DNA of 58,795 bases, the filler included, from Sphacelaria rigidula (Eukaryota), in assembly GCA_964200075.2 (NCBI GenBank). It is 8 parts of 8 records of this genome, joined end to end, with 100 filler letters (N's around TTAATTAATTAA, not from the genome) between each part and the next. Parts side by side here need not be neighbours in the genome. Positions count along the whole stretch, not along the records: positions 1 to 7,262 come from CAXNAA020015719.1; 7 more parts are not named here. One strand, given 5' to 3'. This document shows, piece by piece, positions 1-58,795 of the stretch (position 1 is its first letter; each line of letters opens with the position of its first letter). Both the position numbers and the translations under genes were made by a program. The notes under the pieces are model-generated. The model was not told the DNA's origin. It did not search any database and was given only the letters and a program-made list of their open reading frames with translations.

Positions 1-67
1 ACGAAGGCAAGAAACAAAAGGGTCCCCCCCCCCCCCCCTCCCTCTCTACCCCTCCTACACACACACT

Positions 68-217
68 TGCTCTGTCTCGCAAGGGGTGCGTAGTCAATAG
101 TCAAACAACTAAGGCAAGCAACAAATGAGTACGGTGTCCGTCCCCACACACTTGCCCCACCTCGCGAGGGATGCGTGGTCAATGGTCGAACAACTAAGGC
201 AAGCAAAAAATGGGCAC
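68..217 (+). repeat. Two tandem copies of the LINE-3'-end structured module (family A)
   Basis: 68-132 and 153-217 share the core ctcGNRAggg(a/g)tgcgt(a/g)gtcaat(a/g)gtc(a/g)aacaactaaggcaagcaa. The same module occurs at ~7240-7262 (cut by the gap), ~19189-19252 (-) and ~51376-51434 (-). Confidence 0.85.
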
Positions 218-249
218 GCCCCCCCCTTCACACACTCGAAAATTTCTTC

Positions 250-1900
250 CATTATTTCGTCTGCCCCTGCCGCTCTTGTATTCTTGATCTTAGCTACACA
301 CTCGTTTGTTCCCTCTCTTGTCAACTCTGCAATTCATTCAAACCCCGATCTTCCTGCTTTGATGCCTCTACATTTGCCTCTGCCCACGCGTCGATTTCTT
401 GCCCTAGCTCCGCGTCGACCTTCTTGCTAGCCGTCAGTGTTCCTACTCAACGGTGGAGCTCTACCAGTGCTTCTCTGTTCCTTTTCAAACTATCGACCAT
501 CCTACCGTTTTGTGCTTCTCGTGCGGCTGTGTATGCCTCTCCTGTCCGATTGCCCAGTATCCCTTGAATCCCTACCCAGACTTACGTCACCCTGCCATCG
601 ACGTCTTCATTCTTTTTTTGAACAACATGTTTCCACGTTCCCTTTCAATTCTTCTCGGCAATCGTTTTTGCCTCTACACTAGCGTTCGCATATTCCTCCC
701 ACATTGCAGTAGTTTTCCTCCGTGAATATGGTGCTTGGACCTCTACCCTTACTCTTACAGAGTCTTTTACCTCCTCGTCCCACCGTTTGACTACTCTATT
801 GCAAATGGTCAGTTTCTCCCCTATAACTTTGCTTGCTGCGGTCTTGACCGATTGTTCCCATCCTTTGGTCATCTCCGCACCCGCCCGATCCCTTGCCATT
901 TGGATCGGATCTGTACCTACATTTCCCTGCAACGGAAAGTTTTATTGCATTTTTCTTCATCTTTTCGTAGAAGTTTTGCTGTTTTTATTTTATTTCACGT
1001 TTATTTATTATCCATTCGTGCAGTTTCCTACCCCGCGTGTTCTTATAACTCTCGCCTGTTGGCTACCTTTCCATACTAAGCAATATCCGTAGCTCCTACG
1101 TCCGCTGTGCATACCTTGATTGATTGATTGATGTATACATGTACTTCCGTTTCCTTACTGCGTCCATATTTTACCATTTTACAGTCAAGAATGGAGCTTC
1201 CTGCCGTTGGTACGCATGGTCTTGCCCATGGCAGATCTGGCTTTTTACTCTTATCGTTCAGTCATTTCATCTCGTTATTCTTACGGAACTACCATATTTC
1301 TACCCCATCTGTCTTCTTTGTTTGCCCCTGTTGCCCGGTATCATCATTCGGTCAGCTTGCTTTTCCAATCCTTGCATCATCATCTCCGTATAACATCACT
1401 TTTCCCTGCCCTTTCTACTCTTGTACATCTGCCCCTATCTCTCCGAACTCCTTTTGCTTAGCTCTTGCCGTAGTTTTCCACCCTGGGGGCATGCAGGTCT
1501 TTGAGAAAAAGACCCGTCCCCCGCTCTCTTGATATCCTTATCCATATGTTCTCGTCGATTTGTTCGTCTTCATCACTTCTACTATGTGAGACAGGCATTC
1601 CTCAACTAAGAGTTCTACTTCCCCCTCTCACCTATTCCAGCCTCCCTGTCCCTTCTTCTGTTTCCCTATCCACGCGTACTCTCCAACTTTGCATCCTACG
1701 TCCGCCTCAATGTTACTCCGTGACTCTTGGATTCCCACCATATCAAGGTCGCGCTCACTCACTTGTTGAGCTATTTCTGGTGTTTTGCGATCTTCCGTGG
1801 CGAATCCGCACACGTTCCACGACCCTTTTGTCAGCTTCTTTTTCGAATCACCACCTACTCTCCTTTTGTCTATTGGTCTCTATCCGTCACTCCAGCTGCT
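250..1900 (-). mobile_element. Degenerate non-LTR retrotransposon (LINE) remnant: APE endonuclease plus linker
   Basis: The minus strand reads GSWNVCGFATEDRK...LDMVGIQES (endonuclease N-terminal motifs) from ~1820. ORF 645-932 reads KTAASKVIGEKL...VKRWDEEVK, typical of the EN-RT linker. Many stops and frameshifts; ends approximate. Confidence 0.7.
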
Positions 1901-2059
1901 TTGCACTTCAAGGCCTTTACGGGGCATGTCATATTTGCCGGGTGCTTACTTAGCGTCTTCACGTGTTGTGTGTTCACGACGGTAACTGATGGGTGCTGTC
2001 GAATCGGGGCTTTCAAAAGGTTCCAACTACGACAAAAAGATAAACCGTTGAGGGAATGC

Positions 2060-2385
2060 TGTTGATAATGGTAACGATCATGAAACGATGATGATACCAC
2101 CATGATACGATCATTATCACGATAACAACCCTCCCGTAGAACCATGAGCAAAAGAACAATCAATATCGTTATGATGGAAACGAAAAGTAGTCGATGGTCA
2201 TCACTACGGAAGTGAACAGTGAATAGCAATGGAGATGAATTAGAATGGGAGTGAAGTATGGAAAAGAATGATGATAATGATGGTAGCAGTAGACAATAAT
2301 TACACAAAAAGTAACGATAACAGTACTGATTACAAGGTTTATAACAACGACTATAGGTGAAATTTATAGTAATGATCGTAACAGG
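2060..2385. repeat. Degenerate (RAT/AAT/AAC)n low-complexity tract
   Basis: Run of gat/aat/aac/agt triplets. Confidence 0.6.
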
Positions 2386-3089
2386 CAGTATTTACCTAGG
2401 CCACCGAATATCCCATGTCCTCAAGGTGCCATCTGCACATCCTGTAGCGACAGCGTAGCTTCGATACTTGTCCCAGTCCCCGCTCAGGACTTCTCGCCCG
2501 CCGTGTGCGCCGAACTTTCGATACGGAGGGTAACGAAAGCAGACATAACACAATATAACATATCAGAACATGACAGATCCGATCACGTCACATCCCATCA
2601 GAACACGATGATGGGGCTTCGAATCCTCGTGGTCGCAATTGAATGGAAAACTGAAATCACGTAACGTTGGCCGTGCGAGCTTATCTTGCGATGCGGCGGA
2701 AAAGCGGGCGGAACACGTGACAGAAGCGACATTGGACATACATATGGCTGCAATCGCAATGCCATGCATTGCAAAGCAAGAAGGAAATCACGTAGGAATG
2801 GCTGTGGGCGCTTAGCTTTTAATTCGAGGCAAAAAATTGAACAGAACATAACAGTTCCTATCTGAGTATTTTCCTTTTCTCCTACTTTGAGATGAGTCCG
2901 TAGTCTGAATTGAACAGCACATTTCTCCCACGGGGGCACTGTGCCTGCTCTACATTGTAGTAGTACATCATTGGATGATGACCATCAGCACTCCCGCAGG
3001 GCGTTGACTTCCGTCGAATTGCGTTTGTTTTGCGCCCACGTTCTCACGCTTTCCAGCCATGACAAAGGAAACGAGGAAATAAACTACTA

Positions 3090-6000
3090 CAGCCACTCTA
3101 GATCGTGCAGCCGTGCATCCTAATCGCCGCCCGACTGGGGATGATTTTGTCGGGGTGAGCTAACTAAGAGTGACATGGCCTCCAGACTAGCCTGTGTGTC
3201 GTGTCCTGTGTATCGTGTCAGTGATGGTGTTATTCACCGTCTACGCAGAGGATCATGCCGGCAGTGCCGACCTCCGGGCTCAATCCTGCAGCTGCCGAGT
3301 TTTACCCTGTACTGAGAGCCAAACTGAACCCCGCACCTGCAGAGATTTACCCAGCGCTGGGACAATGCCACGGAAAACACGTTGATGAAGATGAGAAACG
3401 TGTGAGCAAGTACCAGATTCGGCGGACTGCAAGGACTGGAGCTAGCGACCGATGTGGGCTGCGAGGGCTGCACACTCGCGCGGGATCATATTATAAGGCA
3501 AGTGCCATGACCGACGTGGCTACGAAAAGTCGAAAAAAAAAACTAAAACTCGCACGTGAGACAACAAGGCGAAACAGACCGATAAGGAGAACAGAACATA
3601 TAGAATGACGTGTGAACATAGAGAAGACTTGAGCTAGACCGCGTAGACGGGAGCTCGAAGTGGCGACCTACAATGTCCGTACTCTGTCTCTTACGGGAAA
3701 GAACGAAGCTGGCCATGCTGAGGTGGTTCTGCAAAAGTGACAGGCGGGGGGATGTGACGCCATCGGACTGCAGGAGACACGAAGAGCGGGCTGAACCCTG
3801 TTCTTTGCGGCTGGATATCGTGTCTTCTGCTGCGGGACGGGACGGAAGGGAGCAAGGAAAGGACTGGACAACATGGGGTCGGGTTGGTGGTCAAGGAGTC
3901 GATCATCAAGAAGGCGACGTGGACTCAGGCACTCATCAGCGAACGCCTCATGTCGACGACTTTTAACCTCGCAGGCAAATCAGGGGCTGCTACGTTTGTA
4001 GTTGCCTATGCCCCTACAGATACATCAACGTCAAGAGAAGAGTGATACATGTTCTGGACAGGTTTGGACACCGTTGTGCACTAAGTCCCTAGCGAACATC
4101 ACCTGTTTATTTTAATGGACGCTAACGCTAGGACTGGGGTACGAACAGACGAGGAGGAATGTAAAATATTGAGGGCATACGGCTGGGATTCCCGCACCAA
4201 CGACAACAATGGCACACCTCTCTCCTCTCCACGACAACTTGCAGGTGACAGCAGGCTTGCCCCAGCCAAAAAGTGCTTTTGCATCCACAGGGAAACCACA
4301 TCGCCTTTGCTTAGCGGTATTGCGAATCGACACGCGGACGAAGAGAAATTGACTACATCTTCGTACGGCGAGATCATCACCGGCTTATTCGCATTGTCAC
4401 CGCCCACATTCAGCCACCCAACTCGTCGGACTCTGACCACAATATCGTACGCGCCTCACTGCGGCTCCTTGGTCGCTTCGACACAACAGACCTGAGCAAA
4501 TCTCAATCGGGCGTAAACCGATCGACAGGTGGGCAATGATGAATCCTGGCACCGATAGACGCGAGCAATTCACCCAGCTCATCATCAGCAAGCTTAAACA
4601 AGATAGACCAGGCGATTCAGCCAGTACACTGGCTGCGAACTTTGCCGACGTACTCCTGAGTGCCGCCGAAAAGGTGGTAGGTGCCTCGTCTGACTCGAAA
4701 GCCACGTATACCGGGGTGGTTTGAGGATGCTGCCATCCGGATGGATTTCGAATTGGCCCAGAATGAGAGGGAAAGGGCGAGATCGACAGTGCAACTGGGA
4801 CTATCGAGAGGTAAAGCTGCATGGCGCACATAGCGAACAGCGTGCAAAAAAGTCAAATAAGCGATCTGCATTGGGGTGGACAGGTACTGGATGTGCACGC
4901 TCGAGGGTTGGAGGAGTATATTTGAGTTGAGGACATGAGGGGATGGTACAGATATCTGAACGAAGGGCGGAGGCTGTCGGGACAAGTAGAGAGCGAGCGA
5001 TACATTCGAGACGAGGACGGGAACAAACTGGGAGAGAAAGGCCCAATCAGTGAGAAATGAGAATGGTAGTTCGCCACATTCCTGAACGCCATGCCGGCAG
5101 CCACCGACCGAGCCGTCATCTAGAATTGCGCAACGGCCGAGTGAGATTGAGGGGGCTCTGAGGGCTATGGTGAAGGGCAAAGCGACGGGACCGGGCGGTC
5201 CACCTGCTGAAATCCTGAAGCTTGGACTGAGCGGTGAAGCTTCGAAGATTGTGCGGCACTTTCACGACATCGGCACTGAGGTATGGACATCTGGTGAGGT
5301 GCCGCAAGGGTGGAACGCTGCCACTATCAAAGTGCTACATGACAAGAAGTAAAGGACGAAGTGTGGTGACTACAGGTGCATCTGACTCGTGGCACATGGT
5401 GCTAAAGCCCTCAAAATCGTGGCCAATAGGCTCGGCCATTTTTGTGAGGCAACAAATGTCTTATCGGGAAAGCAATGCAGGTTCCGGCGCTAACGATCGA
5501 CCGCCGACATGATGTTCGTGGTACAGAAATTGGGACGGGCGAGCAGTGTCCCACTAAAGATGTGCTTCATCGACCTGTAGAAGGCCTACGATACCGTAGA
5601 CCACCCGCCCCCGTGGGAAGTGCTTGCACGATTCAGGGTCCTGCCGCGAACGATCACGATCATCCGTTTGTGTCACGATCGCAAGTGAGCTGCGGTACAG
5701 CTGGATGGTGGCGAACTATCAGCGTGGTTCCACGTCTGCCCGGGACTCAGATACGTCTGCGTTTCGTCCCCGTTGTCGTTCAACATCTTCGGCGCAGCCT
5801 TTGTCGACGTGATGGTGCAGCGGTTGGCGGCGGACCCAGCCATCGTCTCAGACTTGGTTTTTCTAGATGATACGCCAAACGGTGACGATGGTGAACGTCT
5901 GGAAGAAAAGCCGCTGGAGAAGGTACGGCACGCAGTGTGGGCGATGCTTTATGCGAATGACGTCGGCATAGTTGCGAAGGCCCTAGATGGGCCTGCTAGA

Positions 6001-7262
6001 ATGGTGGATATGACTGTAGTGACCTGCTAGGAGTTCGGATTGACGATGCCGAAGAGCAAGGCAAAGTCCATACCCCCGTGGTCAGTATCCAGCTTCAGAG
6101 ACCGCCCTGCACACCAGCGCGGCCGGTCAACGGCATACGCAGACGGCCGAGTTTGTTCACCTTGGTGATGCTGTCAGCGCGGATACGAAAAGTCTCATCG
6201 AAGTCAATCGCCGCGTTAGCGCGGCGTGGGCACGTCTCCGAAAATATAGCCCCCAACTCTGCGATCGACACAACTCCCATCTATCCTTCAAAGTCGGGCT
6301 GCATAACGCGAAGGCGGCGGAAGCTCTGCTGTACGAATATGTCACACAGGCGTTACGTTCTGAGGACTTTATAACAGTCTGCGCACTGCCCACCACCAGC
6401 TTTTGCTACGAGTGGTCGGATTCGGCAGGAAATATCGAATGGGCTGCAAGACTCTCTCGTACACAGCTGTGCTCGAGATGACCAACTGCAAATGTATCGA
6501 GGCGACCATCCGCAGGCGTCGACTAGCTCTGGTTCGCGGGAGACCTTGTCCGGCAGGACGAAACACGTCTCTCCGAATGCACGGCCACGAACGGTTAGCC
6601 GCCCAAGGGCCCAAAACGGCTGGTCGCCCCCGCAAACACTGGGGGGATAACCTCCAGGGCAACGTAGGTGCACTAGAGGCCCTTCCACGCAAAGGGGCGC
6701 GACGGAAATGCTTCGTCTGCGGTGTAGAGGTTAATGACGCACACCATTGGGTTAATGTGGCGAAGATCACAGGCAAATGGCATCTTGGGGTCGAGAAAGG
6801 AGCGGAACAGTTCGTCAAAGCGGGACACAAAGACGAGCGAGAACCGGACCGCTCACAAACGAGAGCTTGCTGCGTCGAGGGCTGCCAATCGGAGAACTGT
6901 CCTCTCTAGCACAACAACAGCAGCGGGTCGCGAGGAATCAAAGATGGAAATGAACGATAGAGTGACCCGCTTTGCACCCGAGTAGGAATGAATGCGAGAA
7001 GCTGGCCTAACACAGAAAGTGACGGACCACTGTCAATTCCTATCGGTCGTCGATTTCGTCCTCGGTCGGTGGTGTTGTGCTGTTTATGTTGCTCCCTGAT
7101 TCGTGTTCGTACCTTCTCTCCTGCACTGTATCCATTGGATTCCATCACTTCTGCTGTCTCCTCCTCTGTTTTCTATCTACCCCCCCCCCTCATCTCTATA
7201 CGCCAGAATGTTGGAGGTTTCTCTATTAGGAGTAGGAACGGTGCTCCGTCTCGAAAGGGATG
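3090..7262 (+). mobile_element. RTE-like LINE, near full length, inactivated (single APE-RT ORF with many stops and frameshifts)
   Basis: The ORF starts at ATG 3255. EN motifs: VATYNVRTLS (3660), GLQETRR, VVAYAPTD, LMDANARTG. RT motifs: KATGPGGPPAEILKLG, SGEVPQGWNAATIKVLH, CFIDL*KAYDTVDH, MLYANDVGIV. The C-terminal ATIRRRRL/GRPRKHW region is RTE-like. The 3' end runs into the gap. Confidence 0.88.
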
Positions 7263-7362
7263 NNNNNNNNNNNNNNNNNNNNNNNNNNNNNNNNNNNNNN
7301 NNNNNNTTAATTAATTAANNNNNNNNNNNNNNNNNNNNNNNNNNNNNNNNNNNNNNNNNNNN
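7263..7362. other. Artificial contig spacer
   Basis: N44-TTAATTAATTAA-N44. Identical spacers at 14625-14724, 21987-22086, 29349-29448, 36711-36810, 44073-44172 and 51435-51534. Confidence 0.99.
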
Positions 7363-8652
7363 TTGGGATCGGACTAGCCGACAGTCGAGGAACATTCCTC
7401 GTGACTAGAAGTTTCCTATGGACAGGACCTGTTGGTCTGGTTCTGGACAGAACCAAAGGCATGTTGGGTTCGCATAGCTGGGATTCACATCACCCCCTAG
7501 TTATGACGGTATTAGTGCACGCATTCCGTCAAAACTACAGAGTAAGTGACCTCACTTGATGCGAATAGCCAACATCCATCAGAATCTAGATCCGGAGTGC
7601 TCACTCACAACATTCCGGGGTAGATGTATAGGATGACGAGTGACATGCAAACAAAAGCTATGTTTGAGTGCATGAGTACCGATTTGAGAAAAATTGAACT
7701 ATTTTGACGTATCAAAAATAGTATGTCAGGATCCACAGACAGATATCGAGTTAGGATATGGTTAACTAGTTTTCTTCACAGTTTACGCATTTTCCAAGAA
7801 TTTCGTTTCATCTTACGATTGGTCACGTCCAATACTCGATCTAGATGAACCGGAATCGGACAGTATGTGTAGTGACTGTGGCCTGCAGGACCGAAAACGA
7901 GTATCTGAACAAAGAATTATGTTTATGCGTTATATTGATCCTGACTAAAGTGCCGAATAACTATGAGCAACGGAATAGCAGTGTGGCCAGACAAGTCTGC
8001 TATTTTATGGCACTGACAATCACCTTGTGTATAAATTCGGTGTAGACAAACATGGCTGACAGCTGACAAATTCAGTGCATTCCTGTGAGCGTTATGCATG
8101 CACAGGCAACATTACAAGAGGCACAAGTGACAGACGGGTAACACGCGTGTTCCTGTAAAGAAATACAAAAATCTTTTCGGAACAGACATGAACTGGCGAC
8201 AAACTTCGGATTATCAACCCCCCGTGTACGAGTGGGACGGGAAACTCTTACTACCCCCCTTGCACCGGGAGGTGAAACCAACATCTTTCTTGTGGGCAGT
8301 GCTAGTGCTCCTGCGTATACATACAGTATACGAGATGTTGATGCGGGTGGTATAGTGGAATTTTGTTGCGTGAGTGGGAAAATAAAGGAAATAAATATCG
8401 CTTTACTTGTGCTGACGATATTCGAAGATATCGTGACAAAATCGTCGTCCAGGAAAAATCTGGCGACAGCTCAACGCGTGCGCGGTACTTCGCACTAGAC
8501 AAGCCATGAAGGTTGAACCTCAGACAAAATATATATTTTGTATATCTGACAGATGCTGGTACATTTTGCTATGGGATGGTATCAGTGGTTGCTAGACTGA
8601 TACAGACGGGGATGTATGATACATCTGTGTGCACGGACAGTCCGAAATGACT

Positions 8653-9093
8653 CTAGTTGAGAACGGCAGAATCTTTACGAGGTTTTCGCCGTGGGGGATC
8701 AAACGCTGCCGGATCCTTTGACAAAATTGCTGCGCGGTAGGATTGAATCATCTCATGACATTGCGGAATGTGACGGTAATGGCGCCAGACTCCCCTTTGA
8801 GGCGGCCAGTCTTTGATTTTGAGATGATATTGGAAAGTATCCGGTGAACCGGCTCCTACCCCCCGTTTGTGACCATCGACATACTCCACTACATAGGGTC
8901 CCATCATAACCTTGTGCACTGAACCTCCAAGGTCTGGGATAGGAAGACGCGTTCCGAGGAACATATCGTCGAACGCTTCAAGATCGGGTATGGGTGATGA
9001 CGTGGGGACATTGTATTTCTTCATGCGACCAAGCTGGACAGTCATTTCTGCCGGATTATTTGTTTGACTGACTCGATAGATGACCGGTGACAA
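8653..9093 (-). pseudogene. Gypsy integrase C-terminus with chromodomain-like region
   Basis: YVVEYVDGHK...FQYHLKIKDWPPQRGVW...IPQCHEMIQSY resembles the chromodomain pattern. It follows the GPY motif and is separated from the integrase ORF by a lesion near 9095-9100. Confidence 0.65.
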
Positions 9094-9099
9094 TTTCGC

Positions 9100-10494
9100 T
9101 CAAATAGAGTATGGGCCATGCCAAGGACTGTAAAGTTTAGGGTTGGGCCCGGCAGTTTCATGGTATGGACGATGGATCAGCACTTGATCGCCTGGTTTGA
9201 AACCGGGAAAGGACAGTTTCTCGTTCTCAACCGCTTGCTTATCCGCTCGCTCTTTAAGATTGCGGCGGGCTAACTCGTAGGCTAGTTGCAAGTTGTGGAC
9301 AGTTTGACGGGAGTAATCAAGACGTGACTGAGGTGCGGTTGTGACTGGGACTCCGAGAATGAGATCGACAGGGAGGACAGCTGCGCAACCGAACATTAAA
9401 TAGTGGGGAGTCTCTTCGAGCGTGGACGAGTATGCAGTGTTATGCGCTAATTGGTCAAAAGGAAGTAACTCGGCCCAATGATCACAAGCCAAGTTGCTGT
9501 ACATGGCGAGCATATTGTGGACAGTGCTGTGGACACGCTCCAAGACTGAATTTCCTTGCGGACGGTATGCAGCAGTACGTGTTTTCTTGTAACCAAAGAT
9601 AGACTGCAATTCTTGGATTAAAGAGTTTTCGAATTCGCTTCCGCGATCTGAGTGGAGGGTTTCCGGTGGACTGAAAATTGAAAAAACACGTTCGACAAGT
9701 TTTCGGGCGACAGTGGGAGCTTCTTTGTTCTTGATGGCGATCAAGACGACATATCTAGTTAGGTGATCGATCACTGACAGGATGAACCGGTTTCCTCCTG
9801 ACATGGTTTTATACTCCACTAGATCGACGGCTACGCATTGGAACGAGCGTTTGATAGGACGGTGCCCGACAGGTAAAGTGGGTGGACGGTGAGAGGTTTT
9901 ACGATGCTGACAAGATACGCATTTGTTGACATGTTGTACATCGGTGTGCATTGTGGGCCACCAGTATCGATCACGTACTTTGTCAAATGTACCCTTGAAA
10001 GCTAAGTGACCCCCCGATGAGGGTAAGTCATGACAAGCATTAATGACAAGTTTCCGCAATGACTCGGGTACTACCAGCTGATCGCGAAAATCGTCGCGTC
10101 GACGTAGGTGGTTGGGACGATATGACGACACAATAATCCGTTGTAGAGAAAAAAAATTACTCATACTGAATTTCGATTGTTGGGGTGAGACAGGAGCTGA
10201 TTGAGGCCCATTGAGATAGTCAAAATACGGACCAAATTCCTGCTTCTGTTGATCAAGGAGTTTGACAGAGTCAACAACAGGGAAAACAGACACTGCGTTC
10301 GTGAAAAGTTCACGGTCACTCTCGACAGGTTCTATCTCGTTCAAGTTGTAAGATGACACTTCATATTCACGAGGCGGGCGGGTGAAATGGCTAATTATCT
10401 GGCACGTTTCGACAATTTGCTGCCAGTCGTGGTTCGGAGGGGAGTTCGTCTCCGTTGATGGGTATGAATAGACGAGACAGTGTATCGGGGACAA
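9100..10494 (-). pseudogene. Gypsy integrase
   Basis: HHCC finger (CHDLPSSGGHL...CVSC), DDE core (VAVDLVE / LHSDRGSEF / VLERVH) and GPY motif (PWHGPY). Confidence 0.93.
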
Positions 10495-10531
10495 TGTTGA
10501 GTTTACCCGGGACGTGTTTGACGGTGAAGTC

Positions 10532-11818
10532 TTAATTTTGAAGTGCGATGGCCCAACGGGTGAGCATGTTGGAGGTATCTTGCATATAGTATAAGTAGGT
10601 CAGAGCTTGGTGGTCGGTATGACGGGTGAAATGTCGACCCCAGAGATAAGTTCTCCAATGGATGAAGGACCATACAACTGCAAGACATTCTTTCATGGTT
10701 GGGCTATAGTGACGTTGACTCGACGAAAAGCGTTCGCTGTAATACGCCACTATATCGACTTCTTTTCCGTCGGCATCACCTTTGCGAGGCTGAGCCAAAA
10801 AAACACCTATTCCGGTTTCTGAAGAATCAGTGTGAACAACGAATTTTCTCGAGAAATCAGGAAAGTGTAGGACAGGAGGAGAGACAAGCACTTGCTTGGT
10901 TTTCGCCAAGGCTGCGTCTTGGTTAGGACCCCATGCTGATTTGAAAGTTCGTCTGTGAGCAAAAGTCTTGCGAGTGAGATCGACTAGTGGGGCCGTGAGT
11001 TCAGCATAATCTTTGACAAAACCACGGACAAAATTGAGCATGCCTAAGACGAACCGCAGGTCTTTGATGCATGTAGGCGTTGGCAGCTTTTGAATGGCTT
11101 CGATGCGATCAGTACTGACAGAAATACCTTCAGCGGAAATGACATGGCCAAGATATTCAATTTTCTTTTGGCCGAATTGAACTTTCGAAGGTTCAAGGGT
11201 TAAACCGGCTGCCTGTAGAGCAGAGAACATTCGCTCCAAAGATTGAAGGTGAGCTTCGAATGTGGGACTGATACAGATCACGTCATCCATGAACGCAAGA
11301 ACACCATAATTTTGACCGAGATGACCGAGAGCCGTAGACATGGTTTGCTGAAATAACCAAGGCGCGTTACAGACTCCAAACGGCACATGTTGAAAACAGT
11401 ACTTGCCGATCGGGGTGACGAATGCAGTCCGATCGATGTGTGCCGTCGCCACGGGGATCTGCCAGAACGCTGAGAGGACGTCGCAGACCGAGATGTATCG
11501 AGCTTCTCCGACTTCGTCCAGGCAGGCGTCAAGACTGGGCATAGGCCAACTTTTACGAACAATGTGGCGGTTGAGGGTGTGACGGTAATCAACATAGAAG
11601 CGCGGGCTGCCATTGCGTTTGGCGACAATAGTACATGGACTACCCCAAGGACTAGGCCGTTCTTCTATGATGTCCCATTCCAGCATGTCTTTCACGCATT
11701 TGTCACTGACTTCAGACGTAAGTGGATTTGGACTGTACGGCTGTTTATCTACTGGACGGGTACCTGGTGGAACGGGAAAGGTTGCTGCTGCGATGGTGCA
11801 GCGACCTAATTCGGACAT
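10532..11818 (-). pseudogene. Gypsy reverse transcriptase + RNase H
   Basis: SPWGSPCTIVAK, PRFYVDYR, PFGVCNAP, FMDD and YLGHVIS; RNase H VHTDSS...ECLAVVW...TDHQAL...RWAIALQ. Confidence 0.95.
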
Positions 11819-11856
11819 AGATAATGAGAAGACGGGCCGAAATTTAGCGCAAAGAT

Positions 11857-12819
11857 CTAAGACGATGCTTGTTGGTCCGGGGTAAGCGTAGAATCATTGG
11901 ATGCTTTGGACAAGGGACCTTCAAGTTCATATCGTGCGCGACTGAGTTCTTTTGCTGATTGAGGGGTATTTGCGACGGCGTTGACACGCAATTGGTCTGG
12001 GGTGACGACTGAAACTGTCAACAAGTGACCGAGACATAAACCAGCAGGTAGGGCAACGCCATCTGAGGACGGGTTAGCGATTTGGACAGCTACCGATCCA
12101 TCAGATGCCTTCCAGGTGGATAGGGTACGTGCGACAATGACTTTCCTGAATGCAGTGAGACTTGGATCGTCTGTCAGTTCGTCGGGAGTAACAATTCGGG
12201 GTTCGACAACGACAGTACAATCTTGTGGAGGGAGACAATCGGTAAACGCTACAGCAAGCGCTTCGTGCATCCGTTTGACATCAATAGCTTCTGCGTCGCT
12301 GTGTATTGCAGCTACTGATGAAGGAGAGTCAGGTGACGCAGAACAAGCGTGGGTATGGACATTGGTATTTTTTCGGTGGACAGCGGGAATTGAGATACCA
12401 GTGGATGCGAAAGTCAGCGATTGATTTTTCCAATCGAGGACTGCACTCAATTCAGACATGACTTGGTTGTCTAAAAGAATGGAGTCGGGACCGAGAGATG
12501 GGACTACGAGTGCATTGATGGTACATGTAGCTCCACCTAAGGTTAATGAAAATTCAATAAACCCCAGGACATAAATGGGGGAACCGTTCGCTGCGTTAAG
12601 GGCCGCGGCTGCAGGGGGGACAGATTTGAGGGGAGTATTGCGGAGAGTGGGGTGGGATTGCACCCACTCCATCGACACAACAGATACATCAGTAGCAGTG
12701 TCGATAGTCACGTTATCAACGTGACAGTCATCGACGAGACCCGCAACGCGGACACGGCGAGACGAAAGAGAGAGAGAGAGAGAGACTTGGGTTTGTGCGC
12801 CAGCGAAGAGCTGTACCAC
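11857..12819 (-). pseudogene. Gypsy aspartic protease region
   Basis: VTIDTATDVSVVS (DTG-like site), AANGSPIYVLG flap and SILLDNQ. The frame appears shifted at the (GA)n tract at ~12767-12786. Confidence 0.75.
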
Positions 12820-13168
12820 ACTTCATCTTCGTTAATATCCTTTTCACCATGCTTCTCCAAACACAAGTGCTCACGAGTAAGTCGTGGCAGGCTACCGACA
12901 GGCACAGCTACATCAGACAAAGCGGAGACAGTTTGTACCACAGAGGTGCGTCGCTTGCGCGACTCGCATGCCGAAGGTAGCAGAGGATTACTGACAGCAT
13001 CTGAAGATGCAACGTCTACATCACGAACACGTTTTACACCCACTCTTGCTCTTGGTTGACACTGACAACTGCTACTGACGTGGAGAGGGATCTCTTCCTC
13101 TTCACGCCTGTACTGTCTAAAACAGCAGACGACCCAACTGAATCAGGCGCAACAACAGCAGGGCAATA

Positions 13169-14332
13169 TCACTCATCGGTATTTCCGTCATCAGGTGGCG
13201 GCGATGGCGATCGTTGAGTGGTCTTGCGTTTCTTCTCCGTCCGTTGACCTTGAAGTTGCTCCTTCTCGAAACGCTTACGCTGGTAACACGTGTCGTACGT
13301 GTGTCCTAATTTCTTCTTACACGGGGCCCACGTACACTTAAGGCGGCCCTTGCTTTTGCCTGAGGTGGGTGTCCCAGCGTTGTGGGGGTCGTTACCCCCC
13401 CGTGCTGCAGGACGGGAATGATTGATGTTGGGGAGGCGGTGGCCTTTCCCTGCGAACTGTTGACGGACAGCAGCACGGTTGGGAATTTGGGTGAAGGACA
13501 GAGCACTGGCAGTGACGCCACCGACAAGGCTTGCGGCCTCATGGCATCGAGCGCGGTCGACGGCTTCACGGAAGGAAGTGACTGGCTTTTCTGACAACTG
13601 TGGACATTGGATAGCTGTGGCGAGGCAGTTTTGCCACAAAATGACAGACAGTGCGGCCCACGGTGTGCGGCCGGGGGTGGCTCTTTCGACACTATGCTCG
13701 AATCGGTTGAGGACGGAGCGAAAGCGAAGTGCATAATTTTGCACTGACTCGTTTTTTTCCATTTTGAAAGAAGCGAGACGAAGGGCACACTCTTCTACAC
13801 TGTTGCTAGGCATTAACAAGTCTAACACAGCGTTTGACAAATCCTTCCAGTTGGAGGGAGGAGTGAATTAATCCGCTTTGTCAGAGGATTCAGTGTTGAC
13901 AGTGACAGTCCGCCAATTAATGCAGCCAGACATTAATTGCTCATACATGGAAGCAGCAGGACCATCGAGAATCGGGCTGAAATATTCGAAGACAACTTCA
14001 TCGCCATACGAAGGATCGTTGGGGCGTACAGACTGAGCCCGGAACCCTGCGACAGTTCTATACTGATTTAGGACAGATTGGACATCCACATCGCCTGAAT
14101 TTCCGACCTGTCCCCTACACACTGCAAGAAAGCGTAACCATGTCAGACCACGACATGTCGCAATCCGCCGACCCCCAAGATCCACCCTACGACCCACGTC
14201 AAGAGGACGAAGAAGAAGAGCAAGAAGCGTCAGCAGCCCCGTCCGTTCTCTGCGACGCGTCCGCACCCGTCCAAGACCTGGTTGCGACCATCGCTTGCGC
14301 CAATCCGGACCTCGATCCTTCCCTCCACTCAC
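13169..14332 (-). pseudogene. Gypsy gag with Cys/His knuckle, interrupted by an in-frame stop
   Basis: ORFs 13868-14332 and 13169-13840 share one frame with TAA at 13868-13870. Capsid-like MEKNESVQNYALRF motif; knuckle CTWAPCKKKLGHTYDTC. Confidence 0.75.
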
Positions 14333-14724
14333 TGCATCCTAAAGTTGACGCCAATATGGGTCACTACACAACAGAAGAATGCCGCCAGAAGGTTATGAGC
14401 CCTCGCCTCTCTGAGACAGCAGAGCGCTCTATCGATTAAGCTGTGACGGTGCGTTGAGGACAGGACAAGATCCCAGAAGAGGGTTGAGGTGTTGAGGGAG
14501 AGACGGGGGGCGAGCAGCGATGACCCGCACCTTGTCTCGGATGACAGACAGACCATAAACCAGTCAAGCTCACAGAATACGCTTGTGGTGTGGTGTACAG
14601 TCAAGCTCACAGAAGGGGAGCTTGNNNNNNNNNNNNNNNNNNNNNNNNNNNNNNNNNNNNNNNNNNNNTTAATTAATTAANNNNNNNNNNNNNNNNNNNN
14701 NNNNNNNNNNNNNNNNNNNNNNNN

Positions 14725-14782
<58 letters not shown>

Positions 14783-14783
<1 letters not shown>

Positions 14784-14880
14784 GTACTCATGATCATGCA
14801 TGCCATAGTCATCAGACCATTGACCTCGCATCCCTACAAAGTCGATACGGAGCACGCCGGGTCTTCGCCGGACCAGGCTC
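14783..14880 (-). repeat. Dispersed structured repeat family B (related to family A)
   Basis: gtactcatgatcatgcatgccatagtcat..gaccattgacctcgcatccctac. Further copies at ~21926-21986, ~37150-37233 and ~58723-58795 (opposite strand). Copies lie next to G/C tracts. Confidence 0.85.
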
Positions 14881-15344
14881 GGGGAGAGGGGAGGGAGGGT
14901 ACGGATCGCGCGGATCGGTGTGCACACAAGCACGATACACGTGGCTTCAAACCAATGGGTTTGATGGTCGCAAGACAAAGAGACGCGGACGCAGTCGGAA
15001 GCGAGGCGACGTCGTGGTCTGAGCGCGTAAGATGTAGCTAAACCGGGTTCCAGCCCTTCGACGCTCATCAACATCTCCAAGGTTGTGTGTTTTAGGGGTA
15101 CGAGCATGCTCGGTAGGGGTATGAGATATCTTGCACAACTCACAGAACTATCGGGGTACCGGTATGGAAGTGTTTGCAGCACTTACTGTGAACAACCCTG
15201 TCGGGGTACGGTATGGAGGCGGTACAAAAGCCCTTACCCGATACCGGGTATTTCCGCAAGGGTATATACCCGTATCCCGGGGAAGGTTGAATTTTTTGTG
15301 CAGGTCTCAGAGAGCTGTCGGGTACCGGTATGCCATCCCATCTA

Positions 15345-15510
15345 ATCTGGACACCAGTCTACAGCTTCCGGCGTATGTAGGCGCATCAGCCGGAATCACA
15401 CAGCCGGAAGGTCAACACACGAGTTTTCTCTTTCATTTTCCTTTCGATTTAGTCCTCCACTTTACTTCTGCTGTGCTTGCCTCAGTTTTTATCTCGAGAG
15501 GGGTTCAGCG
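15345..15510 (+). repeat. Dispersed SINE-like repeat family C
   Basis: ctggac(a/g)ccagtctacacc..cggtatatgtgggcgc..cagccggggtcacacaggaggaagg. Further copies at ~42325-42410 (-), ~44025-44072 (+), ~44455-44525 (-) and 53365-53805 (-, split by a MITE). Confidence 0.75.
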
Positions 15511-16321
15511 GTAATGCGGGGGTATATACCCCGGGTGTACACAAAACTCGTACCTTGCAGAACACAGCCGTACCCTACTGGATACAACCTTGGGGCTAAA
15601 ACCCAGCACTGTACCGCACCACGGTGTGGCCAAATCATAATTCCATTCCCGTGGAATACTGCTCCACGATTATCTGGCATCGTGCCGTACATACGGTGAA
15701 CCACGATTATACGGTGTAGAACGGTCGATTTCCCACATTGGTGAAAACATGTCCCAGATCCAGTAAAAAGGTTCTAGATATCATGTGTGCATGTACTTGA
15801 ACTGAAGAGATTCGTATCTTTTGGGGGTAGGAGCCAGAATGTCTCGGCCGTTCCGGAACACCGGTGTGGAGGGGATGGACCATGCAAACGAGAACCCAGC
15901 CTATCCCGCAACGTGTCGAGACGAGGACGTTTGAGACACGCCGATACATAACAGATTCCACACGGCGGTGCGAGTACATTCGCAAGAGATCCTACTCCTT
16001 CCTAGCTCGCGGCTTTTTGCCGAACCCGCGTATATGTTTTTCGATTCCATTCGTGGATCGCACGACTGCCGGCAAGAGAAGGGCCGATGGAAGTCAATGT
16101 TGTTGACGTGTACGTGCATTAGCTGGACACGAGCACACGCGTACAGTGCACAGCGTTGAGCGAATAAATAATATAAATATACAGGGTCCCTTGCCGGCCT
16201 TCGGTCGGCGGAGGTCCTTTTTTTAGCGGGTGACCCCTGACGCGTTATAAACAGCCAAGCTCTCGTGTTTTGTAGTTGTAGGTGTTTTTGTGTTGACGCA
16301 CAGGCTGAGAAGAGGATTATT

Positions 16322-17360
16322 ATCAGACTTGGAACAAAAAATGGAGGCGCGGGGGAAGCAGTTCATGTCTCGAGTGCAGGACTCAAGTACTATAACTAAT
16401 AGAGTTTGCCTTCGGATCGATACTTTTCACGGATGCTCATCGCCAGCGTTTTTTACCCTCGTGTTTCATCGCCGTCGATACCCATTGGTATAGTCAGCGC
16501 GCATCGAAATGATGAAGCGAGCGGTTCAGCGAGGGCACGAATAGTAACGCGCGACGAATCCGCGCATTGGACGCCTAGCCTCAGCAATTTTCCGGGTTTT
16601 TTTCCGCGGGGACGCGCGAGAAGCATTTCAGTGCGTATCTGCTCAGCCAAATTCATCACATCTCGAGGAACCTCAAGCACACATAAGTGTGGGTGCTGGT
16701 CACATGTTTCCGTCCTTGTCCCCGCCGGCGTAAACCACCTCTAATGTTTTTGTCATGTGGTTGATATACGACATCAACCGACGGGAAACAAAAATGGATC
16801 TGCCGAGGTTCAAGCTCACCTCACCACATTACACCACCAACGAGAAACACAAAACGTGTTATGCCCGGATTTTCTACTGTCCTCAATGCTGTGTTGTGCA
16901 AATCACCACCGCGCGTATCCTCGGCTCACGGGGTCCGTTCTCTACCGCAGACACCCGCTCTATTTCATGGGTGATAAAGACATGCGAAGTACACCGTGTG
17001 AGTGCCGCATTGTGATCAAATAGACTTGAACTAACATTGGGGGCGCTAGGGAAGGAGTTCGTGTCTCAAGTGCAGGACTCAAGTACTCAAAGTCATCGAG
17101 TTTGCCCTCGGATCAAAAGTTTCTACGGACGTTCATCGTCAGCGTGTTTTGCCCGCGTGTTTCGTTGCCGCCGTGATCCATTGATATCGCCAGCGCACAT
17201 CGAAATGATGAAGCGTTTGTTCGAACGGTCGCGAACGCAAGTGTACACCCACACAAAATGTAGCAAGAACCCGCGCACTGGACCCCTAGCACTGGCATTC
17301 GCCCGAACAGTCATTCCCCGACGCGGGTGCGGCGGGATCTGCACACTCATTTCAGCATAA
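16322..17360 (+). repeat. Two diverged direct copies of a ~330-bp repeat
   Basis: 16322-~16650 and 17020-~17360 share gtgcaggactcaagtact, gagtttgcc.tcggatc and catcgaaatgatgaagcg. Confidence 0.75.
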
Positions 17361-17502
17361 ATCGCGTGGACGCCTCCTTACGATAATCGCTTCGCGCTCG
17401 TTCACCCTAAGGATCTTATATATAAGTAAATATGGCAAATATCGAAAGCTGGCGACCTACACATATGAACGCACTGGTAGATGACAGCTCACCAGAACTA
17501 AC

Positions 17503-17641
17503 CCTGAGCAGAAGAATCGGGTACAACCTCTCGGCGAACCACGGTATGACCCCGACAGCACCCACTTTGCCGGTATTGTTGACCATGTTCACGTTGCCCT
17601 CCGTCGACCCGTAGAATTCCACAATTCGCTCGATGCAGTAT
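17503..17641 (-). CDS. FATP / very-long-chain acyl-CoA synthetase, internal exon 3
   Basis: YCIERIVEFYGSTEGNVNMVNNTGKVGAVG (FATP EFYGSTEG motif). AG acceptor at 17642-43, GT donor at 17501-02; 139 nt, phase consistent with exon 2. Confidence 0.9.
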
Positions 17642-18159
17642 CTGCCAAGAATCAGTTTAAAAAAAACAGACGCTATCCGCTGAAAGCACTGGACGAGCAG
17701 TGTGTAGTGGCTGGCTCATGTTTGCCCTTGTGCGTTCAACCATCGATCGGTTCTACGGTACACGAGGGCAACGTTTCTCGGCGAAAACCTCCACCTTAGA
17801 TTTCTAACAATTGATACCCGTACCCGCAGAGCGACCGATTTGTCTTCACGACGTGCACTACTTTCCTCAGCAGCTTACAGAAGAAGCGAACTACTCCGAT
17901 GTACACACATATCCAAACAAGGACACGAGGCAAGCACTAACAATTAAACCTACACAGCGGGGAGATAGTGTCATGTTCGCGAGCGAACGCATACTTGAGG
18001 ACCTGATCGTTCGGAATACCGTACGACCGCCGTTCATGTGCTCCGCTTCAGAGCTGCTGTGAGCATTCTACCTTGACGGTGACACGGGGAGAGGTTCGAG
18101 AAGGCTGGGTTTCACAAAACAAACAGCGTGTTTTTATCTTCTCCTTTTTTTACATTCAC

Positions 18160-18264
18160 CTATTTCGTAGATGTTCCCAAACGTCGGGGCTTAGGCCGTT
18201 TCCGAAGGCGACCCTGATGCAGCACTCCCTATCGAGCTCCGTCTCTCGAGAATTCACAAGATAC
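18160..18264 (-). CDS. FATP / very-long-chain acyl-CoA synthetase, internal exon 2
   Basis: RYLVNSRETELDRECCIRVAFGNGLSPDVWEHLRN (GNGL.PDVW motif). AG/GT ends, 105 nt. Confidence 0.9.
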
Positions 18265-18905
18265 CTGTGTGTGTAGGCATGTACGGCAAACTCTAACCAG
18301 GGTAGACAATACACAAAAAACACACATGTTTCTGTTTCCAGTATTCCAGTATTCCAGTAGTATATGGGAGCACATGTTCATCGGTTCGGTTCGGGTATCG
18401 GCAAGAAGGCAGCGGTAGCGCACACACTACCCGTATTTGTACACACAGCTTTCGTATATTTACTATGGAACCGGAGCTCGAAGAGTAAGGCGGCGCGTGC
18501 GCCGCGCCAAGTTGACAGGGGGGGGTTTAGTGGGTTCAACCCCTCCTTATGCGGCCTTGAGCAATGCTTTCCGAACGCTCGAGGTGCCTACCCCACCTTA
18601 CTGCCGCGAGGCGGTCCAGCCGAGCCTCCGGGTAATCAGCACACGAATCCGCGCGTAGGGTACGTTATGGGTAAGGTTTCCTTATTCCTTCAAGAAAAAG
18701 TAAAGAAAATTCTACAGTACACCTACGGAGAGAGACAGACAAAGACAGAGAGAGGGAGACAGAGACAGAGACAGAGACAGAGAGACAAGGAGATACGGCG
18801 ACAGCTTTTCAGATGCCTCGTACTTGTACATGAACCGTCATGAATGGAGGGGAGGGGGGGGGGGTGTGCACCCTAGAAAAAAATGTCCACATGGCCATCT
18901 CGCAC

Positions 18906-19079
18906 CTCGCCACTTCCCCGATGTACTGCACCACGGTACATCTATTTCGCACACAGTCAGGGGCGAAATGACGAACGCTGAATCGTGCCCGAATAACCAG
19001 GGTGCACCCGGCCTTCCAGCAGCCGCCTACCCCCAGAATACCACCGGACGAGTGGTATAGGGGCAGCGCACAGTACACT
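18906..19079 (-). CDS. FATP / very-long-chain acyl-CoA synthetase, internal exon 1
   Basis: VYCALPLYHSSGGILG...RFSVRHFAPDCVRNRCTVVQYIGEVAR. AG/GT ends, 174 nt. The three exons splice in frame; the rest of the gene was not found in the contig. Confidence 0.9.
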
Positions 19080-19524
19080 CTGTAGCGGGGCCGGAAAACC
19101 GCGTTCAAAATGGACACGGTACACGCCCAAATGAGCACCGACGGCGACAGACGGGGCGGAGCGGGGCGGGGCGAGGGGTGGAAGGGGCGTACTCATATAT
19201 TGCTTGTCTCAGTCGTTTGACTATTGATCACGTATCCCTGTCGAGACGCAGCACCGTTCGTACTCCTAATAGAGATATCTCCAGCATTTGGGCACTCATT
19301 ACGTTTCTTCCACACAATGCTGCGTCGAAAGCCGCTGATCGGAAATCCTGTCTGCCCCTATCAGGTTTTTTATTGTGCCCTTGGTCGGTGGCTCTGCGGT
19401 GACCCCTGGTGCGTATCCGTATTTGCTCTGCTGCCCTGAGATCTTTGGACTTCGTCACTTCTGTAATCTCCTTCCTCCCTGCTTTCCCTTTTCCCCGTAT
19501 TTCTCTCTTTATATATGTGTGTTC

Positions 19525-21373
19525 CACAGGAACCGTAGGTGAGGTACCGTACCGAGCGTATTCCCGGCATTTACCAGGGTATTCCATGCCGTGGTATGCG
19601 TAGGTATCGTAGGTATGAGTATTGATAATACCTGATTGAACGGGTACGGTGGGTATTGGTATCTTGAAATACCGTAGTATCGTAGGTATCGTAGGTATCG
19701 TAGGTATGACATATGAAAATACCTGATTGGACAGGTACGGTAGGTACTGGTATCTCGAAATACCGTGGTAGCGTGTATATCGTAGGTACGACATTTTCAA
19801 AATACCCGATTGGACCGGTATCGGTAGGGTATGAGATGTCCCAAATGCCAGTACCGGGTACCTGCCTTACCCTCTATACCGAATTCAAAATTGTCATCCG
19901 GCAATGCAGAGAAGCGTTCCAGGGCGTGTCTTGGCGAAAAAAATGTATAAAAAAATGTGGCAGTGGAATTGGTTTGAACGAAAATCGCACATTTTTGTCG
20001 AGTATGAATCGAATTCTCAAGCTTTCGATCGAAAAAAGACGGTGAAATTCGTGAAACGGTACGTGGTCACCGGTGCACAGTACAGACAGTCTGTACTGTC
20101 TGCACTGCTTGCAAGCAGTGCGTCTCGAGTGCGCGTGTGCGTGTTTCGTACAGTAGGATATGAAAGAGAAGCGGGCAACGTTCAATGCAGACAGCCCAGG
20201 ACTACCAGTTCTCCCTGCTTACAATTCGACGTGAAAAGGACTTCAACAACGTGCAGCTTTATACTGCCTGCACTGTTCGTGAGCGTATACGCAACTCGGT
20301 TGCTCACCGTACCACGCAGTTCCGTCGCTCATCCTACCATGGAAGAAGATACGCAAGTTTTCGCTGACGAAAAATAAACAAAGCATACCCAACTACTGCA
20401 GGGTATCTGTGCCTGTGCGCTCAACTCGTACTCGATGCTGCAGGGTTGGTATGGTAGCTGAGAATGAGTTGGATGGAGTTAGCATGGCTCTGTGAACGGG
20501 TGGTATCTGGCGTGGTGGTCTGCAAGATAGGAGTCAAGTGCCGCTTCGTGCCTTTCGACCGTATGTTTTCGATCGAAAAAGCTGAGCTTATTCGTTTTGT
20601 AGTTTCTCTCCGCGCGCCACTAATTTCAAACTGGAGTTGAAGCCTCCGAAGAACGGAAATGCGGTGGACTGATCAGGTCGAGAAATCAAAAATCGACCGC
20701 ACTTCAGACTGCATAATAATGACTTCATTCAAATCGATTCAAACACGCAAATCAGGGGGAATCTGGGTATATATCACTTGCGCAAACAAGACGTACCTGG
20801 TCCGACAACTTCTGGCCTTTGCATAACAATTTGGGACCAGCTGCTGCACCGTGGGGAGTGTATCGCGTCTGGTATTACCGTGTATACCCCCGGTATTTAC
20901 CGGGATATCCTATACCGTGGTATGCGTGGGTATTGTAGGTATGAGTTTTGAAAATATCCGATTGAGCGGGTACGGTAGGTACTGGTATCTCGAAATACGG
21001 TGGTATCGTAGGTATCGTAGGTATTGTAGGTATGAGATATGAAATTACCTGCTTGAGCGGGTACGGTAGGTACTGGTATCTCGAAATACCGCGGTATCGT
21101 AGGTATCGTAGGTACGACATTTAGAAATATCCGATTGGGCGGGTACCATAGGTATTGAAATCTCGACATACCGTGGTATCGTGGGTACCGTAGGTATGAG
21201 TTTTGAAAATACCCGATCGAGCGGGTACGGTAGGTATTGAAATCTCGAAATACCGTGGTATCGTGGGTATCGTAGGTATGGCATTTGAAAATAACCGATT
21301 GGACCGGTATCGGTAGGGTATGAGATGTCCCAACTACCGGTACCGGATACCTACCTCACCTACGGTGCCTGTG
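19525..21373. mobile_element. Non-autonomous hAT-like DNA transposon
   Basis: TIRs CACAGG(A/C)ACCGTAGGTGAGGTA at both ends. Exact 8-bp TSD GTGTGTTC at 19517-19524 and 21374-21381. Subterminal GTATCGTAG arrays; no transposase ORF. Confidence 0.9.
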
Positions 21374-21744
21374 GTGTGTTCTTTCCTGCCGGTGTATGCC
21401 AGAGCAGTGTGGTGCCTCGCTTCATTATGTTTGTCCACGGGTGAGGGGGTTCACACCCCAAATTGTGTGGTCGTAGTAGATGAGCCGCAATATATATATA
21501 TATATATTCCCACGGCGTTTCGTTTTTTACGACTGGGTATGAGTGTGGTTCTGCACAAGACCTTTTCCGCCCAAGAAGCCATGTGACAGAGGCCGCTCAT
21601 TACTTTTTCTTCTTTTTCTTTCTATCTACTCCGGAGTATATATTTTCTTCTGTCATACTCTACTCGGTTGCTCTGTTCTACCTTTTCTACTTTTTTTTTT
21701 TCTCTTCACCGAGTGTTTCAGTTTTGTTTTGTCTCGGGTACGTC

Positions 21745-21825
21745 TGTCATGTGACCACCGCTTGATCCCTGGGGGGTCAGGTAAAGTGCGACACTTATAA
21801 TCAATCAAATTAATCAAATCAATAC
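21745..21825 (+). repeat. Retroposon 3'-end family D: GACCCC/GGGGTC hairpin + (ATCA)n tail
   Basis: gatccctggggggtcag.taaagtgcgac...aatcaatc. Further copies at ~49393-49454 (+) and ~43945-43996 (-). Confidence 0.7.
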
Positions 21826-23289
21826 ACGAAAACTATTGACATATTCCATCTCCTCCTTCATGTTTCGCCATCTGTGGCCACCATCTACCGCCGGGGCGCG
21901 CACGGGGCACGCACAGGGGGTGGGTGTACTCATGATCATGCATGCCATAGTCATAAGACCATTGACCTCGCATCCCTACAATGCCGNNNNNNNNNNNNNN
22001 NNNNNNNNNNNNNNNNNNNNNNNNNNNNNNTTAATTAATTAANNNNNNNNNNNNNNNNNNNNNNNNNNNNNNNNNNNNNNNNNNNNAATCATTGTCGCGA
22101 AGTCACAACAAGAGAAGAGTAAATAGTTGTGAAGGGCAGTGTTCTGGACGTCCAGTTTTGGTCAATGAAGCAGGGCAAGAGGTTCAGACGCCGCGCATAG
22201 TGACTTCTGTGGACAGTAGCACCATACCTTTGATCAACCGCAATGCAGCACCGAGAGGATTGACCGTGGCGTGCGTCGCGCGCTCGTGACCGATACAGAT
22301 GGAGACGAGATTTCCGTCGGCTTGTAAATTTGAATTCTTGTAAATTTCACACCACCCCTTGCTCGACCGTCGAAGTGGGGGCGAGTAAGCGTATGTAGGT
22401 TTAGGCAGAGTTGAGTGCAGCGCCATGGAAGAAGAGGGGAGTCTTGGTGAAGGGTGCTGGGTAAGATGGTTGCGATAGTAATCTTCCTTTCATGATCTGT
22501 CGACAGGAATCGTGTCTCACAACCGACTGGGGAACACCGAAAAGATATCACACCTGCGTATACAAGATTCCTGGCGTTGGGTTGGGGTAGGGAGTTTAGG
22601 AGTTTGTGGGGGGGAGGGGAGGGAGGGGTTCATCGTCCTGTCGCATTGAGCATGGTTTCATGGGCGTCCCGGCTGATGAGAATAGACGGCGTCGACGCTT
22701 GTCGTTCGCAACCGATGGTATCACCGTGCGTGGAACACCTACCTGCTCGTGTTCTCGAATTCGATGGAAGGCAATGCACCATTCTGTGGGCCAGAGGGAA
22801 GTGTTTGAAGGAGAGTATCCTAGTCGTTTCCGTGCCGGAATCTTGTGGCCTATCCATGTTGCGTTGAATCCGACTTTTTGATTGAGGGGGGGAAACACAA
22901 ACCCGCAGCTGATCGATTCCAAGACACGAACATTGCCCGTCTTAGTCGTGCCTGACGGACCCCCCCCTCCCCCCCCCGCCACCATGTCGGGCATGATCGA
23001 GGGTTTGTTCCTCGTGCTGGCGCAGCCCGAGGGGGGGGGGGTTATCGCACGACATGGGATCCGCGCGCTCCCACTTTTTCCCCTGTGGCGTAGAGTAACA
23101 AGAGTGCCCACCCGACTTACTTCTCTCCATTCTTCGACGTACTAAATACGACGCGTCACGGGTTCACCTCCACAGGTTACTTCTTCCGAATAAGAGCTTG
23201 TCCTCGGTACTTCTACTACAAAAAGTTCACAAGTCGGGTTGCCCACTTGAACCTCATCTCGAAGTTAAACCTCAATTCGCACAATTTGC

Positions 23290-23540
23290 TGTAATATCTT
23301 CACCCACCTGAACCCATTGCTTTGCTGCTTCTATTGCTATAATCAAGTCATTGATGAATACCTTGAACAAAGTGGATAATAACGTACATTCTTGTGCAAC
23401 TCCTTGTAAGATATCAAAATATTCTTCGATATTTCCCCGATTAGCATCATGGCACTTTTGGCACATTCTGTCATCTTCTTCACCATTCTCCACATCTTTC
23501 CCCTGATCCCAGCTTCCCACAACTTCTTCCACAACCCAGC
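23290..23540 (-). pseudogene. LINE reverse-transcriptase fragment
   Basis: GLWKKLWEAGIRGKMWRMVKKM then, after a frameshift, FDILQGVAQECTLLSTLFKVFINDL (GVxQG..LSP.LF..FINDL motif). Confidence 0.8.
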
Positions 23541-23848
23541 ACCAGCAGGGGGGGGGGTTATTCGCGTCATGCAAACGAGAAGAGCGAGCTTGGGGCTCGC
23601 CATGCTCATGACGAAACTGTCTGCGCCAACGATATGTCGGGATATCGTTCAGATAACTCGCAGGGGTGTCTGCTTGAAGGAGAGCTGGATGCCGAGTTGG
23701 CGGAGTTGCCGTCGGACCAGCGTGTAGCTGTGGACACGCCGTGCATGCTCGAAGCAGCAGGGGTTTGTGACCCGCGTGAAGCAGGTAGGCACAGCCAGCT
23801 TCAGGCTTGTGAAGCTATCAGCGATCACAATTCCTACGGCGACGTCGA

Positions 23849-24152
23849 GCGTTGCACGGGTGGCCACTGGGGTCTGTAATCTGGCCATTTTGGGACCTTA
23901 TCCACCTTTGGTAAGGTCCGCGGATTGGGTAGGCAACTGAGGAGTGTTCGCACAGCATGGACAGGATCGAAACAAAACATGTCCCAGTCTATAGGCGGGT
24001 GACTCCCCTGTAGACTGGAACATGTTTTGTTTCGAACCTGTCCATGCTGTGCGAATGCTCTTCAGCTGTCCACCCAATCCGCGGATCTTACCAAAGGTGG
24101 ATAAGGTCCCAAAAAGGCCAGGTTACAGACCCCAGTGGCCATCCGTGTGCGC
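23849..24152. repeat. Long near-perfect hairpin (~145-bp arms, ~11-nt loop)
   Basis: 23849-23995 is the reverse complement of 24007-24152 apart from about 15 substitutions. Confidence 0.95.
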
Positions 24153-24859
24153 AGTGTTGGGATGGTCGAATGCACTACTGTTTGTGGACAGGTTGTCGTG
24201 TTTGGCGTCGTTGATTGAGGTGTCTGCCGCTGCACGGTCAGGTGCTTGAGGAGGAAGATGATGTGATGCCATCGGGGGGTTTTGCTGTGCGGGACTGTAT
24301 GGCTGTTCCCGCTTCGCCTCTCGTTTCCTCTGAATAAATTACTGAAGCACAAGCGTTCGATAATGCCAATCATCTATTGGGGCAGGGGATTTGTGATGGT
24401 CAAATCTCAGCGTGTGTAGACCATGCTCATGGGACACCGGGCTGGAGGTTGTGAAACACAAGCAGCCAGCCGAAAAGATAACTGCAGGCTGCAAGTATTG
24501 ACACGAAACTTAAAATTACAGAGTCCGGCTTAGACAGCACTGCATCAAGCGGAAGGTAGACTCACTTCCGGGCAGAGACGCAGTCTTGGCTGGATAGCCA
24601 GCGAGAATTCTCCAAGTCGATGGCTAATGGCTTCTTTATTAGGCTTCGCTACCGGGTGGCTGAATGATAGTGACTAGGTAGCTGCAACTTGTGAGGGACT
24701 GGATGCGAAGAAAACCAAACTGGAATGCAACAATAGTAATCTGCGAATGGAATACGACATATTGCCCATACCATGCGTACTTCGAAACGCCTGCTACATA
24801 CAGGCTGGGTCGCCCAAGATGCGGGCAGGGATGTGAACACGCAATTCAACAGCTTAATT

Positions 24860-25445
24860 TCAAGTCGTTTTGTATGACATTTTGACACAATCTACAGAAT
24901 GTATGTGCAACGACTCCACTTTCTGCTCCCCACATTCAGTTATTTTCTCCGTGAGTTATTCACGAGTTTGTTCCGAAATAAACTGTTCTGAAATATTTGG
25001 TCGACGATATCTTACGGAGAAAATGAATAAATATAGGTGGCAGAGGGTGGAATCGTTGCACATATATCCTGTACAACGTGTCAAAATTTCATAGAAAACG
25101 ACCCAAAATTGGGTTTTTAAATCGCGTGTTCGTGTCGAAGACTGGTTCCTATGTAGAGATGAACCAGCCACGAAAAAATGAAACGCGGTTATGTTGTTCA
25201 ATTTCAAGCACTTTTCCACGAATAATTTGACACGATGCGCATGAGGTATGTTGTGAAGCCCCCAGTGTCCCCCCTCGACATTTTCTATTTTTTCAATAAG
25301 TCGTCGACGCTTTTGTACCAGGAAAAATCGCTCCGGAAATTAAATCATCAATAACTCACGAGGTGAAAAAAGAAGAGGGGGGAACGGTAGGGGCTTCACA
25401 TGTACCTCATGTATATCGTGTCGAAATTTCATGAAAAACGACTCG
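24860..25445. mobile_element. MITE-like region with two adjacent inverted-repeat units
   Basis: gtcgttttgtatgacattttgacac (24864) pairs with gtgtcaaaatttcatagaaaacgac (~25101). aatttgacacgatgcgcatgaggtatg (25224) pairs with catgtacctcatgtatatcgtgtcgaaatt (~25428). Confidence 0.6.
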
Positions 25446-26175
25446 AGAACCGGTTCACTTGCTTTTTGAGTACAACAACATTAGGCAGGACTTTGACGTT
25501 TTCTACAAGCGCGACGCCTTGGCGCGCTGGATGTCTCGTCTGCGTGCCATCTCAGACACTGCGCGCCTGCAGTACGATATGCATTGTTGTACAACCACAA
25601 CTAGTGGAGCACCATCACTTTGCGGCCGCGGCACAACCGACTGTAACCGTAAATGTGATTTCAAGCGTTTCCCCCCCTAATTGCGCCGCACATCTACCCT
25701 CAACTTTCTGCACTTCGCAGCTGACTATAGTTTGGTATTTCGTTTGATGGGAACTTGTCAGATCGCAGTTCTACGTAATGTGAAAGACGTGCGTTGATTT
25801 GCAGATCACCACGATGTGTCATAGTAGGCACAACTCGCGATAGATCGTCAGTTAGAACCGGCTGAAGGAAAGTCCGCTTCTTAGGCGGCCCAGCCTGTAT
25901 CATTAATATGAGAAACGGGGGCAACGCACAGCAGAGAGTATTGTCGTCATGCAACTGAACCCAGTATAACTTGACACCTACGACAGTCAGAACGGCACGG
26001 GGGTGCCTCACTAAGTACAAGCAAAAAACGCGGAAAAGTAAAAAGCGACTTGCTGGCTACAGCTTGAGCAGAACAAACACAACTCCAGGCAACACGAAGT
26101 CTCCCCCAACCAGGAAGAACAAAGTCCGTTTATCGACTTCAGCTGTGATATAGATGGAGTATAGCGAATGCATTG

Positions 26176-26664
26176 AACACGGGATCTTACAAATTGGGGA
26201 TGGATCTTTTATCGGGGGTGGGAAACCCGGAGAATTATAATCTTCGTATCCACACCAAATCTTCGTATCCACACCAAATCTTCGTATCTACACCAAATCT
26301 TCGAAATATGGTTCAATTTCTTCACCTACTGATAACTATTGACAACTGCTAGATGTCATAGAAGTTTGGATTTCGATCACCTAAATCTTGGGATCCTAGG
26401 TTGAAAACGAATTTCGGAACCATTTTGGCGTCCGTTCGGACACCCGAAATTCCCCAAAATTGGTTTTTGACCCAGGATCCCAACATTTAGGTGATCGAAA
26501 TCCAAATTTTCACGGCGTGTAGCAATTGTCAATAGCTATCAGTAGGTGAAGAAATGGAACCATATTTCGAAGATTTCGTGTGGATACGAAGATTTTAATT
26601 CTCCGGTAGTCTCATCCCCAATAATAAAAGACCCATCCATCCCCAATTTGTAAGATCCCGTGTT
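26176..26664. mobile_element. Palindromic MITE/foldback element
   Basis: Ends aacacgggatcttacaaattgggga / tccccaatttgtaagatcccgtgtt; the arms pair over ~230 bp. ATTG flanks both sides. A related fragment is at ~42190-42305. Confidence 0.85.
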
Positions 26665-29600
26665 ATTGGCTAGGGTCTCTGAATATGAGTGCCACGGGAT
26701 ACCACGGTTCTAGCTCACCAAGCTCCCAACGTGGGCACAATTATACAGACCCTAGCGCATCCATCAAGCACACAATACAGCAAGATGTTCATTATTCTGC
26801 TGGAAGATTGGAGACTCACATGTTGAACGCATAATATTATACCTACAAGCAGCTCTCTTACTCAGTACAGCCGAGGTGCAGTCATGGGACCAGAGCGTGG
26901 AGATGCGCCAGGGTAGCAGAAGTAAGTAGGCCAGCGAATAAGGAAAGCCACAAGTGTCAAGGGTGGGGCATGCGGCTTCTAGTCGCGCTGAACAACCCAC
27001 AGTAATGACAGTGACAAACGCGATACAACGCGTCACGGAACCCAGGGTCTACGAGCAGACCCGCACATCGTGATTTCTTGCAACGCCTGCGAGCTTCATC
27101 ACGGCTCACAGGTGTGTCAGACGACCTAACACACTCGCGATGCGCTTGTATTTAGGTAAAAACGGAGTCAATCAGTATTAGTGAGCGTTATTTATCGGTA
27201 ACAAGCGCGCTTGAACAACCGCTGCTGCTTTCAACGAAGATTTGAAGTGGAATTTCGTGGAAGAAATGGCCTGACCCCCCCCCGCCTCCCTCCGCCCATC
27301 GTAGGATGACTTGAGACCAGAAAAAAACGAAAAAAACGGAACAATACTTACCCCGCGAGAATGGAAAAACGAAAAAAGAAACAGAAAAGTAACTATAGAG
27401 GAACAAAACCAGGCCTGAAAAAAGGGAGACGGAAAAACGCAAGATGAAAGAAAACTAGAAACAACATACCAAGTCCACAATACGGAAAAATGATCCTTGG
27501 AAACACGAAAATGAGAAATAGGGACTGACACGAGGAGAAGGGTTGGATACGACGAAATCGAGACAAGAAAAGTGGAAGGAAGAAACAAAACACATGGAAT
27601 CCAGACCAGAAAACCGAACGGAGAAACGAAAAAAGAAATGAGGGACAAAAGGACAAATCCTAGCTGGAAAAAGCGAGAGAAGGAAAAACTCAAGAAGCCG
27701 GACCATGTCCCAGAAAAATAAATATAAAACATTGAAAGTAAATAAATAAATACACGGAAATAAAGACGAGATTTAAAACCGAGCTCATGATCCACGGAAA
27801 AACGCGAGTGAAAAAAGCCCTGAAGAGGGTAGAGACAGAAATACTGAACAGCTGCTCTAACCAAAAGGAAGAAACAGTACTGAAATACTGTCAATTTCTA
27901 CATGAAGAAAGGAAATATAATTCAGAACTGCTGCTCGCTCCTTTAGTGCAGCACAAAACGGTCTCCTACTCTCTCCCTCGTAGATTGATAATGCTACTCT
28001 CTACTTCGTTCGCTCAACGCCTTAGGCTCGCTCGTCTGGGCCACTTGCTTGAGCACTTTACGTGAAGACTCCTCGCAGTCCCCGTCGTCGTATCACGCTC
28101 CAGAATCGTTTGCCTCCGTAACACTAAGTAGTATAGTGGTCAGCACACCACACTGTGGCTGTGAAAACTCGAGATGAATTCTCGGAGTGGTCACCGTGTG
28201 ATGATCGAGTCTCAGCATGTGCAAACCATGCTCATGGGACACCGGGCTGGAGGTTGTGGAACACAAGCAGCCAACCGAAAAGATACTTGCAGGCTGCAAG
28301 CCTTGCACACCAGACTCAGGACCAGAGAGTCCGGCTTAGACAGCACTGCATCAAAGCGAAGGTAGACACACTTCCGCGGGAGAGACTTAGTCTTGGCTGG
28401 ATAGCCAGCGAGAATTCTCCACGTCGATGGCTGATGGATTTTTCATTAGGCTTCCCTACCGGGTGGCTGAATGATAGTGACTAGGTAGCTGCAAGTTGTC
28501 AGGGACTGGATGCGGACCGAACCAAACGGGAATGCAACAATAGTATGCGAATGGAATACGACCTATTGCCCATACCACGCGTACTTCGAAACGCCTGCGA
28601 CATATGCAGCCGATTGCTGACATCCGCCGTATCAGATTTATCGCACTGGTTCGGTGGTGCGAGTATAACGTTTGGTGGCACGCTGAGCGGCACTGTGGAG
28701 GTACTAGATGTAGCTGGACCGATGGTATGCGCCGCGAGTGTTCGAATGGAAACATTGGGCTATGGACACTTTCTGCGATAGCCCCCCCCCCCAAAACGTT
28801 GTTGGTTTGGGCAGGCAAAATCTGCACGTAAATCGAAGTGGAAAAAGCCGAGGACAACGATTGGCTGGAAATTCTCATTCTCGGGTTCGTTTTCGACAAT
28901 GTCGCTCATATGAGGCGCTTAATGCAGCGTGAAACCAGTAATCAGGCGCTGTATGACCATTTTCTTCGTCACGAGTTTGAGATGGTTTCGGGCGGGATGA
29001 TTTTGTGGTCCGATTGCCGCTGTTTCTCTGGAGTGGGCTTAAGGGCTACACGGAAGGCATTACTTGAGGTGCTTGCTGGTGGTGAGCGCAGAGTTGGCTG
29101 ATGCTGGGGAGCAAGTGCTGACGTGATTGAGTGCTTGTCGAGATTGTGACTGATGAAACACGAAAATGACTATATTCTTTAATCATTCGGGTACGGTTGC
29201 AGTTTGTTGCGGTGTTTTTTGTAGACCTGAATATAAAAGTGGATCCTGGACAATGGGGTTGATCTTTCAAATGAGTCATCCTACGATAGGGGGGGGGGGG
29301 TATTTGGTTGCACGAAAAAAGAGGCTCATAAGTGTGTCAGACATCCTTNNNNNNNNNNNNNNNNNNNNNNNNNNNNNNNNNNNNNNNNNNNNTTAATTAA
29401 TTAANNNNNNNNNNNNNNNNNNNNNNNNNNNNNNNNNNNNNNNNNNNNGGCGTAACAGTTGCGTGGGTACCCCTTGGACCAGCGATCAGCTTTTTCCTCC
29501 TTTTGGGCAATCAGGCTGAAGAAATCGTGAATTTGGTGATTTTTGAGTCGTGATGATTTGTCCTAACCGTGGAATACTGTTCTCTCTTCTTGAATGCCAG

Positions 29601-30379
29601 CTTGCTCTGTGGCTTTATTATCTTCTTCGGTTCAGAGTTTGCCCATACTTGCCGCTACGTGAGATTGGATACTAAGCGCTACTCTCGCCACCATCACGAG
29701 CGATGCTCAGACGGGGGGGTAAATATATCGCAGACACAGACACTTGTGAGGGTTCGGTCGAAGGTTCAATTCTACACCTGTCGAACATGCCACACATTCG
29801 ATGTATCAACCATCTGCACAATCAAGAGTCATTCATGGGTGTCATCCATTCTGAGGCCGTTGGACCGGGGTGAGGTTCTCGCGTGTCGTGGAAACTGGCG
29901 AGGGCTGGAGGCGCTTGTTTGGGCTGATAGCCCACTCTGTTTCAGAAAATACTCCCAACCAAGGCCATCGATTGAAAAAAAATTGCATCATCTGCGCCAA
30001 AACCACAGCTACAACTTCGGTGCTTGAACTTTTTCAACACACCAGGATCCGAGTTTAATAATGAATTAAGTGGAAACAAATACTCGGAGTAGTTTTTTTG
30101 CGATTTTCTCGATCACCATGAGTTCTTTCGCCAAACTGAGCACCAACGTTGTAGCTTACACAAATACACGCCGGCGAGTAGCCGAGGCACGCCGTGGTTC
30201 GTAGTCCGGGACGAGAAAACTTCGAAACCGTGAAATGGACACTCCACTCGAATCGGAAGTGCTTTGGGTGATTTTACGGCGTGCATATTCAGGGGATGAA
30301 CAAGATCTGCGGTATGTTCGTGCTTTTGGTTGGTGACACTTTCTTTGCTTATTTTGGGGGGTCAGGCGCGCCCATAATA

Positions 30380-31790
30380 GTGTACGCTTGGTTCACCTCG
30401 TGTGAATGGAAGGTGGGGAATATGTACCTATTATTCATGCAGCATTGATGGATGGGGAGGAATATGTACACATGATTCATGGCGTATGAATGGAAGGTGG
30501 GAAACGTATACCCATGGTGCATACCATACGGATGTAATATGGGAAGCGTTGTACCTAGGATTCACTCAATAAAATTCCAAGGTGGCAACCGTGTACATTC
30601 GTCAGCGTATCGCACGAACCACGAACTAGGAATGTGTACACTCCCAAGTAGTTTCGCACGAATCACGAACCCGAAATATGCACGAACTACAACTTGTGTA
30701 CGAATCGTATGATTAATTCGTACACATGCAGATGCTGAATATGAGTCGAATGATGATTGTATTCGTCTGAACCGTGCTACATCGGCGAAATACAGGTCTT
30801 GATGGCTTGGTTGCTCTTGAGGTGCGATGTGGTACGCCGAGGCGGTGGTGGTGGACTTGGCCAGCGGCTATGGGTACCGACTCCTGCCGACAAGATCACG
30901 GACAGATGCGATCCGCTTCCATGACACCCTCCGTTTCTCGTGTTTGAAGAAGCGGGGCAAACATACGTGGATCTTCCTTTTGCTTGTTTCTGCCCGTTGC
31001 CATCTTGGGGAGGGAGAAATGACCTTGTGTGGCGGTTTGATATTGTTGAGACATCCTCTAGACGTGATAAATTATTATTAGCGCGAGCAGTGGTTTACAT
31101 ATTTCACCATGGCTGAGGCGTTAAATGCGATTGTTTTGCTTTTGCAGCATGGTGCTGGAGTCGAGAGGTAACATATTTTACAGCGCGTGAAGCACATGTA
31201 GCCAGCCTTGTGCACATGATAACACAATATGAAGATGTTTTGTACCCATCGATTGACGGTCCTCTCATCCTTTATCGGCTGTCCAGATTGAGGGGAAAAT
31301 GTCGCACGGTTTGGACAAATGAAATCGTGATTCGACTCATGTTCAACATTTGGACGAATCAAGTATACGATTCGTACACACGTTGTGATTCGTACATATT
31401 TCGTGATTCCTGCGACACCGCTTGAGGTGTACACATTCCCAGTTCGTGGTTCGTGCGGTATACCGTCAAAGGTACACATTTCCTACCCTACATTCGTATG
31501 GCGTCAATCATGGGTACATGTTTCCCAATTTACATTCATTCAGCATGAATTATGGGCACACGTTCTCCACTTTTCATACGAAGTGAATCAAGCGTACATG
31601 TCTCCCAATTTCTTTGCATGCAGCATGAATAATACGTACATGTTCCCTGCCTTATTTTCATACAAAAGAAACAAGTGTACATGTTTCCCACTTTTCATTC
31701 ATGTAGCGCGAATCATGCGCACATGTTCTTCATCTTCTGTTCATATGATTTAAATCATGTGAAAATGTTGTTTCCCCCTCGTCACATCAT
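30380..31790. mobile_element. Foldback-like element with 42-bp repeat arrays in its arms
   Basis: ~30380-30785 is an inverted, diverged copy of ~31300-31700 (e.g. tgtgtacgaatcgtat / atacgattcgtacaca). Confidence 0.6.
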
Positions 31791-32214
31791 GAGGCGCAAC
31801 TCTTCGGCAGCGCGGCCCTGTTGCAGGTAGGGTAGGCAAACAAGAGCGTACAGGTCGCGAACCCAAGAAGCTCAATTTCAAATGCTGTACTCACACGGAA
31901 CACATCAACAATGGTAGTACAACACACGCGTCTGCGTGCCCAGAGCGGGATTTCTAGCCAATTCTTTCCTCGGGCTATGCTATTGACAGCCTTTGTGGTT
32001 TCATGCTGTGTTCTGTGGTACAGTTGACTGAATATACCGTTTACAATACCACGAACACTTGCGAAGAACACAGCACCAGCACGAGTTGTCCTCGCATGCT
32101 CGGGCGAGTTTTTGGCGAAATTTCGACGAATACTCTGCAGTCCGCGGGCAGCACGGTACAGCATGGCACAGCACGCATCTGCGCGCCTGGAGTGAATCTT
32201 TTACCTCTTCATTT

Positions 32215-32590
32215 TCCTATGATCCATACTGCATGAATCGTGGAGTTTTCTACACCTTGTGTTCGTGAGCATAAATCACAGATAAATGTTTCCCACCTTC
32301 CATTCATACGAGGTGAATCAAGTATACATGTATCTCCTCTTTTCATCCATGCAGCATGAATCATAGGCACGCATTCCGAACCTTCTGATCATATGAGGTG
32401 AATCCCACGGACATGTATCCCAATTTCCGTTCATGCAGCATGAATCATACGTACATGTTCTCCGCCTCCCATCCATACGAGGTGAATCAAGCGTGCGTGG
32501 TTCCCTATCTCCGTTCATGCAGCATGAATCGTATGTACATATCCTCTACGATTCATACGAGATGAATAGAGTGTACATGATTCCTACCCA
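32215..32590 (+). repeat. 42-bp period array alternating CATACGAGGTGAATC / CATGCAGCATGAATC
   Basis: TGAATC recurs at 32314, 32357, 32399, 32441, 32483 and 32525. Confidence 0.85.
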
Positions 32591-33829
32591 AGATTTAGAC
32601 AGGAAGTGTGATTCGTACATATTTTGCACTCTTGATTCGTCTGATACTACTTGGAGCCTACACATTCCAAGCCTATGATTTTGTGCGGTATGATGTTGAA
32701 CATGCGATTTCACCATCCGCGATTCATTTTGGATGACCTTTTGGTACATGATTCGCGTTCAACATCGATGAGGAGTCAACCCGTATGAACTCTGATTCGT
32801 CCGAACCGTGGAATGTCGACATACGCAGCCATCCACGGATCCGTGAATTGGGTGATATTCGGCTACCCCGAGTGAATCCAAGTGCGTACGTGGTATACGT
32901 GGTTTGGAAGGGTACACTCATGTGTTTTGGTCACCAGGGGAAAAGCTTGGTATAGTAAAAGTAGAGATGCATAACTCGACCGCAGAATCGAGTTCTGTCC
33001 TTGAAAATAGGATTGGATTACAAAGGCAGTCAAAAGTAGTATCAGACTGTTTCGCTGAAGTTGAGGTGGGGCAAGGACTTGAATTGATTGACGGTACGAT
33101 ACTTCAATCCACTTCACGGTTTGGGTATCGAGGCAACATATCGCCAAGTCGGTCAAAACTTGCCACTGCGCAGTTGATGTTGCAGATTCGTATTTTTTCG
33201 GTGTGGTTCACTTTTCGAGTTGAATTTCACATTTTGCTTCAACATCTTTCCCCGAGGAAAGAGTTGCCAATGTGCGGAGGGTGTTTGTTTCCGAGTAAGT
33301 TATGGCCTACAAGCCGCACGGGACCCGGGGCTGCGCCCCGGTACCGTCCGTCTTTTTCGAGGGCCGGTATTCTTGCCTCGCCAAACCCTTGTGTGAATGG
33401 ATCCCCTCTCGAAATGTTCATGCACGACGGAAACATTCAGCAATGAATCTCGTGGACGCCTAGTTACAAAGTATGCTTCACGCTCGTGAGTTCGAAATAT
33501 TTTATACATATCCTACAAGCCGGCCCTGCCCGGCTCTTTAGGCGAATCGGGTGTATCGTTGCCAAGCCCTCGTGATAATTTTTTTTTCTTCCGCGATTTT
33601 CATCATGGAGTACAACAAAACGCACGAAACAGTTCACACGACCACGGTCATGACTGGTGAACAAAAGTGCATGAAAAAGATAGTAGACCGTGTCGACAGA
33701 AATGTTCGAGCCTTATCACTGGCGAGGTCGGGGAAGCTCCGGCCCCGCCCATTTGTGGGAATCGATCCTCCCCTCAAAGTTAAAGCACGTCGTATGGTAG
33801 TGTGCGCCTGACCTATTCATTTTGTAATT

Positions 33830-34330
33830 TGTTCGTAGCTTTCTTCGGAGTTGGCGATTTCCTTAGGCTCTTTCGGTTGCCACCGCTTATCACAAGAAAA
33901 AATAATCATCTGTACTCCACATTGAGTGACTTAACGGCAGACCGATCATCGGGGGTCCTAACACGTTCCAGCCCAGATTCTGACTGTTCGGTGTTTTCGG
34001 TCGATTGAGCCTATCCCGATCATATTCGTGAAGAAATGTACATTTTTTTTTCATTTTACCTATACTCAATCCGCTAGGGCCGAAAACTGTGATTTACGGT
34101 CAGTAACACCCTCCAGATAAACGGGGTATCCACTCGTATCGCCCGATGACATCAACTGACACTAACCTTGGCACTGGGGGGGGAGGACGCTCTGTTTATT
34201 TACCAAATTCTACCGACGCTGGCAGTTTCGAGTTCTGTCGAAGAGTAGTCGCGAGAAGAAACTTTTCTGAACAAAACATAGCTCAGGCGTCCAGTACTGT
34301 ATAACAAAACACACCAAGATTTCTCCAGGA
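33830..34330 (+). repeat. Dispersed ~500-bp repeat, second copy inverted at ~50010-50520
   Basis: cgcccgatgacatcaactgacactaaccttggcactg matches the reverse complement of cagtgcccaagtcagtgttagttggtgttatcgggcg. The tgagtgactta and tcccgat blocks are also shared. Confidence 0.75.
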
Positions 34331-35519
34331 TTGCGGGTATGAACGGCGTGCAGAAGTTATGACAATCATAGATTATTGGCACAATTATCGGCCCCGCCCG
34401 TTTGTGGGAAATGATACTCTTGACAAATTGCTATTTTTTCATATAATAAATGACATGAGAACTTCTCCAGGATTGCGCGGATATGAAGGATGTGCAAAAG
34501 TGATGACCAACATCACTACACGACCGGGTCACGGCGGCTAAAGTAGTGAGTAAAACCGGAAACGTCATGCATCCTCGCAAACAATCATTTATCCTCGCGT
34601 AAACACACTCGAGTGGGTCACAGGCTGACGTGAACTCGTCATCACTCGACCGTGGTTCGAATCGTTTTTCGACGGTTGTCTTTCCGGTAGTGATGCAAAC
34701 ATGAAGGTTCTGCTGCACTACGGGTATAAACGTCGAGCAAATGTGAGAACAAAAATAGTTGAGCTCAAGGGAGCAATCATGCTGCGGGCTTCGTACTCGA
34801 TATGGAGACGATGATGAGTCGTTACAGGCGTGCAGACAACATCACCGTGATGGTGTGCTTGCTGAGTGGACATATGAGTTGGCGTTTGTGACATTTTGAG
34901 TTCGTGTTATGCAGCAGTGATAGCGAAATAGCAACCTGTGCCCGATTTCCATTTTGTTGGAGTTGCCGCCCCATTGACGTGTTCGAAGAGAGCCAGTTTG
35001 TTGCGGCTGTATCAATCATAACATCATAACAGCAACGGTATGTTTGCTGGGTTGACATATGAGTCGACGTCTGTGACATGATGGATAAGCATCGCCGTAC
35101 TGTACTCATGCTGTCTGTAGTACGCCGCAACGAGTGTACTGCAGCTTGTCAAGATTTCGGCGTAAGCACCCACACCCGAATAAAATCGCACGACGTTACG
35201 TTAGAGCACTGTACTGTCTGAACTACAGTAGGCACTGCTCCTTGTGCGATGTCGTGACACACGTCCATGTGGTGTGCTGCACTTTGCCGCAGTACTGTAC
35301 ACAATAGATTGCTCTGCTTAGCAATCGCGCTTCCAATTTTCTATTTTCCTTTTCCTTTGTTAGGCTACTTGTTATGCTTCTTATTTATCGAAAAAAATTT
35401 AACTTATTGAAAAGTGCGTTTTTGACCCTTCTCCGTCGTTTTTGCCCGAGACAAGGGTTCAGCGGATGTCGACACCTCAAACCTTTCCAGAGCACCTTTG
35501 CGTTTTCCGTAGGTCACAG

Positions 35520-35730
35520 TGTAGTGAGTGAGAGGACCGCGTGCTTAGAGGACCGCACCGTAGCTCGAAGCACCTCAGTATCGACGTTTTCCAAAACCTA
35601 TCGGGCCAGTCTCAGCAGGTACCACGACCCTGACCCCAACACTAACCCTAACCCTAACCCTAACCCCAACCATAAGGATGTTCAACTTCCGACGCGGTCC
35701 TCCAAGCACGCGGTCCTCTCACGCATTACA
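35520..35730. mobile_element. Small MITE with internal (CCCTAA)n
   Basis: ~37-bp TIRs tgtagtgagtgagaggaccgcgtgcttagaggaccgc / gcggtcctccaagcacgcggtcctctcacgcattaca. Telomere-like run at ~35627-35671. Confidence 0.8.
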
Positions 35731-35805
35731 ATAGTTTCGTTCTTGGCCAAAAAATAGGCAGTACAGATATGAGTAGGAATTGCAGATTTTCGGTACTGTA
35801 CACAT

Positions 35806-36189
35806 TAGAGCTCGAAAATGGTTTGTCTAACCATTGATCAGTTACACGTAACAACTCATTAACCAGTTAAATGGTACATAATGGTTTGGTCATCGAGCGG
35901 CGCAGCCGCGGGCCAAAAAGAGCCCCGGTAAAGCGGACCCTGCCGGAGGCGCCCCCGGCCCGGGAGGCGCGTTTTTACACGATTTGGCTTGACGAGAGCT
36001 AAAAAATACGTCCAATTTGGGCCACATTTCAAGGGTTGTGTGTAGCATACGTAGCCGGTATCGGCTTATAAAGCCGGTAACGGTAAATAATGGTTTGAGA
36101 GCGTTATCCAAAATTTCCATACAACCATTACCATTATTACCATTATAATGATAATGGCTAGTTATAACTGGTACCATTTCCGAGCTCTG
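35806..36189. mobile_element. hAT-like MITE
   Basis: TIRs TAGAGCTCGAAAATGGT / ACCATTTCCGAGCTCTG with subterminal AATGGT/ACCATT repeats. The 8-bp flanks match at only 5 of 8 positions. Confidence 0.65.
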
Positions 36190-38362
36190 ATATTCATGGA
36201 AAATGCAAGCTGAACGCTAAATGCGTCAGAAGTGGCCGGTAATCCAACGAGTCATACAGTATCAACGGAAAAAACAAGCGTCACCTGCAAATGACGATTT
36301 GGGTCATGGAAAATGAACTATATTGCTAGTACATTTGTAGTCTGGGAGTGGTCGGTGTTGAGGTGATTTTGTTCCTCCGGAAAGCTCGCTCCACATCAGT
36401 AGATGGACAATCTTGTTGCACTAGCGAGTGTCCTGCCTCTGTCTGTGTCAGTCGGGAAGCACACGCCCCCGAGCTGCCACCCCACGTTTACCGTCATTGC
36501 GAAGATAACAAGACAAGAGCACGAACAGCAGCTATTGTGGCCGCTACACACCAACGTAACTGCAGCAACCCAAAAGTGCCAATCCCGCAACGCTTGCAAT
36601 TCGACAACGAAGCGGGGGATTGGACTGCGGTTTCTTGCGCGCGCTTCCCACACACTCAAGCTACGTCGACAAGTTTAGATTTAGCGTTAAAGCATAATAA
36701 CAACACACAANNNNNNNNNNNNNNNNNNNNNNNNNNNNNNNNNNNNNNNNNNNNTTAATTAATTAANNNNNNNNNNNNNNNNNNNNNNNNNNNNNNNNNN
36801 NNNNNNNNNNATCCTGCTGAGGTTGCTCGGCCCGAAGCCTACTGATTGTCTTGCATTTGGATGACAGCCTACAATGAGTTGCTTCATTTTCTGGTATCGT
36901 CACTTCCAGAGACAGCGACGACTGATACACTGCCTCATGGGTGCCTCACCGTTTAAACACTACGTGGTACGATCATCCCACGCCGCACGGCATGATCTCG
37001 CTCGATTATTACCAATAGTTATCGCAAAAAAACACAAGCGCGCAAAACGAAAAGGTAACCCGGTTGTCTGGCTTCCGCAGTAAGTGGCGTGTTTATAGCG
37101 TCATCGCCAACCGACGCCAACTCCATAGGGGGCCCGCCCCTACAACGCCCGAACGGAGCACGCCGAGTTCTTGCCGGACCAGGCTGGCAGGGGGGTGGGG
37201 TGTACTCATGATCATGCATGCCATAGTCATAAGAGGCAGGGGGGTGTGGGGGTATCGCATCATCACACATCTGCAGTATGGAGCAGCAGAGACTAACGAC
37301 GACGAGTGGAGGATGGGAACAAGTAAGCCAAGGCTGGCAGCAAGTGGGAATAAGAGCGCATAATTCTCATCTCCGCACCGAAACCACGCATGAAGTTGAC
37401 TCGCAAATCATGGTGTGCTTTGTATTTTGTGGTTTCACCGTTTGTTATCCTTGCTTTTCGGATGTCGTGGGATGAAACGACAAACCTTGGCGTATGTCCG
37501 CCCCCATCACTTCGAGCTGTGGTGGGCATATGTTACAGCATGTCCACAACGCTTTTCACCATGGAAATGGCAATTGGTAAGTAACTTGAAACATTTGTAC
37601 TATTTATACTACTATAGGGTGCAGAGTTCAATCGCGTAGTTAAGTTGTGTAAAATGGTGTGGGCATCTTTGTTATATTATTATACTAAAATTAGTGCAAA
37701 CTATAGCCGTTGACAACAAAACTCGAATAAACTGGATAACTGGCGCCCTCGTCGCCAGATCCACTTCAATTCCACTCCCACTTTAACGACGGCATTAACT
37801 GAGCCAGTGTACAGCCCTCCACCTATGGTCTAGTACGACGAAATGCTGCCGTCTTTCGTACGGCATCATAGCCGTCACTCTCCATGATTAAGCTCAGCAT
37901 CGGTCGCGGACGGTAAGCTTTGCACGGTCAAAATGCCATGTTTTGGCAAAAGAAATGCAGGAATAAACAGCGTGATAATCGGAATTGCCCTTTCGGACCT
38001 AAAGGTTCCTGGTAGATGACCCGCCGGTGCTGGGAAGACTACTCATTTTAGTGGTCTGATCCCCAGCTGGGAGTGTGGTGCCGCTGCGGTGGACAACAGC
38101 CACGCCGTCTTCTTTCCACAACGGCTATATTAGGACATCATGTACAAATCACGACAAAATGGACATCTACATACTTCGTATGCATATTCAGCGATGGCAA
38201 CAGTAGGGATAATATATTATTATGCCGTCCATTCTCATATCGATATATTACAGCGTATGGTTTTTGACCAAAATATTGCGCAGCTCTAACAGTACACTTT
38301 GCTACCGTGTTCAAAACTCGCTGAACAATTGTAGATGTTGATCGTCAAATGTTGATCCTCAC

Positions 38363-40966
38363 CGTGCTATAGTTGAGAAATGTTCCGCGTTCACAAGCGA
38401 AGACGTTGTCGTCGAAGGAGGTGCTGTCGGTCACATCGATGGATCCCACGTTAGAGATTGCCGGTCCTTCGTCTTCGGCGGAAGAATTCTCTACGAATGT
38501 GCAGTTGGATATGGATGCCGTGCCAGCGAGACTCAAAGCTCCTCCAGTTTGTGCAACGTTGCCGTGAAACAATGTATTGATGAACTTGTCATGACCTGCT
38601 CCGGTGTTCACCGCACCACCTGCTATAGTTGCACTGTTGCTGGAAAATTGACACCGGTCGAACGTGGTCGGAGCCACAAATTGATATTCCCTAACTGCCG
38701 TTCCGCTGCCTGTAATGGACACTGCTCCGCCTGTATTAGCAGAGTTTGAAGTGAACGTAACGTCGATGAATTGTGGCCCAACCCCTACACCTGCAACGAA
38801 CACTGCCCCTCCGGCAAAGTCAGCAGAATTCCGATCGAACGTCATGGCTTTCTCACCAAAACGTGTAGCTATCACGCCGACCAGTGCCATCGCCCCTCCA
38901 CCAGTCTTGCAGCTATTATTGACGAACGTGGTCAAGGCGTTGATGACGATAGACGACTCGATGTCTTCACTGTTCCTATTTGACGACGACAAGGAAACAG
39001 CACCTCCTGATGCACCCGCATCGTTGTTGCGGAAGATCGTGGTCGCTCCCCAGGATACACTGGAGCCGTGTTCGATAAGCACGGCTCCTCCCGCTCCATT
39101 TGCTGAATTGTTCGCAAACTCAGTCTCTGCTTCCCATGACGCATCAGAGCGATTCATCGTGAAAATGGCCCCACCTCCCCCGGAAGCGATATTGTTGAAG
39201 AAGAGTGTTTTCCCTGCCCACGAGACAGCGGCTTCATTGAAGATGTTCAAAGCGCCGCCTGAAACAGCTGCATGATTGCCAATAAACGACGTCTCTGTTT
39301 CCCAAAATGCATATGCGTTCTCGCTGGTGATTACGGCACCTCCATAAGTAGCATTGTTGTCCAAGAAGGACGTTTTCCCTCGCCACAATGCCGCGGAATT
39401 CTTGAAGATGTCCAAAGCGCCCCCAGAAAGAGTTGCAGAATTGCCGATAAACGACGTCTCTGCCTCCCAAGATGCGTTGGAGCCGTCGCTAGTGATCACA
39501 GCACCCCCATTTTCAGCGCTGTTGTCGGAGAAAGACGTTTTTCCTTGCCACGATAGTGCCGAATTCTTAAATATATTTAAAGCGCCCCCAGAGTGAATTG
39601 CAGCATTGCCGAAAAAGGACGTTTCTGCCTCCCAAGATACATGGGAGCCCTCGCCGGTGATCACCGCACCCCCGTTCTCAGCGCTATTGTTGAAGAAGCG
39701 CGTTTTTCCTTTCCACGATATATCGGATTTGTTGAAAATATCCAAAGCGCCTCCCGACCAAGTTGCGACATTGCCGATAAACGACGTCTCTGCCTCCCAG
39801 GATACACGGGAGCCGTGAGACGAAAGGGCACCCCCATAGACACCGTTGTTGTTTAAAAAGGACGTTTTCCCTGTCCAAGATGCAGTAGCGCCGTCTAAAA
39901 GGTAGACAGCACCCCCATTGCTTTTACCTGCGATATTACCGGCGAAGACAGTCCTCGCCTGCCACGATACCGAGGCGGCGTTGACTTGTATCGCGCCGGC
40001 GTGCAGTGTAGCATTGTTGTCGATGAACCTCGTCATCGCCGTCCACGATGCGCTCGAACCGTCGTAGACGTCCAACCCAGCTCCACCGCCATCGGACGGT
40101 GCCTGATTGCCGGAGAACACAGTCTCCGCTTCCCAGGATATCTTGGAGTTGTTTTCGACATGCACGCCTCCACCCCACTGCCCGCTGTTGCGGGAGAACG
40201 ACGTCGTCGCTTCCCACGATACCGTCGATTCATTGTACACGTTCAAGGCGCCCCCTGTAAAGACTGCAGTATTCCCATCAAACGATGTCTCCGCTTCCCA
40301 AGAGACACTGGAGTTATTTTCTACGTAGAGTGCACCTCCCTGGTAAGCAGTGTTGTTAGAGAACGACGTATTTCCTCGCCATGAGACGCTTGAGCTGTCA
40401 CTAATAAACGCCCCACCGCCACCACCAGACGCGTTATTGCCGACGAACGTTGTCAGACCGCTCCACGAAACAGCCGAGTTGTCGGCGACATAGAGAGCTC
40501 CGCCATCTCCCTTGACGGCGACGTTGTCGATGAAAGAGGTCCGATAGAACGACATGCTTGAGCGATGACAAACGATCGCCCCGCCAGAGGTCGCATTGCC
40601 GTTGCTGATGATCATGTTGCTCACATTCAAGAACGCGTTTTCGATGTTGAAAAGTCGATTACTTCCACTCCCCTCCATCCCGGCTGCCGAATCACTTCCA
40701 GCTATTTCGAGGGAAGTTCCACCCGCTACATGGATTTCGCGCTCTACGACGACGTTTCCTGTCCATTTGACATTGAACACCCCACCAGAGCAGTTTACTG
40801 CGACAGCCAGGGCTGCGGCTGATGCTGTATCCTCAACGTCCCAGACATGCGAGGCATCGCTGCTGCTGCAAGGAGCGGAAGCTACGCCAGTGCAGAATAT
40901 CCCGAGCAGAAGTGTGACAATCCAGCCCTTCCGTCTTCTGATCAGATGTCGCTGATCAGGTGGCAT
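38363..40966 (-). CDS. Secreted/surface PMP-like (GGA[I/L/V]...FxxN) right-handed beta-helix repeat protein; large coding exon, gene probably continues
   Basis: Within the intact ORF 38345-41074. ATG 40966 precedes a basic + hydrophobic signal (RRRKGWIVTLLLGIFCTGVASA). About 18 SW-x3-T-x-F-x2-N-x-A-x2-4-GGA units. Likely GT donor (GTGAGG) at 38361-62 after FACERGTFLNYST. Confidence 0.9.
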
Positions 40967-42725
40967 TCCGCCGAACGGCGGTTGATTGTTGACACGCCGA
41001 CCACGTGGCGGAAGGTACCTGAAACACGGCACGATACACGCGTTGGTCGGCGAACAACTTGCACTGAGAACCATCTGTGTACCTGTGAAGGCATAGCCTG
41101 GTTAGATATTTCAGGAGAATGAGCTCCTTGTTGGTAGTGTAAGGTCACCACTTGGTGTCAATGTGACGTCGCTCGAGGGAGATTAAAAAAAAAAACGAGA
41201 TACAGGCAAACATAAAAGTAATCTGACTCCAATTTCAGATGGTAGAACTCCAAGAAGGTTGAATAATAAGTTCTGCGCTGCCACACGAGGGAGCAGCGTT
41301 TGACGCCTCGACAATTGAGATGCGCGTGCAGTGAGCGTGTCCATCCCTTCATTTGAAGATGGAAGCGTGAATATTTCAGTGCAACTTGAGCTGAATTCAG
41401 TCGAAAATATATGCGCTTCTCGTCGAAATTCAGGGAGCAGGAAGAAAGTCGAAGGAGGAGGAAGGAAGTTGTCGAGGGTGGGGTTGGTCTAGTATTCGGC
41501 TTACCCTTTTATAGAAAACATGGGGCTTCCTCGCTCGAGGGTTTTCTTAGGATTCAAAGGAGACGTGCACCGCGAGCGAGATTTCGTTGAAGGGCACGCA
41601 TTCCTTGGGGATCTGCATTTTGCGTCCGCCCTCGGCTGGTGTTTGGACCACCAGAAAAAAAACAAATGCAGACACCAATATACGCAAATTCGCCGTGTAT
41701 ACCCGTTCTTCGTAACACCATGGCAAGAACTGCGATAGTGTACGTTACCGCGGAGCGAGGCGAAATGTAGTCAGTCAGACAGATCTCATGTAGGACATCA
41801 TTGAGGATTGCTCCGGCTGCAGCAGCAGCGCAGGGCCGGCCCGAACTCCATCACAGTAGTATAACTAGGTATAGCCATCTGTGGCCACCATAGGCTGCGC
41901 GCAACAAACCTCTTGCACAGGAAAAAAACTGAATATTCTCGAGAGGGTAATACAGCAAGAAAATGATCAGACAGATGTTGGGAACAGGGTATGGCTTTGA
42001 CGTCGTGTCCCGAGTTGAATCCAAGTTAATAGGTCAAAGCCCATGGTGTGGTGAGGCGTCAACGTTTGCGGTGACACAACGCGAGTGTCATTCGACCTTG
42101 GACTGCGAACCCCCTGTGCGAATCACCCGAACACACCCGCGGATAGCCGATCATAAAATTGAGGATAGAGCTTACCATCAATATTAGAACCTTCGTATCC
42201 ACACCAATTCTTCAAAATGTCGTCATGTTCCTTCACTGGTAGCCATCAACAACTGCTACATGGCACACAAATTTGGATTCCGATAACCGAACTTTGGGGG
42301 CTTGGGTAATGAAAACATAAACAAAACTCCTTTTATGTTGACCTTCCTCCTGTGTAACCCCCGGTCGTGCGCTCACATATACCGACAGGGGTAGACTGGC
42401 GTCCAGAATCAATGAGGTGAGAGCACACACGCAAGAAACGGCCTAAGGAACCGGGAAAAAAATGGATCGAAAAAGGGACAAAGCTGTATCAAAATGAGGC
42501 CACTTTCAGCAGCAAAAACCGGCTGCACAAAAAAACACATCCTGAAATAATTCGTGTGATTCAGCACCAGACTTCTTCTTCGATTAAGATCACCTACTGA
42601 TCTCCAACGCCAGTCACTCCGACGGTTTTGTAGCTAAGTACCTCCTTTCTGTTGGCGATCAACACTCCCAATGACAACATACGATGTATTCTATAGCCCC
42701 CAATCCGTACTAGCTGAGGGTAATA

Positions 42726-43137
42726 CTTCCTCTGTCCCACAAGTAAAGGTACCTAAATTTGTACGGGCCCTTAACGATGTCTAATCGTTATTTGTTTATT
42801 TTAAACGAACTCTACGGTGTTTTTTGGGTGAAGAAAATATGTTTGAAATTTGCAGCTCGTGCTTGAACTATGCAGTGAAGGCGGGGGCGATTAAAAAAAT
42901 CAAGAACAAAAATTTCGACACTTTTTTTCCCCTCGCAAAGGGGCAAAAAACGGCCGTTTTTGGACCGACTACTCTTTTTGCAGACGCTCGGCGGCATGGT
43001 TCAAGCACGAGCTGCAAATTTCAAACACATTTTCTTGACCCAAAAACCCCCGTAGAGTTCATAAAAAAAAAAAAAAGATCGGATGTCGCGAAGGGTCCGT
43101 GCAAATTTAGGTACCTTTACTTATGGGACAGAGGAAG
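42726..43137. mobile_element. Stowaway-like (Tc1/mariner) MITE
   Basis: TIR CTTCCTCTGTCCCA(C/T)AAGTAAAGGTACCTAAATTTG at both ends, TA on each side, and an internally palindromic sequence. Confidence 0.9.
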
Positions 43138-45094
43138 TATTGAAAAACACCCCGGACGCTCACTCCATTACTTTTCATTTTCGGTGCTCTGGGGGGTGGG
43201 GGGGGGGGTAATACTTAGTCGTATACAGAGCCAGTGCCACACTAACTCCTGTAGGAAAACACTTACTTGATCCTAGAGAGGGGGCGAGTTACTTGAACTG
43301 AGTACATGTGAGCCGAATCATTCGACATCACACTAGATGAGAAAGGCCACGTGATCTCCTTAAACTTAGTACTTGGTTGATAAGGAAAGTTACTTGAACT
43401 TGGAGCGGACGAGGCAAAGAACTGGAACGAACTAGGGGCAAAATACGTCACTTTATGTTAAACAAGCTGAGGAGTGATCCTACGATAACGGGGGGAGGGG
43501 GGCGTGGATTCCACGAAAACTAGGGGCCCGTACTTGTGTAAGATGACCTGACACATTCGTGGTCCTCTTGTATTTGGGTAAAAACAGTGTCAAGCAGTAT
43601 GAATGGCTATGTCTCATTGGTAACAGGCGCGTTCGAACAAACGTCGTTGGTTGAACGGCGGTATGAAGTGTCTTTTCGCGGATGATACGAATCCCCCCCC
43701 CGTTTCGTAGCATGACTCTCACGAAAATTACTCGAACCGAGTATACGTGAACCAAGCAATCTGCTGTTAAAATCTAGTAGCTGAGTCAGGTCATTTGATC
43801 TTACAGGTGATACTTGGCTGATGAGGCCCGCTTCTTTTCCATATCGCGCTTGCATGCTGTGCGAAACACACACAACAAATACAACAGTGTAGGCCGCCAC
43901 TGTTGTCCAGTCTGTACGGTCTGTACTGTACTTTGTTTGTTATTATTCATTGTCGCACTTTAACTGACCCCCCCGGGGTCCAGCCGTGGTCTCACTAGGT
44001 GCCGTGTGTGTGTGTGTGTGTGTTGTCGTCCCATTTATTCTGGGCACCAGTCTACACCTTTCGGTATATGTGNNNNNNNNNNNNNNNNNNNNNNNNNNNN
44101 NNNNNNNNNNNNNNNNTTAATTAATTAANNNNNNNNNNNNNNNNNNNNNNNNNNNNNNNNNNNNNNNNNNNNCCTGTCGAAAGCTCTCCATCGCGACTGA
44201 TACTGTTTGATACATCTGTACATTACCTGATGCGCACAACACCCGAATTATAGTACAGGCAGTTTGTGCCTGCACCTGAAAATAGATTGGATGAAACTTT
44301 CGGTCCTCATCTAACCCTGCCGTTACATACATAAGTTGATTTTTAGCAATATGAAGCCCCTGTTACATGCACATGCAGGACACGTCATTCCTAAGCAGCC
44401 TCGTTGGTCGTTCTGGAGGCCCAGTCCCAAAAGGGTTAAACAAATAAAAAGAAAAGCTCCTAGGTTGGCCTTCCTCCTGTGTGACCCCGGCTGGTGCGCC
44501 CACATATACCGAAAGGTGTAGACCAACGTTCAAAATAGCTGAGATGACAACACGCACGCACACACGCACACACACACACATCACCCAAAAACCTAACTCA
44601 GATAAGAACAACAACTAGCCGTTACCCAAACAACCACACCAACATATGTATTAAAGCAAACGAACAGAGTCATATTTGGCCGAGTTGCTTCAACATTCAT
44701 GATTCCATAAGCCCCGTCGACAAAACTCGTGATGAAAGACACCACCGCGCAGGCCTCCTTATGACCGGGGAACGCCGCGTAGCTGTGATGCCATCTCCCA
44801 CTCGTTATTCGCTGTGACAATAGGTACCTTGCACCCACGACTCCAGAACAATGAAGAATCCACCGCGGCCCCATTTTCCTCGTCGATAGAAAATTGAAGA
44901 CTGAAAATACGAAGCGGATACAGGACAGTCTCCGTGCTCATTCACCCAGCATCGTGCAGCAACCCTATATCTTCTTCAGCCTCCTCGGATACGGCAAACC
45001 TGAAAAACACGGCGCGCATGGTGAAACAGACCGCCCCCTTCTGGAACAAAGAGTGAATAAACTGAATACTCATGCGATTGGAGCTTGTTTCTAC

Positions 45095-47294
45095 CATAAT
45101 CATTTCTTGGCCTCTCTGTAAGAATGGAAGAGCCAGTTAGCATTCTGCTTCTCGTTTCCTGCTGATGACTCGCAGCGCCTTCCTTCACCCCGTCGGTGTT
45201 TCCTGTCCCGCAGGTGCCGGCCGATGTGGGGCCATCAGCCTCAGGTTCTGACTGAATTCTCGCCGGAGGTTTGCGGTCATGTCTTGCTTCTGAATCTCCA
45301 CCACCTTGGTTTTCTCTTCTCGGAGTTGTTCTCGATTACCTGTCGGGGAGCACCCGCATGCACAAGGGGGCAGTCAGAAATCAATGTTGTTGGGTATGTC
45401 ACTGAATAGTACAAACGTCAAACGCACAGCATAATGCCTCTGGCAAAAGGAAAGTTGACGGACCTCTCTCAAGGAATTACCAGAAAGGATAGACATCAAC
45501 CTGCGACCGAGATCAACCTGCAACCTGCGTGTTCAAGAGGAAAAAGTGACAGCGCGTGAATATGTGGAACAAATAGCGGAAGGTTAAACGCACTGATGGC
45601 TACTTTTTACGACCAGCATGCTATCATACCGCCGAATATGGAAGTTGAAGACTGCACAATTAAAACACTATTCTTCAAGACACTACCTAGAGAAGAAGAC
45701 GGCCTGCGGGTTTTACCAAACCGTTTTCAAGAAACTACTCAGAGGGAAAACAACCTGCGCACGTCGAAGACGAAAAGGAACACATTGTAAATGTTCATAA
45801 ACGCTCGACCTCCCAATATCGTGCAACCGCCGTCCGAAATGTGATGTCCCAGATCAATCTCCATCTGGGATACCAAATCCGTCTGGGATATCAAATCTAG
45901 GTGGGATCTCGAATCCATCCAGGATATAGACATCCAGCTGGGATATGGATCTTCCGAATGGGCGTTGACATCCCGGATGGATCTTCCAGACGGATACGAT
46001 ATCCCATCCGGAAGTTGCACGAAGAGCAGAGCTCCCAATAAACACGGGAAATGGAATGGAATAAACACATTACCAGCACATCAGTCAGACACAAAGAAAG
46101 CCACCCGCGCTCGGGAGGCATTCCTGGCTCGATACAACAGTGGACATGAAAAATTCCACGGTTCGGACGATGCATTGCCGGTTTGAACCACCACATCCAC
46201 GATTTCTTAGACCTAATTGCTCGAAAGAGAAAAAAAAGTCGACCGCTGGTGAAGCAGATCTCCCCGCAACTATTGCGTCATTCCAGATCCCTGGACTGCG
46301 CGTACCTGGGTTGCAACGCTGAAAACAAAGCCTATGGGTTGATACGTGCATTTCGTACGGTACGAATCACTTACATTAAAATCGAGTAATTTCCGGACGA
46401 ATTATGAATTCGTTCGATCCTTGGAAAAGTCCCAACTTCGCCCCTCTATCGCAGTACACAAAAACAATATCGGGCTGAATCTGCTGACCACGAGAGAGCG
46501 GTAGAGAGAGATCTTTGCTACGGAAGAAGACAAAATGTCGAAAATCGAAGCACACTCGACAGCGAAAACCGTAGTTCGACACTGCTTTTAAGGACACATC
46601 GTAGGTATGATGGACACGGAATGCGGCTGAATATCGACAGCTTTACTCTTCCCCCCCTCCCATCCGCTGCGCTTGGCTGTGCTGTGGTCGATGTCAATCG
46701 ATTTATGGCAATCAATTCGACCATCCTGTGCGCTCTTGTTTTTTTGTTTCTGTATGTACGGATGCTCCCGTAGAGGGAATCATCTCTCGAAAAACGATTC
46801 CCAGCCGGAAGGGTCTCAACTAGGCTGTTTTCGTTCACCACCCAGACGGCTGGCTGCCTCTACATGAGAATGAACGCACGTATTAGACAGCCGTATCCAT
46901 GACACACGTCTGCCGACGAGGCGTGCGAACAAGAAGGTGAAACTCCAAAGAATGCCAAGAAGCTGCACGTTTTCGAAAGCACCGAAATCCGCGGTCTTAC
47001 AGAGCCCTCGGAACCACCCTCTTCCTCAACAGCCCGATCCGCAGCTCAAGTATCACCCACATCGGTTGTTGTTGCCGCGGGCATCGACAGCAGCTGCCCG
47101 TCAGAAATTTCCACGCCAGCACTCAAACGTTTGGAAACACCCTTGGATGACGAATGCTCATCATAGGGTTGAGCAACAGCCGAAGAATCGTCGGTGGGGG
47201 AAGCGAACCGAGTTTCATCTTCCCCACGCACGGTGCCGTTGGTTGTTGGTGTTCCTGGTGTTGACGGTCCTGTCTTGGTTGCGACTTCTTGCCT

Positions 47295-47331
<37 letters not shown>

Positions 47332-49140
47332 TCACCTTTGATGGGAGCCTGTTCGCAGACGGGCTTTTGCTGATCCCCACACTGTGGAGAGGAAGCAGCA
47401 GTGCAATGCAGGGGGCACCACTTTCTCAAAGCTTGAACCCGGCAAGATTTCGAGTAATGTGATTGATACCGTGTGTTCATCTGTGATATCGGTTGCCTCC
47501 ACGAATGGTATTTCATCCACGCGATACTTCGGGTTCCTTTTAATCCGCTGCCGTGCTTTGAACCCTTCCCCCAGCCCTTCTCGGGACGGGTTCTTGATCT
47601 CAAGGGACCAACCAAACCATATTTTCCCCGACGCCTGAATTGCACTTTGATGCCTAGAATTGGATCAGCACTGCCGTGGTCCCGTTGACTCATCATCCAA
47701 GTGATCGCTGGTAAGAGACGCAGAACGATACTTACCAGGAAAACGTGGGTACCGTGCAAGGTGAGAGAGGGGGTGATTGAGGACCTGCGGGGCAAGACAT
47801 GAGCGTGACGAAGATGATGAATGCGACAAGAAGCGAGGAATCCTGGGACTCTTCTCTTTCAACACATCATGTGAAGGAGTCGGATGAGAATAATTTTTAC
47901 ATTCGTTCCGTTCCTCGCTCGATTGGTGAGCGACCGTACCATCAATCACGCGTCTTCTTGGAATTCGTCCGCGAGAATCGTTGTCGTGCAGGCGTGTTCC
48001 CGAATCTGGCAGCCGATAATTCAACTACACCTCGAAGGTAACCGACACCTGTACTGCAATACCATTCGGTCTTCCTCATGGATTACAGAGACAGACTTGC
48101 CAGACAATCTGCGGGTATTGTCCGTGCGGTTTTGCTAAGGAGCCGGTTGTGCCGCTGCCGGCGTGGGTCTTTCAGAGGGGTTCTTGGTGGAGCTATCTGA
48201 GATCCTCATCCCATAGGCGGTGTATTTCTTCTACCGTACGGTACAGTATTTAGCCACGTACGATGTACATATCCGCTCACCTCAACTGACGAAGCCAATG
48301 TTATGTTGCGGCCCGGACCGGAAGGTCTACTGGGCTTGCTACTACTGGGACGATGGGGAATGACTTCTCGCACCGTGGATATCTCTCCCTCTGTCGGCGA
48401 CTGTTTCTTGGCCGCGTCGGTAGATTGCTCTCCCGACGTGGGAGATTTTCCCCACACCACGGGTGAATTCCCTGCGAAATGCGCGCCCGTGGTAGCATCG
48501 CTGGGTTCTGCCGTTTGGGGTGTATAGTCTCTCGCTTCGACAGGATCGTCCGACGGGGTACCACCTTCACCAGTGGAGTCCGTCCGGTCGAAATATTCGG
48601 GTTGACAATCTTTTGACTCTGATGGATCACCCAACAGCTCTCGCTTCGTCACTTTCCCAAGGCTTTCAACAGTATGGGGACGGCATTGTCTGGGAGACAC
48701 TGGCGGAGACGTTAACCGAATGCTTTCGCGGATCTTGATACATGCACCGTCCACCACCTTCTCTACCCTTTCACCGCCGTGGACGTCGGCGACTCCGTTA
48801 TCTTCTTGCCACTCCCGAAAGTGAGTGTGTCCTTCGGACAACGCAATGCCGATATTGCCGCCTTCCTCGGACTTTATCGGGACGAAAATGGCAGTCGAAT
48901 GGTCAAGGCCAGTTAATACAGGCGGTTTCCACGCGGTCATCCGCACCCCCTTTGGCAACGGAGCGCTCTGTTCGTTCCTCCGTCTCGCGGCCAAGGCGAG
49001 GTCGATCGACCCACCGTCCTCACTGTCTGCTGTGACATTGCTTCCCGTGGTATCCAGCCTGCTGCATTCATCTCTCTCGTATTCTTGTTGTGTCTCATCA
49101 TTCGCATTTTGTTTCGACGGCAGCCGCCCTAGACCGGACT
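45095..49140 (-). CDS. Possible multi-exon host gene of unknown function (low-complexity, S/P/T/D-rich)
   Basis: Open frames at ~48280-49140 (ending at a GTGAGC donor), 47046-47795 (poly-Asp) and ~45095-45339 (after a ccccgacag acceptor). No domain recognised and the splice chain was not fully resolved. Confidence 0.3.
45800..46045. repeat. Short degenerate ~19-bp tandem array (ATCC.TCTGGGATA-like)
   Basis: Repeated atcc...gggata/ggatct units. Confidence 0.55.
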
Positions 49141-51534
49141 TGGCGGAAAGGTGCGTTGTTCAAACGGGCGTTGTCCGCGGGTCGGTCCATAGGTCGGTAG
49201 GTGAGAGTGCGACCTTGTCGTTTCATGAGCAAGCAGCAGTTAAGGCACTGCTATAGTACCAGCTGGATTGTCAGTCTTGGTGCTGTATTGTACGGGGTAA
49301 TTATGTATACCACGCAAGCGAAGTCGAAACAAAAGCAGTCAGAAATTGTGCAAAATACGTATACGTATACACATGGTTCAAATCAATGATAACATGTACC
49401 ATGGCTGGACCCCCTGGGGGGTCACGTGAAGTGCGACAATCAATCAATTAATCACCGCTACAAGTGAAGGCCTGGCTCGTGTAGTGTTGCAGGTTAACTT
49501 CAGAGTATTGTCCTACCGGCCGCGTGTTTTACGTCTTGGATGTCTACCTGTGTTGTGCTTTTTCCCGGCAGCTTGTGGTGCGGAGAATCATTGTGCACTA
49601 GTATACATGTGAATAATGCCGGTTTGACGTCAGCGTGGCATATGTATATATATTATATAAATATATACGGAAGTTCACTGTCCGTAAGTTCGGCCAACTA
49701 TGGAGTGCAGATGATATCTCGTCAACAGAGGTGCTGAAGATGCCACGGTTGGGTTCATGAGAAAGACATGACGCAAACAATGATGACCATATAAAAGTGA
49801 AACGATATTTTTTGGCAAAACTCGAGTCAAGTTATACCCCATTTTGACGCTCCTTGAAGATATATTTTCGATAGTGATACCGAGGAAGCGTGTAACGGCA
49901 TACGAGGGTGAGGACGCGGCAAAGGGCGGCGACGTTGTAAAAGATGATGAAGTGCGATGAGGAGGCCTTCGAAACGGCTTTGGAGTATCTACAGTAGTGG
50001 GCGGTCTAACTATTTAGGGGTGTATTGGAGTTTTCCTCGCGTACTACTCTTCGGTAGAACTCGAAATTGCAAGCGTCGGTAGATTTTGGTACAACGAAGC
50101 AGATCATCCTCGAAACACAGTGCCCAAGTCAGTGTTAGTTGGTGTTATCGGGCGAAACAAGTAAATACCCCGTTCATCAGGAGGGTGTTATTAACCGTGA
50201 AACACAGTTTTTCGGCCCTCGTCCAACGAGTAGGCAGAAATTAAAAAAAGAAAAACGTGCATTTCTTTACATATATAATCGGGACGGGCTCGATCGACCG
50301 AAAATACAGAAGAGTGAGAACCTGGGTTGAAATTGGCAGGACCCGCGATGACCGGTCAGCTCGTAAGTCACTCATTATTGAGTACGGAGGACTTTTTTTC
50401 TTAGAATGTGGAGCGGATACAAACATCTTCAGATCCCCGATATGATAGGCGGTGGCCAGCGAAAAGAGCCCAGAAAAATCGCCAATTACGAAAAAATCAC
50501 AAAATGCCCCAAAATGAATAGTTAGATCCCCCACTACTGTAGCATCCAGCCCCAGAGAGGACGACGACGGCTAACTTTTTTTCCAACGCTGTTTGGCCCC
50601 CGTAGAAGGAGCGAAATCTGATTATTTTCGAGCCGATTCAGTTCTTCTCGGCCGTTGGACTGCACGGTGGAAATGGACGCGGTCAAAGTAAAATGAGCTC
50701 CAAGTGATAAAAAGCTGAACAAATGATCACAACTCGAACACAGAATCGGACACTGTTCAAGGCCTGTACAAACGTAGTTCACCTAACCCATGGGATAGAG
50801 GAAACATATTATTGTCGGCAATGAAACGCAGTATTTGTGAGAACCTGGAAACGACACTGCTCTAGAGCGGAAAAAGGAAAACAAGAGTGAAAAGGCACAA
50901 TCGCTCGGGTCAGGCGGCACTATGGTGTGCGTCATAGTGCGTGTACTCAGCCGCCCACGTCGCTGCAGTACGTGAGCGGCGGTGACTGCTTCCACGCTGT
51001 GTGGGTGCGTTTCCTGGGGGTCTTTCAGAACCCGTTGGCTTGGCAACCATAACCATTGATCACACTGTGGACAATCGCGCCTGCAGCAACAGTTTGTCTG
51101 CACAACCCTCGCGTTGGAATGACTGCATTGAGCTACCGCCGGAGAAATCAGGTGGCGACTCTCCCCTTTGAATTCCAGCGGTGGTCGACTTGTGAATCGG
51201 CATCACTTCGACTCAATAAAAGCGGTAAAATGATGCCGGTTCAGTCAAAGCGTTCATGAGTTTTCTGGTGTATTGAACCCTGAAGACTAAAAAGCGTGGC
51301 CTGAACTGCCGCTGTGTGCCGGCGGCTTGTGCCCCCAATCATGCTGCTGGCAGTCGTGGCTCGAGGGGGGAGGGGCGTACACATTTGTTGCTTGCCTTAG
51401 TCGTTTGACCATTGATCACGCATCCCTTTCGAGANNNNNNNNNNNNNNNNNNNNNNNNNNNNNNNNNNNNNNNNNNNNTTAATTAATTAANNNNNNNNNN
51501 NNNNNNNNNNNNNNNNNNNNNNNNNNNNNNNNNN

Positions 51535-51590
51535 ACATACATACATACATACATACATACATACATACATACATACATACATACATACAT
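51535..51590. repeat. (ACAT)n microsatellite
   Basis: Directly visible at the contig start. Confidence 0.95.
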
Positions 51591-53412
51591 GTACATTCAA
51601 GTCATTTTCCAACGAGTCCCTTATGTGCAGATGCAAAGCTTTCCTGACTTGGTTTGAATCTATATATGCTCCGACATTACCGTAGGGATTCCACGGGTGT
51701 CGGGATCGAATGCTTGAGACAGCAGTAGTACTCATAGTGCTTGTGGTGAGTGATACACATACCCTCATGAGAAGATGTTTTTTTTACTATACTGCTCTTG
51801 AAAAGCGACGGGTTGTCTGCGGGTACAGTTTTTGTTTTTTTGTGTGATGCCGCGATAGCCCCCCTCCCCCCCGAAAAAAAGTAGGTAATTTGAGGAGGCA
51901 AGATCTATATGGAAACTGGCACGTTTGGGGTCGTTTTCGCCAATTGTCGCCCATGTGAGGCGCTTCATACCGTCTGAAACCAGCTATCACGCGCTGTACA
52001 GCCATTTTCTTTCGTGAAAGTTTTGGGGCTAGTTTGGGGGAGGGTGCTATCGCAGGCAGCATCACACAAGGGGTAGGTAGGAGAGTACTAAAACAGACGG
52101 AGCTATCGCAGCATGACTCATTTCTCTCAAGCCGTGCACTTTGTGCCGTGTAGATGGCTATTTCCTAGGAGAGCCTATACCGAAATCACAGTCCAAAAGT
52201 GTAGTGAGACCGTTCGACAGCTGATGCTACTATCCGTGGACAGGATCAACCAGCCTATCGCAGGTTCATGACCCGCCGCGACCGGGTAGTCTAATGGGTA
52301 CATCGTGTTGAGCCAATGAAGGCGGGAAGTAAAAATATCCTAATCCAGGCAGATTAAGTTTTCTTTTTTTCCCCTGATAAAGAATCTCTTTCGCAAGCCA
52401 ACTTTCGTTTTTTTTTTCTACTTTTGTTTCGCCCCCCCCAAATGCACTTTTTTCCGGCTCGGCCCGAAATAAATGGTTGACAACAATTCCGACGATAGAT
52501 AAGATTTTCGGAACAGATTGCAGTCAGTCCTAAATTGACCTATCGCTTGACCGGGTTAGCCAATTGACCGTCAGCATAGATCATCTGTTTAATCAGCACC
52601 ATTTTCACTTGCAAAAATAGCGAACGCCTCGGATGACCTACCGTCGCGGTCAGGGGTTCAAGAAATGTGCCCTCGCAATTTTCGGAGAATATTTTTTTCT
52701 TTCGTGATATTCGGAGATTTCGGGGAACAAAATAGATCCGTTAACCCGTAGACGGCAAACCCCCCAGATGGACTGAGATGGAGTGCACCACATTTGGAGC
52801 ACAGAACAGTTTTTTTTTGCTACAGAAAACGCCTTTTTTCATGGACATGTGGATGTTGGGCACATCTATATTGGAAATAGTCCTGGAGAATCCCTGACCG
52901 AATTTTAGGCTACGGTCAAGTGCGTGCAGAGTCAGCATGTGTGCTGCATGTCCTCGCTGGATACAACAAGAGACAGACAGCGTGCCATCGCTCCCCACTG
53001 AACACAGTCTAACGCATGTCGCTGATGCCTCTGCTTAGAGTTCTACAACCACACTACAGAGTGAAGCTATCCTGGCAACGCATGAGGGGTTAGGCAGGCT
53101 GCAAAAACCACGAGCAGAGTAAACACCGGTCGCCGCGGTGGCTCAGTTAGTAACCTCGAAACCTTCCGACAGTTGGGTCGTGGATCCGAATCTCGGTGCA
53201 GTTACACGATCTCGGATTTTTTATCACACCATGCCCAACAGTGGAGAGCGACCATGTCGTGGGTACACAAAAAAATTGACTTCACGGGACCGCTGAACCC
53301 CTGTCGCGAAAAAAAGAAGGTAAGCACTGCCGAAGGATGGTGCAGTACTAAAACAGAAGAAGAAATAAGTAGCTCCTGTGTTGGGCTTCCTCCTGTGTGA
53401 CCCCGACTGATG

Positions 53413-53737
53413 CAGTAGAGCTGAGGATTTGTACGTAAACAATGCTTGGTACTCGATTTTACTTGATTTTAGAGTGAAAAAAGTTCCGAGAAAATTCATG
53501 GTCTGGGGCAGGTGAACGGTGGACCCAGCTCGTCCAGAACGTGTTTTGGTCCAAAATGGGCTGAAAGGCGTCGCTTTGAGCTCTGGCAACGCACACTTTG
53601 TCTACGGAACACTCTGTACCCCGTTGCCCGAGGGTTCTCGATATGCCTTGGTCGGGGTTAGGGTTAGGGTTAGCGTTAGGGTTGGCGGCATCTCCATAGT
53701 ACCAACCATTGTTCACGTACAAATCCTCAGGTCGCCT
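53413..53737. mobile_element. MITE with 9-bp TSD and internal (TTAGGG)n, inserted into a family C repeat
   Basis: IRs ctgaggatttgtacgtaaacaatg / cattgttcacgtacaaatcctcag. Duplication CGACTGATG at 53404-53412 and 53738-53746. Telomere-like run at ~53654-53685. Confidence 0.8.
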
Positions 53738-54252
53738 CGACTGATGTGCCCACATATACCGAAAGGTGTAGACTGGCGTCCAGAATAAATGGGATGACAA
53801 CACACAATACACCCAGAGTCAAAATCACATTATTTTGTGCCCATGTTTTCTATGGTTGAATTGTCGTGACCAACATGAGAAATACTGCTAGACAGCGAAG
53901 TAGTTCATCCGTAATTCATCTGTAGGGGAACAAAGTGACCATTTTGATGGCCGTGAATGGTTAGGATGGTAACTCCGCTCCTCTCGGGCCTCGTTCCTGC
54001 CTTGGAATTTTCCGTGGGAAACTTCCAGACACACGTGGTTGACTCGGTGAGTATTTCGGCTGCTCTGCGAACAGGCCCCCACCCCCTGCCAAAAACCACC
54101 CCCCGCCCCCTGGAAACCCTGGGATGTTCCTGGACTGTAAGCGTGTGAAACTGTTCCGAGGCGACGCTCGCTGTTTAATGGTCAACGCTTTGACCGTCAA
54201 AGGCGACCCACTAGTGGAATCGGCATCATTGTCAGTCCTTGTTGAAGCCTTG

Positions 54253-55899
54253 TTCAAGCGACAAACACGAGGACGGCCTCTGTCCGTGCTCCTCTGAAAT
54301 CGATCGAAATCCAATCCTCACGCGAAGCCAAGTCGACCACAGCCTACACAGAGCACGGGAGTCGACTTTCACGAACTTTCGGGCGCGCCCACGGGCGAAA
54401 CAGTGCCGCGGCCAACAAGGGCTACGCAGTAGGCCTCCCTGAGACCGAGAACGGGGTGGGACGACCCACCGCCATCTACTATTTTCATCCTAGACAATCT
54501 TTTTTTCCAAAGTTAGATCCCCTTGTCGCAACAGTAGACTCTCTGGTGACCAGTCTCCGCCCCTCGAAGCTGACCCTCCACACCACCGCACGGCAGAACA
54601 TCACAGGCCCGCTAGATCTCCGCCGCATCTTTCCGCAGCCTAAAGAAATCCCCGGTGCACACGCCAGATCCCATCGGGATGTGTAGCTGGTCGCTACCTC
54701 ACAGAACAGCAATAAATAAAAAGGCCGCCAATGATCGCTCACATTATATTGTTCTGCAACAGTTTTGCAGACCCCGACGGAACCCAACGGGTCAAGCCCC
54801 CAAAGAGTAAGAGTAGGGCGAAATAATGCTGTAGAGAGCGTGACTGCTCTTGACAGAAAGTTTCGCTTCTTCACGACAGGTTCTCGAATAGTTTCGGACC
54901 ATTGCTGCTTTTGCCGAAGTATCACGTTTGAGGGCAGCGTTCTTGGAAAAAGACAACGGTTGTTTGGCAACGACCCGTTATGCAGAGCGGCCCTGTGCAC
55001 TGTTCAGACAACATAACGGGTCGCGGAACAAACGGACTTATCTACCTATTGCTACACGCAAAAACGCACATAATGTGTAACGGACCTAGGTCTCTTTCGG
55101 CTACCACTCTCATCATGTACCATTCTTTTTTGTGTCACGGGTGGTATCGACCGTATGTCCTTTTCCAAGAACGCTGCCGTCACATGTGATACTTCGGCAA
55201 AAGTAGCAATGATCCGAAACTATTCGAGAACCTTTCTCGTGAAGAAGTGGAACTCTCTGTCAAGAGCAGTTACGCTTCCTACAGCATTATTTTGCCCTAC
55301 TCTTTGGGGGCTCAATCTGTTGGTTTCCGTCTGGGTCTGCAAAACTGTTGCAGAACAATATAATGTGAGCAATCATTGGCGGCCTTCATTTATTGTTGTT
55401 CCGTGAGGTAGCGACCAGCTACACATCCCGATGGGATCTGGCGTGTGTACGGGGTTTTTTAATGTGTTGACAACAACAACAGCGACAACAATAACCGGGG
55501 ATTCCTCCAGGCTGCGGAAAGATGCGGCGGAAATCTAGCGGGCCTGTGATGTTCTGCCGTGCGGTGGCGTGGAGGGTCAGCTTCGAGGGGCGGAGACTGG
55601 TCACCAGAGAGTCTACTGTTGCGACAAGGGGATCTAACTTTGGAAAAAAAGATTGTCTAGGATGAAAATAGTAGATGGCGGTGGGTCGTCCCACCCCGTT
55701 CTCGGTCTCAAGGAGGCCTACTGCGTAGCCCTTGTTGGCCGCGGCACTGTTGTGTCCGTAGGCGCGCCCGTAAGTTTGTGAGAGTCGACTCCCGTGCTCT
55801 GTGTAGGCCGTGGTCGACTTGGCTTCGCGTGAGGGTTGGATTTCGATCGATTTCAGAGGAGCACGGACAGAGGCCGTCCTCGTGTTATGCTTGGACCCC
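54253..55899. mobile_element. ~1.65-kb foldback / long-TIR element
   Basis: ~54253-54980 is an inverted, high-identity copy of ~55135-55899. The mirrored ORFs 54456+ and 55419- are a by-product. Confidence 0.9.
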
Positions 55900-56132
55900 T
55901 CTTTGGCTGAGAAGGGCGCGACCCTCTGTAGTCTCGAGCCCTATTTTTATGATTGTTATTTTTGTCATTATTGTGATTAGATATGATATGATTACATTTT
56001 TACCATTTTATTATTTATTTTTATTTTAATCGTCGGTTTGTGTACATCTCTGCATTTGTTTTGCTTCTGTCTCCCTCCATTTGTCATCGTCATTGCATGG
56101 GGTGTAAAAATAAAAATAAAATGACGAAGAAG

Positions 56133-56260
56133 ACGTGGAAGGCATAACACAAAAAACCGGCAGCGCGAAGAAGTTTCCGGTGTTCGTCAAGATGCTGTTC
56201 ACCGCTCTCGGAGACGGCAGCGATAGCGTGTTCGTCGACCTGCTCACCTACGCCGACCTC
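56133..56260 (+). CDS. CCDC61: CCDC61/VFL3 centriolar protein, internal exon (SAS6-like head domain)
   Basis: VEGITQKTGSAKKFPVFVKMLFTALGDGSDSVFVDLLTYADL matches the CCDC61 T.KTG.FK.F..F..ML..AL...S.SV.LDLLTY.DL pattern. AG at 56131-32 and GT at 56261-62. Not listed in the ORF track. Confidence 0.88.
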
Positions 56261-56409
56261 GTGAGTTGCAAATTGTCATGACCTACTGTTGTTGTTCTTG
56301 ATGTTGACGTCATTTTTTGGCAAGAAACAGAGAACATGCACTCTTCCCCCCCGCACAAAAAAACAAACTCGGAATGTCGCGGGTAGGATAGGATATACAG
56401 GGTATGGTA

Positions 56410-56443
<34 letters not shown>

Positions 56444-57318
56444 CAGGGCGTGATCGCTCCATGCATATACTCAAGACGCGATGATGCTGTTGCGTCCACC
56501 TGAGACTTTACTGTGCCCCGGGAACGCGTGCACGATGCGTGAAGCAGTCGCTCTTCTTGTAGTTGCCGTTGTTGTTTGTTGTCGTCGTCGCTGTCACTGT
56601 TGTTTTTGTTGTTGATATGAGGTGTTGATGTTGTTCTTGCCCACTGTTGTGTCTGTGAACGCGGATATTTGATGGTTACAAAAACCCCGCACTCGCTCTC
56701 GCGTATCTCAGCTGGCGCTATTATTTGAATCACTTATATTTTGACCTCTGCTCCATATATTTTTCATGCCCTCAATTTCTGTTTTATTTAGGTTTTGGTA
56801 AAGGCACATTTTCCCAAGTGTTTTAGATTACTACTCTCATGTTGGGAAAAAAAAATCATGCTGTCGCAATGTTTGTTTCTTGCTCCTGAACATCTCCTGG
56901 ATGAAGTCCATACCCAATTAGTGTCGTTCTGAAATAGCTTCGCCACAACCTGCTTCTACGGCTTTTCGTTTCTTTCGTTTCTTTCGTTTTCTTCTATTTT
57001 GTGTGTGGCTTCTTGCCTCACGCCGTGCGGCAGGCACCGGCCATTTCTTTTTTCTTTTTTCTTGTTTTTTATTACGTATATAATAATAGTAGTATCTTAT
57101 TGATTTCATTGGCACTGTGCGTAGCGGTACTAAATGACACAATCGCCTTTCCCCCCCCCTCATTTTCCCCCTTTCCTCTCCCTTTTTTCCTTTCTATTTT
57201 CTTGGTTTTCGTTTTTCCAGTTTTACTCTTGTTCGTCGTTTTTTTTCTTTTCTTTTTTTGTCCCCCTTTTATCTCGAGTTTCTTTCAACAAGTGTTTCAC
57301 ACCGTGGATAAAATAATA

Positions 57319-57877
57319 CTCCCTCTGTCCGAAAACATAAGTCTGATTCGCACCTTTTGTCAAATAAAACGCTCTAGACTACGAAAGAGCAGGTGCTGGG
57401 TTCGATTCCCTCCTTGAACACCTTTTTTTTTCGGAAGAAACACTTTTTTTTTTTTTTTTCTCCATTCCTTTTTTTTGTTGTAAAGGTCCCAATTTTTGGC
57501 ACACTGTAGGTTTGCTCCCGGTCAACGGGAAACATATATTTTTTCAAAGTGCACGCCTACAGGTGGCTACATAGAGCCAAGATTCCACGGAAAAAAAGCG
57601 ACTGAAAAAAAACGTTTTCCTCACCACGTAACTGAGGAAGAAGGACACGGTCTTTTCCCTTCCTGTCTAGATCTTCGGCGAATGCGTCTGGGGCCAAAAA
57701 AATCTATGGGAGGAGATGAAAACGAACCATCCCCTGTTTTAGGCCATTTCTTCAACAGTACCACCACTGGGAGCACGACAAAAAAATGAGGCAAAAAAAC
57801 TTAGTGCAACGCTCTGAACGACAAACCGACCTTATATTCCGAATTCCCAAATGTGACTTATTTTGTCGTTCAGAGTG
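57319..57877. mobile_element. Degenerate Stowaway-like MITE in the CCDC61 intron
   Basis: Left end TA-CTCCCTCTGTCCGAAAACATAAGTC; decayed right end GACTTATTTTGTCGTTCAGAGTG-TA. Confidence 0.55.
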
Positions 57878-58298
57878 TACTGCGTAGAGAATCGAATCTA
57901 CTCTCTATTGCAATGGACGCAATAGTCGATACTGTCCGCAGTACACTTTTTGATGACGATATCAATTGTCCAGGTCAGGTGTGAAGTGATTCCGCATTGT
58001 TTACCTTAGGCACGTACGTCTATCTTATGGATAATGACCACAACTGTATTACTAGGGGATCAGTTAATGTGCGAAAATCAATTAAAAGAAATGAAAAGAA
58101 TTACAATAATCGATCAATCAACCGATCAAGCTATTGGCCGAAATTTGCCATTATTAGAGGTGCTGGTAACCCGGCGTCATGTCGCATTTTCAACCTCCCG
58201 TGCCCGCTTGTTGTTTTTCTTCCTGGCTTCATACAAATTTCTATGTGTGTGTGTGTGTGTGGACGCACTCGGGAAAAATACCAACCCGGCATATGAAG

Positions 58299-58595
58299 GA
58301 GTCGCTCAAGACGAGAAGGGCTAGCTCCGGTATCAGCAGCAATCAGCAGCAACAGCAGCAGCAGCAGCAGCACGCCTTTTCCAGTCGAGGCGGGGTGGGA
58401 CGAGATGGCGACGGCAACATAGGTAATAGTAATATTAACAAGCGTTACCTGATACTGACCTATGCGGGCGAGTACGACCGGGTGCACTACCCTTTGCCTC
58501 TGGCATTCGTGGAGAATGACCACGGGAGGGAGGGGCTCTCGGAGGAGGATGAGGAGGACCGCGAGGAGCCGCGGAGCATGTCGCGAACAAAAGAG
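58299..58595 (+). CDS. CCDC61: CCDC61/VFL3, next exon
   Basis: ESLKTRR...poly-Q...NKRYLILTYAGEYDRVHYPLPL (CCDC61 KRYLIL.Y..EFDR.HYPLPL motif). AG at 58297-98 and GT at 58596-97; 297 nt, in phase with the previous exon. Confidence 0.9.
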
Positions 58596-58795
58596 GTACG
58601 GGAAGCGTTTTGAAGACTACTCCAATATGGCCAACTCATAATTGTACAGTAGACCACGGGATTCATGTTCATCGCACAAACCATCGTTCTGTGATTTACA
58701 GTAACCCCCTCCCCCCGCCCCCCCGGCGTGCTCTGTACCGGCTTCGTAGGGATGCGAGGTCAATGATCTCATAACTACGGCATGCAAGGTCATCA

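Follow-up and report, generated by a model that had tools for sequence, protein, structure and literature searches.

PAM2-like peptides at the predicted N-terminus of a brown-alga-type LINE, and their possible docking to host poly(A)-binding protein

PABP-docking peptides and RTE-type elements described to date

It has long been asked by what means a LINE protein finds the RNA that encodes it (cis-preference). For human L1, a direct contact between ORF2p and PABPC1 was proposed in 2025 (PMC7617806): in the available text of that paper, the PIE segment of ORF2p (residues 272-297) contacts RRM1 of PABPC1 within a co-translational model of cis-preference, and the terms PAM2 and MLLE each occur zero times. 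Cellular ligands of the MLLE (PABC) domain of PABP instead carry the PAM2 motif, among them Paip1, Paip2, eRF3, ataxin-2, PAN3 and Tob. The refined PAM2 spans 12 residues, with a hydrophobic residue (usually Leu) at position 3, Pro or Val at 5, Ala at 7, Phe at 10, Pro at 12 and a preference for Glu at 9, while positions 1, 2, 6, 8 and 11 do not contribute to MLLE binding or are not conserved (Kozlov and Gehring 2010, PMC2854688). RNA viruses of animals also encode PABC-binding peptides, for which PMC10132805 reports measured affinities and a crystal structure; they lie in the P/V/C proteins of Hendra and Nipah viruses, the N protein of HCoV-229E and residues 2-17 of the Berne virus N protein. 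Among retrotransposons, RTE-1_Ec32 and RTE-2_Ec32 of Ectocarpus are annotated as 'single EN-RT ORF; (CAA)n 3'' and measure 4.0-4.6 kb (PMC12477816); neither PAM2 nor PABP is mentioned in the text of that article or in five of its supplements. Our literature searches found no PAM2-bearing retrotransposon and no account of PAM2 in LINE proteins, in line with the initial annotation of the locus reported here, which knew of no such described feature.

A decayed LINE copy in Sphacelaria rigidula

The window analysed here is the whole stretch of 58,795 nt of joined Sphacelaria rigidula DNA. From position 3255 to about 6924 it holds a decayed copy (pseudogene) of a LINE belonging to an abundant brown-alga-type family (Table 1). 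Endonuclease (EN) and reverse transcriptase (RT) domains were collinear on the plus strand, and repeat depth in X1 fell from 27,375 (bin 6812-6967) to 643 (bin 6968-7123), that is, it ended at the tail remnant. Self-BLAST of the window found no second copy of the element, and Pfam matched 0 families on 12 broken ORF pieces of it. Its domains were recognised through relatives, in which Pfam assigned Exo_endo_phos to residues 117-368 of P0039 (E = 8.5e-13) and RVT_1 to P0021 (E = 2.8e-12); the nearest named match was a partial RT of Sphacelaria rigidula. The element is probably of RTE type, an assignment made from its apparent architecture, EN and RT in a single frame, and its CAA-like tail. By annotation it resembles Ectocarpus RTE-1 and RTE-2 in that EN and RT would share one frame and a CAA-like remnant follows the stop; it spans at least 3.7 kb. 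The CAA-like tail itself is known from one decayed copy, as a 15-nt remnant after the stop.

Table 1. Features of the LINE copy, with positions along the whole window
Feature	Position	Strand	Basis or remark
ATG, start of LINE ORF	3255..3257	+	frame reads MPAVPTSGLNPAAAEFYPVLRAKLNPAPAEIYPALGQ...; in-frame stop at 3222-3224, 10 codons upstream
PAM2-like motif 1, SGLNPAAAEFYP	3273..3308	+	agrees with refined PAM2 definition; Pfam PF07145 match
PAM2-like motif 2, AKLNPAPAEIYP	3318..3353	+	decayed in window copy; family consensus TKLNPAAAEFYP
Conserved block VSKYQIRR of N-terminal extension (VSKQQIRY in subfamily B)	3402..3425	+	alignment of relatives
Lys/Arg-rich stretch (KSRKKKLKLARETTRRNRPIRR) ahead of endonuclease	3525..3590	+	also found in relatives
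Two in-frame TGA lesions	3606-3608, 3630-3632	+	residues of P0004 aligned there are R and K
APE-type endonuclease domain, broken near 3845 and 4345 (frame changes) and by stops	3651..4512	+	tblastn of P0039, P0107, P0006
Reverse transcriptase domain, with frame changes within	5470..6432	+	tblastn of P0021: 63% identity, 182 aa
C-terminal region of LINE frame, to TAG 6907-6909	6433..6909	+	
CAA-like simple-repeat remnant (CACAACAACAGCAGC), 15 nt after stop	6910..6924	+	probably 3' tail of element

The initial annotation had reported an ORF from ATG 3255 with two PAM2-like stretches, in the same frame as the endonuclease start and separated from it by only two TGA lesions. Re-reading of the sequence gave the ATG and both stretches as claimed, and placed the endonuclease start (ELEVATYNVRTLS, at 3651) 396 nt away in the same frame, with TGA codons at 3606 and 3630. 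The count of two lesions holds within 3255-3651; downstream there are frame changes near 3845, 4345 and 4470 and many stops. The Lys/Arg-rich stretch between the motifs and the endonuclease possibly serves nucleic-acid binding or nuclear import.

On the protein read from the window, Pfam PF07145 matched residues 5-18 (E = 0.0044) with 17.1 bits against a gathering cut-off of 20. The claim of two PAM2-like motifs was sustained for the first; the second has lost both invariant PAM2 residues in the window copy (A7 to P, F10 to I), which only the family consensus restores, and aligns with the single motif of a related subfamily, B. When all 58,795 nt were translated in six frames, the strict core LNPxAxEFxP turned up once, and 200 residue shuffles gave chance expectations of 0.0 for this core and 0.005 for a looser pattern. 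A chance origin of the strict core in the window is unlikely. Over their 12 codons, the two motifs differed by 6 synonymous changes per 9.3 sites and 5 non-synonymous changes per 26.7 sites (pS 0.64, pN 0.19, Fisher p = 0.012), bearing out the earlier remark that the copies differ mostly at third codon positions.

Relatives of the N-terminal extension

The 117-aa N-terminus, searched with phmmer in a set of 1.84 billion representatives, returned 20 matches at E <= 1e-3, of which 19 were true relatives (family A); P0017 was rejected as a spurious repeat protein. The consensus of the 19 family-A ORF fragments reads LNPAAAEFxP ... LNPAAAEFYP, its two sites 15 residues apart and placed just after a conserved Met that stands 3-8 residues ahead of the first motif in relatives. 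A profile search gave 181 matches at E <= 0.01, 120 of them listed, covering lengths of 34-448 aa. Among the matches listed, 117 fragments made up subfamily B, which begins MGFKLNPDAVEFFP and whose 90% clusters had up to 149 members, so that this young subfamily was active recently. At least two and probably three diverged lineages carry the motif; they could represent subfamilies within a single genome or a small number of genomes.

In all three motif versions (A motif 1, A motif 2 and B), the majority residues were L, N, P, A, E, F and P at positions 3, 4, 5, 7, 9, 10 and 12, and these versions differed only at positions 1, 2, 6, 8 and 11. Judged by the published contacts, variation across them falls solely on positions without MLLE contact. 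Window motif 1 agrees with the refined PAM2 definition, as do the majority residues of each of the three versions. Among single sequences the definition still held for seven of the 19 first motifs and five of the 20 second motifs in family A, which consists of decayed fragments, and the pattern ..L.(P/V).A..F.P fitted 58 of the 81 locatable motifs from the subfamily-B search (among the matches listed). In P0137, a more diverged fragment, both motifs kept a hydrophobic residue at 3, P5, A7, E9, F10 and P12, with D at position 4. PAM2 was also the commonest Pfam family matched at E <= 1, in 7/20 family-A members (best E = 3.4e-4) and 56/85 subfamily-B members. By bit score, P0002 equalled the cut-off (20.0) and P0022 reached 15.9; all subfamily-B scores examined were under it, for example 15.9.

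The N-terminal extension and EN form one unbroken ORF in relatives, the frame from motif to EN being uninterrupted in P0004, P0006, P0022, P0039 and others; in P0039 and P0022 the motif occupies residues 3-14 and EN residues 117-368. A search with P0006 for longer homologues gave no match at E <= 0.001 among 3,377 candidates, and no unbroken EN-to-RT ORF was seen. A Met was aligned with ATG 3255 in three of the five relatives with a longer upstream ORF (P0014, P0015 and P0019; absent from P0013 and P0018), and in 87 of the 117 subfamily-B fragments, among the matches listed, the motif region was present behind the conserved Met. The motif is likely to mark the extreme N-terminus of the LINE protein, which is short of proven because the gene caller permits alternative starts and some subfamily-B fragments reach 5-70 residues upstream of the Met. 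Conservation of the motifs across family members, and a frame that runs unbroken from a conserved Met ahead of them into the endonuclease, were both presupposed by the initial annotation and were found in the relatives, the former in family A, subfamily B and P0137.

Beyond the motif, the extension was also kept (VSKxQIR), A and B being about 35-43% identical; since the whole extension is conserved, the motif is not its sole constrained part. N-myristoylation of the MG start of subfamily B was considered and rejected, because the Phe that follows the Gly and a Pro in position 6 disfavour it and family A lacks G2, and a zinc knuckle at CHGKH was rejected on the Cys/His residues, which are not kept in subfamily B. 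Residues 1-116 of P0039 gave a best ESM Atlas score of 0.86, to unnamed clusters, and a PDB sequence search with P0002 and A2 returned nothing relevant. AlphaFold2 modelling of P0039 from 30 sequences was poor throughout, EN included (mean pLDDT 43.8), leaving residues 1-66 without secondary structure and placing a low-confidence helix at 67-89, over the basic stretch. Searches of metagenome contigs for A2 and P0039 loci gave 80 and 64 pattern matches, and of viral contigs for P0039 loci 9, with 0 confirmed in either set.

A proposed role in PABP docking and its parallels

What the sequences described above show is the motif with its conservation pattern, placed behind a start codon and joined to EN; MLLE binding, and every consequence of it set out here, we infer from these features. 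We postulate that the proteins of active ancestors opened with an N-terminal extension of about 115-130 residues, whose first 15-35 residues would hold a single canonical PAM2 peptide in subfamily B and two in family A and the window copy, and that these peptides most likely docked the MLLE domain of host cytoplasmic PABP. Being first to leave the ribosome, the PAM2 head could, while translation is under way, capture PABP bound to the mRNA of its own element. Such capture would promote assembly of the RNP on that RNA in cis and might also aid translation and stability. As the family-A sites are separate and do not overlap, two MLLE domains could bind at once, and sites 15 residues apart could hold two neighbouring PABPs. 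The 3' end of the element seems to be a CAA-type repeat instead of poly(A), so that PABP on its RNA would depend on post-transcriptional polyadenylation. The initial annotation suggested that the motifs had been captured from the host; a linear motif of 12 residues can also arise de novo, and the sequences gathered here show no transfer from a host gene. We give the docking explanation, as a whole, a probability of about 0.6.

The peptide might be real and selected and yet serve a partner other than cytoplasmic PABP, be it another MLLE-type domain (of UBR5-like ligases or fungal Rrm4-type transport proteins), an unrelated protein, or nucleic acid bound by a module comprising the VSKxQIR block and the basic stretch. 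MLLE domains with PAM2-like ligands of their own do occur outside PABP (PMC11572963), UBR5 being an example, the entire 115-130 residue extension is kept between A and B, and Pfam PAM2 scores are mostly below threshold. Against such a partner, all contact positions for the PABPC1 MLLE are retained with variation confined to the others, and the core is close to that of PABC ligands confirmed by experiment, among them the peptide of Hendra virus (PMC10132805). We regard a different partner as unlikely, though a credible competitor.

Constraint might also act on the nucleic acid, through an internal promoter, 5' RNA structure or the context of translation start, with the PAM2-like reading as a by-product. 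LINE 5' ends often carry internal promoters, but the window motifs share a peptide while differing at 6 synonymous sites, and A and B vary in non-contact residues with every contact residue kept; constraint at the nucleotide level would not sort positions by contact, which makes this account improbable. That the resemblance arose by chance, in a leader that is decayed or never translated, while real elements initiate at a Met further downstream, we consider very improbable. The window copy is a pseudogene, and among the matches listed 30 of 117 subfamily-B fragments begin MSKQQ, past the motif. That Met, however, replaces the V of VSKQQ, consistent with the gene caller having chosen an alternative start; the other 87 fragments include the motif region behind the conserved Met, by chance the core would be expected about 0 times per window, and the motif recurs in diverged lineages.

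If PABP docking by these peptides is correct, LINEs of an unrelated clade, in a eukaryote far removed from humans, would give independent evolutionary support to the idea of an ORF2p-PABP contact in L1, direct docking of PABP would be a general need of LINE cis-preference and not a peculiarity of mammalian L1, and PAM2 mimicry would reach from viruses to retrotransposons. The PAM2 head is a sequence signature with which LINE N-termini can be surveyed, and its 12-residue motif, for which the F-to-A control is established, is easy to probe.

Set beside the cellular PAM2 ligands, the LINE peptide, a predicted ligand, is likewise a 12-residue linear motif with L3, P5, A7, E9, F10 and P12, but it would head the EN-RT polyprotein of a retrotransposon. 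Family A resembles eRF3 in having two motifs in one protein, whereas the motifs of eRF3 overlap and those of family A are separate, 15 residues apart. The RNA-virus peptides offer a parallel in a genetic parasite that mimics a host PABP-interaction motif; as presented in PMC10132805, the Berne virus peptide lies at the very N-terminus and the Hendra virus core is very like that of family A. Unlike these, the present motif belongs to an endogenous LINE of an alga-type genome. With human L1 ORF2p, as PMC7617806 describes it, the algal protein would share a PABP-docking element of its own, near the N-terminal half of a LINE replication protein, together with co-translational PABP capture, cis-preference and RNP formation, proposed there and predicted here. 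The peptides differ: PIE lies in the linker after EN and contacts RRM1, whereas the algal motif precedes EN and is predicted to bind MLLE, and L1 is of a different clade and has a poly(A) tail. The algal motif is thus neither a segment after EN nor an RRM1 contact, and the likeness to PIE is one of proposed function only. Tentatively, and with the odds somewhat against it, we suggest that RTE-type LINEs of brown algae, which lack an encoded poly(A) tail, may have independently evolved a canonical PAM2 head, which one lineage duplicated, and with it a means of capturing PABP co-translationally through MLLE; this would be a second, convergent route beside the PIE-RRM1 contact of human L1 ORF2p.

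The element and its tandem PAM2-like motifs

The LINE with the PAM2-like motifs sits in piece 1 of the window (1-7262), and self-BLAST found no second copy within the 58,795 nt. The frame opened by the ATG at 3255 reads MPAVPTSGLNPAAAEFYPVLRAKLNPAPAEIYPALGQCHGKHVD..., with an in-frame stop 10 codons 5' of that ATG. As reported in the initial annotation, this is also the frame of the endonuclease start ELEVATYNVRTLS at 3651, with TGA codons at 3606 and 3630 lying between. The strict core LNPxAxEFxP occurred once in the six frames of the whole window, against an expectation of 0.0 from 200 shuffles. The Pfam PAM2 model, suggested earlier as a check, did match the window protein at residues 5-18 (E = 0.0044), but at 17.1 bits the match fell under the 20-bit cut-off. 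Differences between the two motif copies were mostly synonymous, as first read, with six on 9.3 synonymous sites versus five on 26.7 non-synonymous sites (p = 0.012); the copies therefore share peptide rather than DNA. The first reading of motif 2 required correction: the two invariant PAM2 positions, 7 and 10, are occupied by Pro and Ile in this copy, and by itself this motif would not be predicted to bind.

Pfam recognised none of the 12 ORF pieces of the window element, which were too broken. Among its relatives, Exo_endo_phos was found in P0039 (residues 117-368, E = 8.5e-13), and RVT_1 in P0021. At 66% identity, the closest named relative of the reverse transcriptase was an unnamed partial protein of Sphacelaria rigidula, a brown alga. 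Of the public runs that contain the sequence, one carries the label 'algae metagenome'. The last frame ends at a stop at 6907-6909, with CACAACAACAGCAGC directly 3'. RTE-1_Ec32 and RTE-2_Ec32 (4.0-4.6 kb) are entered in the curated Ectocarpus TE library as 'single EN-RT ORF; (CAA)n 3'' (PMC12477816). The window element would be like them in its EN-RT architecture and its probable CAA-type tail, and both fit an RTE-type LINE. The earlier RTE-like label is plausible; clade membership, resting on these features rather than on an RT tree, is provisional.

Features of the window and their coordinates
Feature	Position	Strand	Remarks
PAM2-like motif 1	3273-3308	+	
PAM2-like motif 2	3318-3353	+	
APE-type endonuclease	3651-4512	+	tblastn with relatives; frame changes near 3845 and 4345
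Reverse transcriptase	5470-6432	+	tblastn with relatives
Spacers	7263-7362, 14625-14724, then every 7,362 nt		N44-TTAATTAATTAA-N44
Ty3/Gypsy-type LTR retrotransposon	9100-13867	minus	long open frames
Ty3/Gypsy gag	13169-13867	minus	
Ty3/Gypsy RT-RNase H	10532-11893	minus	
Ty3/Gypsy integrase with H2C2 zinc domain	9100-10599	minus	
918-residue open frame rich in Chlam_PMP repeats	38345-41101	minus	E = 7.3e-33

Conservation of the motif among relatives

A phmmer search of 1.84 billion representatives with the 117-residue N-terminus (E <= 1e-3) yielded 20 proteins, 19 of which were short ORF fragments of family A, the relatives with two motifs. P0017 was rejected as a member, being an unrelated repeat protein. 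Most of the fragments shared the start Met, and their alignment consensus, MxxVLxSRLNPAAAEFxPxLGxKLNPAAAEFYPxLRHCHGKHVDGDETRVSxYQIRR, contained two canonical PAM2 cores at a spacing of 15 residues. These copies are decayed, and the motif definition was still satisfied by just 7 of the 19 first and 5 of the 20 second motifs. In P0004 and P0006, both of family A, the frame was uninterrupted from motifs to endonuclease; the P0004 residue aligned to the first TGA lesion (3606) is Arg, which would fit CpG decay.

A profile search returned 181 proteins at E <= 0.01 (34-448 aa covered), and most of the 120 listed belonged to subfamily B, a single-motif lineage from long ENA contigs. Its consensus opens MGFKLNPDAVEFFP and continues unbroken into the endonuclease and past it, up to 417-420 residues. 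The subfamily is young: column consensus was 80-99% and 90%-identity clusters had up to 149 members. The motif region was included in 87 of 117 B fragments, while 30 began at MSKQQ, M substituting for the Val of VSKQQ, apparently because the gene caller picked an alternative start. Locatable B motifs satisfied ..L.(P/V).A..F.P in 58 of 81 cases, and PAM2 was the commonest Pfam family in the 85 members scanned (56 matches at E <= 1). P0137, a more diverged fragment, preserved every contact position of its two motifs, which carry D at position 4. Conservation across the family, on which the initial annotation had staked its proposal, was thus borne out in family A, subfamily B and P0137. A search with P0006 for longer proteins gave no match at E <= 0.001, and no full-length ORF was seen. 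The VSKYQIRR block (3402-3425; VSKQQIRY in B) was conserved between the LINE lineages to the same degree as the PAM2 core and had no family match.

Majority residues were S-R-L-N-P-A-A-A-E-F-Y-P for family-A motif 1, T-K-L-N-P-A-A-A-E-F-Y-P for motif 2 and F-K-L-N-P-D-A-V-E-F-F-P for the B motif, varying only at positions 1, 2, 6, 8 and 11. As described by Kozlov and Gehring (PMC2854688), PAM2 has a hydrophobic residue, mostly Leu, at position 3, P or V at 5, invariant Ala at 7, favoured Glu at 9, invariant Phe, the most important residue, at 10, and mostly Pro at 12, with positions 1, 2, 6, 8 and 11 non-contributing or non-conserved. The LINE peptide is thus constrained where PAM2 makes contacts and free to vary where it makes none, and we regard this pattern as the strongest argument for a PAM2 reading.

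Copy number and other repeats of the window

About 15,000 contigs of the public sequencing run X1 lay on 2600-7262 at >=80% likeness. Summed depth, ~78 in unique flank, was 3,258 in the motif bin and reached a maximum of 29,700 within the 3' half, dropping past 6967 from 27,375 to 643; by these values the element is a high-copy repeat of the source organism. Immediately 5' of the LINE ORF, X1 depth was 14,915 at 2912-3067 versus 410 at 3068-3223; the former bin is a repeat in its own right or, alternatively, a portion of the LINE 5' leader that many copies share. Transitions predominated among differences of the window copy from other copies over 2600-7262 (in X1, A>G 132, G>A 132, C>T 107, T>C 97; each transversion 21-43).

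The window consists of eight 7,262-nt pieces between spacers, and genomic adjacency of neighbouring pieces is not implied. A short, extremely abundant repeat at 7207-7262 (summed X1 depth ~3.1 million versus ~78 in unique flank) had an 89% identical match at 19234-19288 on the minus strand, and loose ends of hundreds of contigs began at 7201-7208. Tandem arrays were found at 19593-19828 and 20912-21317 (units of 82-91 nt, or 164 nt, with GGTATCGTAGGTA-like sub-repeats) and, within the Chlam_PMP frame, at 39185-39814 (165 nt). A 57-G run (14725-14781) and an (ACAT)14 run (51535-51590) each lie exactly at a piece start.

Origin of the motifs and proposed PABP docking

The suggestion that the LINE captured a host motif found no support; a 12-residue motif may arise de novo. 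The second motif of family A looks like an internal 15-codon duplication; the A motifs are spaced by 15 residues, and the single B motif aligns with A motif 2. Full-text literature on PAM2 or PABP-interacting motifs and retrotransposons or transposable elements gave no case of PAM2 in a transposon protein, in line with the initial annotation, to which it was not known as a feature of RTE ORFs. The terms 'PAM2' and 'PABP' were absent from the text of the Ectocarpus TE paper and five supplements (PMC12477816), whose consensus FASTAs may well hold the motif unnoticed.

We put at roughly 0.6 the probability of docking between the PAM2 head and the MLLE domain of cytoplasmic PABP. As the first part to be translated, the head could take hold of PABP bound to the element's own mRNA while translation is under way, which may help RNP formation in cis, and two separate PAM2 sites could hold two adjacent PABPs. 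Against docking count the mostly sub-threshold Pfam PAM2 scores, the conservation of the rest of the N-terminal extension (VSKxQIR and a basic stretch) and the 3' end; the apparent terminus of the element is a CAA repeat, not poly(A), which makes the presence of PABP on its RNA itself an assumption. The predicted structure was too poor in quality to reveal disorder.

PABP docking is nevertheless a plausible mechanism, since human L1 ORF2p is described as contacting RRM1 of PABPC1 through a 'PIE' segment after EN, under a co-translational cis-preference model (PMC7617806), and validated PABC-binding peptides are reported in RNA-virus proteins, one at residues 2-17 (PMC10132805). Unlike the L1 segment, the PAM2 head lies before EN and its predicted partner is MLLE, while the cis-preference model would be the same. 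The putative PAM2 head of this LINE falls among kinds already described, namely PAM2 ligands, LINE proteins that dock on PABP, and genetic parasites that mimic PAM2.
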